From: Dehalococcoidia bacterium
Lineage (GTDB): Bacteria > Chloroflexota > Dehalococcoidia > Lucifugimonadales > UBA3495
Assembly: GCA_021295965.1 (NCBI GenBank)
Contig: JAGWBI010000001.1
Location: 11,420 to 75,419, forward strand
Direction of reading: 5' to 3'
Length of the DNA stretch: 64,000 bases
The position numbers and the translations under genes are program-made. Under the pieces are notes generated by a model. It had not been told where the DNA came from. It searched no databases and worked only from the letters and a program-made list of their open reading frames with translations. Below are positions 1 through 64,000 of the stretch, piece by piece (the first letter of the stretch is position 1; every line of letters starts with the position of its first letter).

Positions 1-1336
1 AAAGGGTGGACAGGTAGCGGGAGACTTCATAGTCGGTGACCTCGGAACGGTACTCGTCCCACTCCAGCTTCTTGTTTTCGATCAGGCTGTTGAACACGTG
101 GTCGCCCAGGGCCTCGTAGAGCAGCTCGCTGGTCTCCGCCAGGTTGATGGCCTCGCCCAGGCTGGATGGCAGGGTGCGGATGCCCAGCGACTGGCGACGC
201 TGCGGCGACATCTCCAGCACATTGCCGACCACCGGCGCCGGCACCTGGTATTGCTCCTCGATACCCTTGAGGCCGGCGGCCAACATGGCGCTGAAAGCCA
301 GGTAGGGATTGCACGACGGGTCCGGAGCGCGGTACTCGATGCGGATGGACGTTTCCTCGCCCCGCTCGTAGCTGGGCACTCGGATGAGATCAGACCGGTT
401 GACGTGGGTCCACGAAACGTACACCGGAGCCTCGTAGCCCGGAATCAGGCGCTTGTAGGAGTTGACCCACTGGTTGGTCACCAGCGTGATTTCGGGCGCG
501 TGGGCAATCAGTCCCGCTATGAACTGCTTGCCCAATACGGAAAGATACTGCTCATCGTCGGCGTCGTAGAAACGGTTTTCTTCCCCGGCGAAGAGGGACT
601 GGTGCAGGTGCAACCCGGATCCGTTGATCCCGGAGACGGGTTTGGGCATGAAGGTGGCGTACACGCTTTGAAGCTGCGCCAGTTCCTTGATGACCAATTT
701 CGCCGTCATAAGGTTGTCAGCCATGGTGAGAGCGTTGGTGTACTCCAGGTCGATCTCGTGCTGGCTGGGCGCGCCCTCGTGGTGGGAGTATTTTACGGGT
801 ATGCCCATTTCCGCAAGGTTGAGCACCGTGTCGCGACGTAGTTCGGAGGCCGGGTAGCTGGACAGTTGGTCGAAGTAGCCGTCGTGATCCAGCAGTTCCG
901 GCACGGTGGCGTTTTTCAGGTAGAAGAATTCCAGCTCGGCCCCGACATTGTAGGTGAACCCCATTTCCGCCGCTTTGTCCAGGTTGCGTTTGAGGACCTG
1001 GCGCGGGTCCCCGGGGAAGGTCTGGCCCCGGGGTTGGCGGATGTCGCAAAACATCCTGGCGACCGCGTTCTGGCGCGGTCGCCAGGGCAGAAGCGTGAAG
1101 GTGGTCGGGTCGGGATAGGCCCTCATATCGCTCTCATGGTGGCGGGCGAACCCGTCGATGGCGGCGCCGTCGAAACCCACCCCCCGGTCCAGAGCGTCCT
1201 CCAGGTCGTCAGCGGTTATTGCGAAACCCTTCAGTTTGCCCAGAATGTCAGTGAACCAGAGACGTATGAACTTGACGTCGTTTTCTCGCGCGGTCTTCAG
1301 CACGAAATCCCGTGCCGCGGATGTCTCAGTCATCAT
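1..1336 (-). CDS. glnA: Glutamine synthetase type I (C-terminal few residues cut by window edge)
   Basis: Not in the ORF track because it has no in-window stop. My own translation from ATG at 1336 gives MMTETSAARDFVLKTARENDVKFIRLWFTDILGKLKGFAI...GAELEFFYL...NGSGLHLHQSLF...APDPSCNPYLAFSAMLAAGLKGIE, classic GS-I motifs. The long + strand ORFs 98..841 and 866..1342 are its antisense shadows. Confidence 0.85.
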   Translation of the reverse strand, partial: MMTETSAARDFVLKTARENDVKFIRLWFTDILGKLKGFAITADDLEDALDRGVGFDGAAIDGFARHHESDMRAYPDPTTFTLLPWRPRQNAVARMFCDIRQPRGQTFPGDPRQVLKRNLDKAAEMGFTYNVGAELEFFYLKNATVPELLDHDGYFDQLSSYPASELRRDTVLNLAEMGIPVKYSHHEGAPSQHEIDLEYTNALTMADNLMTAKLVIKELAQLQSVYATFMPKPVSGINGSGLHLHQSLFAGEENRFYDADDEQYLSVLGKQFIAGLIAHAPEITLVTNQWVNSYKRLIPGYEAPVYVSWTHVNRSDLIRVPSYERGEETSIRIEYRAPDPSCNPYLAFSAMLAAGLKGIEEQYQVPAPVVGNVLEMSPQRRQSLGIRTLPSSLGEAINLAETSELLYEALGDHVFNSLIENKKLEWDEYRSEVTDYEVSRYLSTL

Positions 1337-1371
1337 GATTAATCCTCGCGTATCGCGTTCTGCGTCGGTGC

Positions 1372-2097
1372 CTACACCGCCACATACTCCCGGACCAGGT
1401 TGTGGTCGAGGTCGCGGGCGGTGCCTTCCAGAACTATGGCTCCCTTTTCCATCACGTAGCAGTAGTCGGCTATACCCAGGGCGAAGTCCAGGAACTGCTC
1501 CACCAGCAAAATGGTGGTTTCCTGTTGCTCTCGCAAGCGGTGCAGCAGGTCTTCGATTTCCTGAACTATCGACGGCTGGATGCCCTCGGTGGGCTCGTCC
1601 AGCAGGAGCAAGGCAGGACGCCGGATCAACGCTCGGGCCAACGCCAGTTGCTGCTGCTGACCTCCACTCAACGTGCCTGCTACCTTCCTCGGGTTGATCT
1701 TCAAGGCCGGGAACAGGCTGTACATCCGCTCGATGGCTTCCGGTTTCCCCTTCTTTTCGGGGAAAGCCTCCAGGCCCATCAGAAGGTTTTCGTTCACGGT
1801 CAGGTAGGGAAAAATATGCCGGCCCTGGGGTACGTATCCGAATCCCGCCTTCGCCCGTTTGTGGGGCGCCCACCGCGTCATGTCGGATTGGCCGAATCGG
1901 ACTTGACCGGACCGGGGGGTCAGCAGTCCCATTATTGCCTTGAGCAACGTGGTTTTACCCACTCCGTTGCGCCCCATCAGGCAGACCACCTGGTTCTGCG
2001 GAACGTCCAGGGCCACGTTGGACAGCACCAGGCTCTGCCCGTACCCTACGGACAGATCGTTAATGGCTAGGAAAGGTTCTGAGTAACGCATGGTCAT
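1372..2097 (-). CDS. urtE: Urea ABC transporter ATP-binding protein UrtE (LivF-like)
   Basis: Internal start MTMRYSEPFLAINDLSVGYG at 2097. Walker A GRNGVGKTT, signature LSGGQQQQ, Walker B LLLLDEP. The upstream 121 aa of the listed ORF are Arg/Pro-rich junk overlapping urtD. Confidence 0.8.
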   Translation of the reverse strand: MTMRYSEPFLAINDLSVGYGQSLVLSNVALDVPQNQVVCLMGRNGVGKTTLLKAIMGLLTPRSGQVRFGQSDMTRWAPHKRAKAGFGYVPQGRHIFPYLTVNENLLMGLEAFPEKKGKPEAIERMYSLFPALKINPRKVAGTLSGGQQQQLALARALIRRPALLLLDEPTEGIQPSIVQEIEDLLHRLREQQETTILLVEQFLDFALGIADYCYVMEKGAIVLEGTARDLDHNLVREYVAV

Positions 2098-2105
2098 CCT
2101 GTCGA

Positions 2106-2990
2106 TCAATCGACGCCCAGGGCGACTGGTTCGCCCGCTTCGCGCTGGCCGTTCAGTCTGCCGGCTTCCGGCCTCTGGCTGCGGTTGTTGCCCAGGTAGG
2201 CCCGGATTACTTCCGGGTCCTGTTGCACGTCTTCCATGCCTCCCTGGCTCAGCACCTTGCCCAGGTGCAGCACGGTTACGGTCTGGGCGAACTGGCGCAC
2301 GAAATCCATATCGTGTTCCACAACCAGCACTGAGCGTTCCCCGCCGATGGATTGCAACAGTTCGCCGGTACGGTCTCGCTCGCGCCGGGTCATGCCCGCC
2401 ACCGGCTCGTCCAGCAGGAGCAGTTTCGGTTCCTGCACCAGCAACATCCCGATTTCCAGCCACTGTTTTTCGCCGTGGGACAACCCGCCCGCCACATCCT
2501 TGGCGCGATGGGACAGACCCACCTGTTCCAGCGTGTCCATGATGCGGTCGCCTTCGCCCCGACGCAGCTTGCGCGCTAGTCCGGTGACCTTACTGCGGAA
2601 ACCCAGCATTACCTCCAGGTTTTCATAGACCGTCAGGCTCGCATATACGGACGGCGTCTGGAACTTCCGGCCCACGCCGAGGCGGACCAACTGGTGCTCT
2701 TGCCGCCGGCCCAGGTCGATGCTTCCATCAAAGATGATCCGACCTTTGCTGGGTTTCGACTTGCCGGTGATTACGTCGATCAGCGTTGTTTTGCCCGCTC
2801 CGTTGGGGCCGATCAGGAAACGCATTTCCCCGTATGCCATGGCGAAATTCAACTCGTCCAGCACGGTGAACCCGTCGAAGCTCACCGTCAGGTTCTCCAC
2901 CGACAGGATGGGTTTACTCCCGTCGGGTACCGGAACTGGTCCATTGGAGCTGGCCGCGCCGGCTGGCAGATTTGATCGACTGGTGGTCAT
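2106..2990 (-). CDS. urtD: Urea ABC transporter ATP-binding protein UrtD (LivG-like)
   Basis: Start MTTSRS at 2990 preceded by [46 protein letters not shown] overlap with urtC stop. Confidence 0.8.
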
Positions 2991-4129
2991 GTCCTCCCTC
3001 CGGGGATGCGTTCGCGTATCGCTCTGCGCGCCTGCTCGCGCGACAACCACCAGGGACGCCGCCAGCCCTCGCCGCGCAGCAGGCCCATGATGCCTGCCGG
3101 GAACAGGAGCACCGCGCCGATGAACAGCAGGCCCAGGAAGTACTGCCAGATGGCGGGGAAGGACTCGCTCAGGCCGCTCTTGGCGCCGTTCACTACGATG
3201 GCCCCTAGTATCGCGCCCAGCAGCACGCCGCGGCCACCAACTGCAACCCAGATCGCAATCTCAATGGAAGGCACAATGCCCATCATGGTGGGCGAGATGA
3301 TGCCCACTTGCGGCGTGAACAACGCTCCGGCCACGCCGGCCATGCCGGCGGATAGCGAGAATACCAGCGTTTTGAGAACAGCCGGGTCGTAGCCCGAGAA
3401 CCGCACCCGGTTTTCGTCGTCACGCATGGCCACCAGCAGCCGGCCAAGTCGGGAGGCTATGAGCCACCAGCAAAGCAGGTAGGCGACGGTCAGCGCCCCA
3501 ACGCTGACGTAGTAGAGGATTAACTGCATCGAAGGCGCGTTCAGCGAATAGCCGAATATGGTGGTGTAGTTGGTGATGCCGTTGGTGCCCCCGGTGTACG
3601 CCTGCTGCCCGATGAACAGGATGCTGACGATGAGCGCCAGTGCCTGGGTGATCAACGCGAAATAGACGCCGGTGATGCGGCTGCGGAAAACCAGATAACC
3701 AAGGGCGCCACCCAATACGGCCGGCACGATGAAGGTCATTGGTATGGCGAACCAGGCGTACTTGAAGGGCGCCCAGAAGATGGGCAGCTCGGTCAGTCCG
3801 CTCCAGAACATGAAGTCCGGCAACTTGCCTGCCGCCGACTCCAGCTTCAGGAACATTGCCATAGCGTAGCCGCCCAGCCCAAAGAAGACGCCGTGGCCCA
3901 GGCTCAGCATCCCGGCGTATCCCCAGATCAGGTTGAGGGACAGAGCCAGCATGGCAAAGGTCAAAAACTTGCCCAACAGCGCCACACGGAAATCTGACAA
4001 CACCAGGGGAGCCAGTAGCAGCACTGCCAGCATGATGGCTGGGGCCAGCCACTGGCCGATCCGGTCGTTGACCATAACGGGAGCGGAGGCGTTCCTCACC
4101 GCGCTGATGATTGTTGATCCGGTCGCCAT
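2987..4129 (-). CDS. urtC: Urea ABC transporter permease UrtC
   Basis: Multi-TM LivM-like permease. Start MATGST at 4129 lies 5 nt after the urtB stop; the listed 4174 start would overlap urtB by 40 nt. Confidence 0.8.
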
Positions 4130-4134
4130 CCCCA

Positions 4135-5031
4135 CTACCTCCCCTTGGCCCGCATCAGCCCGGCCGGTCGCCATTGCAGGAACAGGATCACCATGGCGAA
4201 CACCAGCACCTTACCAACCACGGCGGTGGTGCCGAACTCGAACATGGTGTTCAGCATCCCGATAATGAAGGCAGCCAGGATGGTCCCCGGAACCTGTCCC
4301 AACCCGCCCAGGATGACCACGATGAAAGCATCAACAATATAAAAGGTGCCCAGGGACGGCCCGATGGGGCCAATCAAAGTCAGCGCGCATCCGGCGATGC
4401 CGGCCAGCCCGGAGCCCAATGCGAAGGTGAAGCTGTCAACCCGGCGCGTGGACACGCCCAGGCTGGCGGCCATCTCCCGGTTCTGCATCACCCCGCGCAT
4501 TCGGCGTCCTTCGTTGGAGCGGTACATGTACCAGTAGAGTCCGCCGATGCAGGCTGTAACCAGGGCCAGGATGAACACCCGTTTCATGGGCAAAACAAGA
4601 TCACCGGTTACTGAAAGGGCGGTTCCCAGCCACGGCGGAGCTACTACCTGCACGTTGGGCGCGCCAAAGATGGACCGGGCCAGTTGCTGCAGGAACAGCC
4701 CGACGCCCCAGGTCGCCAGCAGCGTGTCCAGGGGCCGGCGATACAGAAAGCGGATCAGCGCGTTCTCAACCAGGTAACCCGCCGCGCCGGCTACCACGAA
4801 GGACGCGGGAATGGCGATCAGGAAGGTTACTCCGGATTGGGGGTCGCCCGTGAACCTCAGAGCGGCCTGCTGGAGTGCGTACGTCGTGTACGCTCCGATC
4901 ATGATGAACTCGCCGTGAGCCAGGTTGATTACATTCATCAACCCGAAGGACAGCGCCAGTCCCAATGCGATCAGCAGCAGGATCGAACTCAGGCTGAGCC
5001 CGTTGAACAGTTGTAGAGCCCAAACTTCCAT
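4135..5031 (-). CDS. urtB: Urea ABC transporter permease UrtB
   Basis: LivH-like permease, [42 protein letters not shown]. Confidence 0.8.
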
Positions 5032-5156
5032 ATTGTGGCCATTGAGGAGTTTGAGGTGCAGGTGGTGCGGATGACATCCGGCTACAGGAGCCGCATATCA
5101 TCCGCGATGTGTGTGGTTAGGTACGGTGCGTTATAAGATCGCTTCGGGAGTGCTGA

Positions 5157-6473
5157 TTATTGGGCCAGTTCACGGAGGCCGGTGGCCCACTCGTAGGTGT
5201 CCAGGTACGGGTCGGGCACCACCGGGGCGCCGGAGTTCCAGACTTCGTCAATCTGCCCATCGCCCCGGACCTTGCCGATGCGGACGGTCTTGGAGACGTG
5301 TTGGTTCTCGTTGTGGATAGTCACCATTCCGCCGGGAGCCGCGAACTGGATGCCCTTGGCGGCTTCCTTGACCGCGGCGACATCGGTGCTACCGGCCTTT
5401 TCCACGGCGGCCTTCCACAGATACACGCCGAAGTAGCCGGCTTCGATGGGGTCGTCGGTTACACGGTCCTCACCGTACTTGGACTTGAAGGCGGCAACGA
5501 ACTTCTCGTTCTCCGGAGTCTGGGTGGTCTGGAAGTAATTCCACGCCACCAGGTGGCCGGCGATGTTGTCCGCGCCGATGCCGGTGATCTCTTCTTCAGC
5601 CACACTCACGGAAACCGTGGGAAGCTCCTCGGGGGTGATGCCGGCGTCCTTGAGCTGCTTGAAGAAAGCCACGTTGGAGTCGCCGTTCAGCGTGTTGAAC
5701 ACCACGTCGGGCTCGGCGGCCTTGATCTTGGTGATGACGGTGCTGTACTCGGTGTGTCCCAGCGGGGTGTACTCTTCGCCCACGGCTTCGATGCCGGCGG
5801 CAGCCAACTGCTTGTTGATGATCAGGTTGGACGTGCGCGGGAACACGTAGTCGGAACCCAGCAGGTAGAACTTGGTCTTGCCCTCTTCCAGCAGGTATTC
5901 AATCGCCGGAACGATCTGCTGGTTAGTGGTGGCCCCGGTGTAGAAGATGTTCGGAGAAGTCTCCAGCCCTTCGTACTGCACGGGATAGAACAGCAGGCCA
6001 TTGTTGGCCTCGAACACCGGCAGCATGGCCTTGCGGCTGGCGCTGGTCCACCCGCCGAAGACTACCGAAACCTCATCCTCTTGCAGCAGTTTGCGAGCCT
6101 TCTCGGCGAAGGTAGGCCAGTCTGACGCGCCGTCCTCGATGACGACCTCTATCTGCTTGCCCATGACGCCGCCGCTGGCGTTGATCTCCTCAATGGCCAG
6201 CAGTTCGGCATCGTGCACGGCGGTCTCGCTGATCGCCATGGTTCCCGACAGGGAATGCAGGATGCCCACCTTGATGGTGTCGGACTCTGGCGCGGCGGCC
6301 GGCGCCGCGGGCGCTGCGTTGGCAGCCGGAGCGGATGTGGCTGCTGGCGCTGCCGGAGCGGGAGGCGGCTCAGAGCCGCAGGCGGCAAGCGCGAATGCGA
6401 CCAAGACGCCGACCGCTCCAAGCGCGACGAACCGCGCCCAGGCCGGTACTACAGATAACCTCATATAAGACAT
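5157..6473 (-). CDS. urtA: Urea ABC transporter substrate-binding lipoprotein UrtA
   Basis: Type-1 periplasmic-binding fold ([17 protein letters not shown]...). Start MSYMRL at 6473 with a GGGGGGA RBS. Signal peptide ends in lipobox LAAC followed by an Ala/Pro-rich linker. Confidence 0.8.
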
Positions 6474-6755
6474 TGCGGATTCCCCCCTACAGTTAATTCT
6501 GCTGGCGCTCTCACCCGTTGGGCCGCGTACCACCGCCGCCTGCGATTTCAGAACGCCAACTTTGTCTGCAAATAACCTAGTCCTCCGGTGTTACTGGCAA
6601 ATTGCAAAGTTGTGACTTGAAAGTTTCCTCCGCGTAAACGTTGGGTAAAGCCAGCCTGGAACGCTGTGCCGGTTCGTCCGGCTGTTGGCGAGGATCCCGG
6701 AGGCAAATCGCAATCCCCGTAACCTGCTGGGCAGGGCCTTTTCAAAGTCGCTTTT

Positions 6756-6863
6756 GTCATTGCGAGCGCAGCGTGGCAATCTCGCGCCGGAAGCTGAGTT
6801 CGTACAGACCAGGCCATCCGACCTCACCCACGATTGTCGCGTGGCTACACTCCTCGCAATAAC
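6756..6863. mobile_element. MITE-like palindromic element, copy 1 (GTCATTGCGAG...GGCAATCTC...CTCGCAATAAC)
   Basis: Direct reading: outer inverted termini GTCATTGCGAG / CTCGCAATAAC and left inner arm GGCAATCTC (right inner arm degenerate, GATTGTC). Same architecture recurs at 20015, 45782, 60128 and 62791. Intergenic between urtA and the GMC oxidoreductase. Confidence 0.6.
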
Positions 6864-6987
6864 TTTGAAATGGCCCTGCCTGCTGAGCCATAGTGCTTGA
6901 AACGACCGTCTCCGGTTGGTACGGTACACATATTGAAAGCTTGTTTTTGATCTCCCTGCCGCCTGGCTAGACCCGAGGACGAACACC

Positions 6988-8598
6988 ATGAGATATGATG
7001 TGGCAATTGTGGGTGCCGGTTCCGCCGGTTCAGTGCTGGCGGCGCGGCTGTCGGAAGATCCGGGTCGCTCGGTAGTGCTGCTGGAAGCCGGACCGGACTA
7101 TCCGGATTTCGATCGACTGCCTGACGAGCTGAAATACGGGTTTGCCGCCGCTCCGACCCCGCCTGCCGCTCGGACCGCCGGCGGCCACCCGGTCTCTTTG
7201 ACCTCCAACCCCCATAACTGGCAGTTCACTGCAACAGCGACTGATCTGGCGCGGCCTATGTTGGTGCCCCGAGGCAAAGTTACCGGCGGCTCCAGCGCCA
7301 TCAATTCGTCCGCTTTTTACCGCGGCGTTCCGGAGGATTTTGACGCCTGGGCATCCTTGGGCAATGACCAGTGGAGCTACGAAAGCGTCCTCCCTTACTT
7401 CCGCAAACTGGAAACGGACATTGACCAGGACGGCGACTATCACGGTTCCGACGGCCCCATATTCGTGCACCATTCCAACCCGGATGCTTGGGGTGCCACC
7501 CAAAAAGCCTTCTTCAGCGCCTGCCGGGCCAGCGGCTTTGAACAGGCCCAAGACCACAACCATCCAGACTCCAACGGGGTCGGCCCAGGCATAACCAACA
7601 ACCACAACGGAGTTCGCTTCAGCACCGCTCTGGGCTACCTGAGCCAGGCTCGCCATCGACTCAACCTGACAATTAGACCCAATTGCAACGTGCGACAGAT
7701 TGTCTTTCATGGCAAACGCGCGACTGGCTTGCTGGTGGAGAGCGGGGGTGAAAATTTCACGGTGGAAGCCGACCAGATTATCCTCAGCGCCGGCGCGGTG
7801 GGTTCGCCCCACCTGTTGCTGCTATCCGGCGTGGGCCCCGCCACGCAATTGGAGCGGTTGGGCATTCGGGTGGTCCAGGACACCCCCGGCGTGGGACAGA
7901 ACCTGAAAGACCACCCCAAGGTGTACGTCACCTGGGAAGCCTCAGACGATTTGGGTTCCTCCGCCAATCGGGGAGCCGGCGGCGCGACCCTGCGCCTCAC
8001 CGCTCCCGGTTCCCATCTGAGGAACGATCTGAGCATCGGCTTTTCCGCCCCGGTCGTGCCACGGGTCAAGGGACCCCAGGCGCAAACGCCACGGGCAGAA
8101 GAAAGAAACGCAATCAGTCGGCACGTTGAAATGATGATCGCCCTGCTTTTGCCCGAAAGCCGGGGCGCACTGACGCTGACTTCCGCCGACTACCAAGTAC
8201 AGCCGGCTTTGCACTACAATTACCTGTCCGAACCCTTTGACCGAGCGCGGCTGCGAGCGGGCATTCTCCTAGCCCTGAACTTGGCAGAGCGTCCAGAACT
8301 GGCGCCATTGCTGGGAAAACGGATTGAACCCGAAGAAAACGACCTGGTGAACGACCAGGTTTTGGATCAATGGCTGCTGCGGGAAGCAACGACCTACTCC
8401 CACATCTCATGCACTTGCAGAATGGGATCATCCAACGACCCTTTGGCGGTGGTCGATCAATACGGAAGGGTGCATGGCATGGAAGGGTTGCGCATCGTTG
8501 ACACGTCAATCATGCCTGACCTGGTGCGCGCCCCAATCAATCCAGCGGTGATTATGATGGCAGAACGAGTGTCAGCCTTCATCAACTCCGACGAATAA
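6988..8598 (+). CDS. GMC family FAD-dependent oxidoreductase (choline dehydrogenase-like)
   Basis: N-terminal YDVAIVGAGSAGSVLAARLSED...VLLLEAGP, GKVTGGSSAINS, C-terminal GMC motifs. Confidence 0.85.
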   Translation: MRYDVAIVGAGSAGSVLAARLSEDPGRSVVLLEAGPDYPDFDRLPDELKYGFAAAPTPPAARTAGGHPVSLTSNPHNWQFTATATDLARPMLVPRGKVTGGSSAINSSAFYRGVPEDFDAWASLGNDQWSYESVLPYFRKLETDIDQDGDYHGSDGPIFVHHSNPDAWGATQKAFFSACRASGFEQAQDHNHPDSNGVGPGITNNHNGVRFSTALGYLSQARHRLNLTIRPNCNVRQIVFHGKRATGLLVESGGENFTVEADQIILSAGAVGSPHLLLLSGVGPATQLERLGIRVVQDTPGVGQNLKDHPKVYVTWEASDDLGSSANRGAGGATLRLTAPGSHLRNDLSIGFSAPVVPRVKGPQAQTPRAEERNAISRHVEMMIALLLPESRGALTLTSADYQVQPALHYNYLSEPFDRARLRAGILLALNLAERPELAPLLGKRIEPEENDLVNDQVLDQWLLREATTYSHISCTCRMGSSNDPLAVVDQYGRVHGMEGLRIVDTSIMPDLVRAPINPAVIMMAERVSAFINSDE

Positions 8599-8714
8599 AA
8601 ATGGTAGGGGACGAAGGTTAGAGAATGCGCGGTGTTCGGGACTTCGGCCATACCAGAGTCTCCGACCACAAGAACCGCACTGATGGCGTCGAAAATGCGA
8701 GGGAGGACCGGCGA

Positions 8715-10115
8715 ATGGCAGACCTGAATTTTGCGACCAACTCCGGCGACTACACCACGCTGAGCGGGGCGTCGATCGAAGGCTTCCGCGGCAGCCTGAA
8801 CGGCGAGTCCCTGCTGTCCGGCGACGAGGGATATGACGCCGCCCGGCGGATCTGGAATGCCATGGTGGACAAGCGGCCCGCTCTGATCGCCCGCTGCAGC
8901 GGTACCGCCGACGTGATCAAGTCCGTCAACTTCGCCAGGGAGTACGACCTGCTTATTTCGGTACGCGGCGGCGGCCATAACTTCCCGGGCAACAGCGTTT
9001 GTAACGACGGACTGATGATCGACCTGTCCCGAATGACCGGCGTGCGGGTCGATCCGACGGCTAAAACGGTCCGGGCACAGGGTGGGACAAAGTGGGGCGC
9101 CTTCGATCACGAGACCCAGGCTTTCGGCCTGGCTGCGCCCGGCGGCACTGATGTGGACACCGGCATCGCAGGCCTCACCCTCGGAGGCGGTATCGGATGG
9201 CTGTCCGGCAGCTACGGCCTCAGTTGCGACAATTTGATTGCCGCCGACGTGGTCACCGCCGACGGGCGGATGCTCACCGCCAGCGCCGATGAAGATCCGG
9301 ACCTGCTCTGGGCCCTGCGCGGCGGAGGCGGCAATTTCGGCGTAGTCACCTCTCTCGAGTACCAATTGCATCCCATCGGTCCAGCGGTGCTGGCGGGCTA
9401 CCTGGTGTACCCATACCACAAGGCCCGGGAATTTTTCCCCCTCGTCGGCGAGTTTGCCAGCAGTATGCCCGACGAAATGAACCTCATCACCTTCCTGACC
9501 ACCCTCCCGGATGGCGGTGGAAAGGCGTGCAGCATCCTGCTCTGCTACTACGGCTCCATGGAAGAGGGAGAGCGAGTGATCCGGCCGTTGCGGGAGTTCG
9601 GCCCTCCATTGTCCGATGGCGTCCGGCCCATGCCCTATACCGAGGCCCAGAAGCTCGCGGCCGCGCCCCAGGGAAGATTAAACTACCTGAAGTCCCACTT
9701 CATGAGCGAAGTCGGCGACGACGCGCTGGACATCACTCTCGACTTCTTCGATCGGGTAACGTCGCCGCTTTCCAGCGTGCTGTTCCAATATCTGGGCAAC
9801 GCCACCCGGCGGGTTCCGGCTGGCGAAACGGCATTCGGTCATCGGGGCGCATTCTGCGAGTGGGCCACCAACGGCGTCTTCCTGGACCCCGGGGAATCGG
9901 AGGTCCATATCCGATGGGTCAGGGATTTTGCGGCTGCGTTGTCGCCCTTTTCTTCGGGAGCCTACATCAACCAGGTCGGAACCGAGGCCGAGGAAGGTGA
10001 AGAGGAGATACAGACGGCCTTCGGCGACAACTTCCAGAGGTTGGCAACGCTGAAGCGGAAGTACGACCCTACCAACCTGTTCAGCCACAACCAGAACATC
10101 CGGCCCCGGATTTAG
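8715..10115 (+). CDS. FAD-linked oxidase with berberine-bridge-enzyme-like C-terminus
   Basis: Start MADLNF at 8715 after GGGAGGA. PCMH-type FAD domain (ISVRGGGHNFPG) and C-terminal KYDPTNLFSHNQNIRP BBE motif. Confidence 0.8.
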   Translation: MADLNFATNSGDYTTLSGASIEGFRGSLNGESLLSGDEGYDAARRIWNAMVDKRPALIARCSGTADVIKSVNFAREYDLLISVRGGGHNFPGNSVCNDGLMIDLSRMTGVRVDPTAKTVRAQGGTKWGAFDHETQAFGLAAPGGTDVDTGIAGLTLGGGIGWLSGSYGLSCDNLIAADVVTADGRMLTASADEDPDLLWALRGGGGNFGVVTSLEYQLHPIGPAVLAGYLVYPYHKAREFFPLVGEFASSMPDEMNLITFLTTLPDGGGKACSILLCYYGSMEEGERVIRPLREFGPPLSDGVRPMPYTEAQKLAAAPQGRLNYLKSHFMSEVGDDALDITLDFFDRVTSPLSSVLFQYLGNATRRVPAGETAFGHRGAFCEWATNGVFLDPGESEVHIRWVRDFAAALSPFSSGAYINQVGTEAEEGEEEIQTAFGDNFQRLATLKRKYDPTNLFSHNQNIRPRI

Positions 10116-10198
10116 GTCCTATCGCTTGCGACGACGGGGACGAAAGTATATGGTTGCCGAAATTTCCACCCGACTGATTGGACTCTGGGCAGGTTGAA

Positions 10199-10990
10199 AT
10201 GAGACTTGATGGCAAGGTAGCGATTGTAACCGGCGGCAGCCGCGGAATTGGCCGCGCCATCTGCCTGGGACTGGGCGACGCCGGGGCCAAGGTAGTCGTG
10301 GCGTCTCGAACCGAAACGGACAGGTCGGCGGGCACCGAGTACGAGAAGTACGGTTCGGGAGACATACGCGATACGGCCGGCCAGATTAATGAGCGCGGCG
10401 GCGCGGCGTTGCCGGTCCGCTGCGACGTTGCGCACCCCGAGGACATACAAAACCTGGTGGCCGCCACGCTGGACCATTTCGGGAGGATCGACATTCTTGT
10501 GTGCAACGCGGGCATGGACTGCGAGTCGCCAGTGGTGGATCTGGACGTGGAGCTGTTGGACCAGTGCCTGGCCGTCAATGTGCGTGGCCCGCTGCTCCTT
10601 TGCAAGTACGCGCTACCGTCCATGATCGCCCGGGGCGAGGGAGGGTCCATTTACTGCGTTACCTCCGGCTCAGCGAGGAACTATCGTGAGGGGCGCGTGG
10701 GTTATTCGATGAGCAAAGCGGCCCTGGAGAGAATGTTTTTCAGCCTGGCCGAGGAGGTCAGACCCCACAATATCGCCGTCAACGTCTTCGAACCCGGGAG
10801 GGTGGACACCTGGATGAACCGGCGGGGGGATTGGCCGGGAACCGCCCACATACCCATGGTCCAACCCGAGGCGCTGGCAGCGCCGGGAGTATGGCTGGCG
10901 GGCCAAACGGCAGAGACTTTGACCGCCGAGTTGGTATCAAGGGCCGAATTCGGCGTCACCTGGGGTCCGATTGCCGAGGCGACGGAGTGA
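10199..10990 (+). CDS. SDR family oxidoreductase
   Basis: MRLDGKVAIVTGGSRGIGRAI (TGxxxGxG), NAG, and YSMSKAA (YxxxK). Confidence 0.85.
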   Translation: MRLDGKVAIVTGGSRGIGRAICLGLGDAGAKVVVASRTETDRSAGTEYEKYGSGDIRDTAGQINERGGAALPVRCDVAHPEDIQNLVAATLDHFGRIDILVCNAGMDCESPVVDLDVELLDQCLAVNVRGPLLLCKYALPSMIARGEGGSIYCVTSGSARNYREGRVGYSMSKAALERMFFSLAEEVRPHNIAVNVFEPGRVDTWMNRRGDWPGTAHIPMVQPEALAAPGVWLAGQTAETLTAELVSRAEFGVTWGPIAEATE

Positions 10991-11131
10991 CATCCGGGCT
11001 TGAATACCGACGCTCCTCGGCATCGGGCCTTGGCCCGAAACTTCCGGGGCAACCACCGGCGTGACAGGTAAATTCGACCCATCGGAACGGAAGCGACCGA
11101 GGGTCAATATCGACAAATAAAGCGGGGCAGC

Positions 11132-11464
11132 ATGGCGATCTATCGAATTTATTCCGACGACGACGGCGAAAGCCACATTGAGGACCTGAAGTTGGAGGAA
11201 CACCCGGAGCTTGGGGCGCTGATCAATGTGTCCGAAGTGCGTGTGCAGGAGTTCGACGGGTCACGCCAAATGGACTTTCACCCGCTGCCCGAACGACGGC
11301 TGATCATTCATCTGTCCGGCGAGGTGGAAATAGGGGCCAGCGACGGCGCGAAGCGGGTGCTGCGGGCCGGGGATATCCGGCTGATGGAGGACGTCACCGG
11401 CAAGGGGCATTCCCACCACGACCTGACCCCTTCAGGCGCAGTGTACATCCTGCTGGATGACTGA
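11132..11464 (+). CDS. Small hypothetical protein, possibly cupin-like
   Basis: 110-aa ORF in otherwise ORF-free DNA. The beta-rich pattern with GDIRLMEDVTGKGHSHH resembles single-domain cupins. The function call is weak. Confidence 0.4.
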   Translation: MAIYRIYSDDDGESHIEDLKLEEHPELGALINVSEVRVQEFDGSRQMDFHPLPERRLIIHLSGEVEIGASDGAKRVLRAGDIRLMEDVTGKGHSHHDLTPSGAVYILLDD

Positions 11465-11477
11465 TCGACGCCACGCC

Positions 11478-14400
11478 TTACGTTGCGATGGTCGGAATGT
11501 CCAAGTCACGTACCAGGTTGGCAAATTGGGCCACGTCCTCATCTATAACTTGTTGTAGGGCGACCAATTGCCGGTCGATGTCGGCGGAGATGTAGTCGAA
11601 AACCTCAAACGCCTGTCGGGTCGGCGCAAAGTCGGCGTTGGCGACCACGGCGGTTAGTTCCGCCAGCTTGCGGTTCAGCCGCACCGGCAGATCCAACCGG
11701 TCGCGGGCGCCCCGGTACGCCGACTGGATCAGCCGGTCCTCAATCTCCTTTAATTTCCCTTTCACGTCCTCCGCTGCATCCGCTACGGTCTGCTCGGAGG
11801 GATGTCCCTCGGCTCGGTTCATCCATTGGTCCACCTGCTGGCGGACCCGGCGCAGTTGGTTGATGCCGTCGTGGGTCTCCGACACCCGGTCGCGAATTTG
11901 GATCAGGAACTGGAACTGAGCATCGAGATCATCCTGGCTGGCCGCGACGCGGGGGTCTTTGACGATACGGAATTCCCGGGTCTGGAATTCGTCACCCACT
12001 TGAAGCGTCACCTGGTAAGTTCCCGGTGACGCCAGAGGGCCAACGAGGGCGTCCTCGGTCGTCTTGTCTTCGGGCACCTTGCGGGCCGGCTGGTGGCGCA
12101 TATTCCATACGAAGCGGTTCATGCCCGTCTCGGCCGGCGCCCGGGGTTCCGTGGCATCTTCTTCGGCCTCCGGGGGATTGCTGGAGAAGCTCTGTATGGT
12201 CTGACCACTCTGGTCCAGGATGCTCAGGGTTACCTCTTCGGGAGCATCCTTGAGATAGTAGTGGACCAGCACCCCGTCGGGTGGGTTCTCCCCAGCATCC
12301 CAGAACTTTCGCACCGTCTCGCCCCATTGGCCTTGCGACTCGCTGTACGTTACGTCCGCGCCCAGCCCGGCCCGGTAACTCTTGCCCTCGGTGGGCTTCC
12401 TATTCCGGAAGGGCGACCGGACCCGGTAGGTGTCCCGGGGTTGGAGCAAGGTGAAAGGCTGATCCGCCATCGTCGGCGTGAGTTGGCGCAGTTGGGTCAG
12501 GTCATCCAAAATCCAGAACGACCGTCCGTGGGTGGCGGCAATGAGGTTGCCGTCCTTGATTGCCAGGTCATAAACCGGAACGACCGGGAGATTGGCCCGC
12601 AGCGGCTGCCACGACTCCCCCTGGTTGAAAGACACGTAAACTCCGGTCTCGGTGCCGGCGTAGAGCTGGCCCGGGCGCGCGGGGTCCTCCCGTACCACTC
12701 GGGTGTAATCACCGTCAGGCAGGCCGGCGGTGATTGACGTCCAGGTCTGGCCGAAATCGGTGGTCTTATAGAGCATCGGGCGGGTGTCGTCCAGCTTGTA
12801 GCGAGTGGCCGCGATGTAGGCGGTGGCCGGGTCGTGGGGAGAGACCTCGATCATGCAGATGAGTGTCCAATCCGGTAGGTCGTCCGGCGTAACGGCGTCC
12901 CATGTTGCGCCGCCGTCGCGGGACAGGTGTACCAGCCCGTCGTCGGAGCCGGCCCAGAAGACCCCCGCCTCGTGGGGAGATTCCACAAAGGCGAAGATAG
13001 TCGCGTAAACCTCCGCTCCGGAGGTGTCCTTGGTGATGGGCCCGCCCGAAGGTTCCAGGGTGGTCGGGTCGTGCCGGGTCAGGTCGGGGCTGATCGCTTC
13101 CCAGGTAGTGCCCAGGTCGGCGCTGCGGAACACCACGTTGCCGGCGACGAAAAGGGTTCGCGGGTCGTGGGGCGAGAACGTAATGGGGTAGGTCCACTGG
13201 AAGCGGTACTTCATATCCTTGGCGCCCCAGCCGGTGTACAGTTCCGGCCATACCGTGATGATCCGCACCTGCCCGGTGGAATGATCATAGTGCAGGAGAT
13301 TGCCGCCGCCGCCCGCCGAGCTGCCAATGGCCCCGGATATAACGGTGTTGGGATCCTCCGGGTGGACCGCGATATGGCCGCTTTCCGAGTTTCCGACGAC
13401 GTAACAATCGCCCCAGGGGATGGCTCCCTTGTGGGTGCGCGAAGGCACGCTGATGGCGGTGTTATCCTGCTGCGTTCCGTAAACTCGGTGAGGAAACTGG
13501 TTGTCGGTGGTCAGGTGGTAGAACTGGGCCGTGAGCTGGTTGTAGATGCTGGACCAGGTCTCCCCGCCGTTGAAGGAGACACACGCGCCGCCGTCATTGC
13601 CCTCAATCATCCGCAGCGGATTGCTGGGGTCGATCCAAAGGTCGTGGTCGTCTCCGTGGGGCGTGGTTACACGGTTGAAGTTGCGTCCGCCGTCAACGGA
13701 CTTCCAGCACTGGTAGTTGAGTATCCAGACCGTGTCCGCGTCCTGTGGGTCGGCGAAGACGTGCTGGTAGTACCAGGGACGCCCCTGCAAGTCCCGGTTG
13801 TCGCTGACCAACTCCCAGGCATCTCCGCCGTTGTCGGAACGGTACAGGCCGCAGTCCTCGGCCTCGATGGTGGCCCACACTCGCCCCGGCTTGGCGGGAG
13901 ATACGGCGACGCCGATGCGCCCCTTGAGGCCGCCGGGCAGGCCGGGGTTGCCGGTGATATCGGTCCAGGTGTCGCCGCCGTCCACCGACTTGAAGATGCC
14001 GCTCTCCGGCCCGCCGCTGATGAGGCTCCAAGGGGTACGCCTGGTCTCCCAGATGGCGGCGTAGAGGATGCGGGGGTTGTTGGGGTCGAGGGACAGGTCC
14101 GCCGCCCCGGCATTCTCGCTACGGAACAGGATCTTCTCCCAGGTGTTCCCTCCGTCCCTGGAGCGGAAAACTCCCCGCTCGTCGTTGGGGCCGTAGGCGT
14201 GGCCCAGGGCCGCGACGTACACCAGGTCGGGGTCGGCGGGATGCACTCGCACCCGGGAGATGTGCCGGGTGTCGGACAGGCCCATGTTGGCCCAGGTCTG
14301 ACCGCCGTCGGTGGACCGGTACACCCCGTCACCGTAGGTCACGTCCCCGCGGATGCAGGACTCGCCCATGCCGGCGTAAATCACGTTGGGGTCGGAAGGG

Positions 14401-14663
14401 GCGACTGCGATGGCCCCCACCGAGGCGGTGTTTAAGTGGCCGTCGGAGACGTTTTCCCAATAGGTCCCGCCGTCGGTGGTTTTCCATACCCCGCCGGCGC
14501 ACGCGCCGAAGTAGAACACCATGGGGTTGACTGGGTCGCCAGTCACCGCCACCACCCGTCCGCCCCGGGGCGGGCCGATGCAGCGCCATCGGGCTGCGCC
14601 CAGCAGTTCCTGGGGTAGAAAAGGAGACGGGGCCTGTTCTTGCCGAGTTGCACTCGTCGTCAT
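11478..14663 (-). CDS. BNR/Asp-box repeat, sortilin/VPS10-like beta-propeller protein
   Basis: 1061 aa with repeated S-x-D-x-G-x-T-W Asp-boxes (TTDGGTYW, STDGGQTW, SRDGGNTW, SVDGGDTW, SDNGGDAW, SFNGGETW, SADLGTTW, SRDGGATW, TTDFGQTW). Confidence 0.7.
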   Translation of the reverse strand: MTTSATRQEQAPSPFLPQELLGAARWRCIGPPRGGRVVAVTGDPVNPMVFYFGACAGGVWKTTDGGTYWENVSDGHLNTASVGAIAVAPSDPNVIYAGMGESCIRGDVTYGDGVYRSTDGGQTWANMGLSDTRHISRVRVHPADPDLVYVAALGHAYGPNDERGVFRSRDGGNTWEKILFRSENAGAADLSLDPNNPRILYAAIWETRRTPWSLISGGPESGIFKSVDGGDTWTDITGNPGLPGGLKGRIGVAVSPAKPGRVWATIEAEDCGLYRSDNGGDAWELVSDNRDLQGRPWYYQHVFADPQDADTVWILNYQCWKSVDGGRNFNRVTTPHGDDHDLWIDPSNPLRMIEGNDGGACVSFNGGETWSSIYNQLTAQFYHLTTDNQFPHRVYGTQQDNTAISVPSRTHKGAIPWGDCYVVGNSESGHIAVHPEDPNTVISGAIGSSAGGGGNLLHYDHSTGQVRIITVWPELYTGWGAKDMKYRFQWTYPITFSPHDPRTLFVAGNVVFRSADLGTTWEAISPDLTRHDPTTLEPSGGPITKDTSGAEVYATIFAFVESPHEAGVFWAGSDDGLVHLSRDGGATWDAVTPDDLPDWTLICMIEVSPHDPATAYIAATRYKLDDTRPMLYKTTDFGQTWTSITAGLPDGDYTRVVREDPARPGQLYAGTETGVYVSFNQGESWQPLRANLPVVPVYDLAIKDGNLIAATHGRSFWILDDLTQLRQLTPTMADQPFTLLQPRDTYRVRSPFRNRKPTEGKSYRAGLGADVTYSESQGQWGETVRKFWDAGENPPDGVLVHYYLKDAPEEVTLSILDQSGQTIQSFSSNPPEAEEDATEPRAPAETGMNRFVWNMRHQPARKVPEDKTTEDALVGPLASPGTYQVTLQVGDEFQTREFRIVKDPRVAASQDDLDAQFQFLIQIRDRVSETHDGINQLRRVRQQVDQWMNRAEGHPSEQTVADAAEDVKGKLKEIEDRLIQSAYRGARDRLDLPVRLNRKLAELTAVVANADFAPTRQAFEVFDYISADIDRQLVALQQVIDEDVAQFANLVRDLDIPTIAT

Positions 14664-14888
14664 CGTAGCACCTGCCCATTCAAGGTCTGCACCTGCCGGG
14701 GAGTCCTGATACCCGCCGTCCTGGCGGACGCTCCCAGGGCAATTATCTTCTTGCGCACCGAAGCGTGTCGAGGGATTATACGTTTCGCCTGTCCTCCGGC
14801 ATCAACGCCGACAGCGGGAGCTTGTCCAGACACCATTTGGGCAGCGGGACTTCCCTCTCGATAGCAGGCGTCGTAAATCCCCGGCAGC

Positions 14889-16232
14889 TCACCCTCGACT
14901 CACCGCTTCCTGGCCCAGCACACTCATCAGCCGGCTCACGTCGTCAAGACCATCCAAGTTTTCGAGCATCTCAAGCACCTGCTCGGTGTCGGCTTCGGAG
15001 CGGGCACGGCGGAAGCAGTCGCGTACCTTCGCGAGGAGCTGGTCCCGGGACATGGGGTTGGACACTGATCCGGTAAACGCGGAGCATTCGGCGCTGACGG
15101 TGGTTCCGCCTTTTAGTACGGCCGTGGCGAGGGTTGCGCCCGATTCGGGGCCTTCGGGTTCCACCCGCATCCGGCCCAGCATATCCTCCATGTCGGGAGA
15201 AAAGCGGCGCGCGTCGGTGAAAGTGTCGATACCCACCTGGCCGTCCAGCAAGGCGGCAGCGGCGCAATATTCCACGCTGAATTTGCCGTCCAGACCGCTG
15301 CGGGGCACCGGCCCCGAATGGCCCCGGCCCCGACGACGAATGGTCACCTGCTCGATGTCGTTGGGATCAAGGTTGTTCTGCTGGCGCAGGTTCAGCGCCG
15401 CTTCAATGGCGTTTTGCATATAGACCTGTGCCGGGAAACGCTTGATGTCGAAACCCGGCTCGATCAGCCGCCAGGACGCGCCCAAACCGCCGGTAGCAAT
15501 GTCCCAGTCAAAATCGCCGCCGAACAGCGCGGCGGCAAAGCCCACCGGGGATTCCAGGGCCTCGTCGCTGGCGGTGTAGCCCATGCTGGCCAGGATTGCC
15601 GACTCGGCGCCCATCCTGGCGGCGTTGCCCGGGTGGGTGGACTTGACCATGGTGCCGGTGTTGGCCGTAAGGCCGCCGGTTCGAGAGGCTGCGATGCCCA
15701 GGGCCATCAGGGTTTGCTCCGCATCCAAGCCCAGGGTCTTGGCCGATGCCGCCGCGCCACCCAGGGGGCCCACCAGCCCGGGCGGGTGATAACCGGGCCT
15801 GGTGGCCGGCGCCGAAGCGGCGCGCAGCCGGCCCTGGATTTCCCAGCCCAACACGTAAGCGGTGACGACATGCTCACCCCCAACGTGGTGATGTTCCGCC
15901 AACGCCAGGGCCGACGGCAAACAGGACGAGGTGCCATGGGTGGGCGGAAACCCTTGTATCTCGTAGTCCAGACAGTGTCCAAAGACACCGTTGGCGAAGG
16001 CGGCAGCCGGCGGGTTGGTCCGGTAACCCCAGCCCACCACCGAGGCTTGGGGCGAACCGCCGGCGTCGCGCACGTAGCGGCCGATGATATCGGCCAAATC
16101 CTGCACTGAACCGGCGACCATGTTGGCCACGCCGTCAAGTATGGCGATTTTGGCGGCTTCCACCACCGGAGCGGGCAGGTCTCGGAAGCCGGTGTCAGCG
16201 ATAAACTCGGCCAAGGTTCGGGTTGCGCTCAT
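14889..16232 (-). CDS. MmgE/PrpD family protein (2-methylcitrate dehydratase-like)
   Basis: N-terminus TLAEFIADTGFRDLPAPVVEAAKIAILDGVANMVAGS and length are typical of MmgE/PrpD. Confidence 0.85.
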   Translation of the reverse strand: MSATRTLAEFIADTGFRDLPAPVVEAAKIAILDGVANMVAGSVQDLADIIGRYVRDAGGSPQASVVGWGYRTNPPAAAFANGVFGHCLDYEIQGFPPTHGTSSCLPSALALAEHHHVGGEHVVTAYVLGWEIQGRLRAASAPATRPGYHPPGLVGPLGGAAASAKTLGLDAEQTLMALGIAASRTGGLTANTGTMVKSTHPGNAARMGAESAILASMGYTASDEALESPVGFAAALFGGDFDWDIATGGLGASWRLIEPGFDIKRFPAQVYMQNAIEAALNLRQQNNLDPNDIEQVTIRRRGRGHSGPVPRSGLDGKFSVEYCAAAALLDGQVGIDTFTDARRFSPDMEDMLGRMRVEPEGPESGATLATAVLKGGTTVSAECSAFTGSVSNPMSRDQLLAKVRDCFRRARSEADTEQVLEMLENLDGLDDVSRLMSVLGQEAVSRG

Positions 16233-16301
16233 GGGTTACCTACCTGATTCTAACGTTGCATACGGAGTATAATGCGCTCAACCAGTTTTGGGGGTGCCCC
16301 T

Positions 16302-16712
16302 ATGGCTAAAATCAAGCACATCGCCATCACTTGCGAGGACCCGGACGCGGTGGCGAAGTTTTACAAAGACGGATTCGATCTCTTCGAGGTCGCCCGCAAC
16401 GCCCGGCAAATCCAGCTTTCCGACGGCGACATCAACCTGACCATCCTCAAGTGGAAAACTAACGAGGACGCCGACGTGGGCCCCAACGGCGAAAACTACG
16501 ACGGCATCCACCACATCGGCTTCCAGGTCGATAACCTGGAGGAAACGGGAGCCAAGCTCCGGGAGATAGACGGACAGGAGATTGTCCGGCGGGAAGTGGC
16601 CGCGGACGGACAGCCGCGCCCGCCCCGCGCCGAGGAAAAGTGGTCCGGTCCCAACGGACAGGTTTTGGACATATCCGAGCCGGGGTGGCTCCACAAATTG
16701 CCCCTGGATTAG
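16302..16712 (+). CDS. VOC (glyoxalase/dioxygenase) family protein
   Basis: MAKIKHIAITCEDPDAVAKFY...GIHHIGFQVDNLEE. Start at 16302. Confidence 0.7.
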   Translation: MAKIKHIAITCEDPDAVAKFYKDGFDLFEVARNARQIQLSDGDINLTILKWKTNEDADVGPNGENYDGIHHIGFQVDNLEETGAKLREIDGQEIVRREVAADGQPRPPRAEEKWSGPNGQVLDISEPGWLHKLPLD

Positions 16713-16776
16713 GGGGCCCATCGTACTGGTGCCGGCTGCGGATCACGCCGCCGTCAAACCGGGGGAGGCGAATTTC

Positions 16777-17223
16777 ATGGAAGCAACTTGCGTCACGCAT
16801 ATCGGAATATGCGTGCGGGACATGGACCGGTCCCTGGCGTTCTATCGGGACATACTGGGAATGACCGTGCTGGGTGACCGCATGACCGACCCCACCGAAG
16901 GCGGTCGCCTCCACAACTACCTGCATCGACGACAGGCTCGCCGCTGGGTCAGCCTTGCCTATGGGGACGGCGCCACGCCGACCCTCACCCTTACCAGCCA
17001 TCCCGGCGACGATCCCGACGGGGAACCCATCAAACTGGACATGGTGGGCATCAGCCATATCTCCTTCGGTGTCGCCAACGTGAAGGCGCTGACTGAGGAA
17101 CTGATCAGCAAGGGCGTTGAGCTGGCCGGCCCGATCGATTCCTTCACCGGCCCTGCTGGAGACATCCGCAGCATCTACGTGTACGACCCCGACGGAATTC
17201 TGGTCCAGTTCAATACTCCGTAA
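16777..17223 (+). CDS. VOC (glyoxalase/dioxygenase) family protein
   Basis: Start MEATCVTHIGICVRDMDRSLAFYRDILGM at 16777 after GGGGGAGG. The second half has ISHISFGVANVKALTEEL. Confidence 0.7.
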   Translation: MEATCVTHIGICVRDMDRSLAFYRDILGMTVLGDRMTDPTEGGRLHNYLHRRQARRWVSLAYGDGATPTLTLTSHPGDDPDGEPIKLDMVGISHISFGVANVKALTEELISKGVELAGPIDSFTGPAGDIRSIYVYDPDGILVQFNTP

Positions 17224-17308
17224 CCAAGGAGTGCATGCTTCCCCTTTCTCCTCGTGCAGGAGGGCAGAATAAGGCTATGTCGATTTCTTTCGCCGGTCAG
17301 CAATTTTA

Positions 17309-18607
17309 ATGCGCCTTCGTAGGCCGGTTCATTACGCCTGGGTAATCGTGGCAATCGCCGCGATGATGGGGTTCATCACCTCTTCGGTCCGGTTCGCGGC
17401 TGCCGCCCTGGTGCCGCATCTCAGCGATCCGGCCGCGGGGTTCGGCTGGAGTTACGGCGCCATCACCCTTGCGTTCAGCCTCCAGTGGATAATCTTCGGG
17501 CTGGCGAGTCCTTATGTGGGATGGCTCGGGGACCGTTACGGAGTTCGCTGGTTCCTGCTGATTGGATCCCTGCTATTCATCGTCGGTATGTTGCTGACCG
17601 GCATCATGAGCAACCTTTGGCAGTTCTATCTCTACTTCGGCGTAATCCTGGGCGTCGCCTCCACCATTTTTACCGTGTTGCCGGTGTCCGGCATCACCCT
17701 GTGGTTCAGGCGCTACCTGGGAGCTGCAATGGGGGTCGTCTGGTCGTTCCAGGGGATTGGCGTCGTTGCGTTCCTTTTTCTGATTGGGGCGGCCTTCAGC
17801 GAGCTCGGGATAAGGTGGATCTTCTGGCTGCCTGGCATGGCGGGAGGGGCTCTGCTGCTCCTCATGGTCAAATTCTTTTACAATGGGCCAGCCGACATAG
17901 GTTTGCGACCATTCGGAGATCTTGGAGATGAACCGATTCAAAGGCCCAGGAGGGACGAATCGTCAAAGGTAAGGGCCAAAGTATTCATTCAACAAGCCAG
18001 GCGCACTGCCACCTTCTGGAACCTCATCGGCATCCACTACTGGGGATGCATGGGCCACCAAATCATCAACGTGCTGGTGGTTGCCATTGCCGTGGACCGC
18101 GGCCTGTCCCTGGGAACAGCCGTCGGAGTGCTGGCAGCCCAGCAGACCGTCGGCGTCGTCGCCCGGGGCGCCGTGCCCGTGGTGGCCGAACGCTACGGCT
18201 GCCGGATCGTCTGGGTCGTCGGTATGGCCCTCCAGGTCTTCCCCCTACTGTTAATTCTCTTTAGCAACGACGTTTGGGCTTATTACCTGTTCGGCATCCT
18301 CTTTGGCATCGGCCAGAGCACCGAAGTGCCCACGTTCCCCATCGCCAATCGACAGTATTACGGAAACGTGCCCCAGGGCAGCCTTTACGGTTGGCAAAGT
18401 CTGGGCAGCGGTCTAGGGATGGGATTGGCCCCCTTGTGCGGCGGGATTCTGTGGGACGTAACGGGCACCTATCTGGCGCCGTTGCTCATGTCCCTCGGGT
18501 TCAGCACGATGGCGCTCATCCAGTCCTGGCTGCTCCCGTCACCACGGGTGAGGCAAATTCCCGACTGGGAGACCCACCTGCCCGCCAACGTGCGGCCGGC
18601 AGGTTAG
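17309..18607 (+). CDS. MFS transporter
   Basis: About 12 predicted hydrophobic helices, with GWLGDRYGVRW between TM2 and TM3 (MFS motif A-like). Confidence 0.8.
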   Translation: MRLRRPVHYAWVIVAIAAMMGFITSSVRFAAAALVPHLSDPAAGFGWSYGAITLAFSLQWIIFGLASPYVGWLGDRYGVRWFLLIGSLLFIVGMLLTGIMSNLWQFYLYFGVILGVASTIFTVLPVSGITLWFRRYLGAAMGVVWSFQGIGVVAFLFLIGAAFSELGIRWIFWLPGMAGGALLLLMVKFFYNGPADIGLRPFGDLGDEPIQRPRRDESSKVRAKVFIQQARRTATFWNLIGIHYWGCMGHQIINVLVVAIAVDRGLSLGTAVGVLAAQQTVGVVARGAVPVVAERYGCRIVWVVGMALQVFPLLLILFSNDVWAYYLFGILFGIGQSTEVPTFPIANRQYYGNVPQGSLYGWQSLGSGLGMGLAPLCGGILWDVTGTYLAPLLMSLGFSTMALIQSWLLPSPRVRQIPDWETHLPANVRPAG

Positions 18608-18724
18608 CGCAGGCTACCAACCTTGTCAGCAGCGACATCTATAAGAACCGGCGATCCACCATCCCGCCCTACGCTTGGTCGGGAACATCCCAACTTCACC
18701 GGCCGATGCTAAAATGCTCGCCAA

Positions 18725-19960
18725 ATGACCGTTTCGAGCGAACAATCAAACGCCGAACCCCTCGGCCCACTCAGCGATTTTAGAGTGTTGGACCTGGCCG
18801 GCCCTATGGGCGTGTACTGCGGCAAGCTGTTGGCCGACATGGGGGCTGACGTTATCAAAATCGAGCCGCCGGGCGGCGACCCCATGCGCGATATTGGCCC
18901 CTTCATAGGTGGCCAGCCCGGCCCCGGCCGCAGCCTGTATTGGCTCCACTTCAATACCAACAAGCGCAGCGTGACTCTCGATATCAGCTCATCTGAAGGC
19001 GCGGCAACGCTGCGTAAGCTCGCCCTCGCTTGCGACGTGCTGCTGGAGACCGGCCCGCCCGGGTACATGGATTCCCTGGGATTGGGATACGACAACCTGG
19101 CGGCGGACTGTCCTGGTCTGGTGTACGCGTCCATCACGCCTTTCGGTCAGACTGGCCCCTATCGTGATTTCAGGGCATCTGACCTGGTGGGCTTTGCCAT
19201 GGGCGGGTACATGTACGTCACCGGCTGGCCCCACACTCCCCCCACCCGGTTGTGGGGGTCCCAGGCCTACCACACCGCCTCCAACCGCGCCTATATCGCC
19301 ATCCTGTTGGCCCTGTACCATCGCGACATGACCGGCGAAGGACAGTACATCGACGTTTCCATGCAGGAGGCGGTGGCCGCCACCACCGAGCACGTTAACA
19401 CCACCTACAACTACACCGGCGAGTCGGCAGTGCGCTGCGGCTTCCGCCACGGCGGCCAGTTCGTCGCCACCTGGCCGTGCAAGGATGGCTACGCCAGCAT
19501 CACTACCAATACCCGCAAGGCATGGGATGACCTGCGGGCGTGGATGGACCGGGACGGCATGGCCGGCGACCTGATGGACGAAAAATACAACGACCACTTC
19601 GTCCTGCGGGGCGAGCATTCGGCTCATATAGAGGTCCTTATCCAGCGATGGGCCATGCTCCACACCCGGCAGGAAATAACCGAGTTCGGCCAGTCCAACC
19701 ACCATCCCTGGGGTCCCGCCGCCACCCCCGATGAAATACCGGAAAACGAACAACTATGGGGCCGTGGATACCTGACAACTTTGGAGGCTCCCGACGGCGG
19801 CCCGTCCATGGTGTATCCGGGCGACCCGTATCGCCTGAGCGAGTTCCCACTCCCGATACGCCGGACGGCTCCCGCACCCGGGGAACATAACGCCGAGGTG
19901 TTTTCCGAAATCCTGGGCCTCTCATCGGAAGATCTGGAACGCCTGTCTGGCCGAGGTTGA
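18725..19960 (+). CDS. CaiB/BaiF family (family III) CoA-transferase
   Basis: LSDFRVLDLAGPMGVYCGKLLADMGADVIKIEPPGGDPMR is the canonical family-III N-terminus. Confidence 0.85.
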   Translation: MTVSSEQSNAEPLGPLSDFRVLDLAGPMGVYCGKLLADMGADVIKIEPPGGDPMRDIGPFIGGQPGPGRSLYWLHFNTNKRSVTLDISSSEGAATLRKLALACDVLLETGPPGYMDSLGLGYDNLAADCPGLVYASITPFGQTGPYRDFRASDLVGFAMGGYMYVTGWPHTPPTRLWGSQAYHTASNRAYIAILLALYHRDMTGEGQYIDVSMQEAVAATTEHVNTTYNYTGESAVRCGFRHGGQFVATWPCKDGYASITTNTRKAWDDLRAWMDRDGMAGDLMDEKYNDHFVLRGEHSAHIEVLIQRWAMLHTRQEITEFGQSNHHPWGPAATPDEIPENEQLWGRGYLTTLEAPDGGPSMVYPGDPYRLSEFPLPIRRTAPAPGEHNAEVFSEILGLSSEDLERLSGRG

Positions 19961-19967
19961 ACGCTCA

Positions 19968-20017
19968 TCGGCATCCTTATGCTGAACCTGTCTCGGCATC
20001 CTTATGCTGAACCTGTC
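19968..20017. repeat. Perfect 2 x 25-bp tandem direct repeat (TCGGCATCCTTATGCTGAACCTGTC)
   Basis: Read directly: unit 1 at 19968-19992, unit 2 at 19993-20017. The last 3 nt (GTC) are the first nt of MITE copy 2. Confidence 0.85.
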
Positions 20018-20114
20018 ATTGCGAGCGCAGCGTGGCAATCTCTACGGGTCATGGTCCGCAGAGTAGCGACGAGATTGCCATCCGCCTGCGGCGGACTGCG
20101 CTCCTCGCAATGAC
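20015..20114. mobile_element. MITE-like palindromic element, copy 2
   Basis: GTCATTGCGAGCGCAGCGTGGCAATCTC ... GAGATTGCCATCC ... CTCCTCGCAATGAC. The first 28 nt are identical to copy 1. Confidence 0.65.
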
Positions 20115-20143
20115 AAATCGCGCGTACCAGAGGTTGCACTACC

Positions 20144-21373
20144 TTGAACATTGATCCGCAACAATCCGGCCTCGCCCTCCGGGGCATCCGGGTGCTGGAC
20201 TTCACCTGGATTCACGCCGGCCCTTCCGCCACACGGATCCTTTCCGACCAGGGCGCCGAGGTAATCAAGGTCGAATCCAACAACGCCCTCTCGGTTGTCG
20301 GCGGGCCGGCGTCGGCCACCGCCCGGGGATTGGGACAACGGCACAACTGGAATGCCGGCAAGTTGTCCATCTCTCTCAACATGAAAACGCCCCAGGGCAT
20401 CGACATCGCAAAACGCCTCGTGGCGGTATCCGACGTCGTGGCGGAGAACTTCAGCGGTCGGGTGATGCCCTCCTGGGGCCTGGATTACGAGTCCATAAGA
20501 CCCATCAACCCCAGCATAATCATGCTCAGCATGTCGGGGTTTGGCCGCACTGGACCGTGGAAAGACCGGGTCAGCTATGGACAGACGCTCCAGGCCTGGT
20601 CGGGATTCACCCAGTTGACCGGATTTCCCAATACCGATCCCAGCGGCCCGGCCAGCGCGTACAGCGACGCAGTGGGCGGTATGGCCGGCGCCCAGGCGGT
20701 GCTCCTCGCCCTGATGCATCGGGCCAGGACCGGCCGCGGTCAGTGGCTCGACGTTTCCCAGTTCGAGTCCCTATCATCCCTGCTGGAAACGCTGATGCTG
20801 GACATGAGCGTCAACGGAAAGGCCGCAGCCTCGACGCGCAACGGCAATCGCCTGCCGCATGGCGGCGGCGCTCCCCACGCCGCATACCATTGTCTGGGGG
20901 AGGACCGCTGGGTGGCAATCACCGTCTTCACCGACGAAGAATGGCGCGCCTTCGTGGACGCTATGGGCAACCCCCAATGGGCCGAAGACCAGCGTTTCGC
21001 CACCAGCGACGCCCGTGAGCGCAATGCCGACGAACTGGACTCACTCGTAGAATCTTGGACAATCCAGAACACAGCGGAAGACGTGATGGGCGTGCTTCAA
21101 ACCGCCGGCGTCGCCGCCGGAGTGGTGCAAACCGGGGCCGATCTGTCCCGCGATCCCCAATTGAAAGAGCGCGGGTTCTTTAGGCGGGTCGAGGACCACC
21201 GGGGAGAATATCGGACCATCGAGAGCGCCCCTTACCAGCTATCTCGCACTCCGGGCAGCGTCACCAGGGGCGCGCCGGAGTTCGCAGCGGACATGACCTA
21301 CGTGCTGCGCGAATTGCTGGGCATGTCCGACGAAGAGGTCGAAGAGTGCGCCATCGCGGGGGCCTTCGACTGA
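20144..21373 (+). CDS. CaiB/BaiF family (family III) CoA-transferase (paralogue)
   Basis: TTG start. LRGIRVLDFTWIHAGPSATRILSDQGAEVIKVES. Same family as 18725..19960. Confidence 0.85.
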   Translation: MNIDPQQSGLALRGIRVLDFTWIHAGPSATRILSDQGAEVIKVESNNALSVVGGPASATARGLGQRHNWNAGKLSISLNMKTPQGIDIAKRLVAVSDVVAENFSGRVMPSWGLDYESIRPINPSIIMLSMSGFGRTGPWKDRVSYGQTLQAWSGFTQLTGFPNTDPSGPASAYSDAVGGMAGAQAVLLALMHRARTGRGQWLDVSQFESLSSLLETLMLDMSVNGKAAASTRNGNRLPHGGGAPHAAYHCLGEDRWVAITVFTDEEWRAFVDAMGNPQWAEDQRFATSDARERNADELDSLVESWTIQNTAEDVMGVLQTAGVAAGVVQTGADLSRDPQLKERGFFRRVEDHRGEYRTIESAPYQLSRTPGSVTRGAPEFAADMTYVLRELLGMSDEEVEECAIAGAFD

Positions 21374-21394
21374 ACGAGACGATAAATACACGCT

Positions 21395-23803
21395 CTACCG
21401 CAATCGCACCACAGTCACCGCCGCCGCCATTCCGCCTTCTCCCGGCTCGGTGGCGGCGACCAACGGATGCCCTGTCAGGTGTTCTCGGATGGCGCGGCGC
21501 AATGCTCCCGTGCCCTTTCCGTGGACGATCTTTAGCGAAGACATTCCTTCCAAAGCGGCATCGTCCAACAGGGTATCGATTATCGACAAGGCCTCGTCAA
21601 CCCGGTATCCGTGCAGATTGACCTCCGGGCTGAGCGTCCGTTTGTTTTCCGGGCGACGATAAACCACGCCGGCCTGTTCCGCCACCGGATGAATTCGGTC
21701 GGCGGGTCGGTCCAGTTGGTACACCGGCAGGCGGGCCCGCATGGAGCCGATGATGACCTCTATTTCCTGCTGTTCGTTGGGCGCCGTCACCACTTCCACC
21801 GGGCGTGACACGCCCCGGACATACACGCGGTCGCCGGCCCGGAGATCATGGTACCAGGGCGGTCGTTCCAGCGGTATTGGCGCCCAGTCCGGGGACACCA
21901 CCTCGCGTTGGGTTTCCGCCAGACGTTCCCGCTCGGCGCGTAGGTCCGCTTCTCGGGTCGTCGGGCCGTTGGTGTTCACCGCAGTACGTTCCAGGGAACG
22001 CTCGGCCCGGCGTATCTGATTGGCCACGTCCACAATCTGTTCGGCCAGTTCCCGACGCGCCTCCTCCACCAGCTCAGCTTTGGTGTCCTCTACGGCTTCG
22101 AGTTGCTGTGCGATTTCCTGTTCCCGCTCTCGCGCGCCATTCAACGCCTGCTCAGCCTGCGACTTTAACTCGGATATGGTCAGCCGTTCTTCCTGCAGTT
22201 CCTGGAGCAGGCGGTCGGTTTGTACGTGGCTCGGCTCCAGGTGCGACTGAGCTCCGGCGATTACCTCGTCGGGCAAACCCAGGCGGGAGGCAATGGTGAG
22301 CGCGTAGCTGCGGCCGGGAATGCCATGGGTCAGGCGATAGGTCGGTTCCAGGGTGCGCGGGTTCAGGTCAACGCTGGCGTTGACCATCCCTTCCTCCTCC
22401 TGGGCCAGCCGCGCCACGTTGCGGTGGTGCGTGGTCGCCACCACCATGGCCCCCAGGTCGCGCAGGTGCGACAGCAGCGCAATAGCCAGGGCGGACCCTT
22501 CTTCGGGGTCGGTGGCCGAACCCAACTCGTCTATCAGAACGAGGGAACGTGGCGTTGCCGCCTCCATAATCCGTTGAATGGTGCGGATGTGGCTGCTGAA
22601 GGTTGAAAGGGACTCGAAAATGCTTTGCTGGTCGCCGATGTCAGCGTAAATGCCATCCAGCAGCGGCAGCGTGGCGTCGTCGGCCGGCACCTGTAGCCCG
22701 GCGTGGGCCATCATCGCCAGCAGTCCCACGGTTTTGAGCGCGACGGTCTTGCCGCCGGCGTTTGGCCCGGTGATCAACAGCACTGGGTTGCCCGAGCCTA
22801 TCGTGATGGTGGTGGGGACAACATCCCCGGGGAGCAACGGGTGTCGCGCACCCACCAATTCCAGGCGCCGAGGCTCCGCGTCGCTGAGGAAGGTCGGCGC
22901 AACCGCCCGGCCAGTTGTGGCAAAGCGGGCTTTTGCAGCCGCCAGATCCAGGCGACCCAGCAGAGACAGCATCAAAAGGATTTCGTCGGCGTATTGGCCC
23001 ACCAGGGATGACAAATGGCGGAGCACTCGCTCTTCTTCCCGCTGCTCCGCCAGCCGAGTTTCACGCCAGCGGTTGCCCAACTCTATTGCGGGCATTGGTT
23101 CAACAAACACGGTGGCGCCGCTGTCCGAAACATCGTGCACTATGCCCGGAGCCTGGCCCTTGAAATCGTTCTTGATCAGCAACACCATGCGCCCGTTGCG
23201 CTCGGTCACGATGTTTTCCTGGGCCACTCCCGAACGCTGGTAACGACGCAGGAAACGCTGCATAACTTCGTTCAGCGACGAATAGGCAGAGCGAGATTCC
23301 CGGCGCAATCGCGCCAGTTCCGGCGAAGCATCATCCAGGAGTTCACCCGCGGAGCTGATCGCCCGATTGACGGCGCTTTCCAGGTCTTGCAACTCGGGAA
23401 GGTTCTGGGCGATCGACGCCAGCAGGGGCAGATCCTCCCGCCGTGCTAATGAGCTGCGATTCCAGCGGGCGGCGGCAGCGAGAGATCCTATGTTTCGCAG
23501 TTCCTCTCCCCGCAGCACACCGTCCAGCAGCGCACGTTGTATGGGCGGGCGCAGGTCTTCGGTCGGACCAAGTTCCAGCGCGCCGGTGGTATCCAGCAGG
23601 CGACGCGCCTCAGCGGTTTCCTGCTGGCGCACCGCAATGTCACGGGGATCGGCGCTCGGCGTCAGTTCGGCGGCGGCCTCGGCGCCGGCGGCGGTGCGGG
23701 TGGCCGCAACCAGTTGGAGGCGGATCTGGTCAAATTCCAGCAGGTTCAACGCCCGCTGGAAATTATCGTCATTTGAGATGCTTGGGTCGTCCGCTATTGG
23801 CAT
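21395..23803 (-). CDS. mutS2: Endonuclease MutS2 (MutS-family ATPase with C-terminal Smr domain)
   Basis: Start MPIADDPS at 23803. Walker A GPNAGGKTV, ELGSATDPEEG, long coiled coil, C-terminal Smr (VNLHGYRVDEALSIIDTLLD...LKIVHGKGTGALR). Confidence 0.85.
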   Translation of the reverse strand: MPIADDPSISNDDNFQRALNLLEFDQIRLQLVAATRTAAGAEAAAELTPSADPRDIAVRQQETAEARRLLDTTGALELGPTEDLRPPIQRALLDGVLRGEELRNIGSLAAAARWNRSSLARREDLPLLASIAQNLPELQDLESAVNRAISSAGELLDDASPELARLRRESRSAYSSLNEVMQRFLRRYQRSGVAQENIVTERNGRMVLLIKNDFKGQAPGIVHDVSDSGATVFVEPMPAIELGNRWRETRLAEQREEERVLRHLSSLVGQYADEILLMLSLLGRLDLAAAKARFATTGRAVAPTFLSDAEPRRLELVGARHPLLPGDVVPTTITIGSGNPVLLITGPNAGGKTVALKTVGLLAMMAHAGLQVPADDATLPLLDGIYADIGDQQSIFESLSTFSSHIRTIQRIMEAATPRSLVLIDELGSATDPEEGSALAIALLSHLRDLGAMVVATTHHRNVARLAQEEEGMVNASVDLNPRTLEPTYRLTHGIPGRSYALTIASRLGLPDEVIAGAQSHLEPSHVQTDRLLQELQEERLTISELKSQAEQALNGAREREQEIAQQLEAVEDTKAELVEEARRELAEQIVDVANQIRRAERSLERTAVNTNGPTTREADLRAERERLAETQREVVSPDWAPIPLERPPWYHDLRAGDRVYVRGVSRPVEVVTAPNEQQEIEVIIGSMRARLPVYQLDRPADRIHPVAEQAGVVYRRPENKRTLSPEVNLHGYRVDEALSIIDTLLDDAALEGMSSLKIVHGKGTGALRRAIREHLTGHPLVAATEPGEGGMAAAVTVVRLR

Positions 23804-23840
23804 AATCTGGATTATAGCATCGGCAGGCACACGAACGGTT

Positions 23841-23963
23841 TTACAGATCCAGTTCGCTTTGGGATCCAAGCCTCGACAGTTCCAGCAGATCGGCGCCAAT
23901 TCCGTGGTAAATCAGCGCCAGGTCAAACCGGATGTGGCAGTCGCGGTAGCCCTCCCAATTGCC
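23841..23963 (-). pseudogene. 5'-truncated YafQ/RelE-family toxin remnant
   Basis: My own translation directly after the dinJ stop gives GNWEGYRDCHIRFDLALIYHGIGADLLELSRLGSQSELDL*. This parallels the E. coli YafQ C-terminal half (GSWKGYRDAHVEPDWILIYKL..LLRFERTGTHAALF, from memory). The N-terminal roughly 50 codons are absent, and the His of the GTH motif is Gln here. Confidence 0.5.
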
Positions 23964-23965
23964 TG

Positions 23966-24166
23966 TCAATGCATGATCTTAACCGCTATCGTTTTCGGAC
24001 CGGGGATGATGCAGTCGAAGGGCGACTCCTTATTGATAGCGGTGTGCATCAGCATCAAACGAAAGGCATCGGAAATGGTGAACGCGTGGGATTTCAACAC
24101 CGCCTCCACTGCATCCCACGTCTGCTGGTCAATGCTTGCGCTGTTGCTGATTTTGATGCCGCTCAT
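23966..24166 (-). CDS. dinJ: RelB/DinJ family antitoxin
   Basis: ASIDQQTWDAVEAVLKSHAFTISDAFRLMLMHTAINKESPFD aligns by eye with E. coli DinJ ARIDEDLKNQAADVLAGMGLTISDLVRITLTKVAREKALPFD. Confidence 0.7.
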   Translation of the reverse strand: MSGIKISNSASIDQQTWDAVEAVLKSHAFTISDAFRLMLMHTAINKESPFDCIIPGPKTIAVKIMH

Positions 24167-24209
24167 ATCCTGACCCCTTGACTATCGTGTAATCGCAGTC
24201 TATCCGACG

Positions 24210-25007
24210 TCAGGTGTCCCAACGCAGTGGATACACTCTGCACTCATACAGCATGGCCCCGACCTGGTCCAACGAGGCTCGGTTGGGTTCCCGCACGTCC
24301 AACCGGCGCTCCAGCGTGATCGGAGCCAAGCGGGCCAAGACGGGACATTCTTTCACAAATCCGTTAACGGTTGCGGCTTCGCCGCCCAATGCCACATAGT
24401 CGAGCTGGTCGAGCCACGGGCGCCATTGTCGTTCGAGGACACCGGAAGCCTCGACGTACAACCGATGGATCTGGTTTTCACGAACCCGTTGGAACCGGCG
24501 CTGCGAGGTGCCGCCGGCGTGGTGTTTCCCCTTCACATAGCGCGTATCGGTCTTTGACACCGCCAGCTTACGACCTTCGTAGATGGCAACGGCGTAACGA
24601 CCCAGGCGCACCAGCGCCACTCCGACGGTCAGTCGCGCCGCAAGCAGGGACAGCAGAGGTTGTGCGTCGATGCCTTCGCTTAGGCGAGCGAAATTCAAGG
24701 GAAATGGGGGCAAAATGGCGAGCCCGACGTCGCCGATGCGAAACGCCGCGACGCCGGACCCAGAACGCAGCGGCCTGCTGCCGGCTTGTTCCAGGGCGGA
24801 CATCCACTCCACCCCCTGCCGATCACGACCCAATTCCGTGATTGCATGCGTCGTGTCAGTGTCGGAAGCCGGAACGAAAATGGTGGCTGACGGCACGCCC
24901 GACCCGGCAGAATTCTGCAATTCCTCCACAATTCGCGCCACGCGGTCAGCTGACAGCGTTTGCCCAGGCCGCAGCGAGGTCAAATATTTTGTATCTCCAA
25001 TCGCCAT
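24210..25007 (-). CDS. Vms1/ANKZF1-like release-factor (VLRF1, acVLRF1-type) peptidyl-tRNA hydrolase
   Basis: VALVRLGRYAVAIYEG...KTDTRYVKGKHHAGGTSQRRFQRVRENQIHRLYVEASGVLERQW parallels yeast Vms1 LLMISGGHFAGAIF...SFHRYTVRRKQGGSQS...LRRYNEAAL..IQGVLKDW (from memory), including the catalytic GG(S/T)Q loop. Confidence 0.7.
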   Translation of the reverse strand: MAIGDTKYLTSLRPGQTLSADRVARIVEELQNSAGSGVPSATIFVPASDTDTTHAITELGRDRQGVEWMSALEQAGSRPLRSGSGVAAFRIGDVGLAILPPFPLNFARLSEGIDAQPLLSLLAARLTVGVALVRLGRYAVAIYEGRKLAVSKTDTRYVKGKHHAGGTSQRRFQRVRENQIHRLYVEASGVLERQWRPWLDQLDYVALGGEAATVNGFVKECPVLARLAPITLERRLDVREPNRASLDQVGAMLYECRVYPLRWDT

Positions 25008-25098
25008 AATTAATCATAACCCATCGCACCCGAAGCGGCAAAAACCGATGTGCAATAATGGCACCCCGACGCAACCAACTCTGCCCAAGGTGAACAAG

Positions 25099-26238
25099 AT
25101 GGTTTCCCACGGTATGCCTGACGACGGTCCTACACAACTCCCAGCGATTGAGCGGCAGCGAAATGCCTTGCGCCGTCTCGACGACGGCCACGCCGCCCTG
25201 TTGGACGCCCTGGCCGGCCTGGGTGAGGCGGAAGCGTTCCTGGGTTCCCGTTGGTCGGTCTGGGAGGTGATGCAGCACCTGTTGACGGAAAATTTCGTCG
25301 AAGCGCTGGAGCAGATCGCCTCCGGCGAACGGGAGATGCTGCCTCCCTTCGACGCCCGGACTGATCGCATCGCCCAGGACGTCGCCCGGCTGGAGGCCAA
25401 CTACCGGCGATTCCGCACTCTCATCGCCGGCCTGTCCGAATCGCAATTGAACCTTCCGGCCACGCCGTACAACCCCGAAAACAATTACCCGGCCCTGTCG
25501 CTACTCGACCTGATCGAGAGAACCTCTGGGCATGAGGGTAATCACGCCCGGCAGGTTGAGGAAACCAGGAAGTTTGTGACGGCATTCCGGTCCGCAGAGC
25601 GGGCGATAACAGTTGCCGGGTTGGGTACCGGGGACCGGGAGTCCGTTCCCACGAGAACCCGGGAGCTGCTCTCCAACGCCGATTACGTCATCGGAACGCC
25701 GACGGCTTTGGACGTGGCTCGCCCATGGATCCGGAGCGTGGAGCTCCCCCTGAGGGCGGACAATCGCGAGGAATTGGTTAACCGGCTGGCTCGGGACATA
25801 CGCGCCGGTCTCTGGTCCATGGTGGTCACCCTGGGCGATCCCTCCGAATCCTCTCCGGGCCTTCTGGATCAATTGTCCCAAGCGGTTGGCCCGGCGTCCG
25901 TAACGCCCGCATCTGGCTTCTACCGGCTCGCCCTCGAGTCCGTTGGTATCTCGCCCCTGCAAGCTGTTTGCACATCAGTAGAGCAAATTCACAGCCTGGT
26001 GAACGCCCCGACGATGGCCGGCAGGGCGGCAGTAGTGCTGGGGGCGGACCATGCCGGTCCCTGGAGCAACGCAGCGTCGTCTCTGCTGCATTCCGGCGTC
26101 GCGTCGTCTGAACCCGCCAAGCTGGTCACCGATATGTCGAACCGGGCCAGCGTAGCGGAGACCTCGCTGCTGGATCTGGCACAGGGTGACTTGGGTAAAA
26201 CCGAAGCAAGCATTGATTCAGCGTTGGTGCTGAACTGA
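25099..26238 (+). CDS. DinB-family domain fused to a tetrapyrrole (corrin/porphyrin) methylase-like domain
   Basis: Start uncertain (ATG at 25048, 25099 or 25114); the listed 24670 start overlaps the VLRF1 gene. The N-terminal half is a DinB-like four-helix bundle (WSVWEVMQHL...TSGHEGNHARQ). The C-terminal half has ITVAGLGTGDRESVPTRTRELLSNADYVIG and VTLGDPSESSPG, like CbiE/CobL-type methylases. Confidence 0.55.
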   Translation: MVSHGMPDDGPTQLPAIERQRNALRRLDDGHAALLDALAGLGEAEAFLGSRWSVWEVMQHLLTENFVEALEQIASGEREMLPPFDARTDRIAQDVARLEANYRRFRTLIAGLSESQLNLPATPYNPENNYPALSLLDLIERTSGHEGNHARQVEETRKFVTAFRSAERAITVAGLGTGDRESVPTRTRELLSNADYVIGTPTALDVARPWIRSVELPLRADNREELVNRLARDIRAGLWSMVVTLGDPSESSPGLLDQLSQAVGPASVTPASGFYRLALESVGISPLQAVCTSVEQIHSLVNAPTMAGRAAVVLGADHAGPWSNAASSLLHSGVASSEPAKLVTDMSNRASVAETSLLDLAQGDLGKTEASIDSALVLN

Positions 26239-26342
26239 CGGATGTCATTCCTAAACGGCGTGTGTAGCCGGTATATAATGCTTGGCGACACGCGAATTAT
26301 GGCAAGTCCGCCCTACGGCGGACCGGCAATGGAGGAAGCATA

Positions 26343-27239
26343 ATGGCTGAGCAAATCGGATTCGTCGGGCTGGGCATCATGGGCAAGCCCATGGCCCGCA
26401 ACCTGATGACGGCGGGCTACGAGCTGACGGTCTATGACATCGTAGGCGAACCGGTGGAGGAATTGGCAACCGAAGGCGCGAAGGCCGCGTCTTCGCCGGC
26501 GGGAGCGGCATCCGGCAATTCCCGGACGATTACCATGCTGCCCGACTCGGCCGATTCGGAAAGGGCCATCCTGGGACCTGAAGGAGTATTGGAGGGGGCG
26601 GGCGCCGGTTCGGTAATAATCGATATGAGCAGCATCGCGCCGTCCATGTCCCAGAAGATTGGCGCAGCCTGCGCGGAGAAGGGAGTGGACTTCCTGGACG
26701 CGCCGGTCAGTGGCGGCGAGCCCGGGGCCATCGCTGGAACGCTGGCCATCATGGTGGGCGGCGACGAAGCGGTGTTCAGCAATTGCGAGGAATTGTTGCA
26801 GGTGATGGGCGGCAACGTAGTGCTCACCGGCGACGTGGGCGCCGGCAACATCACCAAGCTGGCCAACCAGATCATCGTCGCCGCCAATATCGAGGCGTTG
26901 AGCGAGGCCCTGGTGCTGGCCCAAAAAGCCGGCGTGGACCCGGAGCGAGTTTTCAACGCCATCCGCGGCGGCCTGGCCGGCAGCGCAGTTATGGAAGCCA
27001 AAGGGCCCATGATGCTGGACCGCAACTTCCGCGCCGGCTTCCGAATCCGCCTGCACCAGAAAGACCTGCGCAACGTGCTGCAAACCGCCACCGAGCTGAA
27101 CGTCCCGCTGCCGGTAACGGCGCTGGTGCAACAGATGCTGGGGTCCCTGGTCAACGATGGAGAGCAGGAAGCTGACCACTCCGCCATCCTGCACTTTATC
27201 GAGAAGCTCGCCGACGTGGAAGTGAAACGTGGCGGCTGA
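26343..27239 (+). CDS. NAD(P)-dependent beta-hydroxyacid dehydrogenase (2-hydroxy-3-oxopropionate reductase-like)
   Basis: IGFVGLGIMGKPMARNL Rossmann motif, DAPVSGGEPGA, and KDLRNVLQTA are typical of the family. Confidence 0.8.
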   Translation: MAEQIGFVGLGIMGKPMARNLMTAGYELTVYDIVGEPVEELATEGAKAASSPAGAASGNSRTITMLPDSADSERAILGPEGVLEGAGAGSVIIDMSSIAPSMSQKIGAACAEKGVDFLDAPVSGGEPGAIAGTLAIMVGGDEAVFSNCEELLQVMGGNVVLTGDVGAGNITKLANQIIVAANIEALSEALVLAQKAGVDPERVFNAIRGGLAGSAVMEAKGPMMLDRNFRAGFRIRLHQKDLRNVLQTATELNVPLPVTALVQQMLGSLVNDGEQEADHSAILHFIEKLADVEVKRGG

Positions 27240-27277
27240 CGGCGAACCATCCACGACTAATTCATCGGGAGGACAAC

Positions 27278-28426
27278 ATGAAATTTGGCCTAGCTTACGA
27301 AATGCAACGTCCCGAGCTGGATGATCACGCTGTCATTGAGGAAACCATCGAGCAGGTCTGCCTGGCCGATGAGATGGGGTTCGACTACGTCTGGTTCGTC
27401 GAACACCATTTCCTCACGACGTTCAGTATGTCTCCTTGCCCGGAGGTCATCTTCGGCGCCCTGAGCCGCCTGACCAAGCGTATCCGCTTGGGATTTGGCG
27501 TCGTTATCCTGCCCTACCACCATCCGGTGCGAGTTGCCGAGCGGGTGGCGATGGTGGACCACCTGACCAACGGTCGCGTTGACATGGGCACAGGCCGCAG
27601 CGCCGCCTACGAGCAGACCGGCATGGGGATCGACCCACGTGAAACCCGCGAAATGTGGGAAGAATCACTGAAGATGATCCCCCAGATCTGGGATGCCGAC
27701 TACTTCGAGTGGGAGGGAAAATACTGGAACGTGCCGCCGCGCCAGGTACTGCCCAAGCCTTACCAGAAGCCGCACCCGCCCATCTGGGTTGCCGCCCTGC
27801 AACCGGCCACCTACGAACTGGCGGCGCAGCGTGGCATCGGCGTGATGGCCCTGGGCGTCAGCGCCCCATCGGTGCTGGAGCCGCACATCGCCGCCTACCG
27901 GGAGAACATCAAGAAGGCCCAACCCGTCGGCCAGTACGTCAACAACCAGTGGCTCAGCTCCGTTTTCGGCCTCTGCGGACCGGACAACGGCGCCACTCGC
28001 CAGCTATGCACCGATTCCCTCAAGACCTTCTTCGGTCCCGGGCGTCCCTATGTCCAGGACCAGAAGGACGTGTACGCCCGCCTGGTGGACCAGTGGGGCG
28101 GCATCCCCGAGCACCTGCAGCAGAACTTCTCGCGCTATGTCGAAGTGCCGACCGAGGGTGCATCAGAAGGTGACGGTTCGGTTGATCTGTCCGGCGGCAC
28201 CGCGCTGGCCCAGAAAATCTGGGAGGAGTTCGACGCCGACACTCTGGCCGAGCGCGGCGTCATTGTCGCCGGTGATCCCGATAGCTGCATCAGGGCCGCC
28301 AAGATGCACGAAGCCACCGGAGTTGACCAGTTGCAGTTCCTGATGGCCACGGAAACCGTCGCCCATGACAAGGTGATGGAATCAATCGAGATGTTTGGCA
28401 AGCACGTCTTCCCGGCGTTCAAGTAA
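27278..28426 (+). CDS. LLM-class flavin-dependent oxidoreductase
   Basis: MKFGLAYEMQRP...GFDYVWFVEHHF luciferase-like N-terminus. Confidence 0.85.
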   Translation: MKFGLAYEMQRPELDDHAVIEETIEQVCLADEMGFDYVWFVEHHFLTTFSMSPCPEVIFGALSRLTKRIRLGFGVVILPYHHPVRVAERVAMVDHLTNGRVDMGTGRSAAYEQTGMGIDPRETREMWEESLKMIPQIWDADYFEWEGKYWNVPPRQVLPKPYQKPHPPIWVAALQPATYELAAQRGIGVMALGVSAPSVLEPHIAAYRENIKKAQPVGQYVNNQWLSSVFGLCGPDNGATRQLCTDSLKTFFGPGRPYVQDQKDVYARLVDQWGGIPEHLQQNFSRYVEVPTEGASEGDGSVDLSGGTALAQKIWEEFDADTLAERGVIVAGDPDSCIRAAKMHEATGVDQLQFLMATETVAHDKVMESIEMFGKHVFPAFK

Positions 28427-28463
28427 CTGCCATACCATCGCACAGCCGAACCACAACGTAAGA

Positions 28464-28484
28464 GGGCGGGTCATCGACCCGCCC
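28464..28484. terminator. GC-rich perfect hairpin GGGCGGGTC-ATC-GACCCGCCC between convergent genes
   Basis: 9-bp perfect stem read directly, located between the 3' ends of 27278..28426 (+) and 28514..29608 (-). No clear U-tract, so a terminator role is inferred. A sister copy lies at 33814. Confidence 0.35.
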
Positions 28485-28513
28485 CCAGCTTTACCCGTGC
28501 TGCTGACGCAGAA

Positions 28514-29608
28514 CTACCCCGTGTCCCCCGTAAGGTCACTGACCCGCGGAGCGACCTCTTCGGCGATCAGCCGCAGGCAGTCCATTTCCCACTGGTGGTC
28601 GTCCGGGTCCTGGGTGATACAGAGCATGTGCCCGAATCCCCCAACCTCGTCATAAAGCTGCCGGATGCGCTGAGCGCACTCATCCGGGTCGCCCACGATC
28701 CAGATGTTCTCCATCATGTATTCAACGGTGAGATCGTCGTCGCTCATGTTAGGGTCAATCTTGGTGGCCTGTATCAGCCCCGAACCGAGGCGGTTGGGCA
28801 GTTGGTGCTGCAGGTAGTTGCGACCCAGCACGGCGTAGGCCCGCTCCCTGGCCTCTTCGCTCGTCTCCCCAACGAACACGTCGCGGCCGATGCGCCAATC
28901 GGAACGGTGCGCCTCGCGTCCAGCCTCAGCGGCGGCGTCCTCGACGGTGGTCCAGTGGTCGGCCAGGTATTGCGGCGCAAGGTTGCTGCTGCTCATGGGA
29001 ATCCAGCCCTCACGGCCGGCCACCCGGATGCTGCTGCTGCCGATGGACGTGGCGGCCACGCCAATCGGCGGATGAGGCTGCTGGAGCGGCTTCATGTGGA
29101 GGCCGCGCTCCAGGACCGGATCCAACTCCGGCGCTTCGATATTGAAGAACTCGCCGTGGTACTCGAACTTGCCCTCCGAAGCCCACATACTGAGCACGAT
29201 GTCCAGCACTTCGGCGGCGCGGCGACGCACGTCGTCCCCCTGGCCCGGGTCCATGCCGAACAACCGTAGGTCGGTGGGAATGGCCCGATGCCCGATGCCC
29301 CAGTACAGCCGCCCCCGCGTCAGGTGGTCCAGCATAGCGATGCGATGCGCCAGTTCCACCGGATTGTGAATGGGCAGCAGCGTGACGCCAGTGGCCAGCC
29401 GGATGTTCTCCGTGATCGCCGACGCCTTGGCGATCAAAAGGTCGGGGTAAGGAGCATTCTCCCAACGCTCGGTGAGATGCTCGCCGATCCAGGCTTCGTG
29501 GAACCCCAGCCGGTCGGCTTCCTGCAGCAGATCCAAGTCGCGGTCATAGGAATCGGCATAAGAACGGTGCGGCGGATGCAGGGGCATCATAAACAGGCCG
29601 AATTGCAT
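28514..29608 (-). CDS. LLM-class flavin-dependent oxidoreductase
   Basis: MQFGLFMMPLHPP...GFHEAWIGEHL luciferase-like N-terminus. Confidence 0.85.
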   Translation of the reverse strand: MQFGLFMMPLHPPHRSYADSYDRDLDLLQEADRLGFHEAWIGEHLTERWENAPYPDLLIAKASAITENIRLATGVTLLPIHNPVELAHRIAMLDHLTRGRLYWGIGHRAIPTDLRLFGMDPGQGDDVRRRAAEVLDIVLSMWASEGKFEYHGEFFNIEAPELDPVLERGLHMKPLQQPHPPIGVAATSIGSSSIRVAGREGWIPMSSSNLAPQYLADHWTTVEDAAAEAGREAHRSDWRIGRDVFVGETSEEARERAYAVLGRNYLQHQLPNRLGSGLIQATKIDPNMSDDDLTVEYMMENIWIVGDPDECAQRIRQLYDEVGGFGHMLCITQDPDDHQWEMDCLRLIAEEVAPRVSDLTGDTG

Positions 29609-29675
29609 GATGGTACTCCTCGCGGCGGTTGCCTGGGGTCAGCATATCGTAGCGGCGAGATGGCGGCAACAGTGG

Positions 29676-30179
29676 CTACGGCAAGCGGGTGATTCGGTAG
29701 TCAGGAAAGTATCTGTTCCACGCAGCGATGTTGAACACTCCACAACCGTCGACGAGTGACCGCGTCCAAAGAACCGAACTCGGCAGGCGCAGCGGGAGTA
29801 TGCGCTCCAAAGCCGTGGCTCGGCGCGCCATGTCGCCAGGGCCCAAATCGTTCTGCGCAATTAACACCAAATAATAGATGGACTTGTCCGCTCGTCCGGC
29901 TGCCCACTCGTATAGCAAAGTATCACGGTACTTGTACTTGAAATCTTCGTCACGGCGACCTTCTGCCAGGCTCTCTACGAATTCGACCCGCTCTTGAGGC
30001 GGGATGTAAGGAGCATCTGGGTCCTTGAACTCAACGAACAAATAGCGGTCAGGCAGTTCTATGATGAAATCCACCGCCTTCATGCAATGACTCAAGCCGT
30101 GGTCGTCATCATCAAACTTACGGATATTGACTGCACCGTTGACGGTGATTTGCAAATTGCCTTCCGTAAAAACCGTCAT
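29676..30179 (-). CDS. Hypothetical 167-aa protein, possible PD-(D/E)xK nuclease fold; partner of the upstream ATPase
   Basis: ATGA start/stop overlap with the ATPase gene. AVDFIIELPDRYLFVEFKD gives a D ... E-x-K spacing of 13 residues compatible with a restriction-endonuclease-like core. The fold call is inference only. Confidence 0.5.
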   Translation of the reverse strand: MTVFTEGNLQITVNGAVNIRKFDDDDHGLSHCMKAVDFIIELPDRYLFVEFKDPDAPYIPPQERVEFVESLAEGRRDEDFKYKYRDTLLYEWAAGRADKSIYYLVLIAQNDLGPGDMARRATALERILPLRLPSSVLWTRSLVDGCGVFNIAAWNRYFPDYRITRLP

Positions 30180-31183
30180 TCTATGAGACCTCTCAAACTG
30201 CGCCTAAGTTGCCGGTCATAGAGGTCGTCAAACGCTTCGTCAATCGCGTTGGGGTGAATGTCCAGATAGCGGTTTACTGTATGGCACGCGATTTCGCCGG
30301 TTTCATCCCGGAAAAGTGAATGGAACGCCACCTGATCTTTCTCCGTCATCTGCAGGTCAAGCTCCTTGAGGATGACGTAATCATGCGTCGCGAAGAAAAC
30401 CTGCACCCCGGCCCGCTGCAACTCCAGCAGGACGCCAATCACTACGCGGAACATCTTGGGGTTCAGGTTTGCCTCCGGCTCATCCCAGAACAGCACGGAG
30501 CCATTCTGCAAGGTCCCGTTCCGGATGAGCAGCCAAAGCAAACCCAGCTTGCGCCATCCTTCCGCAAGCAGTGTGAACTCCAGGTCTCCCTGCTCATTGA
30601 TCAGAAAGAATTCTTCACCGCTAACCGTAACCTTTCCGCCAATAACGCTTTCCAAGCGATCCAGCATTTGTCGGTGGGCGTCATCAATGGGTTCACGCAA
30701 AGCGGGAAGGTTTGCCTTGAGCAGGATGTCTCGATATACCTCTTCGAAATGAACCTCGCGAGCTTCGTATAGGGACAGAAAACCCGGAGCATTCGCCAAC
30801 ATCTCTTTTACTGGAATATACGCCGATTCCACCGCCTGGTCTGGCCATTCTCCCGGGACGATCGTCCAGTTTGCACCCCTACTTCCGAAGGAGGTCGCAA
30901 ATCTCGACGGGCCAATGTGTACCTCTAGCTTCCCACCAGATTCTTCATATCTTTGGCGGACTAATCGTCCGCTCGCGCGACCGGACGGGAGAAATACTCG
31001 GACCAATTTTTCTGAGAGGCCGTTGCCGGTTTTGATCACATCGCACACGGCATAGCAAACCTTCATCAGGTGCGTCTTCCCCGTCCCGTTCCCGCCAACC
31101 AGCGCGTTGATTCCGGGCGAAAACTCCACCTCCAAGTCCTTGAAGGCGGTGAAACGCTCCAGTTTTATCTTGGTGACAGGCAT
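30176..31183 (-). CDS. ABC-type / AAA_15-AAA_21-like ATPase (SMC/RecF-related, no transmembrane partner)
   Basis: KIKLERFTAFKDLEVEFSPGINALVGGNGTGKTH (Walker A), LAEGWRKLGLLWLL (signature-like), SVLFWDEPEANLNP (Walker B), FFATHD (H-loop). Confidence 0.8.
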   Translation of the reverse strand: MPVTKIKLERFTAFKDLEVEFSPGINALVGGNGTGKTHLMKVCYAVCDVIKTGNGLSEKLVRVFLPSGRASGRLVRQRYEESGGKLEVHIGPSRFATSFGSRGANWTIVPGEWPDQAVESAYIPVKEMLANAPGFLSLYEAREVHFEEVYRDILLKANLPALREPIDDAHRQMLDRLESVIGGKVTVSGEEFFLINEQGDLEFTLLAEGWRKLGLLWLLIRNGTLQNGSVLFWDEPEANLNPKMFRVVIGVLLELQRAGVQVFFATHDYVILKELDLQMTEKDQVAFHSLFRDETGEIACHTVNRYLDIHPNAIDEAFDDLYDRQLRRSLRGLIE

Positions 31184-31310
31184 ATCTCTTCACTCTTGGA
31201 TGTTGCGCTTGGTGACCGGCCGTCAACGGCTTGGCTCCCGTCCAGGGCCACGGGTTTGGCCCATTGCCGCCGTGTATAATCGTACCACCATCTGAAAATA
31301 GGCACAGATT

Positions 31311-32138
31311 ATGCCCCTCTTCAAACGCAAACCCGGTATCGCCGTCATCGAGATGCACGGCGTCATCGGCGCGGCCATCCGCGAGCCCGAGTATTCGCGT
31401 CTGCTGGAGCGCGTTGGGAATAATCGCAAGGTCGGCGCGCTGGTGCTGGACATCGACTCGCCCGGGGGCTCTGCCACCGCCAGTGACCTGCTGTATGAGA
31501 ATGTGCGGCGCGTCGCCCGCACAAAGCCCGTGGTGGCTTATGTGCGGGGCCTTGGCGCATCGGGCGGCTACTACATCGCTTGCGGCGCCGGCACCATCAT
31601 GGCGTCGCGTTCAGCCCTGCTGGGTTCTATCGGGGTCATCTATCTGCGCCCCATCCTGCAGCAACTGTTCGGCAAAGTGGGCATCGAGTTTTCGATCTTC
31701 AAGGCCGGGCGTCTCAAGGATATGTCGGGTTTCTGGCGCATGCCCACCGACGAAGAGGCCGAAAAGTTTCAGGGACTGATTGGCAAGATGTACGACCTAT
31801 TCGTTTCGGTGGTCACCGATAGCCGTCGCCTGACGGACGAGAAGGTTCGAGAGTTGGCGACCGGAGAGGTGTACACCGCGCCCGAGGCCCAGGAGCTCGG
31901 ACTGATCGACCGGCAGGGAGGATTCGACGAGGCCATAGCCGAGGCAATGCGGCAGAGCGGAGCCCGCCGCAAGATCAGGCACTATCGACCCAGGCGTCCC
32001 CTGATGAGCCGGCTTGGCGTTGGTCGAACCTCGCGGAGTTGGACCAGCGTCAACATGTTGGCAGGTTTACTGGCCGGCGGGATCTACTTTATAGAACCCG
32101 GTTTCCTCGGCGCCGGCTGGCCCCAAGACGATCAGTAG
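31311..32138 (+). CDS. sppA: Signal peptide peptidase SppA (S49 family, 36K type)
   Basis: LDIDSPGGSATASD and GASGGYYIACGA catalytic Ser context. Confidence 0.85.
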   Translation: MPLFKRKPGIAVIEMHGVIGAAIREPEYSRLLERVGNNRKVGALVLDIDSPGGSATASDLLYENVRRVARTKPVVAYVRGLGASGGYYIACGAGTIMASRSALLGSIGVIYLRPILQQLFGKVGIEFSIFKAGRLKDMSGFWRMPTDEEAEKFQGLIGKMYDLFVSVVTDSRRLTDEKVRELATGEVYTAPEAQELGLIDRQGGFDEAIAEAMRQSGARRKIRHYRPRRPLMSRLGVGRTSRSWTSVNMLAGLLAGGIYFIEPGFLGAGWPQDDQ

Positions 32139-32968
32139 GCCTCTGAGCGGTCACGCGCCTTGGCCTCCTGCCACAACGCCTCCTTGTCATCCAGGGGCAG
32201 TGCGGTGAAATCCAGGCCCCGTTCCGTCGCCAGGCGTTCCATCATCCGATAACGGTTGCGGAACTTGTTGTTGGCCTGCCGCAGCGCGTCCTCAGCCTGG
32301 ATGCCCGACCACCGCGCCAGGTTCACGATGGCGAACAAAATGTCGCCGAACTCGTCGGCCCGTTCCTCCGGGGTCGCGGCGGCGCGAAACTCTCCGATTT
32401 CCTCGACCAACTTGTCCAGGACGCCACCGGCGTCGTCCCAGTCGAAACCAAACCGGGCGGCCCGGTCCTGTATCAACTGCGCCGCGGTGAGGGCGGGCAA
32501 CGCCGCCGGCACGCTGTCCATGGCGGACGGTTCAGGTTTTCCCGCCTGCCGACGTTCCTCGGCTTTCAGCTGCTCCCAATTCCGCTCGACTTGCCGGGCA
32601 TCGGAGGCGTTGCCGTCGGCGAAGACGTGCGGATGCCGGCGGACCAGCTTGCGGTTGATGGCGGTCAGCACGTCGGCAATGTCAAACTCGCCGGCAGCGC
32701 GGGCTATGTCGGCGTGGAACGCCACCTGCACCAGGATGTCGCCCAATTCTTCTGCCAGTTCCAACGGTTGTCCACCATCGATCGCTTCCAGTGTTTCGTA
32801 ACACTCTTCCAGCAGGTTGCGCTTCAGCGATTCGTGGGTCTGTTCGGCGTCCCACGGGCAGCCGCCAGACCCCCGGAGACGGGCCACGATGTCGATGAGC
32901 GACTGGAACTCACCGATACGCTCTTCCGGTATGGGAGGATTGGATGCAGACGTGTTTGTTTCGCTCAT
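32132..32968 (-). CDS. mazG: Nucleoside triphosphate pyrophosphohydrolase MazG
   Basis: GCPWDAEQTHESLKRNLLEECYE...EELGDILVQV plus a second EFGDILFAIVNLAR repeat. The 3' end overlaps the sppA stop by 7 nt (convergent). Confidence 0.85.
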   Translation of the reverse strand: MSETNTSASNPPIPEERIGEFQSLIDIVARLRGSGGCPWDAEQTHESLKRNLLEECYETLEAIDGGQPLELAEELGDILVQVAFHADIARAAGEFDIADVLTAINRKLVRRHPHVFADGNASDARQVERNWEQLKAEERRQAGKPEPSAMDSVPAALPALTAAQLIQDRAARFGFDWDDAGGVLDKLVEEIGEFRAAATPEERADEFGDILFAIVNLARWSGIQAEDALRQANNKFRNRYRMMERLATERGLDFTALPLDDKEALWQEAKARDRSEAY

Positions 32969-33030
32969 GATGCGGCAATATACCACAGCCCATTGCTCCA
33001 GCCACCGCCCGATGCTACGGTGTTGACCGT

Positions 33031-33804
33031 ATGAACTGGCAAACGTTCCTCATCGGCTCGGCCCGGGGTTACCTAAAAGTAGCAACCCCACTCGCGGTCC
33101 CCGCCGTACTCCTGTTCCTCGTTGCCGGGTCGGTGGCCTGGGCGGTTAACGACCCCGGCCTCTACCGCAACGGTTTCCAGCGTTATCACGTCGCCGCCCG
33201 TTCCGGCATCACCGACGCGGACTTGGTGGATATCGGCGCCGAACTGCGTCGCTATTTCAACAGTGGAATGGAGCCATTAGCGATACGCGCCCCAATTTAC
33301 GGGGTCGAGCAGGAGCTGTTCAACCAGCGCGAGATCGCCCATATGCTTGACGTGAAGCGTCTGGTGCGTGGAGTATATTGGGTGGCCGTTGGCTCGGCCC
33401 TCTGGATACTCGTCACGATCGCGGCTCACGTCACTTTACGTCGAGATACATGGCCGGGTGCGCCGGCCAGACTGGCCGTCTGGGGCGGTGTCGTCACACT
33501 GGCCGCCGTATTCGGAGTTGGATTAGCGGCAGTAGCCAACTTTGAACGGATATTCCTGCTGTTTCACCAGCTCAGTTTCGCCAACGACCTGTGGATCCTG
33601 GACCCACGTACCGACTACCTGCTCATCCTGTTCCCAGCGGGATTCTGGTTCGACGCCACCATGCGCGTCGCCCTGACCTCGGTGCTGGGCGCCTTGCTAC
33701 TCACTTCGGTGGGCGGTTCCATCCTGGCGTATCTGCGGTGGCGGTCATACCGGCGAGACTCCGCCGTTCAACCGTCAGGCGATCCACAACCCGGGCCGGG
33801 TTAA
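33031..33804 (+). CDS. Integral membrane protein (TIGR01906/DUF1461-like)
   Basis: About four hydrophobic segments and EIAHMLDVKRL...HQLSFANDLW resemble the family. Assigned from memory only. Confidence 0.45.
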   Translation: MNWQTFLIGSARGYLKVATPLAVPAVLLFLVAGSVAWAVNDPGLYRNGFQRYHVAARSGITDADLVDIGAELRRYFNSGMEPLAIRAPIYGVEQELFNQREIAHMLDVKRLVRGVYWVAVGSALWILVTIAAHVTLRRDTWPGAPARLAVWGGVVTLAAVFGVGLAAVANFERIFLLFHQLSFANDLWILDPRTDYLLILFPAGFWFDATMRVALTSVLGALLLTSVGGSILAYLRWRSYRRDSAVQPSGDPQPGPG

Positions 33805-33813
33805 ATGCTAAGA

Positions 33814-33832
33814 GGCGGGTCCAGGACCCGCC
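33814..33832. terminator. GC-rich hairpin GGCGGGTCC-A-GGACCCGCC between convergent genes
   Basis: Perfect palindrome read directly. It shares the TAAGAGG(G)CGGGTC...GACCCGCCCC context with the 28464 hairpin. Confidence 0.3.
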
Positions 33833-33866
33833 CCAATATCGACGTTGGGTGACCGAATAACGGAGA

Positions 33867-34106
33867 TCAGTGACCGCAGCCGCAGAAACCGCCGCAACCT
33901 CCGCCCATGGGCGACGGCATCGGCGCACCACCGAGGTCGGCCATTTCGCTGGCGAACCCGTCGCCCTTGCTAACGGCGGCGAACACGGAAATGGCTCGCT
34001 TGGCGGGCTGTTCGCAGTGCGGGCAATCGGCGCCGGTAGCCGACATTGACTGCAATTTCTCGAATTTGTGACCGCAGGTCGGACACGAGTATTCATAGAT
34101 AGGCAT
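33867..34106 (-). CDS. FmdB-family zinc-ribbon protein (CxxC_CxxC_SSSS)
   Basis: MPIYEYSCPTCGHKFE...CPHCEQPAKR with a Gly/Cys-rich tail. Confidence 0.8.
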   Translation of the reverse strand: MPIYEYSCPTCGHKFEKLQSMSATGADCPHCEQPAKRAISVFAAVSKGDGFASEMADLGGAPMPSPMGGGCGGFCGCGH

Positions 34107-34205
34107 ACTGGACTCCCCAGGTTGATGATATGCCGACTATACCTTTCGGGCGCATCACCGTCAAGGCAACACATCGGCTGCGAGCTGCCGTGCTAAAATC
34201 CTGCT

Positions 34206-34799
34206 ATGGTCAACAACCAGGTTACACAACGGGTGGGCGAGGTCATGGTGTCGCACACCCAGCGGATTGAAGCACAGTGTTACCGACTGCACGCGGCGCC
34301 GCCTTTGGGAGCGCTGTTGCGCGTTGGCGAGTCGCCCGTATATGCCGTGGTCCGCGAAATCTGGCATGAGCCCCTGGACCCGACCCGCCCGCTGGCGCCC
34401 CGGGGGGAAACCCTGGAGTCCGAAGACGAAATATACGCCGCCAACCCGCAGTTGAGCGCCATGCTGACCACCAGGTTCGCGGCGGTAGTGGTGGGATATG
34501 GCGATGGAACGGACCTGCGACCGGGCCTGCCGGATCAGCCTCCGGGCCTGCACTCGTTTGTATCCCTTTGCGACCTTGGCGAGTTGGCACGTTTCGCCTC
34601 CGACCTGCGATGGCTTCGGCTGATGCTGGCCGACCGCACGCCGGTCGGCGACACGGCCCTGTCCTTATTCCTGCGCCGGGCCGCGGACTCCGTTGACGAC
34701 CGGCGAGGTTTTTTGAAACGGGCCGGGCAGGCACTGGTTGCGGAATTGTTTAGCGAACCCCTGCGGATGCAGGCGTTGCTGAGGGAAGTGTTAGCTTGA
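34206..34799 (+). CDS. Hypothetical protein with HAS-barrel-like N-terminus, coupled to the HerA-like ATPase
   Basis: GEVMVSHTQRIEAQCYRLHAAPPLGALLRVGESPVYAVVREI resembles the HerA N-terminal barrel. The stop overlaps the TTG start of the next gene (TTGA). Confidence 0.45.
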   Translation: MVNNQVTQRVGEVMVSHTQRIEAQCYRLHAAPPLGALLRVGESPVYAVVREIWHEPLDPTRPLAPRGETLESEDEIYAANPQLSAMLTTRFAAVVVGYGDGTDLRPGLPDQPPGLHSFVSLCDLGELARFASDLRWLRLMLADRTPVGDTALSLFLRRAADSVDDRRGFLKRAGQALVAELFSEPLRMQALLREVLA

Positions 34800-36487
34800 C
34801 CCTGAACGGCGAAGGAGCCAACGGTTATTTCTCCCCCGGCCAGCGCCGGCTCGGGTTGGTCGTTGGCGGCTCGTTGTCCCGCGGGTTGGATGTACGCCTG
34901 GATACAGCGAACGGAGCATCCCTGGAGGATATCGCCGTCGGTTCGTTCGTGACGGTCCAGGGTCGGCGGAAGCGGTACTTTGCCGTGGTGACCGATCTGG
35001 AGCTGCGGGCGGTGGATGATAGCGTGCGTCATTTTCCGCCGGACACGCGAGACGGCTACCTCGCCGAGGTAATGGCCGGTACCATGGCTTACGGCCAGCT
35101 GTCGGTGATGCCCAGCATGACGGCCGGCCTGGATGACTCCGGCACAAACGTTGCCGAGCAGGCCAAGTCTATACCGGAACACTTCGCCCCCGTCTTCGCA
35201 GCGTCCCAGGCCGACATTGACGCCGTGTTCAACGCGGAGAGGAGCAGCGCATTCGCGCTGGGTTCGCCGCAGGGGATGGACGCAGCCTCCATTCGGCTGG
35301 ATCTGGGGACATTGGCCAGCCGGTCGGTGGGCGTGTTCGGCGCATCGGGTTCGGGAAAGACGTTCCTGGCGCGGATGTTGCTGGCCGGGCTGGTGAAACA
35401 GGGCCAGACGGTGTCGCTGGTGTTCGACATGGAAAGCGAATATGGCTGGCAGGGACAGGACAACGACCGCCGCCGACAGGTAAAAGGATTGAAACAACTC
35501 TTCCCCAGCCGTGTGGTCACCTTCACGCTGGACGAGGCGAGCAGCCGGCGAAGGGGAGTTACGCCTGACGGCGTGGTGCGCATCGGTTACGACGAAGTGG
35601 AGCCGTCTGACATCGAGATCCTGCGTGAATCAATGCAGTTATCGGAGGTGGCGACGGCGGCGGCTTGGAACCTGAAGCAACGGTTCGGAGACGGTTGGTT
35701 GAAAGAATTTCTGGCACACTCCGGCGCCGATTTGGGAGATTTGGCACGGGAGATCGGCGTCAACCAGGCGGCGTTGGGCGCGCTGCATAATCGTTTAAAC
35801 CGTTGGAGCCGTTTCGGTTTCCTGGTTGATCGAGGTGAAGGCGCTGCCAGCGCCGGCGGCATCATCGAGCAGTTGGAGCGCGGCAACCACGTGGTGCTGG
35901 AGTTCGGCCAATACGGACGCGACACATCGGCGTACGTGCTGGTGAGCAACCTGCTGACCCGGCGCATACATGATACCTGGGTGCGCCGCAAGGAACTGGC
36001 CGACGGCGGCCAGGGAGACGAACCGCGTCCGCTGGTGATATTCGTCGAAGAGGCCCACAAGTTCCTGACGACGGACATCGCATCCCAGACCATTTTCGGC
36101 TCCATCGCCCGCGAACTGCGCAAGTACAACGTCACGCTGATGATCGTTGACCAACGACCCAGCGGCATCGACTCCGAGGTGATGAGCCAGCTGGGAACCC
36201 GCCTGTCCTGCGCCTTGAACGACGACCGGGATATGAACGCCGTGCTGATGGGCGCCCGTGACGCCGGCCAGCTTCGCAATGTGCTGGCCCGACTGGACAG
36301 CAAGCAGCAGGCGCTGGTGTTCGGCCACGCCGTGCCGATGCCCGTGGTGGTCCGGCCCCGGGACTACGACGAAACCTTTTATGCAGATATGGCCGTGACC
36401 GCCGAGGTAGCCGGAGTAGCCGCGTTGGGCGAAACCGATACGGAGCGGATGCAGCGGGAAATCGACGAGCTGTTTCCACCGGAGTAA
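34796..36487 (+). CDS. HerA/FtsK-like ATPase (DUF87 family)
   Basis: N-terminal HAS barrel (VGSFVTVQGRRKRYFAVVTDLEL), Walker A GASGSGKTF, Walker B LVIFVEEAHKFL, and MIVDQRPSGIDSEVMSQLGTRL. Confidence 0.75.
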   Translation: MTLNGEGANGYFSPGQRRLGLVVGGSLSRGLDVRLDTANGASLEDIAVGSFVTVQGRRKRYFAVVTDLELRAVDDSVRHFPPDTRDGYLAEVMAGTMAYGQLSVMPSMTAGLDDSGTNVAEQAKSIPEHFAPVFAASQADIDAVFNAERSSAFALGSPQGMDAASIRLDLGTLASRSVGVFGASGSGKTFLARMLLAGLVKQGQTVSLVFDMESEYGWQGQDNDRRRQVKGLKQLFPSRVVTFTLDEASSRRRGVTPDGVVRIGYDEVEPSDIEILRESMQLSEVATAAAWNLKQRFGDGWLKEFLAHSGADLGDLAREIGVNQAALGALHNRLNRWSRFGFLVDRGEGAASAGGIIEQLERGNHVVLEFGQYGRDTSAYVLVSNLLTRRIHDTWVRRKELADGGQGDEPRPLVIFVEEAHKFLTTDIASQTIFGSIARELRKYNVTLMIVDQRPSGIDSEVMSQLGTRLSCALNDDRDMNAVLMGARDAGQLRNVLARLDSKQQALVFGHAVPMPVVVRPRDYDETFYADMAVTAEVAGVAALGETDTERMQREIDELFPPE

Positions 36488-36528
36488 TCGAAGGGGATCG
36501 TCGAGCCGCGTTCGCAAATCAGGGGAGG

Positions 36529-37380
36529 ATGCTCAGAATGAGGGTTGTCGAAACGTGCGCGGAGATGATGGCGGCGTGCCGGCAGGCGGCCCGTCCGCTG
36601 GGTTTGGTCCCGACCATGGGGGCGCTGCATGAGGGGCATCTTTCGCTGACGCGGCAGGCGCGGGCGGACAACGTGACCATGGCCGCCTCTATATTCGTCA
36701 ATCCCACCCAGTTCGGCCCCAACGAGGATTTCGCCCGCTACCCCCGCAGCCTGGAACGCGATCTGGAACTGCTGGAGACGGAAGGAACCGACCTGGTATT
36801 CGTTCCACCGCCCGACGAGGTTTATCCCGAAGGCTTCGACACCTGGATAGAGCCGGGCGCAGTGGCGGAAGGCATGGAAGGCGCGGCCCGTCCCGGGCAT
36901 TTTCGCGGGGTGGCCACGGTGGTCGCCAAACTGTTCACCATCACCCGCCCGGAACTGGCCTACTTCGGCCAGAAAGACGGCCAACAGGTGGCAGTAATCC
37001 GCAAGATGAACCATGACCTCAATCTGGGCGTGGAGATCGTCACCATGCCCACCATCCGAGAACCCGACGGCCTGGCCCTCAGCAGCCGCAACGCCTACCT
37101 GACCCCGGAGCAGCGCGAAGCCGCGCCGGCTGTGTACCGCGCACTATGCGCGGCAGAGGATGTTTGGCGCCGGGGCGAAAGGGACGCGGCGCGGGTCCAG
37201 CGGGCTGCCTACAACATCTTGGAACGCGAGACCTTGGTGGATGCCGTGGACTACGTCAGCGTAGTAGATGCCGACAGCATGCGACCGGTCGAAACCGTGC
37301 AGAACGACCTGGAGCTGATGATTGCTACAGCGGTGCGCCTGGGGTCGGTGCGGTTGATTGACAACGTGGTGCTAGGTTGA
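36529..37380 (+). CDS. panC: Pantoate--beta-alanine ligase
   Basis: LVPTMGALHEGHLSL and FVNPTQFGPNEDF motifs. Confidence 0.9.
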   Translation: MLRMRVVETCAEMMAACRQAARPLGLVPTMGALHEGHLSLTRQARADNVTMAASIFVNPTQFGPNEDFARYPRSLERDLELLETEGTDLVFVPPPDEVYPEGFDTWIEPGAVAEGMEGAARPGHFRGVATVVAKLFTITRPELAYFGQKDGQQVAVIRKMNHDLNLGVEIVTMPTIREPDGLALSSRNAYLTPEQREAAPAVYRALCAAEDVWRRGERDAARVQRAAYNILERETLVDAVDYVSVVDADSMRPVETVQNDLELMIATAVRLGSVRLIDNVVLG

Positions 37381-37419
37381 GGCGTTATTGCTGGTTGCCG
37401 AACCCTCACGCACTCTAAA

Positions 37420-37857
37420 CTATTCGGATTCCTCGGTATCTAGCACCTGAACTACGGGGTCCCCTATGGTGACGTAACTGTTTTCTTCATCCATTTGGTC
37501 GCCCAGTTCTTCAAAAGACTCTCTAACCCGGAGCGTTTCGCGACGCGTTTCCCATTTCGGAGGCTGGAACAGAGCAGAAAATGTCGTCCCTGTTCCCCCA
37601 ACGTTGACGCGCATGGTTCGGTAGGTTGATGCGACAGATACTTTATCGCTAACGCGCGTGATCTTAACACGCGTTTTAGGCAACTCAACAGGTCCTAATT
37701 CTTCGCCCGTGTCCGGATCGGTCACCCCAACCTCAAACAATATATCGAACAGCATTCCAGTTTCTACACCTTGGATTTTGCCGATGTTCAAGGCAACTTC
37801 ACGTGACGTTAGTATTTTTGCGATTTTTCCACGTATGGGCTCCGTGCGTATTGCCAT
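37420..37857 (-). CDS. Hypothetical protein (146 aa from MAIRTEPIRGK)
   Basis: ATG at 37857 is preceded by GGGGAG. Sits in AT-shifted DNA. I recognise no family. Confidence 0.45.
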   Translation of the reverse strand: MAIRTEPIRGKIAKILTSREVALNIGKIQGVETGMLFDILFEVGVTDPDTGEELGPVELPKTRVKITRVSDKVSVASTYRTMRVNVGGTGTTFSALFQPPKWETRRETLRVRESFEELGDQMDEENSYVTIGDPVVQVLDTEESE

Positions 37858-38269
37858 TTTGCTCGACTCCCCAACGCGCTGGCCATGATCCCAGTATCTC
37901 ATCAACATCGTCTGGCACAATATCCCGCCAGTCTTCCACGGCAGACCCACCAGTGGGAATCTGTTCATTAACTATTGCTTGGATGACGTTCAATCGGTAG
38001 TCAAAACTCCCTTCCGTCTTGTAATCCTCTATCCGCTCAGATACGCGAAAGAGACTATCCCGCAAGGACAGAATCCTACGTATCGAAGCCCGAGCATGTG
38101 GACGTATCACATCGTAATCTGCAGCCTTGGCGGCGTTGCGACCAAATCGGTATGAGCCAAGTAACCCGTTCGCCAACGTCACTATCTGAAAGAGGATATT
38201 TTCAAGCCGGGTTAGATCGCGTATTGGGGATACTGAAATCATCCCGCACAACGCAATCAAGAATGCCAA
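37799..38269 (-). CDS. Hypothetical protein (TTG start; hydrophobic N-terminus, possibly 5'-truncated)
   Basis: The ORF opens right after a TAG, and the in-frame upstream peptide DIPLIGLG continues the hydrophobic segment. It overlaps the next ORF by 59 nt. No recognisable family. Confidence 0.35.
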   Translation of the reverse strand: MAFLIALCGMISVSPIRDLTRLENILFQIVTLANGLLGSYRFGRNAAKAADYDVIRPHARASIRRILSLRDSLFRVSERIEDYKTEGSFDYRLNVIQAIVNEQIPTGGSAVEDWRDIVPDDVDEILGSWPARWGVEQNGNTHGAHTWKNRKNTNVT

Positions 38270-38378
38270 CCCCAGACCGATGAGCGGGATGTCCTACCAC
38301 CATTTAGTGTGGTACGCCGAATCTGCTGGACGCACTCCAAGCGTACCTCCGCGAGTTCGTGCTCAGGTGTGCCCCGCC

Positions 38379-39377
38379 CTACGACTGCGTCAACTCCCGC
38401 ACCGTCTCGGTCAGGGCCGGTATGATGGTTTCCCAGTTGCCCACCACGCCGTAGCGGGCTTCTTTGAAGATGTTGGCGTCGGCGTCGCGGTTGATGGCTA
38501 CGATGGCCTTGGATCCGCTGCAACCGGCCATGTGCTGGCTGGCGCCGGATATGGCTACCGTGATGTACAGGTCGGGAGTGATGGTCTTGCCGGTCAGGCC
38601 CACCTGGTAATTGGCAGGAACCCAGCCGGAGTCCACGGCGGCCCGGGAGGCGCCGACCGCGCCGCCCAGCAGATGGGCCAGCTCTTCCAGTTGCGAGAAT
38701 GGCTCGGGTCCACCCAGGCCGCGCCCGCCGGACACCACGATGCGGGCGTCCTCCAGCTTGATGCCCTCGGCCTCTTCCCTGACGACGTCCACCACGCGGG
38801 TTCGCGCCGCCGATGCGTCGATCTCCACGGGGAACGAAACCGTTTCGCCGCTGCGGGATGCGTCGGCTTCCAATGGCTCGTAGGTCTTGGGACGGATGGC
38901 GGCGATCTGCGGCGTCTGGGTGCAGCTGACCACGGCGATGGCGCTGCCGCCGTACACGGGACGGTTGGCCAGGAGCCGGCCGCTGCTGGCGTCAGCGGAC
39001 ACTTCTAGGCAGTCCTGGGCCAGACCCACGCCGAGGCGGAAAGCCAGCCGGGGGGCCAGTTCGCGGCCCTCGTTGTTGCGGGCGATGAGGATGATGCTGG
39101 GGTTGGCGTCGGCGGCCAGGGCCTGCATGGCGGCCAGAGAAAGGTCAGGATGATAATCAGCCAGCGAGGGATTGGTCACCGCATAGGCTTTGTCCGCGCC
39201 GTGGGCGATGGCCTGTTGGGCCGCGTCGCCCACGTCAGAACCGATGATGCCGATGGCCAGTTCCTGTCCGAGGGTGTCGGCCAACGTGCGGCCGGCGGCA
39301 AGCAATTCCAAGGCCGTGGAGGCCAACTGCCCATCGGGGGCGTCGCCGAAAACGAGGATTCCGGTAGCGTCTGCCAT
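38379..39377 (-). CDS. etfA: Electron transfer flavoprotein alpha subunit
   Basis: C-terminal FAD-binding region [11 protein letters not shown]...[28 protein letters not shown]. Confidence 0.85.
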
Positions 39378-39403
39378 TTTGTACTCCGTTGGTTAGTTCC
39401 GAC

Positions 39404-39432
39404 GTAGGGGCGGATTTGGAACCCGCCCCTAC
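39404..39432. repeat. Hairpin GTAGGGGCGG-N9-CCGCCCCTAC (variant of the GTAGGGGCG palindrome family)
   Basis: 10-bp perfect stem read directly, in the etfB-etfA intergenic spacer. Confidence 0.6.
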
Positions 39433-39453
39433 CACTAGCGACAGTTGGGGCAG

Positions 39454-40254
39454 TTAGATCAGCCGGTCTTCACGCAGCTTGAGGGCCAGCTTGCGTGCAG
39501 CGTCAACGTCGTCGTCGCCTTCTATGATCTCGCAGTCCTGCTCCCGCTGGGGTACGAAGAGGTCGTGCAGCGTGAGGCGCGGTTCCATCTGACCCGCGTC
39601 CAGGTCAAGGTCGCCGGTGGTCCAGACGGTGGGCCGCTTGCGGGTGGCCGCCATGATGCCGCGCAGGGTGGGATAGCGGGGCTGGCCCAGCTCGTTGCTG
39701 ACGGTCACCAGGGCTGGCATATCGGCTTCAACAACTTCGAAGCCGTCTGGGGCGAGCCGTTCCACCACTACCTTGCTGTCCCGCACGTCCACCTTCTTCC
39801 CCAACGTGACGCAGGCCATGCCCAGCGTCTCGGCGACGCCAAGGGGAACCTGCGCGTTGTCCCAGTCGGAAGCCTGACGGCCACAGATGATGAGGTCAAA
39901 GCCGCCCAGCTTGTTGATGGCGGCGGTGAGCAACTGGACGGTGAAGAAGGAGTCCACCGAGTTGGCGAAGGCGTCGTCCTGCAACAACACCAGTTCGTCG
40001 GCGCCCATGGACAGGGGCTTTTTCATCACGTCCAGGGCAAAGGTGGTGCCGGAGGAAATTACGGTAACGTTGGCGCCCTGGGCGTCCTTGATTTGCAGGG
40101 CGGCTTCCACGGCGTTTTCATCAAAGCCGTTGACGACGGGCGGGATGTTGGGTGGGGGGACCACCTGGCGGGCGTCGGGGTCAATACGGAAGGCGGCGGC
40201 CGGCATTTCGGGGTCAACGACCTGCTTGGCCAGCACGCAAATGTTCACGGGCAT
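39454..40254 (-). CDS. etfB: Electron transfer flavoprotein beta subunit
   Basis: MPVNICVLAKQVVDPE...RIDP...NGFDENAVEAAL is a typical EtfB. Confidence 0.85.
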   Translation of the reverse strand: MPVNICVLAKQVVDPEMPAAAFRIDPDARQVVPPPNIPPVVNGFDENAVEAALQIKDAQGANVTVISSGTTFALDVMKKPLSMGADELVLLQDDAFANSVDSFFTVQLLTAAINKLGGFDLIICGRQASDWDNAQVPLGVAETLGMACVTLGKKVDVRDSKVVVERLAPDGFEVVEADMPALVTVSNELGQPRYPTLRGIMAATRKRPTVWTTGDLDLDAGQMEPRLTLHDLFVPQREQDCEIIEGDDDVDAARKLALKLREDRLI

Positions 40255-40274
40255 CAGGAATGCACTCTCCTGTC

Positions 40275-40317
40275 AAAAAACGAAAATGGGCTATGTGAAA
40301 GTTATCACTAGCCCATT
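40275..40317 (-). terminator. Rho-independent terminator after the aldo/keto reductase gene
   Basis: On the minus strand, AATGGGCTA-N15-TAGCCCATT is followed by TTTCGTTTTTT. Confidence 0.6.
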
Positions 40318-40399
40318 CCAGTGTCAAATGATTGACGAAATCGTAGCAACTACGCCACGTTTCCGTCGCAAACGGGATTGCCGATTTCCAAGTCTGGCA

Positions 40400-41407
40400 T
40401 CAAATTTCGCGGAACTCCGGTTCGGCGGGCTCGATATAGAAGTTGTTGGCCCACAGGTCGTCGATGATGGCCTGATCGCCCTCGGTGATAGGCGGCGTTT
40501 CCACGGCGTCGGAATACTCTTTCAGTTCTTCCAGCGTGGTGAAGTTGGGCAACACGCTGGTGATGGTGGGCTGGTGCAGCACGAACTGGATGGCCGCCTG
40601 GCTCATGCTCCGCCCGACTTCCTCGCCCGCCAGGAACTTTACCTGGTCCACCTTGACCAACGCCTCGCTGAGCCACTGGTGACGGCGATACGAGCGATGG
40701 TCGTTTTCGTCGAACTCGGGCGGCGCATCGTACCGTCCCGTCAGCGCCTCGGAGGCATGGGGAACGCGGGACAGCAAACCCACCTGCTCCTTCTCGGCGA
40801 TGGGGAAGAAGTCCTTGGCCGGATCCTGCTCCAGGATGCTGTAGATAATCTGGCAGCTATCGACGTGGCGCTCCTTCATGCTGGCTTCGCCCTCTTCAAA
40901 CCAGCCGATGTCGGGGCCGAGGGCCGACCCGTAGTAGCGGATTTTCCCCTCGTGCTTCAGCGCCTCCAGGGTCTCGAATACGTCGTCGTCCTCGATGGCG
41001 GCGATGCGGGGGTTGTGCAGTTGGTAGAGGTCGATATAGTCGGTATTCAACCGGCGCAGAGACTGCTCGCAGGCGAACCGGATGAAGTCCGGCTCGAACT
41101 TCTGCGGACGTTCCTGGTGGCCGACGCGGGGCGTGGTCTGGTCGTAGATGTCATAGCCGAACTTGGTGGCGATGATCATGTCGTGGCGACGGTGGCTCAT
41201 GAACTTGGCGAGGACCTCTTCGCCGTAGCCGTCGCCGTAGGTGTCGGCCGTGTCGAAGAAATTGATGCCCAGTTCCAGGGCCTCCTCCAGCAACTGGCGG
41301 CGCGTCTCCTCAGGGATACGACCCCACCAATTGGTGGCCACGGTCCAAACGCCGAAGCCCACTTCGGAAATCAAAAGATCGGTGCGGGGAAGTTGGCGGT
41401 ATTTCAT
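40400..41407 (-). CDS. Aldo/keto reductase
   Basis: GINFFDTADTYGDGYGE and overall AKR pattern. Confidence 0.85.
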   Translation of the reverse strand: MKYRQLPRTDLLISEVGFGVWTVATNWWGRIPEETRRQLLEEALELGINFFDTADTYGDGYGEEVLAKFMSHRRHDMIIATKFGYDIYDQTTPRVGHQERPQKFEPDFIRFACEQSLRRLNTDYIDLYQLHNPRIAAIEDDDVFETLEALKHEGKIRYYGSALGPDIGWFEEGEASMKERHVDSCQIIYSILEQDPAKDFFPIAEKEQVGLLSRVPHASEALTGRYDAPPEFDENDHRSYRRHQWLSEALVKVDQVKFLAGEEVGRSMSQAAIQFVLHQPTITSVLPNFTTLEELKEYSDAVETPPITEGDQAIIDDLWANNFYIEPAEPEFREI

Positions 41408-41411
41408 GGTG

Positions 41412-42023
41412 TCATCTTCCTTGGGTAGCGTTGCTGAGCCAGCGGCTCATGCCTTCGATGAAATCGTCCCTTACCGGGCCGGACGCGCCGCAGAATTCGG
41501 CGATCAACTGCTCTTTGAACGCCTGTGGGTCCTGGCCTGATAGCACTTCGTAAGTGTCAATTGGGTCACAGGCGATGTTCATGTTTTCGCCGTCGTTAAC
41601 CCATCTGTTGACCGGCATCCCCAGAGGTTCGGCGCTGCCGGGCCAAGTGGCATCCACGGTCATCCAGCCCCTGATTGTTTTCAACCTGAGGTAGGTGTGA
41701 ACGTCAGGAACAGGTTCCTGAGCAACCAACGCCCGTAACTCCGGCGGAAAATGCCCCGTGTTATCCAGCGTGAAGCGATGTGTACACATGATGACGCGGG
41801 AATCCATCCCTAACTGGCGGAAGATTCGGTCAAGCGCGTAATGCTTGCCGGAACAGGTGCCGCGCCATTCTTGAATGATGGCTTCCGGCTGCCGAGAGCT
41901 GGCCCGCTGATACGGAATATCCCGCACCAGCGCGAAGGCGGTAGCTGGCGTGAGGGTTTCACCGGCGGGCAGCAGGTTTCGCCAGCGGCTTTCCTGTTCC
42001 AGCAAGGATAGGAGGGTTGACAT
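41412..42023 (-). CDS. Transglutaminase-like (Cys-His-Asp) superfamily protein
   Basis: WRGTCSGKHYALDRIFRQLGMDSRVIM (Cys), PDVHTYLRL (His), GWMTVDATW (Asp) follow the transglutaminase-core order. Lies only 2 nt after the upstream ORF stop. Confidence 0.55.
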   Translation of the reverse strand: MSTLLSLLEQESRWRNLLPAGETLTPATAFALVRDIPYQRASSRQPEAIIQEWRGTCSGKHYALDRIFRQLGMDSRVIMCTHRFTLDNTGHFPPELRALVAQEPVPDVHTYLRLKTIRGWMTVDATWPGSAEPLGMPVNRWVNDGENMNIACDPIDTYEVLSGQDPQAFKEQLIAEFCGASGPVRDDFIEGMSRWLSNATQGR

Positions 42024-42025
42024 GG

Positions 42026-42484
42026 TTATGCCTTGTCGTTCGGGGACGGAGCGGCGGGATAAACTTCACGATGATTAACCTGCCGGGCCAGTATAGCCAC
42101 AACGTCAGTATCATCCTCAGTGTACCCGAAGATGCCAGTGTGTGAAGGGTCGTGTGATTCACCCAAAGTTGCGATTTGAATGTCCATGTCCAAATCACTC
42201 TTGCACACCGCAATGGCAGTACCGACATTAAGGACAGCAAACGCCGTATTACCCCTGACGCGAAAGCCTTTGTCGGTCAGAGCCTGCCGAACTCCGGCGA
42301 TTTGCGCTTGCCGGTCCGCATCGTGAAAGTGCTCCAGCCAGTTGGTGGAGAGGTATTTTTCACCGGGCCGGAGCCGGAAGGCGTTTTCTTGTGGCACCCC
42401 GTTGACCATATCACGTGCCCGGCAGTATCGGGCCACATGGTGGTGCCCCAATAACCGTCCTCGTTGAGCAGAGGCTAGCGACAT
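42026..42484 (-). CDS. Hypothetical protein (152 aa), fourth gene of the AIPR operon
   Basis: The ORF overlaps the upstream gene by 10 nt. His-rich conserved-looking patches (GHHHVARYCR, YLSTNWLEHFHD, ESHDPSHTGIFGY). No family recognised. Confidence 0.5.
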   Translation of the reverse strand: MSLASAQRGRLLGHHHVARYCRARDMVNGVPQENAFRLRPGEKYLSTNWLEHFHDADRQAQIAGVRQALTDKGFRVRGNTAFAVLNVGTAIAVCKSDLDMDIQIATLGESHDPSHTGIFGYTEDDTDVVAILARQVNHREVYPAAPSPNDKA

Positions 42485-42915
42485 TTAAGCAGTCCTTCTG
42501 CGGCCAATTTTCGCGTAATCGTTTTGCTGGTCGTAGTTTTTCTACCACCACGAATGTTGACAAATTTGCCGTCGCGGTCGGTAGCAGTGAACGTAACTTT
42601 GTCACTATCTACAAACCATAAAGCGGCGTTCCTTTTGTCTTCAAACCGCAACCCGACGCAAAGCCAGCCCTCTTGCGAGCAAGTCAGATCAATCTTGCCT
42701 TCGGTTTCCACCGCGCCGAAAAAAGCCACGAACCCCCGGGCGCTTTCGAGGGTCAGCGGAACATCGCCGTTATCCAGATCTTCATCGGAGGCAAAGTAGG
42801 CCAAGCGGTCGGCCAGGTCGGGATGGCCCCAGCCGCGCAGCACGTCGTCCACCTCGGCGATGGAGCGAAGGCGGGCGATGGCGTCCGAGGGGAGGGGGCG
42901 GGGGGTGGTGGTCAT
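42475..42915 (-). CDS. Hypothetical protein (146 aa), third gene of the AIPR operon
   Basis: ATGA overlap with the AIPR stop. No family recognised. Confidence 0.5.
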   Translation of the reverse strand: MTTTPRPLPSDAIARLRSIAEVDDVLRGWGHPDLADRLAYFASDEDLDNGDVPLTLESARGFVAFFGAVETEGKIDLTCSQEGWLCVGLRFEDKRNAALWFVDSDKVTFTATDRDGKFVNIRGGRKTTTSKTITRKLAAEGLLKCR

Positions 42916-44744
42916 GGTGGTGGCAGATTGGCAAACGGGTTGCCGAAGGTTCGCGCTAATCGTGATGCCCCCTGCAAATTGGATTCTATCAATCGGTAGC
43001 TTGCAGCAGTACGGAAAAATTCTCTGTCATTGCCCGTGAATGTTCCACGGTCCTCGGCTTCCTGTCGAGAGTTTCTGATCGCGGCAACTGCAACTGTGTA
43101 CATAGGCACCAACCAGCCGTCAACCTGTTCGGCGATTGTTACCGCCCGATGGGCTGGAAAGAGGTTGCCTTGGAGTTGGTAATGCTCACGCAGTAGGTTA
43201 CCCATGAGCCAAACGATATGAAAGCGAGCGTACTCCAGCCAATCCTCTTCGGTTTTGTCGTTTTCCACTTGCTTCCACACATTGCTCTGCACTACTGCTG
43301 GGAGCAACAACTGCGCGGCGGCGATGTTCTCTGTATAGATGGCATCGTAGCTGAATTCACTCTCGCGAGCTATGGACGATACGGGTTCTTTGTTAAGAAA
43401 TGCCCGGATTTTGTCTTTTGCTTCCCCTGGAAATCCTGCGAATGATACAACTGCCTGAGCAACTTCTTTGCTGGTCAGCTTTCTGTATCCTCCTTCCGGT
43501 CGCCGGTACTGTTCTTTGGCAGTCGCTCCACCGAGCATTTTGTCCCATTCGCCTCGCTTGATTTGATAAAACCAAGGTGGCGTCATCCCCATAGACTCGC
43601 GTTGGAGTCTGATTTGTACAGCCTCGTTGGAAGTGAAGTCTTCTGCGCGCAATGCAGTTTGACTGTTGGTAGTTGCCGCAATGGTGTTTGCAAAATGCGA
43701 AGGGCACGCTGTGAGTTTGACCGTGACCAAGACACCGGGATCGTTTTGGACAGCGGCTCTCGCGTTCCAGAGAGTAACCGTAGTTTGGCAACCATTGATA
43801 ATCTGAAAGTCGCGTACAATTAGCTGATCCCCTTCCAACCGATATGCTTCGCAAAACGCAGTGATACCGTTGTTAAGCAGGTGGAATCGCCTGCGGTCTA
43901 TTTCATCAAGTAGCGTGCGCTTGATTGATGTGTTCACTTTATTACCCAGAGGCCCCCGGGGATTCAGCCGGAAGATTCTAAAGCCGTGCCTTGCAAACAC
44001 GTCGATAATCTGCTTGACCGGTACCGTCATTGACAGAGTACGGTATTCAGTATCGGGATGGGTTTGGTGGTAAGACTCCGGCTCCAGCTGAAAAGTGAAA
44101 TCACACGGCGTGAGAACGTCATCGCTTACCTGTTGATTTTCGTGCTGCTCGTATAGATCATCCAAGTCCAAGCATTCCAAGGTCACTGTAACGTCAGTGG
44201 GGTTGCCGCCAACGTCAAAGGTCAGTACCCGGGAGCGATTTGTTTCGGCGTTTCGTCGCCCGGTGGGACTTAACCTGCCGCTGGTAGCCCAAATCATATT
44301 TATTGAGCAGGACCTCTCCCGTGACGCCAGCCGTTTGACGAGCTCATCATGAAGGGCCTTGGTCTCAAAATTGTTGCAAGCGGCAACCTCGTTGGCGTTG
44401 AGCAAGCGGATGGGGGCGTTTAAGAACGCTGCAAACTCCCCAGCCCCCATTGTAGTCCCCGGTTCGCGGCGCTTGCTTTGGAGCAGATGAATGACTGAAT
44501 CGTCATCGGATTCCGGAATGAAGTACCCGTCAATCTCGAAATCATCAGTGCCTTCAATGGCGGTAGCCTCAACTATGTCGTTCCCCTGGACATCGTGACC
44601 CACGCCAAAAACTGTAGCAAACCCCCAATGGCGAAAGCCCCGGTCGAGGTTGCCACCATAGTATTCGTCGGCCGCTTCTTCAATGAACGGCAGTATGTGG
44701 TCGTAGCGGTCTTGGGCCACTTGCCGTCGGCTGGTCATGGTCAC
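42912..44744 (-). CDS. AIPR family abortive-infection protein (N-terminal PD-(D/E)xK-like module plus AIPR domain)
   Basis: DDFEIDGYFIPESDDDSVIHLLQSKRR (D...Q-x-K nuclease-like motif) and the AIPR hallmark LLNNGITAFCE...FQIINGCQTTVTL. Confidence 0.8.
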   Translation of the reverse strand: MTMTSRRQVAQDRYDHILPFIEEAADEYYGGNLDRGFRHWGFATVFGVGHDVQGNDIVEATAIEGTDDFEIDGYFIPESDDDSVIHLLQSKRREPGTTMGAGEFAAFLNAPIRLLNANEVAACNNFETKALHDELVKRLASRERSCSINMIWATSGRLSPTGRRNAETNRSRVLTFDVGGNPTDVTVTLECLDLDDLYEQHENQQVSDDVLTPCDFTFQLEPESYHQTHPDTEYRTLSMTVPVKQIIDVFARHGFRIFRLNPRGPLGNKVNTSIKRTLLDEIDRRRFHLLNNGITAFCEAYRLEGDQLIVRDFQIINGCQTTVTLWNARAAVQNDPGVLVTVKLTACPSHFANTIAATTNSQTALRAEDFTSNEAVQIRLQRESMGMTPPWFYQIKRGEWDKMLGGATAKEQYRRPEGGYRKLTSKEVAQAVVSFAGFPGEAKDKIRAFLNKEPVSSIARESEFSYDAIYTENIAAAQLLLPAVVQSNVWKQVENDKTEEDWLEYARFHIVWLMGNLLREHYQLQGNLFPAHRAVTIAEQVDGWLVPMYTVAVAAIRNSRQEAEDRGTFTGNDREFFRTAASYRLIESNLQGASRLARTFGNPFANLPPP

Positions 44745-45079
44745 ATTCCCAAATGCAACATGATCGCATCGCCCCGATAGGGCAAATTGTCAACCCATTG
44801 CAGCAGCGTTGCCCGGTCAGAAGCGTCCAGGTTCTTCTTCACAGCCCAACCATCGGCGCGCCTGAGTAACACATCCCGCTCGAACTCGTAGAGGGCATTG
44901 CCTTCCCAGCCATCGCCCCAAGTTGGTTCATAGTCGAACGTGTCAAACTCGTTTCCCACGTCCGAGTCGGTCATCAAGTCTTGCAGAAACCCGTACATCG
45001 GTTGCCCGGGCTGCTCCAAGTATTCGATGGTCACCACCCCAATGTCCAGTCCCATCGCCATTGCCTCGCAAATTGGCAT
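44741..45079 (-). CDS. Hypothetical protein (112-126 aa), first gene of the AIPR operon
   Basis: The stop overlaps the AIPR GTG start (GTGA). Start is either ATG at 45079 or TTG at 45121. Acidic, Trp/Gly-rich (EPTWGDGWEGNALYEF). No family recognised. Confidence 0.45.
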   Translation of the reverse strand: MPICEAMAMGLDIGVVTIEYLEQPGQPMYGFLQDLMTDSDVGNEFDTFDYEPTWGDGWEGNALYEFERDVLLRRADGWAVKKNLDASDRATLLQWVDNLPYRGDAIMLHLGM

Positions 45080-45148
45080 GGCTATAGTTTTGCGGACCCG
45101 GAAGCAGGCGTCAACAACCAACTGTCATCAATTTCGCATCGGCGCCCA

Positions 45149-45739
45149 CTACGCCGGCACCAATCCCAAGCTTCCCCGCACGGCTTCTACCATCTCGCCG
45201 AACCGCGCGTCGTCAATCACCGGCCTCGCGTTGCCCAAGCGAACGGTGGGGATAATATCCACCCAGGACTTGCAGCCGCCGTACTCGGGGATGTAGGACA
45301 CGGTGGTGGGCGATTCCATCTCGTAAACCCGCAGCAGCATGATGGTCAGCGGCACCATGGGCTTCCAGTGCAGGCGAGACTGGGCGTAGGTGTCGGTCCA
45401 GATGTGGTGGGGCGCCAGGTCTTCCACCTTGCCCTGCTGATCGATCTCGATGAGCTCGTGGACGCGGGCCCAGTGGGTGAATGTCACGGCGTCCTTGTCG
45501 TCAGGGTCGTCAGCCAGCAGTTGCCGCAGCGTGGGCTGGTGGCTGTCCTTGAGCAGCTCTTCCTTCTGATGCAGGTAGGTGGGATAGAGCAGGAACTCGG
45601 GATGCACCACGCGGAAGTCCTTGCTCTCCTCGTGGATGCCGCCCTTGCGGAGCATCATGATCTGGTCGCCATCAGCCAGCGCCTTCACGGTTATCGCCCA
45701 CTCTTTCAGGGCCAGTTGGCAGGTTGCGGGAGTGGTCAT
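45149..45739 (-). CDS. DUF1802 family protein
   Basis: Start MTTPATCQLALKEWAITVKALADGDQIMMLRKGGIHE at 45739. The listed longer ORF reads through MITE copy 3. Confidence 0.55.
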   Translation of the reverse strand: MTTPATCQLALKEWAITVKALADGDQIMMLRKGGIHEESKDFRVVHPEFLLYPTYLHQKEELLKDSHQPTLRQLLADDPDDKDAVTFTHWARVHELIEIDQQGKVEDLAPHHIWTDTYAQSRLHWKPMVPLTIMLLRVYEMESPTTVSYIPEYGGCKSWVDIIPTVRLGNARPVIDDARFGEMVEAVRGSLGLVPA

Positions 45740-45781
45740 GGCGTCAACCTCCGTTGTAATTGCCTCGGAAACTTTTGAACT

Positions 45782-45883
45782 GTCATTGCGAGGAGCGTAG
45801 CCCGATCTTTGACAAATCTGGCAATCGCGCGCCGAGGGATGCACATTACCATAACGAGATTGCCACGCTGCCCTCGCAATGAC
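45782..45883. mobile_element. MITE-like palindromic element, copy 3
   Basis: GTCATTGCGAGGAGCG...TGGCAATCGC...GAGATTGCCACGCTGCCCTCGCAATGAC. Confidence 0.6.
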
Positions 45884-45902
45884 AAGGGGCTGCGGTCGGA
45901 GT

Positions 45903-46376
45903 TTACTTCTCCCGGTTGCAGAACTCTCCATAGTCGGGTACGTCTTCGCCCAGCACGTACATCCAGTAGTAGGTGCCGGTGTCGCCCATGTACTTGAACT
46001 GCTTGCGCACGTCCTTCAGCACGCCGTAGAAATCGCCGTGGGAGCGCAGGTAGTTGCGGATGTCGCCGCCGTATTCTTCCTCCAGCTCGATAAGCCGCTG
46101 AGCATTGTGGACGGTGGCGACGATCTTGCGTCGGTTGCGGATGATGGCAGTATCAGCGGCCAGCGTGTCAATCGCGGATTCGCCCATCGCGGCAACCCTC
46201 GCCACGTCGAACCCGTGGAAGCCGGCCTGAAAGCCGGGCCACTTGGTGTTGACCACCTTCCACGACATCCCGCTCTGGAAGACGGCTTTGGTCATAACTT
46301 CCAGGTAGTCGTTCAGGCTCTGCGGCACGATCTGCGGCGGCGCTTCCGGGTGCTGCCGTTCCTGATGGGTGGCCAT
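45903..46376 (-). CDS. tag: DNA-3-methyladenine glycosylase I-like protein
   Basis: VMTKAVFQSGMSWKVVNTKWPGFQAGFHGFDVARVAAM...AIIRNRRKI matches the Tag core (QAGLSW...F.FD...IIRHRGKI). It lacks the N-terminal Zn-binding Cys of E. coli Tag. Confidence 0.6.
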   Translation of the reverse strand: MATHQERQHPEAPPQIVPQSLNDYLEVMTKAVFQSGMSWKVVNTKWPGFQAGFHGFDVARVAAMGESAIDTLAADTAIIRNRRKIVATVHNAQRLIELEEEYGGDIRNYLRSHGDFYGVLKDVRKQFKYMGDTGTYYWMYVLGEDVPDYGEFCNREK

Positions 46377-46399
46377 TGGAATTGACTCCTTTTGGGGTC

Positions 46400-46427
46400 G
46401 TAGGGGCGAATAATTATTCGCCCCTAC
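46400..46427. repeat. Perfect 28-bp palindrome GTAGGGGCGAATAATTATTCGCCCCTAC (copy 1)
   Basis: Read directly. Identical copy at 59031..59058. Its CTA supplies the TAG stop of tatD. Confidence 0.85.
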
Positions 46428-47239
46428 ACCGTTGGGTTTACTATGCCGGGCACGTCGGGGATGTCAAGGCGCAGCAGCCGGCTCAAGTTGCCTGTGGTGA
46501 CTTCCGCCACTTCTTCCACCGAGATACCCTTGACCGTCGCCAGGCACAGGGCCACGTCGGCCAGGTGGCGTGGCTCAGTCCAGTTGTGTCGGTATTTCTT
46601 GAAGGGTTGCGGATAGGCGTCGGTTTCCAGGACGATGTTTTCCAGCGGGATGTCCCGCGCCACCTCCCGCAGTTCCGGCAGCCGGGTCAGCGGACGGGCC
46701 AGAGAGATGAAAAAGCCGCATTCGATGGCCTCACGCGCCGTTTCCGCGTCGCCCTGGAAATAGTGCATCGCTCCGCCCACCAGCCCGGCGTTTTCCTCCC
46801 GCAACACCTTGAACACCGCCGGGTGGGACTCGCGGGAGTGAAAGATTATGGGAAGGCCCAAGCTCTTGGCCAGGTGGATGTGTTCGCGGAACACCTGGTC
46901 TTGCACCTCGTGGTCGGGCGACGTCGGCAGGTAGTCCAACCCCACCTCGGAGATGCAGACGACGCGGGGGTTGTCGCGGGCCAGGGTCTCCAGTCGGGCG
47001 TAGGTATCGTCATTCACCGGGTGGTCGGCCTGCATTGGGTGGATGCCAACGCCGGCGTAAAACATGGGATGTTCGTCGGCCAGAGCGATGCACCGCTCGG
47101 TGGACTCGATGGTGGTCCCGGCCAGCAGGATGTAGCCCACGCCGGCCTCCCTGGATCTTTCCAGTATGCCCGGTATTTCATCGGGGGCATACTGATCCAG
47201 GTGGGTATGGGCGTCGCAATAGACGGGAGATGCGGGCAT
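46424..47239 (-). CDS. tatD: TatD family metal-dependent hydrolase
   Basis: MPASPVYCDAHTHLDQY... Start is 47239, 47266 or 47341. HxH, and later the H/E/D ligands in TatD order. Confidence 0.8.
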   Translation of the reverse strand: MPASPVYCDAHTHLDQYAPDEIPGILERSREAGVGYILLAGTTIESTERCIALADEHPMFYAGVGIHPMQADHPVNDDTYARLETLARDNPRVVCISEVGLDYLPTSPDHEVQDQVFREHIHLAKSLGLPIIFHSRESHPAVFKVLREENAGLVGGAMHYFQGDAETAREAIECGFFISLARPLTRLPELREVARDIPLENIVLETDAYPQPFKKYRHNWTEPRHLADVALCLATVKGISVEEVAEVTTGNLSRLLRLDIPDVPGIVNPTV

Positions 47240-47351
47240 CCGGAGGACCTCCGCGGAGAGTGCCATGGTGGTAAATGATGTCGGGCCAAGTATAGCATTG
47301 CCAGGGCCCGGTTGCGCTTTAGTATGAGCGAAGTGCATCAAGTCCGGCCCG

Positions 47352-49454
47352 CTAATCCGGGTTCCCGGCGTCCACGTTCAGCAGATAGACGCCTTTGGCG
47401 CGGGGCAGCAGTGAGCTTTCATAGTTCAGGTGGGTTTCTACCGCTACTCTAATCCGGCCGTCGGATAGGGTTTGCATGGCGAAAGGCACCGGGTTCCATC
47501 CCACCATCTGCAACAGGCGCTCTTTGCTCTCGATGACGGTTTCCAGACCCTCGCCCTTCAGCCGGATGACGTTGGCCGTCATTGCGAAGTCGTCGGCCAC
47601 CTCTTTGCCGGTGACGAATATGGCCCGGGATTCCGCCGACTCCGGCGAGTCATTGTCGCCGGCCAGAGAAATCCAGCTAAGCATATGGTCCCATTCAACG
47701 ATGCGGATGAAACTGTCCGGGTTGGAGTGGAACCCCGCCTCCAACGCCGCCACCCACAGCCCGCCGCCTTCGTCCTTGAATCCGTACAGCGTGTTGTTGA
47801 GATAGCGACCGTCGGCGCTCACCGCCGCCGAAGCGCCGTAAAGACCCGCTTCCGGCGCGTTGGGGAATTGGGAAAGCGGGTATTCCACCAGTTGGTACTC
47901 TTCGGGATTCTCGGTGTTGACGATATAGACCGACTGCCACCGTGGGTCTGCGGGCCGGTCCCCCTCGGCCGCCGGCCATCCTTCGGTGCTGATTATCCAC
48001 CGACGGTCATCCCAAGGCACGGGCAGGGCCATCAGCATTGCGCCGGGCGCAGTATAAACCTCTTCCCCGGCGCCGTCCTCCGAAAGACTGATGATTTTAT
48101 AGCGTTGTTTCTTATCCGGCTCCAAAGACCGGCGCAGGATTAGATAGTAGCGGTCTTCGGAATCGTCCAGCGATTGGTAACTTCTGGCCCCGCCGGCGTT
48201 ATCGCATTCGCCAATCCAAGGCGCGTCGAGTTCCCGGAGCAGTTCCCCCAGCCACTGGCTGTCCATTCCGAAATACCGGGTATCGTCGCCGGCTCCCCGT
48301 CGGATCAGGTTGGCATACCGTTGGCCGAAGTGCGGTGTCCCTCCCGATGAATCGCCCGGTTCGTCGCCGCCGGGTTCGTCGCTGACGGTAAAGTGGAAGC
48401 CCAGGGAGTTCAGCAGTTCTCGGTATGGCCCGTAGCCAAGGCTTTCCTGGTACAAATCGCACTGCTTGCGAGCGAGGTGCGGCGGCGGGTAACGCTGGTC
48501 GTCGAAGGACAGTGTCAGGATTTCCGACTCGTACTCCTGGGCCAGTTGGGAGGTCGGAACGCTCAACGCCCGCGGATTCACGTGAAAATGGGTGGGCGCC
48601 GCGATTTCCACCGGCCGGCTGCTTTTCCACTCCGGGGGCGTCCCATGGGTAATTACCAGGAATGAGCCATCGTGGAACAGCTCGGCGATAATCCCACTGG
48701 CCTCCCGCCCGCGCTGGTACTCAAAATCGATGCTATGAAACAGCGACGGGTCGAAGCTGTCGGCCTGAATCTTCCAGTCCACGTCCGGTGCAACTACCAC
48801 GCCCATGGCCTCCAGCCGGAAAATCTTGTGCACCGGATGCTCACCGATTTGCTCCGACTCCAGCGCCAGCAAGTCCAGATACCTGGCCTCGCCGTCATCA
48901 TCCAGCTTTATCTTTATGCTGCCCTGGTACTCCAGTATCAACTCCGGTTCCCCGCCGGCCGCAACCGGGTTGCCGTCGGCGTCCTGGGCGAGGAAGTAGG
49001 GTTTGATGAGGTCGGAGAACGCGACCGAAACGTCGTACTCGGGCCGGGATAAAACCTGCTCCCGGCCGGGGCCGGCGGCCGGCTGTTCCGACCCTGCCGG
49101 GGTCGCCGTTGGATTGGGGTCAGCCGGCCTGGGCCTGGCGGTCGGCGGAGGGCGAGGGGTATAGGTAGGTTGTACCGGCCTCGCCGGGGTTGCTGTCGCG
49201 TTGGGAGCGGCCGGCTTGGACTCGGCAGTCGGCGGCGCAGTAGGAGTGTAGGTGGGTTGTTCCGGTTCCGCCGGGGTCGCCGTCGTGCTGGGGCTGGCCG
49301 GCTCGGCCCTGGTGGCCGGCGGTGGAGCGGTAAGGGGCGTTGGCGCAGCTCTGGGAAGAGAATCCTCGCCGGTGCAGGCGGCCAGTCCTAACAGAAGCAG
49401 CAAGATAAAGGCCGGCAGCGCCCACCACTTTCTGAATGTAATACCCATTCGCAT
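47352..49454 (-). CDS. Hypothetical lipoprotein with Pro/Thr-rich repeat linker
   Basis: Signal peptide plus lipobox LLGLAAC, then repeats of about 29 aa, then about 560 aa of unrecognised sequence. Confidence 0.6.
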   Translation of the reverse strand: MRMGITFRKWWALPAFILLLLLGLAACTGEDSLPRAAPTPLTAPPPATRAEPASPSTTATPAEPEQPTYTPTAPPTAESKPAAPNATATPARPVQPTYTPRPPPTARPRPADPNPTATPAGSEQPAAGPGREQVLSRPEYDVSVAFSDLIKPYFLAQDADGNPVAAGGEPELILEYQGSIKIKLDDDGEARYLDLLALESEQIGEHPVHKIFRLEAMGVVVAPDVDWKIQADSFDPSLFHSIDFEYQRGREASGIIAELFHDGSFLVITHGTPPEWKSSRPVEIAAPTHFHVNPRALSVPTSQLAQEYESEILTLSFDDQRYPPPHLARKQCDLYQESLGYGPYRELLNSLGFHFTVSDEPGGDEPGDSSGGTPHFGQRYANLIRRGAGDDTRYFGMDSQWLGELLRELDAPWIGECDNAGGARSYQSLDDSEDRYYLILRRSLEPDKKQRYKIISLSEDGAGEEVYTAPGAMLMALPVPWDDRRWIISTEGWPAAEGDRPADPRWQSVYIVNTENPEEYQLVEYPLSQFPNAPEAGLYGASAAVSADGRYLNNTLYGFKDEGGGLWVAALEAGFHSNPDSFIRIVEWDHMLSWISLAGDNDSPESAESRAIFVTGKEVADDFAMTANVIRLKGEGLETVIESKERLLQMVGWNPVPFAMQTLSDGRIRVAVETHLNYESSLLPRAKGVYLLNVDAGNPD
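49068..49328. repeat. Imperfect tandem repeat (about 87 nt, about 2.5-3 units) inside the lipoprotein gene
   Basis: Protein units TATPAEPEQPTYTPTAPPTAESKPAAPN / ATATPARPVQPTYTPRPPPTARPRPADPN / PTATPAGSEQPAAGP. The DNA units are visibly similar. Confidence 0.55.
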
Positions 49455-49462
49455 TTTACCGG

Positions 49463-49640
49463 TCAGGCTGCTCCGTAGGCCGCTTCTTTCATCGCGCCGG
49501 CCAGCAGGCCGTAGGTCTCTGTCCAGGCCGCTTCCACTGCCGGCGCGAAATCGCCGCCCAGCCCATCAACGGAGGCGGCTTCGGCGATGGGCGCTACTTT
49601 GGCGAAAGACTTCGTGAACGAGTGTGCGAGTGACGAAATT
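49463..49640 (-). pseudogene. Possible 5'-truncated globin (Hmp/Vgb-type) gene remnant
   Basis: My own translation gives SLAHSFTKSFAKVAPIAEAASVDGLGGDFAPAVEAAWTETYGLLAGAMKEAAYGAA*. The tail parallels E. coli Hmp ...[23 protein letters not shown] (from memory). No start codon, and the frame abuts the stop of the VOC gene. Confidence 0.35.
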
Positions 49641-49643
49641 ACC

Positions 49644-50063
49644 CTACTCCTCCATCAGGCCGGACCCGTCCCGCTGCAGTATCTCAATACGCACGTCGTC
49701 GGGGCCGCGCACGAAGGCGATGCGCACGCCGGGTCGGATGGTGCGTGGCTCCGTGTAGATCTCCGCGCCTTTGCTCCGCAGGTCCTCCACCGCGCCGTCA
49801 ATGTCGTCCACCCGAAAGCCGAAATGGTCCAGTCCCAGGTGCGGGTCGCGTGGGCTGGCATCTATGTGTTCCTCCGGCGGCACGGTGGCGATGAAGATGG
49901 CCAGGCCGTTCACGTCCAGATCGACCCGGGGCGCGCCGTCGCTCTGGATCAGACGCAGCACCTTGGCGCCGAACATGGTCTCAAAGAAACCGGCCATGCC
50001 CTCCGGATCCTTGGTGCGGACGTGGATGTGGTCATAGGTGTACGTATAGACAGGCGTTGTCAT
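49644..50063 (-). CDS. VOC (glyoxalase/dioxygenase) family protein
   Basis: YDHIHVRTKDPEGMAGFFETMFG...LDHFGFRVDDIDGAVEDL. Confidence 0.7.
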   Translation of the reverse strand: MTTPVYTYTYDHIHVRTKDPEGMAGFFETMFGAKVLRLIQSDGAPRVDLDVNGLAIFIATVPPEEHIDASPRDPHLGLDHFGFRVDDIDGAVEDLRSKGAEIYTEPRTIRPGVRIAFVRGPDDVRIEILQRDGSGLMEE

Positions 50064-50168
50064 GTGCGTTCGCTCCTTGATTGCGTTTGCGCGTCAATCG
50101 TACTACACCGAACCAATCGTGTGTCGAAGGGCGGCGTGTCCGTATCCACCGAGCGTTGACGTCCGGGA

Positions 50169-50196
50169 TTGACACCGTAACCCGTCGCACTAGAAT
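50169..50196 (+). promoter_or_regulatory. Sigma-70-like promoter (TTGACA-16 nt-TAGAAT)
   Basis: Read directly. It lies 31 nt upstream of the GTG start at 50227, which has a GGGAGG RBS. Confidence 0.4.
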
Positions 50197-50226
50197 GGCC
50201 CAAACCCAAATGTCGGGAGGTCGGTT

Positions 50227-51531
50227 GTGGCAGACAATTATACGGAAGAGGAACTGCTGGAACTGGCGCGCAAGTACAGCTTTCGCAGCCGCATGGACCG
50301 CAACAGCGTCACCGGGCCCATCTTCGTATGGGGTCGTGGCTCCGTGGTGCGCGACGTCAACGGCAAGGAGTACCTGGATTTCAACTCCGGCCAGATGTGC
50401 GCCGCCCTGGGCCACAACCACCCCCGCATCGTGCAGGCTCTCCAGGAAAGCGCCGAGTCGCTGATCCACAGCCACATGACCATTTTCAACGACCGGGAGA
50501 TCATCCTGGCCAGCCGACTGGCTGAGATCACGCCGGGCGGCATGAACCGGAGTATGTTCCTCGGCTCAGGCAGCGATTCCAACGAGGCCGCAATGGCCAT
50601 CGCCAAACGCTACACCGGCGGGTACGAGGTCGCCAGCCCGGTGGTCAGCTTTCACGGCATGAGCGACGCCGCCCGAGCCGTCACCTATTCGGGATGGCAC
50701 CAGGGCTACGGGCCGTTCGCGCCGGGGAACTACCCGATCATGGCGCCATATCGTTATCGGTGCAATTTCTGTAAGGATCTACCGGCCTGCGACTACACGT
50801 GCCTGGACTCCAGCTTCGAGTTGCTGGACGCCCAGGCTGACCGCCGCATAGCGGCGGTCATCACTGAGCCGCTGTTCAGCGCCGGCGGGGTGATTGAACC
50901 GCCTCCAGGATGGCTCCAGGAGTTGAAACTGCGCTGCGAGCGGCGCGGCATGCTGCTGATCCTTGACGAGGCGCAGACCGGGCTGGCCAAGCTGGGGTCC
51001 ATGTGGGCCTCCGAGCAAGAGGAAGTGGTGCCGGACATCTTCACAATTTCCAAGCACTTCGGTGGGGGTATTGCCATCAGCGCGGTCATCACCACCGACG
51101 AAATCGAGGAGAAAGCCGTTGAAACCGGGCTCGTCGTCGCCCATTCTCATTCCAACGACCCTCTAACCTGCAACGCTGCCATCGCCAGCCTGGACATCAT
51201 CATCGAAGAGAACCTGGTGGACGTGGCGGACCGCATAGGGCGGTACTGGCAGGGCCACCTGCGCCGGCTGCAGGAGCGGCACGAGTTGATCGGCGATGTG
51301 CGCGGGCGGGGCTTATTGCAGGGGATCGAGTTCGTCACCGACCGCGAAACCCGGCAACCCGCCTACAGCCAGGGCCAGCAGATCGGGCGAACCCTGCTGG
51401 AAAACGGCCTTATCGTCAGCATCCGCCGGAGCGGGTCAGTGCTGCGATTCGTCCCGCCATTCACGACAACCGAAGACCAGATGGACCTGGCCGCTGACAT
51501 CCTGGATCACGCCATCGCATCGGTCTCATAG
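50227..51531 (+). CDS. Class-III (omega) aminotransferase, PLP-dependent
   Basis: GSGSDSNEAAMAIAKRY, LILDEAQTGLAKLG, and FTISKHFGGG (PLP Lys). Confidence 0.85.
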   Translation: MADNYTEEELLELARKYSFRSRMDRNSVTGPIFVWGRGSVVRDVNGKEYLDFNSGQMCAALGHNHPRIVQALQESAESLIHSHMTIFNDREIILASRLAEITPGGMNRSMFLGSGSDSNEAAMAIAKRYTGGYEVASPVVSFHGMSDAARAVTYSGWHQGYGPFAPGNYPIMAPYRYRCNFCKDLPACDYTCLDSSFELLDAQADRRIAAVITEPLFSAGGVIEPPPGWLQELKLRCERRGMLLILDEAQTGLAKLGSMWASEQEEVVPDIFTISKHFGGGIAISAVITTDEIEEKAVETGLVVAHSHSNDPLTCNAAIASLDIIIEENLVDVADRIGRYWQGHLRRLQERHELIGDVRGRGLLQGIEFVTDRETRQPAYSQGQQIGRTLLENGLIVSIRRSGSVLRFVPPFTTTEDQMDLAADILDHAIASVS

Positions 51532-51543
51532 GTATGACCCACC

Positions 51544-52173
51544 TCACCGCTCCCAGGCCCGCACGGCGCCGCTGATGTGGGATGTGTCGTTGTACAGGTG
51601 CATAACGGCGTTGTCCGGGTAGGTGTAGATGACGGTCAGGGAGCAGTTGTGCATGGCGAATTTCCAGTTGGCCTCCAGTGGCAGTTCCAGCAGGGAAACC
51701 AACCCGGCGCGCAGGCTGCCACCGTGTCCCACGATCAACACGTTCTCTTCCATATGGGCGTTTTTCACCCGCTGAACGATTCGGTCCAGGCGGGCACTGG
51801 TATCGCGAATGGTTTCGCCGTTGGGCGGAGCAAAGTCCAGGTCGTTAGCCATGGACGGCCCATAGAGTTCGGGGTAGGCTTCCCGATACTCCGCCTCAGT
51901 CAATCCCTCGAACACGCCCTTGTTGTACTCCCGCAATTCCTCGGTGAAGGTTACCGGAATGTCGCGCTCACCCAGGGCGACGCGGGCGGTCTCGGCGGCG
52001 CGGGCAAGGTCCGACGAGTACGCCGCGTCAATGCGTATCGTTGAAAGGCGCCGCGCCAGCATCTGCGCCTGCTCCCGCCCCCGTTCCGACAGCGGCACGT
52101 CGGTGTGCCCCTGGATGCGGCCCTCAGCGTTCCACTCGGTTTCGCCGTGCCTTGTTATGTAAATGACGCCCAT
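51544..52173 (-). CDS. cobC: Histidine phosphatase family protein, probable alpha-ribazole phosphatase
   Basis: IYITRHGETEWNAEGRIQGHTDVPLSERG (RHG motif). The CobC role is inferred from its position at the end of the cob operon. Confidence 0.6.
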   Translation of the reverse strand: MGVIYITRHGETEWNAEGRIQGHTDVPLSERGREQAQMLARRLSTIRIDAAYSSDLARAAETARVALGERDIPVTFTEELREYNKGVFEGLTEAEYREAYPELYGPSMANDLDFAPPNGETIRDTSARLDRIVQRVKNAHMEENVLIVGHGGSLRAGLVSLLELPLEANWKFAMHNCSLTVIYTYPDNAVMHLYNDTSHISGAVRAWER

Positions 52174-52191
52174 ATCGCTCCCCTGCTACTG

Positions 52192-53382
52192 CTAGTCGGG
52201 TCTAACGCTCCACTCTTCGGCGATGGCGTCGGTCAGCCTGATACAGTCGGCCACGGGGCGCAGGCCGATGCGGATACAGTCCGGCAGCCCGAACGAAGTG
52301 CAATCGCGCACAAACAACCCCCTTCGGGCCAATTGGTCACGCAATCCTCCCGCTTCGCCGACCTGCGCCAGCACAAAATTCGCCTCGGTCGGGTAGCAGC
52401 GTATGCCCGTGGCCTCAAGCCGCTCGACGACGCACTCACGGGAAGCCCCCACCGCCGCCCGCGCTCGCTCAAGATAACCGTCAGCGGCCAGCGCAACGAC
52501 GCCAGCTGCCTGCGCCAGCCCGTTTACGCTCCAGTCCGGTTGCAGGGCAGCCAAACGTTCAATTACCGGCGCGGAAGCGACGGCGTAACCCAACCGCAGT
52601 CCGGTAAGGGCGTAGTCCTTGGTCATGGAGCGCAGCGTCACGACCGAGCCGTGCTGAGCGGCCAGTGCCACAATATCCGCCTCACCTCGACGCTCCGACA
52701 GATTGATATATGCCTCGTCAACCACCAGCAACCCCGCTACACCGGCCATGGCATCGGCCAAACGTTCCAGTTCCTGCCGACCGAGCAACACGCCTGTGGG
52801 GTTGTTGGGATTGCAGACGAAGGTCAACGCCGGTTTCTCCCGGGCTACGAGTTCGGCTGCCGCGCCCATGTCCCATGCGAAACCGCTGCTTACCCGATTG
52901 GCGATTAGGGTTTGTACTTTCCCGCCTGAGATTCGCACGGCGCCATCATACTCACCGTAGGTTGGCGTGAGCAAAAGCGCGGCCTTGGACCCCGCGCCCG
53001 GCGTCTGTTCGATGTAGGCGCGAGTCAGCAAGTGGATGATTTCCGTGGAGCCATTGCCGACGATAACGTTTCCATCAGTCACGCCGTCAACCGCATGATG
53101 ACCGGCGATAGCCTCGCTGAGCGCCAGGCAATGCGGGTCCGGATAGGCGGTCAGGTCAACGGCGGCGATGGCCTCCGCGACTCCGGCCGGCGGCCCCAGG
53201 GGACTCACGCTGGCGGAGAAGTCCAAGCAATCCTCCGGGCGCAAGCCGAGCGCGCGCAGTTCCTCTTCTTTGATGCCACCATGGACGGGGCGGACCGGGG
53301 GTCCTGGGTTGGGCAATGCTCGGTCCATTTCAGATCCGGTATAGATCACAGGCGCTGTTAGGCGCAGGTCACGCGCAAACAT
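52192..53382 (-). CDS. cobD: L-threonine-O-3-phosphate decarboxylase (class I/II aminotransferase fold)
   Basis: HGGIKEEELRALGLRPEDCLDFSASVSPLGPP N-terminus, SMTKDYALTGLRLGY PLP-Lys region, and cob operon context. Alternative start at 53328. Confidence 0.7.
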   Translation of the reverse strand: MFARDLRLTAPVIYTGSEMDRALPNPGPPVRPVHGGIKEEELRALGLRPEDCLDFSASVSPLGPPAGVAEAIAAVDLTAYPDPHCLALSEAIAGHHAVDGVTDGNVIVGNGSTEIIHLLTRAYIEQTPGAGSKAALLLTPTYGEYDGAVRISGGKVQTLIANRVSSGFAWDMGAAAELVAREKPALTFVCNPNNPTGVLLGRQELERLADAMAGVAGLLVVDEAYINLSERRGEADIVALAAQHGSVVTLRSMTKDYALTGLRLGYAVASAPVIERLAALQPDWSVNGLAQAAGVVALAADGYLERARAAVGASRECVVERLEATGIRCYPTEANFVLAQVGEAGGLRDQLARRGLFVRDCTSFGLPDCIRIGLRPVADCIRLTDAIAEEWSVRPD

Positions 53383-53388
53383 TCTACA

Positions 53389-54369
53389 CTACGCCCAAAG
53401 TACCCACCGCAGCCAGAGGATGCCCACGGCCGCCGCTGCCGTCAACCCGGTGGTCGCATAGAGGGCGCGGTTGGCCCGCCCAATGTGGTGGGCTTCCGGT
53501 TCGGGCGCCGGGTCGCCCAGGCGATAGTGTCCGACCTTTTCCAGCGTCACGCCCAGCCCTCCGGCCATTGCCGCCATGGTCCACCCGGCGTTGGGGGATT
53601 CCGTCCGGCTCCGGTGCGCCAGCATGATCCGCCACGAACGCCCGGCGGACATGCCCGGCATCGCCACCGTGGTCAGCCAGAGCAGCAGCGCCGCCAAGCG
53701 GGCGGGAATCAGGTTGATGAGGTCATCGAGGCGGGCCGAAGCCTTGCCCAGGTATTCGTACCGACCGTGATAACCGACCATGCTGTCCAGCGTGTTAACG
53801 GCCCGGTAGGCCGCCGCTCCAGGCAAGCCGAACAGGGCGAAGGCCAGCAGCGGCCCGACGATGCTGTCGGTGATGTTTTCCGCAACCGATTCAATCGCGC
53901 CGGCCGCCATCTGCCCGCCGGTCAGTTCAGAGGTGTCGCGGCTGACCAGTGCCGACATCTGCCGCCGCGCCTCGACGATGTCGCCGGCCATCAGTATTCT
54001 GCCGATGTCGCCGGCGACGACTTGCAGCGTCCGCACCGAAAAAGTGGTTTTCAGCAGTACCGCAACCACCAGCAGGTACGCCAACGGGTGCAGTTGCAGC
54101 AATCCTATGGTGATCGCCCATGCCGCCGCACCCCAAGCTGCGGGTATCAAAAGGGCCATCGCCGTCCCATAGGTCAACTGCGCCGCCGGCAAGGATCGCT
54201 GCCCCGGCGCAATACGTTCGGCGAGGGAAACGGTCTTGCCCATCCAAACCGTGGGATGCAGACGGTTCGGCGGCTCGCCCAGCGCCAAGTCCAGCAGCAG
54301 CGCCAGCAACAGCGCCAGCACGTCCAGAGGGACCGGCAAGCCGTTCATCGCAGCGGCTAGGGTGTCCAT
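53389..54369 (-). CDS. cbiB: Adenosylcobinamide-phosphate synthase
   Basis: LDLALGEPPNRLHPTVWMGK and multi-TM CbiB pattern. Confidence 0.85.
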   Translation of the reverse strand: MDTLAAAMNGLPVPLDVLALLLALLLDLALGEPPNRLHPTVWMGKTVSLAERIAPGQRSLPAAQLTYGTAMALLIPAAWGAAAWAITIGLLQLHPLAYLLVVAVLLKTTFSVRTLQVVAGDIGRILMAGDIVEARRQMSALVSRDTSELTGGQMAAGAIESVAENITDSIVGPLLAFALFGLPGAAAYRAVNTLDSMVGYHGRYEYLGKASARLDDLINLIPARLAALLLWLTTVAMPGMSAGRSWRIMLAHRSRTESPNAGWTMAAMAGGLGVTLEKVGHYRLGDPAPEPEAHHIGRANRALYATTGLTAAAAVGILWLRWVLWA

Positions 54370-55199
54370 CCGGCCAGCCAGGGGAATCCGATCGCCATTC
54401 CGCCGCCGTAGCCAACCTGGGCAATCGGCGAGCCAACCAGCGGAACCAGCAGCACCAGAGAGAATGCCTCAATGATTTCATTGGCAGCCCCGTAGCAATC
54501 GCCCGTCAGCCCGCCGCCCAGCCGCCGCGTGGTCCAGAACCCCAGCAGCAGGGCCAACGCGGATGCAGCCACCAGCACTATCAGGCCGGACGCTCCCAAA
54601 AGGAGCCACGCCGCCGCCGCCACGGTAAAAAAGGCCCAACCCGTTGCCAGCCATGGCCGCTGTCCCGCCGCAAATGCTGAGCCGATTCCCTCTTGGCGGC
54701 CGTAGGGGTACACCGTCAGCAGCAGCGTCATGGTCCAACGGGATACCATGGGGGACAGCAGCAGCGCGCTCAATCCGGCGCTGCTAATGAGCAAATCCGA
54801 ACTGATCGCACCGCATTTGACGAGCAGCACGCAGGCCCCGCCGGCCACGGCAAAAGACCCGACGCGAGAATCCCGCATTATCTCCAACCGCCGCTCTACC
54901 GAGCGCCCGCCCCACATGGCGTCGCAAAAATCCATCAGGCCGTCCAGGTGCAGAAAGCGGTTGAGCAAAGCAAGCGCAGTTACCGCCAACGCCGCCGTCA
55001 AAAACCACCACGGTTCGAAGCCCAGCGCAAACAGCGCCACCACCAGGATTATGAGGATCAGCCCGTAGAGCAGCCCCACGAGGGGATACCACCCTCTGGA
55101 ACGGGATATTTCGGTGTCCGTCGGGTCCGCCACACCGACGGGCAGCACGGTGAGGAAAGACAACGCCACCAGGAGCGGGGCGTAAATTGCCCGTATCAC
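54357..55199 (-). CDS. cobS: Adenosylcobinamide-GDP ribazoletransferase (cobalamin synthase)
   Basis: LSFLTVLPV, LHLDGLMDFCD. Confidence 0.85.
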   Translation of the reverse strand: MIRAIYAPLLVALSFLTVLPVGVADPTDTEISRSRGWYPLVGLLYGLILIILVVALFALGFEPWWFLTAALAVTALALLNRFLHLDGLMDFCDAMWGGRSVERRLEIMRDSRVGSFAVAGGACVLLVKCGAISSDLLISSAGLSALLLSPMVSRWTMTLLLTVYPYGRQEGIGSAFAAGQRPWLATGWAFFTVAAAAWLLLGASGLIVLVAASALALLLGFWTTRRLGGGLTGDCYGAANEIIEAFSLVLLVPLVGSPIAQVGYGGGMAIGFPWLAGWTP

Positions 55200-55215
55200 G
55201 GTGGCAGTAACAGGG

Positions 55216-56286
55216 CTAACCGTCGTCGCGGTCTGAGACGCCGGCCTCGGCGAAGGTAGCCATCTCTGCCAGGCACTTCGCCGCCGCTTCGACGATGTGC
55301 ATGGCCAAGGCCGCTCCGGTGCCCTCGCCCAGCCGCATCTCCATATCCAACAGCGGCGACAGTCCCATGGCCTGTAGGCCGACGTTGTGACCAGGTTCCA
55401 CGGAACGATGGGCCGCGATGTATCGCTGTGCGATGTTCGGACACAGTCGCCAGGCGATCAGAGCCGCCGCGCCACTGATGAACCCGTCCACCACAACGGC
55501 GCAGTTGCGCGCCGCAGCGCCCAGCATCACTCCGGCCAGGACACCGATTTCGTAACCACCGACCTTGGTTAGAACGTCAAGACCGTCATCCCCGTCGGGT
55601 TGGTTGACCTCCAGCGCGCGGCGGATGGTGGCGATTTTGCCCTCCAATCCCGCGTCGTCAACGCCGGTGCCCCGTCCCGTTACCGTCGCGACGTCGGCGC
55701 CGGTGATGGCAGCGGTGATGGCCGCAGACGGGGTGGTATTGCCGATGCCCATATCCCCGCCGGCGATCACATTGGCCCCGGCGTCGGCGCTTTCATTGGC
55801 GGCGATGATGCCGATCTCCAGGCAGCGGATGGCATCATCGCGGCTCATGGCCAGACCGACGGCGATATTGCCGGCTCCGTAGCCCACCTTGGCAATGGTG
55901 AGGCCCGGTTGGGGATTCAAGTCAACCGCCACGCCGGCGTCAATTACAGTGATGGCTGCTCCGGCATGGCGGGCCAACGCGTTGATGGCCGCGCCGCCGG
56001 CTAGAAAGTTGAACACCATTTGCGGCGTAACTTCGGCCGGGTATGCAGACACGCCTTCGGCGGCGACACCATGGTCGCCGGCGACCACTATGACCGCCTT
56101 GCCGCTTATCTGGGGGATAGGCTGTCCCAGGATGCCGGCCAACTGTATCGAAAGCGATTCCAATCGTCCCAGGCTGCCGGGCGGTTTGGTCAATACACCC
56201 TGTCGCGCTTCGGCGGCGGCGACGGCATCCGCATCCAACGGGCCGATGGCCGCAATGGTCCGGTCAACCAGTGGTGAAATTGCCAT
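55216..56286 (-). CDS. cobT: Nicotinate-nucleotide--dimethylbenzimidazole phosphoribosyltransferase
   Basis: LTKPPGSLGRLE, GDMGIGNTT, MRLGEGTGA. Confidence 0.85.
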   Translation of the reverse strand: MAISPLVDRTIAAIGPLDADAVAAAEARQGVLTKPPGSLGRLESLSIQLAGILGQPIPQISGKAVIVVAGDHGVAAEGVSAYPAEVTPQMVFNFLAGGAAINALARHAGAAITVIDAGVAVDLNPQPGLTIAKVGYGAGNIAVGLAMSRDDAIRCLEIGIIAANESADAGANVIAGGDMGIGNTTPSAAITAAITGADVATVTGRGTGVDDAGLEGKIATIRRALEVNQPDGDDGLDVLTKVGGYEIGVLAGVMLGAAARNCAVVVDGFISGAAALIAWRLCPNIAQRYIAAHRSVEPGHNVGLQAMGLSPLLDMEMRLGEGTGAALAMHIVEAAAKCLAEMATFAEAGVSDRDDG

Positions 56287-56336
56287 AATGATCCTTTGCG
56301 TCTCCGCGTCTCTGCGCCTTTGCGTTAATCCCCGTT

Positions 56337-56915
56337 TCAGAACTCGATGCCGGGCTGTGCCTTGATGCCGGCGTCGTAAGGATGCTTGACGACGTTCATC
56401 TCGGTCACCAAATCGGCGTATTCCACCAGCGCTGGCGGAGCGTGGCGTCCGGTGATGATGACGTGCTGCATATCCGGTCGGGCTTTCAAGGCGTCAACGA
56501 CATCCTCCACCGGCAGCCATCCGTAGTGCATGGGGTAGGTGAACTCGTCGAGGATAACCAGATCGTACTCGCCGCCCGCGATGACCTCTTTGGCGTCTTC
56601 CCACAAGGCGCGGGCCAGGTCGGCGCTGGCATCCAGATCCTGAGAACGCCAGGTGAAACCGTCTCCCATAGCGCGGACGGTTATACCCATCTTCTGGGCC
56701 GCCCGCTGCTCCCCAAAGTTGGCGGTGGTGTGCTTGATGAACTGGAGCATCACGACTTTCATGTCGCGGCCCCAGGCCCGCATCAGCACACCCATGGCAG
56801 CAGTGGTCTTGCCCTTTCCGTTGCCGGTGTTCACGATCACCAACCCCTTGTTGATGCGTGGCCCCCGCACGGACTGGGGTCCGTGGCGTGTTTCCTGAGT
56901 AGTCATATCAGCCAT
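56337..56915 (-). CDS. cobO: Cob(I)yrinic acid a,c-diamide adenosyltransferase
   Basis: Start MADMTTQ at 56915 after an [30 protein letters not shown]. Confidence 0.85.
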
Positions 56916-56955
56916 TCTCCTTGTCGCGTTATCCCGCCGACGCCGCTCAGTGATT

Positions 56956-57633
56956 TCATGGAACGTTGTCAAAAATGCGCTCCCGCACATCGAACACGAA
57001 ACCGGGCAGCACGTCGCCGCCGTCCAAAGTCTCCGGGTCTTGCAGCATTTCGGGCTCCGCGTCGGGGCGGTAAATGGTCACGGTACGATTGGTCGGATGT
57101 ATAACCCAAATGAGTCGAGCGCCCCCTTCAAGATAACGCCTCACTTTGTCCACCAGTTCGGGTCCCCGGTTGGATGGTGAAATAATCTCGGCCACAAAAT
57201 CGGGAGTGAACCTCGCGAAAGGTGGCGTGCGGGACTCCGTTGGCAGAGCGTTCCAACGCTCCCAAGAGAACCAGTAGGCATCCGGTCCGCGCAGAGACCC
57301 GTCGGTGAGCCAAAAGCGGGCAGTAGGGCCGCCGGCTCGCCCACCGAAATCATGGGACCACATGACTACCCCGGCGACCAATTCGACCTCATACCATTCT
57401 CCGGGGAATCCCGTAGGAGGCATAATCTTCAATTCTCCCTGCTCAGTGATTTCAAAATCCCCCACCGAGTCCTTGTTCCGCTCCGCGAATCCCTCAAACC
57501 ATGAGTCAAGGTCCGGGCTGTCCAGTGATTGCCCGAATTCAGACAGCGGTATCAGGATATAGCCGTTGAAGTCGGACGGCAGCCTTGCAGCGTCCCCAGT
57601 TACGGATCGAACCTTCGCTGGCGCGGTGGTCAT
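56956..57633 (-). CDS. Uma2 (DUF820) family PD-(D/E)xK endonuclease
   Basis: [12 protein letters not shown]...[10 protein letters not shown] is the Uma2 D...E-x-x-S core. Start MTTAPAK at 57633 forms an ATGA overlap with the cbiA/cobB stop. Confidence 0.75.
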
Positions 57634-59012
57634 TTTGCGCTCCTCTCCTGTGCGGCCGCGCAGGTGTCCACGAACCGCTTGGCCAGGCCCGGCCGGCTGC
57701 CCAGATGCACGTGAATATAAGACGCCCACACGCTTCCGGAGCGGAATCCCTCGGGTCGCCCATCCTGATTCACCACCTGATAAGCAGAGCTAACAGCGTC
57801 GGGCGGTTCCTGGAGCACCGACCAGTGGAACTCATGGCCGCGCACCTGTTGGCCGGCGGTGAGGAGCGGGCCGTCGCCGGAGGCTGCCACTTCCCGGTAA
57901 CCCAGGTGCAGCCGCCGGCCTTCCATGGACGAAACCACCGGAATGGCGCCCACCATGGGATATTGTTTCCCGTCCAAATCAGACAGGCTCCGGCCCAGGT
58001 ACATCAAGCCGCCGCACTCGGCGTACATGGGGATGTTCCTATCGACTGCTTCGCGCATTGAAGTCAGCATCCCTACGTTTGCCGATAACTCCCCCGCAAA
58101 TAGTTCCGGAAAACCTCCCCCCAGATAGATTCCGCCGACGCCCTCCGGTAACGCGGCGTCGTCCAGCGGCGAAAACGGCACGATCTCGGCGCCCCAGGCC
58201 GTCAGCAAATCCAGAGAGTCCTGATAGTAAAAAGAGAAGGCCCGATCCTGGGCGACGGCGATAGTGGCCCGGGTCGGCTGAGGGTCCGCCGGAAAAACTT
58301 GGGCGCCGGCTCGCGCTGGGCGGCCAGCGGTCGCGGCGATGCGGATGATGGCATCCAGGTCGATGGTCTGCTCAATCTGCACGTTGAGGGCCTCGTACCA
58401 TTCGTTGACTACCGTGCCTTCCACGGTGGGAATGAGACCCAGATGTCGCTCCGGTTGCACCAGGTCGTCCCGACGCGGCAGCCATCCGACTACGGGCAAG
58501 CCGGTCGTGGCCTCCACTTGCGGTTGGCAAAACTCCAGGTGCCGCTCGCTGCCCACGCCGTTGAGGATGACGCCGGCGATGCGGAGGTCAGGGTCGAACT
58601 GCTGGTAACCCAATACTTCGGCTGCCACGCTGCGGGCCACCTTGCCGGCGTCGGCGATCAGGATTACCGGCGCGTCCAGCAGCTTGGCCAGTTCCGCGGT
58701 GGAACCATCCTCGTCCAGCGAAGAATGACCATCAAATACGCCCATGACGCCTTCCACCACGGCGATGTCCGCGGCGCCGGCAGCCCGATCAAACAACTCT
58801 GCAACCACCGGGTGGGGCAGCAACCAGGTGTCCAGGTTGCGGGACGGCACACCACACGCGACGCGATGATAAGTCGGGTCAATGTAATCAGGGCCCGCTT
58901 TGAAGGGCTGAACTCGCATACCCCTGCGGGCCAGGGCGCCCATTATTCCGCTGGCGATGGTGGTTTTCCCGACGCCGGAACGGACACCGGCGATTACGAT
59001 GGCGGAGGTCAT
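57630..59012 (-). CDS. cbiA: Cobyrinate a,c-diamide synthase
   Basis: GVRSGVGKTTIASGIMGALARRG...FKAGPDYIDPTYH and a C-terminal glutamine amidotransferase (YAECGGLMYL). Confidence 0.85.
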   Translation of the reverse strand: MTSAIVIAGVRSGVGKTTIASGIMGALARRGMRVQPFKAGPDYIDPTYHRVACGVPSRNLDTWLLPHPVVAELFDRAAGAADIAVVEGVMGVFDGHSSLDEDGSTAELAKLLDAPVILIADAGKVARSVAAEVLGYQQFDPDLRIAGVILNGVGSERHLEFCQPQVEATTGLPVVGWLPRRDDLVQPERHLGLIPTVEGTVVNEWYEALNVQIEQTIDLDAIIRIAATAGRPARAGAQVFPADPQPTRATIAVAQDRAFSFYYQDSLDLLTAWGAEIVPFSPLDDAALPEGVGGIYLGGGFPELFAGELSANVGMLTSMREAVDRNIPMYAECGGLMYLGRSLSDLDGKQYPMVGAIPVVSSMEGRRLHLGYREVAASGDGPLLTAGQQVRGHEFHWSVLQEPPDAVSSAYQVVNQDGRPEGFRSGSVWASYIHVHLGSRPGLAKRFVDTCAAAQERSAK

Positions 59013-59030
59013 ATTGGTTGCATGTTCCGG

Positions 59031-59058
59031 GTAGGGGCGAATAATTATTCGCCCCTAC
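59031..59058. repeat. Perfect 28-bp palindrome GTAGGGGCGAATAATTATTCGCCCCTAC (copy 2)
   Basis: Identical to 46400..46427. Here too its CTA provides the TAG stop of the upstream minus-strand gene. Confidence 0.85.
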
Positions 59059-59513
59059 GGGTGTTCCCCAGCCGCACCGTATGGGTCAATCGGTAGCGCG
59101 ATTTTCTCCGGATACTTCTCCAGCAACGACATGAAGAAGTTGTGGCGTGGCGGATTGGTGGCGTCGTCATCTGACTTGCGAAGATAGACGCGCATGGCCG
59201 GATTGCCGTCGCCGTCGCGCATCCACAACTGGTAGGACGGAAGACCCTGGTCGTTGGTGGTGTGGATGAATTCCGCCTCGCGGATTTTCGACATATCCAG
59301 GTGCATATGCGTGCCACCGGGCACCATAAGTGTAACGATACGACCGTCGGGAGTGAACCGCAGATCATCGAAATCCATGTAAACCTCGGCTGACGCCGCG
59401 GTGCTCTCGAGCATTACTACCACTTCATTGAACCCGATGCTGTCCATGCCGTCCCGGCATTCCTCCAGGATCGTGCGGAGCATAACATCCGTCGCTTCAG
59501 CCATCCTTTTCAC
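59055..59513 (-). CDS. ChuX/HutX-like tetrapyrrole-binding protein (tentative)
   Basis: GGTHMHLDMSKIREAEFIHTTNDQGLPSYQLWMRDGDGNPAMRVYLRKSDD resembles V. cholerae HutX LHGHLKLENISHVALVSKPFMGRESHYFGFFTAQGENAFKIYLGRDE (from memory). It is the first gene behind the B12 riboswitch. Confidence 0.4.
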   Translation of the reverse strand: MKRMAEATDVMLRTILEECRDGMDSIGFNEVVVMLESTAASAEVYMDFDDLRFTPDGRIVTLMVPGGTHMHLDMSKIREAEFIHTTNDQGLPSYQLWMRDGDGNPAMRVYLRKSDDDATNPPRHNFFMSLLEKYPEKIALPIDPYGAAGEHP

Positions 59514-59674
59514 CTCTCACGGAAATTCGGAACCCTGCGATCGCCAACGTTGCGTGGCTCAGATTATGAACCAGCATTGGCGGCAAGGCAAATCATCGAA
59601 TGCGCGCCCCAGCGGGCCGGAGGAGGAGGAGACCGGTCCGCCGGAGCAGCGCGGGATGTATTATCAAAAGGGAA

Positions 59675-59709
59675 GCAAACAAAAACCCGACTGCTAAAGC
59701 GCAGTCGGG
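59675..59709 (-). terminator. Intrinsic terminator, probable expression platform of the cobalamin riboswitch
   Basis: On the minus strand, CCCGACTGC-GCTTTA-GCAGTCGGG is followed by TTTTTGTTTG. It lies between the B12 box and the first gene. Confidence 0.55.
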
Positions 59710-59794
59710 TGAGATAGCCTCGGTAGGTTTGGGTAAATCAGGTTCATACCAGAGAGTCTGCCCACTCGTTCCGCGAAGTGCAGCTAGATAACGC

Positions 59795-60005
59795 CCGCGG
59801 CAGGCCTCCTGGCTCATGGCTCGTGACGACGTTCCTCCGCCTTCCCATCCGCGGTGAGCGGACAGTGGCTGGCGATTCGCGCCTCGTCAATCAGAAATCG
59901 TGACGGACGCGAACGGGAGGACATCTTGCCAATTACAGTGGCGGGACCGCACCGGATTTACACCGGATTTCCTTTTCAGCCTGTCTTCTGCGTCCAGATA
60001 TTCCG
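59795..60005 (-). promoter_or_regulatory. Cobalamin (B12) riboswitch aptamer
   Basis: The minus strand reads AAAAGGAAATCCGGTGTAAATCCGGTGCGGTCCCGCCACTGTAATTGG ... GCCACTGTCCGCTCACCGCGGATGGGAAGGCGG ... GAGCCAGGAGGCCTGCC (B12 box at 59799-59815). Boundaries are approximate. Confidence 0.75.
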
Positions 60006-60127
60006 CAGAGAGCAGACCACCGCCGGGCTTTGACGATTATTCCGTTGTTAACGCTCGAAGGGTAGCAGGTCCGGGCCGTTGGGTCAATGGCGTTTCTGAT
60101 CTCAAGCGCACCCACTTTCTCCAACCT

Positions 60128-60226
60128 GTCATTGCGGGTCCGCCTCCGGCGGATGGCAATCTCGCTGCCCAAGGGTCCGCCGCTCAGACTGAGCGATTGC
60201 CGCGTCGCTCCGCCCCTCGCAAAGAT
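60128..60226. mobile_element. MITE-like palindromic element, copy 4 (degenerate right end)
   Basis: GTCATTGCGGGTCC...GGATGGCAATCTCGC...GAGCGATTGCCGCG...CCCCTCGCAAAGAT. Confidence 0.5.
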
Positions 60227-60407
60227 AAACTGGGTACGCGTAAGCGTTTCTAATGAGTAGCTGCTGATGCCCGGCACAGCGCGTCCAGAACGGGCGAAGG
60301 CAACAGCGGCACTTGTTCACGGAGCCCGCAGTCCCTACCGCTCGTCTTGCGCTTCGACCTCGACACGGCGAGCGGAACGCGCATTTGGGCCGATTAAAGC
60401 ACGGAGT

Positions 60408-60482
60408 TGGTGGAGGCTAGGGGATTCGAACCCCTGACCCCCTGCTTGCAAAGCAGGTGCTCTCCCACTGAGCTAAGCCCCC
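60408..60482 (-). tRNA. tRNA-Ala (anticodon UGC), CCA encoded
   Basis: The reverse complement is GGGGGCTTAGCTCAGTGGGAGAGCACCTGCTTTGCAAGCAGGGGGTCAGGGGTTCGAATCCCCTAGCCTCCACCA. It has the G3:U70 identity pair, a TTCGAAT T-loop and a CT-TGC-AA anticodon loop. Confidence 0.9.
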
Positions 60483-60548
60483 GGGTCGTAACATGCTACG
60501 GCGCTGACCGTGAATCAATACTAACATCTACGCCCGCGCGCCGGCCAA

Positions 60549-61580
60549 TCATAAGTCCATAATCAACACCCACATCGGGGCTCGACCAATGTCATACACC
60601 TCCAACGGTTCCAGTTGTCCGGTCTCCTGGTTGATCCGGTAGGATGCCAGCCGGCCTGAATCCAGGCCAGACGCAAAAAGATAGTTTCCACTCAGGTCCA
60701 GGCTGAAGGCCCGGGGCACCGGCTCCGTCGCCGTCTGCCCCAGGGGAGTTAGACCGCCGTCGGACTCGTCCACGGCAAAGCCGGCGACGCTGTTGTGCCC
60801 CCGGTTGGGCGCGTATAGAAACCGGCCCGACGGCGTGATCTGTATCTGCGAGCAAGTGTTGCGCTCCATGAACCCCTCCGGCAGCGTGGGAACGGTCTGG
60901 AAGGGCGACAGGGTGCCGGCTTCCGCGTCGAAACTGTACGCGGTGACGCTGCACCCCTGTTCGTTCGAGGAGTACGCCACGTTGAGATTGGGATTGAAGC
61001 AGATGTGCCTCGGCCCCTCCGGTGAGGTGGGCACGGCCCGGTCGGGAGTGTTCGGAGTGAGCTGGCCTGTCGATTCGTCAAACCTGAATTGGAAGATGGC
61101 GTTGGGCCCCGTCTGCGATCCCTCGGCGATGTGCGGTACGAAGGCGTAGCGATTGGAGGCGTCGGTCTGTATGTAATGAGCGCCTATTCCGGTTTCCCGC
61201 CATTCAATCGGCGCCGGGTTCAGATGTCCTTCGCCGTCGAAGCCGTGCACGCCCACCCGCGCCTGGTAGTAGTAGGCGGACAGCAGGTAGTTCCCGGTAC
61301 GGTCGGTGGAGATATGCACCGGGTTCCCGTCCAGGTTGATGTCGTTAATTCGCTCGAGGTCACCGCTCCCGGTTTCAATACGGTACGACGTAAGACCGAA
61401 CTCCCCAGGCCGTCTCCGCCCAACGAAGAGGAAACGGCGCCCTGGATCCGTAGCCATCGGCGCCGGCATTCCGGCCAGCGCGTATTCAACGCGGTTGCTC
61501 AGACCGCCCGTCGCCTGGTTCAGGTCATAGCGGGCGATGATGTCGTCGTCTTGCAGTGATACGTACAGATAGGTAGCCAT
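60549..61580 (-). CDS. Lactonase family protein (7-bladed beta-propeller, 6-phosphogluconolactonase-like)
   Basis: MATYLYVSLQDDDIIARYDL... with a repeated blade pattern and length typical of the family. Confidence 0.75.
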   Translation of the reverse strand: MATYLYVSLQDDDIIARYDLNQATGGLSNRVEYALAGMPAPMATDPGRRFLFVGRRRPGEFGLTSYRIETGSGDLERINDINLDGNPVHISTDRTGNYLLSAYYYQARVGVHGFDGEGHLNPAPIEWRETGIGAHYIQTDASNRYAFVPHIAEGSQTGPNAIFQFRFDESTGQLTPNTPDRAVPTSPEGPRHICFNPNLNVAYSSNEQGCSVTAYSFDAEAGTLSPFQTVPTLPEGFMERNTCSQIQITPSGRFLYAPNRGHNSVAGFAVDESDGGLTPLGQTATEPVPRAFSLDLSGNYLFASGLDSGRLASYRINQETGQLEPLEVYDIGRAPMWVLIMDL

Positions 61581-61592
61581 CTCAATAACCTC

Positions 61593-62768
61593 CTATTCCA
61601 TCACCCGGGCGTCGGGCAGGCCCAGCAGGAATTGGCCGTGATTCTCGTAGGCGGTGTCGCTGACCATCTGGTGCTGCGCCGCCGCGTGGACGTCGCGGAG
61701 ACACTGCTGCAATATGCTGTTGGTGAATAGCGCCGCGCCCCCTCCGTAGTGAAAAGCCCTGGAGGTCACGTCAACCGCCACGTCGGTGGTGTAGGTGGCG
61801 CAGCTTCGCATCTGGGCCTGCAACGGTGGTGGCGGAGTATGGCCGGCGCACACCGATTGCCACGCCTCTTCCAGTACTTCCACGTTCAGCGAACGGGCCG
61901 CCCGCAGGCGCATATCGCCCTCGCCCAGCGCCCCCTGGAACGCCGGCCGGTTCGCCAGCAGGTTCACGGAGTTGTACCCCCGCGTCTTGGATGCCGCCAC
62001 CTCGGTCACCGCGTCCAGCGCCCGCCGTGCCACGCCCAGCGCGAAGGCCGAATGCTCGTTGGTGACGAACGCAGGCCGGCCCAGGCGGTATAACGCGCCG
62101 CCCCGTGTCGGCTCCGTCAACGTCGAGTCCCAGGCAAAACCGTTGGGTACGAACAGGTCATCCACCGAGAAGTCGCAGCTTCCGGTGCCGCGCAGGCCCA
62201 TCACCTGCCAGTTGTCGTGAACCTTCACCTTATGACGGGGCATGATCACCCGTAGCTGACGCGGATAACCCTCAAACCCGCTGGCCACCCGGGCGCCGGC
62301 GGAGACCCACTCGGAGTGCTGTATCCCGCTTCCAAACTGCCAGCGTCCGGTGACCCGGTAGCCGCCGTCAACGGGCGTGGCCGTTCCGGAGGGCGCGGCG
62401 GCTCCCGCCACCTTGGGCGGCCGGCCACCCACAAAAACTTCCTCAATGGAATCATCGGGGAGAAAGGCTGACATACCCCCAAGGCTGGCCGCGCCGATCA
62501 TCAGGCACCAGCCCGAGGACGGATCGATCCGGCTCACCGCCTCCAGCACGTCCAACTGCGTAACCAGGTCGGCCTCGGCGCCGCCCAGCACCTGCGGCAT
62601 TTTCAGGCGCAGCAGGCCCGATTCATACAGCGCCACCACCGACGCCGGCGACAGCGTGCCGATACGTTCCGACTCCTCCGCTCCAGCCTCCAGCGTGTCC
62701 CGCACGCTCTCCACCGCCTCCATCAGGACGCGATGCTTCTCTTCTCGGTCATGGGGAAATCCGTTCAT
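61593..62768 (-). CDS. Acyl-CoA dehydrogenase family protein
   Basis: Start MNGFPHD at 62768; the listed longer start runs into MITE copy 5. ACAD three-domain pattern, with a C-terminal QHQMVSDTAYENHGQ helix region. Confidence 0.75.
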   Translation of the reverse strand: MNGFPHDREEKHRVLMEAVESVRDTLEAGAEESERIGTLSPASVVALYESGLLRLKMPQVLGGAEADLVTQLDVLEAVSRIDPSSGWCLMIGAASLGGMSAFLPDDSIEEVFVGGRPPKVAGAAAPSGTATPVDGGYRVTGRWQFGSGIQHSEWVSAGARVASGFEGYPRQLRVIMPRHKVKVHDNWQVMGLRGTGSCDFSVDDLFVPNGFAWDSTLTEPTRGGALYRLGRPAFVTNEHSAFALGVARRALDAVTEVAASKTRGYNSVNLLANRPAFQGALGEGDMRLRAARSLNVEVLEEAWQSVCAGHTPPPPLQAQMRSCATYTTDVAVDVTSRAFHYGGGAALFTNSILQQCLRDVHAAAQHQMVSDTAYENHGQFLLGLPDARVME

Positions 62769-62790
62769 TTCGCGTCGCTCACATTCGACT

Positions 62791-62881
62791 GTCATTGGGA
62801 ACAAAGCGCGGCAATCTCGTTGCGTTTGGAAACGCCGCTGGGTTTTGGAGATTGCCGCGTCACCGCGCTCCTCGCAATGAC
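62791..62881. mobile_element. MITE-like palindromic element, copy 5
   Basis: GTCATTGGGAACAAAGCGCGGCAATCTCG...GGAGATTGCCGCGTCACCGCGCTCCTCGCAATGAC. Confidence 0.6.
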
Positions 62882-62900
62882 GGGTCAGTACACCCCTATC

Positions 62901-63818
62901 CTAGTCATCCACCTTGGGCAGCACTTCCTGCACCAGCGCGTCCATGGTGTCCAGCAGTTGCTGCAGGTTGCCGCAGTCGTGGCAGTTGATCTGGAACTCC
63001 TCCAGCCCGGCTTCGTGCCGATACCGTTGCATGTCCGACACAATCTGGTCCGTGGTGCCGTACCCGGTCGGCCGGTCGCTTCCCGAGGTGGAATGGCCCG
63101 AGATGCTGCTGATGTTCACCCGGAAGCTCATCCGCACCCGTGGCGGTTCCTCCCGCCCGATCTCGGCGGACACGTCGTTGAGGTACTGCCAGTTGCTGAC
63201 CAGGCTCGTCAGCGGCGTCGGCGTGGGTTGCCAGACTTCCGCGAACCGCGCCGCTCGTCGCAGCGAGGCGTGGCTCGACCCACCGATCCAGATGGGCGGG
63301 TGGGGCTGCTGCACCGGCTTGGGGCTGGTGTACAACCTGTCAAAGGAGAAGAAACGCCCGTTGAAACTGACCGGATCCGGCTCCCAGCACGCTTTCCACA
63401 GGCGCAGATACTCGTTGGTGCGCGCGCCCCGCTCCCGGTGCGGCACGCCGAGCGCGTTGTATTCGTCTTCGTTCCAACCCGCTCCCACACCCACGATGGC
63501 CCGACCGTTGGACATCTGGTCCAGCGTGGCAATCATCTTGGCCGTTACCACCGGGTTGCGGTACGGCATGATCAGCACTGACGTGCCCAGCCCAATCCGC
63601 GACGTGCGCGACGCCACATAGGCCAACGACATCAGCGGGTCGTACACCTGCCGCCACGGTTCGCTCCGCGCCGAGCCATCCACGATAACGTGGTCGTTGA
63701 CGAACACGGCGTCAAACCCCAACTCGTCGGCCTTTACCGCCGTGTCGAGAATACCCTGCGCCGAGGCTTCAAAGCCCAGGTAGTCCGCGTTGGGCAACCG
63801 GAAAGAACACTTGACCAT
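62901..63818 (-). CDS. LLM-class (probably F420-dependent) oxidoreductase
   Basis: ADELGFDAVFVNDHV, VGVGAGWNEDEY and PHPPIWIGG motifs are typical of F420-dependent LLM enzymes. Confidence 0.8.
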   Translation of the reverse strand: MVKCSFRLPNADYLGFEASAQGILDTAVKADELGFDAVFVNDHVIVDGSARSEPWRQVYDPLMSLAYVASRTSRIGLGTSVLIMPYRNPVVTAKMIATLDQMSNGRAIVGVGAGWNEDEYNALGVPHRERGARTNEYLRLWKACWEPDPVSFNGRFFSFDRLYTSPKPVQQPHPPIWIGGSSHASLRRAARFAEVWQPTPTPLTSLVSNWQYLNDVSAEIGREEPPRVRMSFRVNISSISGHSTSGSDRPTGYGTTDQIVSDMQRYRHEAGLEEFQINCHDCGNLQQLLDTMDALVQEVLPKVDD

Positions 63819-63939
63819 TCAATACCACCTTCGGTTTGCTACCGCGTTTCAGCGTCATCATATTGCCATCGCCAAGTTGAAACAAGGGCAACCCTGGTGG
63901 ATAATTCCGATACGAAACCACCACAGGCGGAGGCTCACG

Positions 63940-64000
63940 ATGCCCAAATTCCGTATCGTTCCTCATGGCAGGCTTCAGGAATGGGTGGCCGAAGAAAAAG
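63940..64000 (+). CDS. 5' end of an unidentified CDS running off the window
   Basis: ATG at 63940 after GGCGGAGG. Translation MPKFRIVPHGRLQEWVAEEK. Only 20 codons are visible. Confidence 0.3.
   Translation, partial: MPKFRIVPHGRLQEWVAEEK

Follow-up and report, generated by a model that had tools for sequence, protein, structure and literature searches.

Two overlapping genes on the minus strand occupy positions 29676-31183 of the window, by which we mean the whole 64 kb stretch of DNA that was analysed. The upstream gene (30176..31183, minus strand) encodes a 335-aa protein with the features of an ABC-type ATPase, which we call protein A, and the downstream gene (29676..30179, minus strand) encodes protein B, a stand-alone, PD-(D/E)xK-like putative nuclease of 167 aa. 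As read from the sequence, the stop codon of A and the start codon of B share the four nucleotides ATGA (30176..30179, minus strand), an arrangement that would couple the translation of the two. A preliminary description of this DNA had reported an ABC ATPase gene sharing an ATGA with a 167-aa gene, and we recovered the same coordinates, strand and 4-nt overlap. An overlap of this kind (ATGA or GTGA) was kept in 63 of 78 related loci; the exceptions are mostly artefacts of start-codon inference. B has 690 homologues, and in 80/80 related loci, drawn from several phyla, A immediately preceded B on the same strand. A and B are therefore not chance open reading frames, and the co-occurrence of the two families that the preliminary description had proposed to look for is borne out.

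Pfam identified the flanking genes as a luciferase-like monooxygenase (LLM, 28514-29608) and an S49 peptidase, SppA (31311-32138). Judging from the gene layout, the 127 bp between A and the divergently oriented sppA (31184..31310) presumably hold the promoter of the cassette. On the other side, 67 bp (29609..29675, minus strand) separate the stop codon of B from the start of the LLM gene, which lies on the same strand. A scan of the cassette with the sigma-70 consensus found no promoter, which says little for a Chloroflexota genome, and the consensus scan found no terminator-like site either, a result that is uninformative for this phylum. Since no such site was found in the gap, transcription could read through from B into the LLM gene. 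The neighbors of the pair are metabolic or housekeeping genes; it is neither embedded in nor adjoining another defence system, and the closest gene of a defence-like kind (AIPR/AbiU-like) lies about 12 kb off. No helicase gene adjoins the pair and A has no membrane partner, both as previously described, and A has neither a coiled coil nor a fused nuclease.

The cassette also stood out in base composition. Its GC content was 53.8%, whereas the window has 61.5% and the LLM gene next to it 63.9%, in agreement with the AT shift noted earlier. GC at third codon positions was 0.63-0.64, as compared to 0.77-0.81 in the neighboring genes, and just 2.3% of equal-sized segments within the 64 kb were as low in GC.

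Protein A matched the Pfam families AAA_21 (2e-17) and AAA_15 (3.6e-12) as well as SMC_N, and the only solved chains near it were FtsE, Rad50 and PtuA, at E of about 1e-4. By these matches it is an ABC-type ATPase (AAA_21/AAA_15, SMC/Rad50-like) and shares its broad class with PtuA, AriA, GajA and the heads of Rad50. The four motifs that the preliminary description had assigned to gene 1 were all present, and all were invariant or nearly so among 79 homologues of A. The Walker A motif or P-loop, G30-G-N-G-T-G-K36-T-H38 (31070..31096, minus strand), was at least 90% conserved. In the signature-like stretch L206-AEGWRK-L213 (30545..30568, minus strand), G209, R211, K212 and L213 were invariant. 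The Walker B motif and a D-loop-like continuation, V230-LFWDEPEANLNP242 (30458..30496, minus strand), were read from the sequence, and comparison of the homologues showed F232, W233, D234, E235, P236, N239, L240, N241 and P242 to be invariant. The H-loop, A265-T-H267-D268 (30380..30391, minus strand), had A265, T266 and H267 invariant. A different picture was obtained for residues 49-120 (30824..31039, minus strand), just after the Walker A helix. Among syntenic alleles the mean pairwise identity of this segment was only 0.28-0.32, as compared to at least 0.94 for the catalytic blocks, and its nucleotide identity was 38-57% even in genome pairs whose B genes were 97-99% identical. Because it directly follows the Walker A helix, its position suggests that it is the ‘Insert 1’ of ABC ATPases.

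Protein B was less readily classified. Searches of Pfam and NCBIfam gave no match, and a search of PDB sequences with a profile of B returned noise alone (E 0.6). Clustered at 50% identity, its family comprises about 840 clusters, and all are stand-alone proteins of about 165-185 aa. Neither PADLOC nor Pfam gave a PtuB, HNH, AriB, TOPRIM or DUF4435 match, consistent with the earlier view that B is neither an HNH nor a DUF4435/TOPRIM protein. Its sequence contains the motifs V36-DFIIE41 and L47-FVEFKD53, which had been called compatible with a PD-(D/E)xK core, and conservation upheld this: in a wider set of the B family (30-56% identity), D37 and E50 were invariant and K52 was at least 90% conserved. 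H27, H31, C32 and C146 could be seen as a metal site; these residues are invariant in the close subfamily, and we rejected the site as a feature of the family since they fall below 90% conservation in the wider set.

An alignment-based AlphaFold2 model of B was confident (pLDDT 89.2); a single-sequence model (45.8) was unusable. In the predicted structure, D37 precedes a strand (38-41), E50 and K52 lie within the next (45-52), and helices (61-93) and a further strand (100-107) follow. D37, E50 and K52 thereby take the position of the PD-(D/E)xK motif at the beta2-beta3 hairpin of the alpha-beta-beta-beta-alpha-beta core, and together with their conservation the model suggests that D37 ... E50-x-K52 (30024..30071, minus strand) is the catalytic core. 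The best Foldseek match was 2p14, the small subunit of R.BspD6I (E 1.2e-2, probability 0.95, TM 0.33), followed by Hjc, N.BspD6I, MUS81, RecU, HincII and Bse634I, and the viral library BFVD returned the same weak PD-(D/E)xK neighbors as the PDB. The structural check suggested in the preliminary description thus put PD-(D/E)xK nucleases at the top, but none was significant: neither library gave a match at E <= 0.001, and TM-scores were 0.2-0.35. The match in fold is only suggestive.

It could be speculated that the pair is a defence system in which B does not act as the nucleolytic effector. It would instead serve as an adaptor or bind a ligand, its PD-(D/E)xK-like scaffold being degenerate, and the output would be something else, such as ATP depletion or the recruitment of a host nuclease. 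The lack of any significant structural or profile match to characterised nucleases is in keeping with this, as is the first conserved acidic residue, E6, which sits on a beta-strand and not in its usual place on the alpha-1 helix. However, we consider this unlikely, as D37, E50 and K52 stay invariant or nearly so across such divergent proteins and at the canonical hairpin positions, each of two independent libraries gave weak neighbors that are nearly all PD-(D/E)xK nucleases, and Payne et al. made the same assignment by structure for HEC-02B (10.1101/2024.01.29.577857).

The identity of the pair as a whole came from PADLOC. Residues 1-330 of A matched the HEC-02A profile PDLC04213 (positions 1-334 of 337) with E 3.8e-122 and 406 bits, and a second HEC-02A model, PDLC04214, matched at 7e-51. 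Residues 1-166 of B matched the HEC-02B profile PDLC04229 (positions 1-168 of 171) with E 7.2e-51, and eight further HEC-02B sub-models matched at 1e-13 to 1e-35. The (D/E/Q)xK motif of HEC-02B is present in B as E50-F-K52 with D37 ahead of it, and the gene arrangement of HEC-02, A then B, adjacent and on the same strand, is that of the window and its 80 relatives. On the strength of these profile matches the cassette is the catalogued, validated system HEC-02 and not an unnamed candidate. The preliminary description had found no named system that the pairing matched, and had held that assignment of both genes to one by profile tools would count against its proposal of a new module; that part of its proposal falls away with the full-length matches to HEC-02A and HEC-02B.

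HEC-02 is the Hma-embedded candidate 02 of PADLOC-DB (Payne et al., bioRxiv 10.1101/2024.01.29.577857). In that preprint, E. coli carrying one HEC-02 homologue resisted at least two phages, with plaquing cut by orders of magnitude, and protection depended on both genes of this homologue (10.1101/2024.01.29.577857). The same source assigns HEC-02B to the PD-(D/E)xK type by structure and gives it a ‘NERD-like’ label, likewise on structural similarity (10.1101/2024.01.29.577857). At the sequence level we did not reproduce this label. Pfam NERD (PF08378) matched neither the window protein at E <= 1 nor, at E <= 10, a single one of 49 family members, and no NERD structure was among the Foldseek matches of B; we have therefore set the label aside.

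Relatives of the pair were found in the company of other defence genes. On two plasmids, related pairs lie between brxC and pglX of type 1 BREX. At two other loci (L021 and L041) the pair is placed between PglXI and BrxHI of type 3 BREX, and at a third (L009) an OLD-like ATPase and a type I REase adjoin it. When the type 1 BREX proteins of pLM6 were used as queries against the 80 loci no BREX genes were detected, a search that missed the type 3 components at L021 and L041. Together with the HEC-02 profile matches and the published protection by a homologue, the pairs inside BREX argue for the role in defence that the preliminary description had put forward. The window at 29676-31183 thus very probably carries a complete and intact HEC-02 anti-phage defence system, composed of an ABC-type ATPase and a putative PD-(D/E)xK-like nuclease.

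Another possibility is that the cassette is a selfish toxin-antitoxin or addiction unit, with B as toxin and A as antidote or the reverse, kept by post-segregational killing. AAA_21 is described in Pfam as a ‘putative AbiEii toxin, type IV TA’ domain, the unit is compact and translationally coupled, and plasmid copies exist. On the other hand, B had only 4 plasmid matches and none in 50,697 phage records, a result that also gives no support to a phage-borne origin. The same-strand embedding in BREX operons argues for an immune role, as does the homologue that needs both genes to reduce plaquing by orders of magnitude. In addition, the cassette has long stayed at one chromosomal site with no mobile element (see below), so addiction would have little to act on. 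An addiction unit is therefore improbable here, although abortive behavior like that of a toxin-antitoxin pair and a function in defence are not mutually exclusive.

The cassette occupies the same site between SppA and LLM in about 25 species-level Dehalococcoidia genomes, and no adjacent tRNA, flanking repeat or integrase was found at the locus. On these grounds we reject a recent horizontal insertion. The preliminary description had seen a cassette inserted between an LLM gene and sppA: Pfam confirmed the flanks, but the shared site speaks against recent acquisition. Nor is the AT shift a mark of recent acquisition, because the GC content of the cassette was below that of its flanks in 74/74 loci. 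The shift is a property of the whole family, found everywhere the family occurs, and the locus illustrates that an AT shift which persists does not prove recent insertion. In more distant relatives the SppA-LLM junction was empty with flank synteny retained (L103, L104, L113 and L115). We also considered the junction as a general defence hotspot and rejected this, as distant lineages have it empty or filled with metabolic or unknown genes and not with defence genes.

While the site is fixed, the alleles are not. Neither the A nor the B alleles diverged in step with the flanks, nor did they do so with one another (Mantel r 0.14, 0.01 and 0.07), in contrast to the flanking genes, which varied together (Mantel r 0.68-0.88). 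In one comparison, flanks that were 97% identical coexisted with A alleles at 66% and B alleles at 58% identity, and sliding identity of genome pairs revealed sharp mosaic boundaries within the cassette. Synonymous divergence in the cassette was saturated. Whole-gene dN/dS was about 0.1, a sign of purifying selection from which we conclude that the genes are functional. Inactivation was occasional, by a frameshift (L007) or IS insertions (L045). The AT shift, the alleles uncoupled from their flanks, the mosaics and the occasional inactivation are typical dynamics of immune genes.

A housekeeping function could also account for some of these data. The pair would then be a vertically retained DNA repair or recombination module for core genome maintenance, whose RecF/Rad50-like ATPase and nuclease work on the DNA of the host itself; its stable position with no hallmarks of a mobile element, the low dN/dS and the weak similarity of the N-terminus of A to Rad50, RecF and SMC heads would all fit. 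This is highly improbable, however, for a cassette whose alleles are uncoupled from near-identical flanks, whose A segment is hypervariable and whose AT shift persists, that is missing from the empty sites of more distant relatives and that some genomes have lost to IS insertion or a frameshift. The relatives embedded in BREX and the phage-defence phenotype published for a homologue also speak against it.

Returning to HEC-02, residues 49-120 of A are hypervariable and reassort apart from B, in contrast to the frozen catalytic blocks of A and D/E/K core of B, and this singles out the segment as the candidate infection sensor. We propose that this segment is a sensor or specificity module, a role suggested by its pattern of variation. 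Somewhat more tentatively than its identity as a defence system, and with the balance slightly against us, we suggest that in this Dehalococcoidia clade immune polymorphism may long have been maintained at one chromosomal address. Old, highly divergent alleles of A and B would be swapped between species by homologous recombination, with the sensor segment and the variable parts of B reassorting independently. Exchange could be anchored in the conserved flanks and in a conserved block that runs from the 3' end of A into the 5' end of B. If this is true, residues 49-120 are a natural, swappable specificity determinant and the locus offers a tractable example, from uncultured bacteria, of trans-species immune polymorphism. 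Recombination can evidently replace the alleles of a defence cassette that itself keeps the same syntenic position in many species.

How the two proteins might act together can be modelled on PARIS, where a phage trigger frees AriB from sequestration by AriA. By analogy, A and B would form a complex in which A holds B inactive in uninfected cells. A would sense an infection cue, for instance a protein or a nucleic-acid structure of the phage, mainly through residues 49-120. Binding or hydrolysis of ATP at the site made up of the Walker A, signature, Walker B and H-loop motifs would switch the complex, and B would then cut nucleic acid by means of D37, E50 and K52 and so keep the phage from replicating, perhaps as direct restriction or perhaps as abortive infection. 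The complex, the trigger and the substrate are those we infer from the PARIS analogy. The preprint reports no active-site mutants of HEC-02 and explicitly leaves its mechanism open (10.1101/2024.01.29.577857); our comparative data offer a testable hint on this point.

Several named systems resemble the pair in part. PARIS has the same two-gene logic of sensor and nuclease, and its ATPase is of the same broad ABC class, the AriA profile matching residues 173-272 of A only (E 1.5e-18). It differs in that B has no AriB, TOPRIM or DUF4435 match and A is much smaller than AriA. Septu, including the PtuAB effectors of retron Ec78, likewise joins an ATPase to a small nuclease. However, the PtuA profile aligned with residues 1-44 of A alone (E 5e-9; PtuA chains in the PDB, about 1e-4), so that the N-terminal P-loop stretch matches and the PtuA-specific regions are absent, and B lacks a PtuB or HNH match. 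In Gabija, too, the similarity was confined to the P-loop (GajA profiles, residues 1-46 of A); A, at 335 aa, has no TOPRIM domain, and the helicase gene is missing. The AbiLi profile of AbiL matched A at E 5e-14, far more weakly than HEC-02A, and B had no AbiLii match. Shedu (SduA, DUF4263) contains a defence nuclease of the PD-(D/E)xK class, and one member of the B family had a weak match to SduA_C that was not significant (E 0.096), but Shedu is a single-gene system with no ABC ATPase partner.

The closest comparisons are within the HEC systems. HEC-01 and HEC-03, described in the same study, pair an ABC ATPase with a TOPRIM and a PIN protein, respectively, and the HEC ATPases are reported there to have variable Inserts 1 and 2 and an interchangeable effector partner (10.1101/2024.01.29.577857). 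HEC-01A profiles matched A weakly (E 9e-13), and both systems differ from the window pair in their effector, TOPRIM or PIN as opposed to the PD-(D/E)xK-like fold of B. With HEC-02 the agreement is in the end-to-end profile matches, the order of the genes, the combination of an ABC ATPase with a small (D/E/Q)xK protein and the embedding of relatives in other defence systems. In contrast to the criterion by which HEC-02 was discovered, embedding in Hma or another multi-gene system, which is not needed for membership, the window copy stands alone. The allele shuffling at a fixed locus seen in its clade is absent from the preprint text as available to us (10.1101/2024.01.29.577857). With this find the range of HEC-02 comes to include uncultured Dehalococcoidia (Chloroflexota) and other phyla that have been little sampled, in which it is a chromosomal system that stands alone. 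The locus is an ordinary member of this system except for the unusual shuffling of its alleles at a fixed chromosomal site in the Dehalococcoidia lineage.

Two minus-strand ORFs make up the cassette: gene A (30176..31183, 335 aa) and gene B (29676..30179, 167 aa), which overlap by the 4 nt ATGA. In the protein sequence of A we read a Walker A motif (G30-GNGTGKT-H38), a signature-like motif (L206-AEGWRK-L213), a Walker B/D-loop (V230-LFWDEPEANLNP242) and an H-loop (A265-THD268), and in that of B the segments V36-DFIIE41 and L47-FVEFKD53. The ORFs, their overlap and every motif quoted in the preliminary description were therefore present as described. Pfam identified two luciferase-like monooxygenases (LLM), an S49 peptidase (SppA), MazG, Lit and a HIBADH-type dehydrogenase in the flanks, confirming the LLM oxidoreductase and sppA as neighbors.

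Both proteins matched PADLOC-DB profiles of the named anti-phage system HEC-02 nearly end to end. A matched HEC-02A (PDLC04213, E = 3.8e-122) over residues 1-330 against 1-334 of 337 profile positions, and B matched HEC-02B (PDLC04229, E = 7.2e-51) over residues 1-166 against 1-168 of 171, as well as eight more HEC-02B sub-models. The AriA, GajA, PtuA, AbiLi, Old and HEC-01A profiles gave partial matches to A with far lower scores. In A, Pfam detected AAA_21, AAA_15 and SMC_N; it had no match in B, and NCBIfam returned no specific match for either. Judged by these profiles, the cassette is HEC-02; the earlier claim of an unnamed system is refuted because profile tools assign both genes to a named one. 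One model labeled HEC-02B, PDLC04146, matched ATPase A instead (residues 4-286, E = 5.3e-59), which looks like a labeling inconsistency in the database.

Payne et al. (bioRxiv 10.1101/2024.01.29.577857) found HEC-02, an ABC ATPase paired with a “NERD-like” PD-(D/E)xK protein, embedded in Hma systems. When one representative was expressed in E. coli MG1655 deltaRM, plaquing fell by orders of magnitude for at least two phages; protection needed both genes.

B belongs to a large family of small proteins. There were 690 homologues in a 90%-clustered database, all about 165-175 aa and none with a Pfam domain, and an exhaustive profile search with clustering at 50% identity gave about 840 clusters, almost all of them stand-alone and about 165-185 aa long. 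In a sample at 30-56% identity only D37 and E50 were invariant, while E6, F22, D23, V36, K52, D53, K83, D86, P129, W154 and R165 were at least 90% conserved. An alignment-based AlphaFold2 model of B was confident (pLDDT 89.2, pTM 0.86) and placed D37 directly before strand 38-41, with E50 and K52 within strand 45-52, the canonical hairpin position of PD-(D/E)xK enzymes. Foldseek with this model found no significant match in PDB or BFVD. Its top, non-significant rows were almost entirely PD-(D/E)xK nucleases, led by the R.BspD6I small subunit (E = 0.012, probability 0.95) and including Hjc, MUS81, RecU, type II REases, endonuclease I, VRR-NUC and ERCC4. Taken alone, this structural evidence would also be compatible with a B that is not nucleolytic; however, the conserved D37/E50/K52 triad argues against that reading. 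Pfam NERD matched none of 49 B-family members even at E ≤ 10. Since motif and topology fit, we accept B as PD-(D/E)xK-like and treat the “NERD” label as unreproduced at the sequence level.

Within the close B subfamily, H27, C32 and C146 were invariant and H31 was at least 90% conserved (30086..30101 and 29742..29744), with conservation below 90% across the wider family. These residues may form a metal or structural site specific to this subfamily. Confidence in the B model dipped near residues 21-30 and 131-140.

In 79 homologues of A, the invariant positions were G209, R211 and K212 (signature), D234 and E235 (Walker B), N239-P242, Q261 and H267 (H-loop). No close solved structure was found for A; FtsE, Rad50 and PtuA matched only at E of about 1e-4. 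A genome scan revealed 323 loci encoding B relatives, and in all 80 retrieved from these an A homologue lay directly upstream of B on the same strand. The 4-nt overlap was kept in 63 of 78 loci, and most exceptions are start-codon inference artefacts.

The AT shift reported earlier is real. GC content is 53.8% in the cassette compared to 61.5% in the window and 63.9% in the adjoining LLM gene, GC3 is 0.63-0.64 compared to 0.77-0.81, and just 2.3% of equal-sized windows across the 64 kb have GC as low. Nevertheless, the suggestion of a recent insertion is unsupported. The closest relatives of the cassette are in Dehalococcoidia MAGs, and the order Lit - MazG - SppA - [A-B] - LLM2 - LLM1 is common to about 25 species-level genomes or contigs. 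We looked for an adjacent tRNA, integrase or bracketing repeat and none was present. Cassette GC was below flank GC in 74 of 74 loci (mean gap, 7.9 points); the shift is a trait of the family. ARAGORN called a tRNA-His with an atypical “atg” anticodon elsewhere in the window (18861..18937, minus strand), probably a false positive, as Rfam at the gathering threshold found no tRNA in 18700-19100.

Such stable synteny would fit a housekeeping repair module, but empty sites would not: at four loci of more distant relatives (L103, L104, L113 and L115, with LLM2 about 70% identical) SppA adjoins LLM2 with about 150 bp between them. In other lineages the SppA|LLM junction holds unrelated metabolic or unknown genes.

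The alleles at this site diverge independently of their surroundings. In the two genomes closest to the window, L004 and L007, flanking proteins are 86-98% identical, yet A is only 68% identical in L004 (the 76% for L007 covers just a 147-residue C-terminal HSP, as A is frameshifted there) and B is 72-75% identical. Synonymous divergence (pS) was 0.69-0.79 in the cassette, near or at saturation, compared to 0.24-0.50 in adjacent genes, whose strong GC3 bias compresses their values. Whole-gene dN/dS of the cassette was near 0.1; A and B are therefore functional and constrained. Among 22 syntenic genomes, flank genes co-diverged tightly (Mantel r 0.68-0.88, p = 0.0002), whereas neither A (r 0.14, p 0.11) nor B (r 0.01, p 0.40) correlated with the flanks, or A with B (r 0.07, p 0.17). 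In genomes whose flanks were 97% identical, identity was 66% for A and 58% for B, and B alleles 96-97% identical had partner A alleles of just 68-75%. Sliding nucleotide identity exposed sharp mosaics in L002/L006, L040/L049 and L002/L008: the final ~120 nt of A and nearly all of B were 97-99% identical, exceeding the very conserved LLM2 flank (90-94%), while A codons ~40-105 dropped to 38-57%. Per site, A was hypervariable at residues 49-61 and 72-120 (pairwise identity 0.28-0.32) between catalytic blocks of at least 0.94, and the variable parts of B (residues 12-17, 59-76 and 110-120) surrounded a conserved core (30-37). Inactivated copies also occurred. The L007 frameshift (~7016..7983, near residue 184) reflects either a pseudogene or an error in the assembly. 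In another Dehalococcoidia genome (L045, 1878..8004) nested IS elements totaling ~5.1 kb interrupt A after about residue 112; they comprise three identical 392-aa DDE transposase copies and an IS5-like element, and B is intact.

Together, the uncoupled divergence, sharp mosaics, variable segment and inactivations indicate, at the sequence level, that a fixed locus undergoes recombinational allele turnover, with A residues 49-120 a likely specificity or sensor module, by position alone a candidate equivalent of ABC Insert 1. We regard this shuffling as an interesting but secondary pattern. Uncoupled and mosaic divergence and losses by IS and frameshift again do not fit a repair module.

Relatives of the cassette occur inside immune operons. 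Plasmids pLM6 (Methylomonas; A and B each at 32.5% identity) and pTomMM15c (Sphingobium; B 33% by tblastn) carry a distant pair within type 1 BREX operons, in pLM6 (L162) between brxC and pglX; pTomMM15c has the same layout with generic annotation only. The pLM6 operon holds a second embedded gene in its pglX-pglZ gap (12990..14147), annotated “PDDEXK nuclease domain-containing protein”. Pairs of the window's own subfamily (A 57-60%, B 54-55% identical) lie between PglXI and BrxHI, both matched at E of about 0, in type 3 BREX of one Thermodesulfobacteriota and one Deltaproteobacteria MAG (L021, 4142..11348; L041, 4970..10858). In a Binatia MAG (L009, 5113..11635) the pair has a 575-aa OLD/AriA-like ATPase on one side and a type I restriction R subunit on the other. 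At two further sampled loci no neighbor looked defence-like: those in L013 had no PADLOC match, and those in L012 were metabolic or transport-related as judged by eye only. The close B subfamily also occurs in MAGs labeled Caldilineaceae, Candidatus Binatia, Latescibacterota, Desulfurellaceae, Bipolaricaulota, Acidobacteria and Planctomycetes (L001-L080), a patchy spread consistent with horizontal transfer; phage records gave no match to B.

The BREX embedding and the published phage phenotype likewise do not fit housekeeping repair. A purely selfish TA cassette would agree with the compact architecture and the AAA_21 label, but neither the long stay in the chromosome with no mobile element nor the embedding of pairs inside immune operons fits it. 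The reading as a defence module is supported by the full-length HEC-02 matches, the BREX embedding and the homologue's phenotype.

The window contains further genes of possible interest. A 610-aa AIPR-family protein (42912..44744, minus strand; Pfam AIPR 2.6e-38, PADLOC AbiU 9.5e-30, weak NCBIfam MzaE) is encoded where GC is lowest in the window (~41100-45500, minimum 0.517), flanked by small ORFs without family matches (42026..42484 and 44981..45778). This gene, located about 12 kb from HEC-02, probably encodes a second and separate defence function of the abortive-infection type. On the plus strand, a 197-aa ORF (34206..34799; no Pfam, PADLOC or NCBIfam match) shares 4 nt with the gene for a 563-aa HerA-type ATPase (34796..36487; DUF87 1.6e-19, HerA_C, weak HAS-barrel), and the two have normal GC. 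Anti-phage HerA profiles matched only the C-terminal part of the ATPase, and its partner is none of NurA, Sir2 or DUF4297. This pair is present in L004 and L007 at 86-90% identity (dN/dS 0.09-0.14). A second, milder low-GC stretch (~36700..38900; minimum 0.553 in a 1.5-kb window) had no PADLOC match; its genes include one for pantoate-beta-alanine ligase (36529..37380) and a 182-aa ORF (37420..37968) that matched FlgT_C weakly.

The window pair is a complete, intact HEC-02 under purifying selection; judging from sequence, its A-B linkage is strict and translationally coupled, with the ATPase site and D/E/K triad conserved. We propose that A would hold B inactive and use its variable insert to sense an infection cue, and that its ATP cycle would release or activate B, which would then cut nucleic acid. 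This scheme is modeled on what is generally known of PARIS, Septu and Gabija-type ABC-ATPase systems. It also draws on the discussion in Payne et al. (bioRxiv 10.1101/2024.01.29.577857), who report no HEC-02 active-site mutants and explicitly leave open both how infection is sensed and what ATP does; a literature search found no later mechanistic paper on HEC-02.

The cassette is a further copy of a system already known and validated, now in a new phylum context. While the HEC-02 described by Payne et al. is embedded in Hma, the window copy stands between the SppA and LLM genes.

Follow-up and report, generated by a model that had tools for sequence, protein, structure and literature searches.

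Introduction

Two described systems offer the closest comparison for proteins of the AIPR family, which are often linked with restriction-modification systems (PMC3506569). In AbiU of Lactococcus lactis (AbiUi/AbiU1, PF10592), AbiUi alone confers resistance; the protein is nuclease-like, its AlphaFold model having been superimposed on the restriction endonuclease 1FOK, and its activity is modulated downward by the neighbouring HEPN protein AbiUii (PMC13064643). In the MZA system (MzaABCDE), the AIPR protein is the component MzaE. Among two-gene systems, the nearest models are type II toxin-antitoxin pairs and PDC-M32, a PADLOC candidate composed of M32A and M32B and proposed through guilt-by-embedding; PDC systems are defined through their embedding in BREX, DISARM or restriction-modification loci. 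Defence hotspots with swappable cargo have been described as well, for example the P2/P4 hotspots (PMC9122126).

Here we analyse a locus in a 64,000-nucleotide stretch of DNA (the window) from an uncultured member of the Dehalococcoidia (Chloroflexota). A sequence-only reading had proposed that four coupled genes around an AIPR gene, possibly joined by a transglutaminase-like fifth member, form one undescribed multi-component sensor/effector/immunity system. We compared the locus with about 50 related loci (numbered with the prefix L), which include 31 AIPR-family loci that were retrieved. It now appears probable that the region 42026-45055 represents two autonomous modules within a hypervariable defence/addiction hotspot, and not one system. 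The hotspot would lie between the housekeeping genes for a DUF1802 protein and an aldo-keto reductase, and would be occupied here by an A plus AIPR module, a C-D module and a passenger gene E.

Results and discussion

Gene content, junctions and base composition

We refer to the genes as A (acidic ORF), B (AIPR), C and D (small ORFs) and E (transglutaminase-like); all of them are encoded on the minus strand (Table 1).

Table 1 Genes of the locus and of its two boundaries, with positions in the window
Feature	Coordinates	Strand	Length (aa)	Description
DUF1802 gene	45149..45739	-		Conserved upstream hotspot boundary; Pfam DUF1802 E 8.3e-59
Gene A	44741..45055	-	104	Acidic; partner conserved upstream of AIPR
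Gene B	42912..44744	-	610	AIPR / AbiU(i)-type abortive-infection protein
Gene C	42475..42915	-	146	Upstream member of the C-D cassette, putative antidote
Gene D	42026..42484	-	152	Downstream member of the C-D cassette, putative toxin/effector
Gene E	41412..42023	-	203	Transglutaminase-like
Aldo-keto reductase gene	40400..41407	-		Conserved downstream hotspot boundary

The four ORFs A to D were present where the sequence-only reading had placed them, and its description of the junctions proved accurate: GTGA joins the stop of A to the GTG of B, ATGA joins the stop of B to the start of C, C and D share a 10-nt overlap (ATGTCGCTAG), and E starts 2 nt past the stop of D (TAAccATG). The reported drop in GC content was also borne out, the cluster lying below its surroundings. 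Whole-gene GC amounted to 52.3% for B, 55.6% for A, 55.6% for D and 57.6% for C compared to a window mean of 61.5%, while GC3 was 56–70% within the cluster versus 77–84% in the flanking housekeeping genes. B exhibited the lowest GC and GC3 of the region. Some start sites had to be revised. A length of 112–126 aa had been given for A, whose ORF can be extended to a TTG at 45121, but the starts of the homologues match the ATG at 45055 and indicate 104 aa. Homologues of B begin with MTSRRQ, and the corresponding ATG lies 2 nt past the stop of A; A and B therefore either overlap by 4 nt or are separated by 2 nt. The true start of B is likely the ATG at 44738, yielding 608 aa. DUF1802 homologues called in relatives comprise 196 aa, and the start of the 260-aa ORF is therefore likely M65.

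A hotspot with exchangeable cargo

In the AIPR scan, which covered 25 genome loci, each boundary gene kept its syntenic position in 19, with identities of 60–97% for the DUF1802 gene and 73–99% for the aldo-keto reductase gene, which is called as PF00248 in relatives. Assignment of gene content by HMM and tblastn revealed a range of architectures. A-B alone was found in L015 and L016, and A-B-C-D in L001, L004, L009, L018, L021 and L043, while A-B was followed by C-D arrays in L002 (four copies), L014 (3.5 copies), L052 (two copies) and L054 (three copies). In L051, a restriction-modification system separated A and a split B from two C-D copies. L053 carried a restriction-modification system and three C-D copies without A or B; it shares its sample of origin, and an identical last D, with L052. 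In L026, a 29-codon remnant of B stood between A and C-D, and L040 harboured C-D without AIPR in the same hotspot. AIPR without C-D was detected in L006–L008, L010, L012, L015–L017, L019, L020, L022 and L025. The split B genes (L011, L017, L051) and the split D (L014) are apparent pseudogenes, some of which may be long-read assembly errors.

Comparison of the window with L011 showed flanks that were 97–99% identical, whereas A, B, C and D shared 48, 69, 59 and 61% identity, respectively. Such near-identical flanks around diverged A to D genes point to an exchange of alleles there. The region is an island of the defence type whose content is exchanged horizontally. It resembles the P2/P4 hotspots in its conserved flanks and in its variable restriction-modification, Abi and toxin-antitoxin-like cargo in near-identical backgrounds, but differs in being chromosomal, with a metabolic gene on either side, and in that neither an integrase nor a phage/satellite backbone turned up at this hotspot in the loci examined. 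For the Chloroflexota, it provides an example, from uncultured Dehalococcoidia, of a defence hotspot on the chromosome in which AIPR and restriction-modification cargo is swapped.

Only two couplings were conserved, namely A immediately upstream of AIPR and C overlapping D. The A/B and C/D junctions were fixed, whereas the B/C spacing varied from –4 to about 190 nt and reached 580 nt where an aspartyl-protease-like gene was inserted. Among the loci compared, an overlap of B and C occurred only in the window and in L014; the ATGA overlap of the window is a chance product of dense local packing. The four-gene coupling that had looked invariant from a single sequence is thus separable in many genomes.

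The transglutaminase-like nature ascribed to E held up weakly (Transglut_core, E 6.5e-4), the match falling below the Pfam gathering score. Its suggested membership as a fifth component was not borne out: of the 31 AIPR-family loci, only five had an E gene that was detected, after the last D in L011, L013, L023 and L054 and between DUF1802 and A in L024. Judged by this distribution, E is a variable hotspot passenger and a member of neither module.

The AIPR protein and its small partner A

The identification of B as an AIPR protein was confirmed by Pfam PF10592 (E 2.6e-38; 132.8 bits against a gathering cutoff of 25, residues 258–524) and by the PADLOC AbiU model (E 9.5e-30), and PHROG 1841 was matched with an E-value of 5.8e-37. 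The two sequence blocks singled out beforehand, NGCQTT and DDFE.DGY...Q.K, were invariant in 22 full-length homologues, as was LNNG, and the homologues had 120 invariant positions in all. The DDFE.DGY...Q.K block is PD-(D/E)xK-like and belongs to the N-terminal half, while the AIPR core contains the motifs NPRGPL.NKVN, FH.LNNG.TA, NGCQTT, LRAED and WFY..KRG.W. A sequence search found no solved structure for B. B resembles AbiU in that it matches both the AIPR and the AbiU models and possesses a nuclease-like N-terminal half. With MZA it shares the AIPR-family component; the match to MzaE was weak (34.3 bits versus an NCBIfam cutoff of 1050), and an assignment of B as MzaE was rejected. Searches with NCBIfam and PADLOC found none of MzaA–D among A, C, D, E and the DUF1802 protein.

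Gene A encodes an acidic protein (pI 4.05; 20 D/E versus 7 K/R residues). Its homologues formed 45 clusters, all of 101–114 aa and none with a Pfam domain. A itself gave no match in Pfam, PADLOC, NCBIfam or a PDB sequence search, and the sole match in PHROGs was phrog_7156 (E 0.077; function not annotated). The AlphaFold model of A was confident (pLDDT 86.3, pTM 0.80), and a Foldseek search of the PDB returned nothing at E below 0.001. In an AIPR-centred system, the small ORFs would be expected to accompany AIPR elsewhere too; this was borne out for A, which accompanied it in 25 of 31 such loci, and not for C and D. In 22 loci A directly preceded AIPR, and in three (L007, L008, L017) it followed it in convergent orientation; the A stop abutted or overlapped the AIPR start in essentially all loci with both genes. 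L006, L010, L012, L019, L020 and L022 contained AIPR without A. The loci with AIPR alone or with a convergent A indicate that A is not an indispensable antitoxin and that co-translation is not obligatory.

We propose that the AIPR protein would act as an abortive-infection nuclease of the AbiU type and that A may be a modulator co-translated with it in stoichiometric amounts, which would most likely serve as an inhibitor or a DNA-mimic-like brake until removed by a phage cue. As with AbiUi and AbiUii, the putative nuclease has a neighbouring gene, and A would be functionally analogous to AbiUii, not homologous: A is a 104-aa acidic protein encoded upstream, with no recognised fold and a family restricted to Chloroflexota-type genomes, whereas AbiUii is a HEPN protein. 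For the AIPR/AbiU proteins, this conserved small partner constitutes a testable candidate regulator.

The C-D gene pair

In C, a conserved beta-rich domain at the C-terminus is preceded by an acidic stretch, DEDLD.GD, and none of the 89 homologue clusters of C contained a Pfam domain. Aligned with the proteins encoded upstream of distant D homologues, C yielded an hhalign probability of 95.4% (E 1.9e-8, 120 columns), and the C HMM matched the D-partner proteins in L044–L047. Across eight C-type partner sequences, the sole fully invariant position besides hydrophobic residues was a proline. For D, 146 clusters of close homologues were obtained, and an exhaustive profile search (E ≤ 1e-3) extended the family to at least 1,589 representatives of 50%-identity clusters, nearly all of them stand-alone proteins of 138–150 aa. 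Throughout the wide family R19, F36, S46, E51 and H115 were invariant, while H16, C21 and W49 were near-invariant. The predicted structure of D was confident (pLDDT 84.5, pTM 0.80), and Foldseek found nothing at E < 0.001 among PDB and BFVD folds. D had no match in Pfam, NCBIfam or PHROGs, and neither C nor D had one in Pfam, NCBIfam or PDB sequences. The view that A, C and D belong to no named family was upheld by the searches of Pfam, NCBIfam, PHROGs and PADLOC.

A C-type ORF overlapped or abutted D in every D-family locus with enough upstream sequence, and this pairing was conserved in distant taxa of several phyla. Diverged tandem arrays of up to four copies occurred, among which the identities of C and D co-varied (r = 0.60, a descriptive value only). 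C-D without AIPR was found in L027–L030, L031–L039, L040, L044–L049 and L053. The pairs were located in four different transposase-flanked contexts, within an element with Rep and integrase genes (L037), and in two copies each in L044 and L046; in a Bacteroidota MAG, C-D adjoins a pair of OLD-ATPase and UvrD genes (Gabija-like). The distribution is autonomous, mobile and multi-copy. Intact C with an absent or decayed D was encountered in L003, L054 (unit 1) and L045 (unit 2), and no intact, confidently assigned D without an upstream C-like ORF was seen where sequence was available. As far as these sequences tell, C-D is an ancient, always-overlapping gene pair.

These features suggest that C-D is most likely a type II-like toxin-antidote cassette for addiction and/or abortive phage defence, with D as a putative enzymatic toxin and C as its cognate neutraliser. 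The pair resembles type II toxin-antitoxin systems in being small and overlapping with the putative antidote first, in its autonomous occurrence in variable islands beside toxin-antitoxin or defence genes, and in that the putative toxin decays before the putative antidote. It differs in that no antitoxin domain, whether HTH, RHH or another known type, was recognised in C and that D has no known toxin fold; furthermore, diverged arrays of three to four copies are unusual for classical toxin-antitoxin systems and closer to toxin/immunity arrays. The invariant R, S, E and H residues of D would be consistent with a metal-independent enzyme targeting nucleic acids or nucleotides, with a fold outside the PDB. 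As D lacks a known toxin fold, it is solely these conserved residues that hint at an enzyme; should D be one, it may represent new toxin chemistry or a new fold.

C-D is a very large two-gene family without a model in Pfam, NCBIfam or PHROGs and with a weak link to PDC-M32 only; it behaves in genomes like a toxin-antitoxin or defence cassette, and its confident models match no solved structure. We tentatively put forward, with somewhat more doubt than conviction, that C-D could be a large undescribed, array-diversifying toxin-antidote/defence family and A a new acidic regulator of AbiU/AIPR proteins. So read, C-D would span at least 1,589 clusters in several phyla, with a PDB-absent effector fold and diverged arrays in hotspots.

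Competing explanations

A single integrated system of sensor, effector and immunity functions, in which translational coupling would tie A, AIPR, C and D together and to which E may or may not belong, could be argued from the window, where every junction overlaps or nearly abuts. The A-B-C-D order is repeated in the six loci listed above, in L011 and in others, and the small proteins have no assignment to any named system. However, apart from A-B and C-D, every pair of components is found separated in one locus or another. C-D occurs without AIPR inside the hotspot, outside of it and in other phyla, AIPR occurs without C-D, and a restriction-modification system may stand between AIPR and C-D or replace A-AIPR; the tandem C-D arrays, the varying position of E and the restriction of the B/C overlap to two loci point in the same direction. 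The one-system model, which we regard as very improbable, is largely refuted by comparative genomics. The A-B-C-D order in at least ten species-level genomes is explained by common descent, and functional cross-talk would be compatible with it. Tight island packing can mimic an operon-encoded system, and comparative genomics can then resolve what looks like one operon into the units that really compose it.

Within a two-module locus, C-D could be a two-component anti-phage sensor and effector related to PDC-M32 that works without constitutive toxin neutralisation, a reading that we consider rather unlikely. The likeness is two-sided and in the right order, as the C-like partner in L044 matches PDC-M32A (E 4e-4) and 6 of 124 D-family members match PDC-M32B (best E 0.0028), the only PADLOC model matched by more than one of these 124. 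C-D neighbourhoods are also of the defence type (restriction-modification, AIPR, Gabija-like), in keeping with how PDC systems are defined. The PADLOC matches are weak, however, and most members have none; neither C and D of the window nor ten further relatives matched PDC-M32, and the M32A profile has 375 positions versus the 146 aa of C. Intact C next to decayed D, and never the reverse, is a better fit to antidote/toxin logic. Since toxin-antitoxin pairs frequently have a role in defence, the PDC-M32 reading also overlaps with the toxin-antidote explanation. Appreciably less probable again is an exchange of roles, with C as the toxin and D as the antitoxin, or with A as a positive cofactor or specificity subunit of AIPR. 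Reverse-order toxin-antitoxin systems exist, neither fold is recognisable, and AIPR persists in several genomes that lack A, as would fit A being an accessory or an activator. In favour of the assigned roles of C and D, orphan C with decayed D was repeatedly seen and orphan D never, and the invariant polar residues reside in D, not in C. In L026, an orphan A survives beside the deleted AIPR, which argues against the alternative roles of A.

Gene cluster and relatives

Positions 40400-45931 of the window hold minus-strand genes packed almost without spacers, in the order DUF1802 gene, A (a small acidic protein, pI 4.05), B (AIPR), C (146 aa), D (152 aa), E (transglutaminase-like) and aldo-keto reductase gene. 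The sequence-only reading had taken A to D, perhaps with E, as one AIPR-centred defence system. The junctions were found as it described them (GTGA at A/B, ATGA at B/C, a 10-nt overlap at C/D and TAAccATG at D/E), except that the 4-nt overlap at A/B may instead be a 2-nt spacer, because AIPR homologues start at MTSRRQ. The low GC reported across A-D also held, with both GC and GC3 depressed; B has 52.3% GC and 56% GC3, and the flanking housekeeping genes have a GC3 of 77-84%. A promoter and terminator scan of 41300-45300 returned counts at chance level and was thus uninformative on sub-operon structure, and a tRNA search found none near the variable stretch between the DUF1802 and aldo-keto reductase genes, termed the hotspot here. 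The 260-aa DUF1802 ORF overlaps a methyladenine glycosylase ORF; its true start is probably M65 (about 45739), since homologues comprise 196 aa, which would remove the overlap.

A scan for AIPR genes in one genome per species revealed 25 loci with B relatives, all in Dehalococcoidia MAGs (42-83% identity), and the window proteins were mapped by tblastn and HMMs onto these and 29 further loci. In most of the 25, the AIPR gene lay between DUF1802 and aldo-keto reductase genes, with variable cargo between these anchors. The proposed four- or five-gene system proved separable, A/B and C/D being the only conserved junctions; B/C spacing ranged from -4 to about 190 nt, and was 580 nt with an inserted gene. 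E, suggested earlier as a fifth member, appeared as an unrelated transglutaminase-like passenger that precedes A in L024. Genes flanking the hotspot were 97-99% identical between L011 and the window, while A, B, C and D shared only 48, 69, 59 and 61%, a signature of hotspot allele exchange.

On the best-supported reading the locus would be a defence/addiction hotspot, in which an AbiU-type module (its partner specific to the lineage) sits with a single copy of C-D and the unrelated passenger E; every functional statement made here is drawn from sequence and context. AIPR, hotspots and toxin-antitoxin logic are already known. A, as the partner, and C-D, as a family, would be moderately new; C-D stands out by how large it is, by folds that were not recognised and by its tandem arrays.

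Gene arrangements in the window and in related loci from other genomes or contigs (L numbers)
Arrangement	Loci
A-B only	L015, L016
A-B-C-D	L001, L004, L009, L018, L021, L043
A-B-C-D-E	window, L011
A-B with lone or fragmentary C	L003, L005
A-B, then tandem C-D	L002 (4 pairs), L014 (3 pairs and fragment), L052 (2), L054 (3)
A-B, aspartyl-protease-like gene, then C-D	L013, L023
A, split B, MTase and BsaWI-like REase, then 2 C-D pairs	L051
MTase and EcoO109I-like REase, then 3 C-D pairs, without A or B	L053 (same sample as L052, last D identical)
E, A, B fragment	L024
A, 29-codon B remnant, C-D	L026
C-D without AIPR	L040
Outside hotspot, AIPR alone	L006, L010, L012, L019, L022
Outside hotspot, AIPR with A convergently downstream	L007, L008, L017
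Outside hotspot, A-B	L025

Further cargo was observed inside the hotspot. A gene for a retropepsin-like aspartyl protease of 132-139 aa, with a DTGA motif and a match to Pfam Asp_protease_2 at E 1.3e-7, was recurrent; in L013 and L023 it stands between AIPR and the first C, beside a 35-codon duplicate C fragment. A 249-aa coiled-coil protein follows AIPR in L016, where C-D would be, and gave only chance-level matches (crescentin rod, LmuB). Frameshifts or stop codons interrupt the AIPR gene or the first D gene in several long-read MAGs, either because hotspot cargo is genuinely decaying into pseudogenes or through errors of assembly. In L042 the AIPR gene is broken into five pieces and the aldo-keto reductase gene is likewise split, and this locus looks truly degraded.

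Coordinates and matches of individual features
Sequence	Position	Strand	Feature	Match
Window	34796-36487	plus	563-aa HerA-like ATPase	Pfam DUF87, E 1.6e-19; PADLOC HerA models, up to E 3.2e-33
Window	36529-37380		panC
Window	37420-38269	minus	low-GC patch (about 50% GC)
Window		minus	E	Pfam transglutaminase-like, E 6.5e-4 (below Pfam cutoff)
Window	45149-45931	minus	DUF1802 ORF	Pfam, E 8.3e-59
Window	45903-46376		methyladenine glycosylase ORF
L001	5312-5596		A-like paralogue	HMM, E 1e-9 to 1e-11 (all copies)
L004	~5308		A-like paralogue
L005	~5308		A-like paralogue
L021	~5424		A-like paralogue
L026	4404-4682		A-like paralogue
L013	7964-8362		aspartyl protease gene	
L023	7964-8362		aspartyl protease gene
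L014	10972-11370		aspartyl protease gene
L005	8423-8842		aspartyl protease gene
L016	7969-8718	minus	coiled-coil protein
L011	6001-7836		split gene
L017	6001-7860		split gene
L051	736-2558		split gene
L042	5342-7167		split gene
L014	8269-8640		split gene
L053	4740-5549		ORF with fused C- and D-type domains
L050	4887-5417		176-aa hypothetical protein	D, E 3e-4

AIPR protein and its partner A

The assignment of B to the AIPR/AbiU type was confirmed and is clear (Pfam 132.8 bits; PADLOC AbiU 9.5e-30; PHROG 1841), and its PD-(D/E)xK-like and NGCQTT blocks were invariant among 22 homologues. An exact-sequence look-up of B gave no record, and its identity as an MzaE equivalog was ruled out (34 bits versus a cutoff of 1050). 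The AIPR protein AbiUi gives modest resistance when alone, and phage transcription is delayed; the AlphaFold model of AbiUi is nuclease-like and was superimposed on the restriction endonuclease 1FOK, and the neighbouring AbiUii reduces AbiUi activity (PMC13064643). AbiU-1 has been assigned to the PD-(D/E)XK superfamily (PMC13099982). AIPR genes are often linked to restriction-modification systems (PMC3506569), as also seen in L051.

For A, the reading frame stood and its proposed length of 112-126 aa did not: we place the start at ATG 45055, giving 104 aa, because all 45 homologue clusters measure 101-114 aa. These 45 clusters make up a small family, restricted to Chloroflexota as far as the sources tell. 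A lies directly upstream of AIPR in 22 loci, its stop overlapping the AIPR start or preceding it by 2-3 nt, and convergently downstream in three. It persists in L026, where AIPR is deleted, and six loci have AIPR without A, so neither gene strictly requires the other. As the weakest step of the argument, we infer that A would modulate the AIPR nuclease with which it is co-translated, most likely as a brake. A and C showed no relation by hhalign. Several relatives have, between the DUF1802 gene and A, an additional A-like paralogue of about 94 aa that is strongly diverged (about 29% identity); the window has no copy.

The C-D cassette

An exhaustive profile search placed D in a family of 1,589 representatives of 50%-identity clusters at E ≤ 1e-3 (749 at E ≤ 1e-10), nearly all of them stand-alone proteins of 138-150 aa and, where sampled, named only "hypothetical protein". 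This wide family keeps R19, F36, S46, E51 and H115 without exception, and H16, C21 and W49 almost always. Distant D relatives always had a C-type ORF upstream, overlapping or abutting, and no AIPR gene was near them in the loci examined. That the upstream partners are homologous to C was supported by hhalign (probability 95.4%, E 1.9e-8, 120 columns) and by HMM matches, and eight diverse ones share five invariant positions, namely hydrophobic L, F, W and F and one proline. The pair occurred at four different transposase-flanked sites and on short metagenome contigs. In L037 the contig also encodes a rolling-circle Rep and a protein resembling a tyrosine integrase, and in L044 and L046 two copies flank an amidohydrolase gene. 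In L047-L049, from a Bacteroidota MAG, the pair directly follows Gabija-like genes for an OLD-type ATPase and a UvrD helicase.

Copies in tandem arrays share 51-73% identity and are mostly intact ORFs; their subtypes are common to several genomes, with C and D identities co-varying (r 0.60). The first D of L014 and of L054 is split or decayed, and the last L014 unit is a fragment. In decayed units D was lost or fragmented and C intact (L003, L054 unit 1, L045 unit 2), while the reverse was never seen in the loci examined. Such asymmetry is predicted for a pair of toxin (D) and antidote (C), and a widespread, unnamed toxin-antitoxin-like cassette would be the best-supported reading of C-D. In L053, a 269-aa ORF encodes a C-type and a complete D-type domain fused in frame, either naturally or as an assembly frameshift artefact.

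Neither A, C nor D had a significant match in Pfam, NCBIfam, PHROGs or PADLOC, and searches of PDB sequences with B and with profiles of A, C and D (narrow and wide) gave chance-level matches only. AlphaFold models of A (pLDDT 86.3, pTM 0.80) and D (pLDDT 84.5, pTM 0.80) were confident, and in Foldseek searches of the PDB neither had a match under E 0.08 (TM ≤ 0.35); in BFVD, D had a single marginal match, to a viral protein without a name (E 4.6e-3, TM 0.42). Viral contig scans with D and B revealed no relatives, and D had no match in a phage collection. In a plasmid collection D matched two Rhizobium proteins (E about 3e-4), which we set outside the family because neither the HxxRYC and PSH motifs nor a C-type partner is present. 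The protein on Rhizobium gallicum plasmid pRgalR602b (L050), marginally similar to D, retains a YLSxxWxEYF segment and adjoins a VapC/DUF433 pair; it may represent a D-family branch that has degenerated or is very distant.

The only database lead for C-D, a weak, two-sided one, would be PDC-M32: a C-type protein matched PADLOC PDC-M32A weakly (E 4e-4), and PDC-M32B, the sole model matched repeatedly, was hit by 6 of 124 D-type proteins (best E 2.8e-3). The window C and D and ten further relatives did not match PDC-M32, and PDC systems are candidates only, defined by embedding in BREX, DISARM or restriction-modification loci. Motif-based ideas of D as a 2H-phosphoesterase, ART/RES or barnase/YoeB-like protein found support in no search and are speculation.

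Other loci in the window

The low-GC patch between panC and the ETF-alpha gene, which looks like a second variable hotspot, holds two overlapping ORFs (156 and 182 aa), the larger with a weak FlgT_C-like match (E 2.5e-5, below cutoff). At the equivalent position L052 has a 151- and 152-aa pair whose second protein shows the same weak match, and L054 has a BrnT/CopG-like toxin-antitoxin pair instead. The HerA-like ATPase could be part of a defence system associated with HerA, or could act in HerA-NurA repair.
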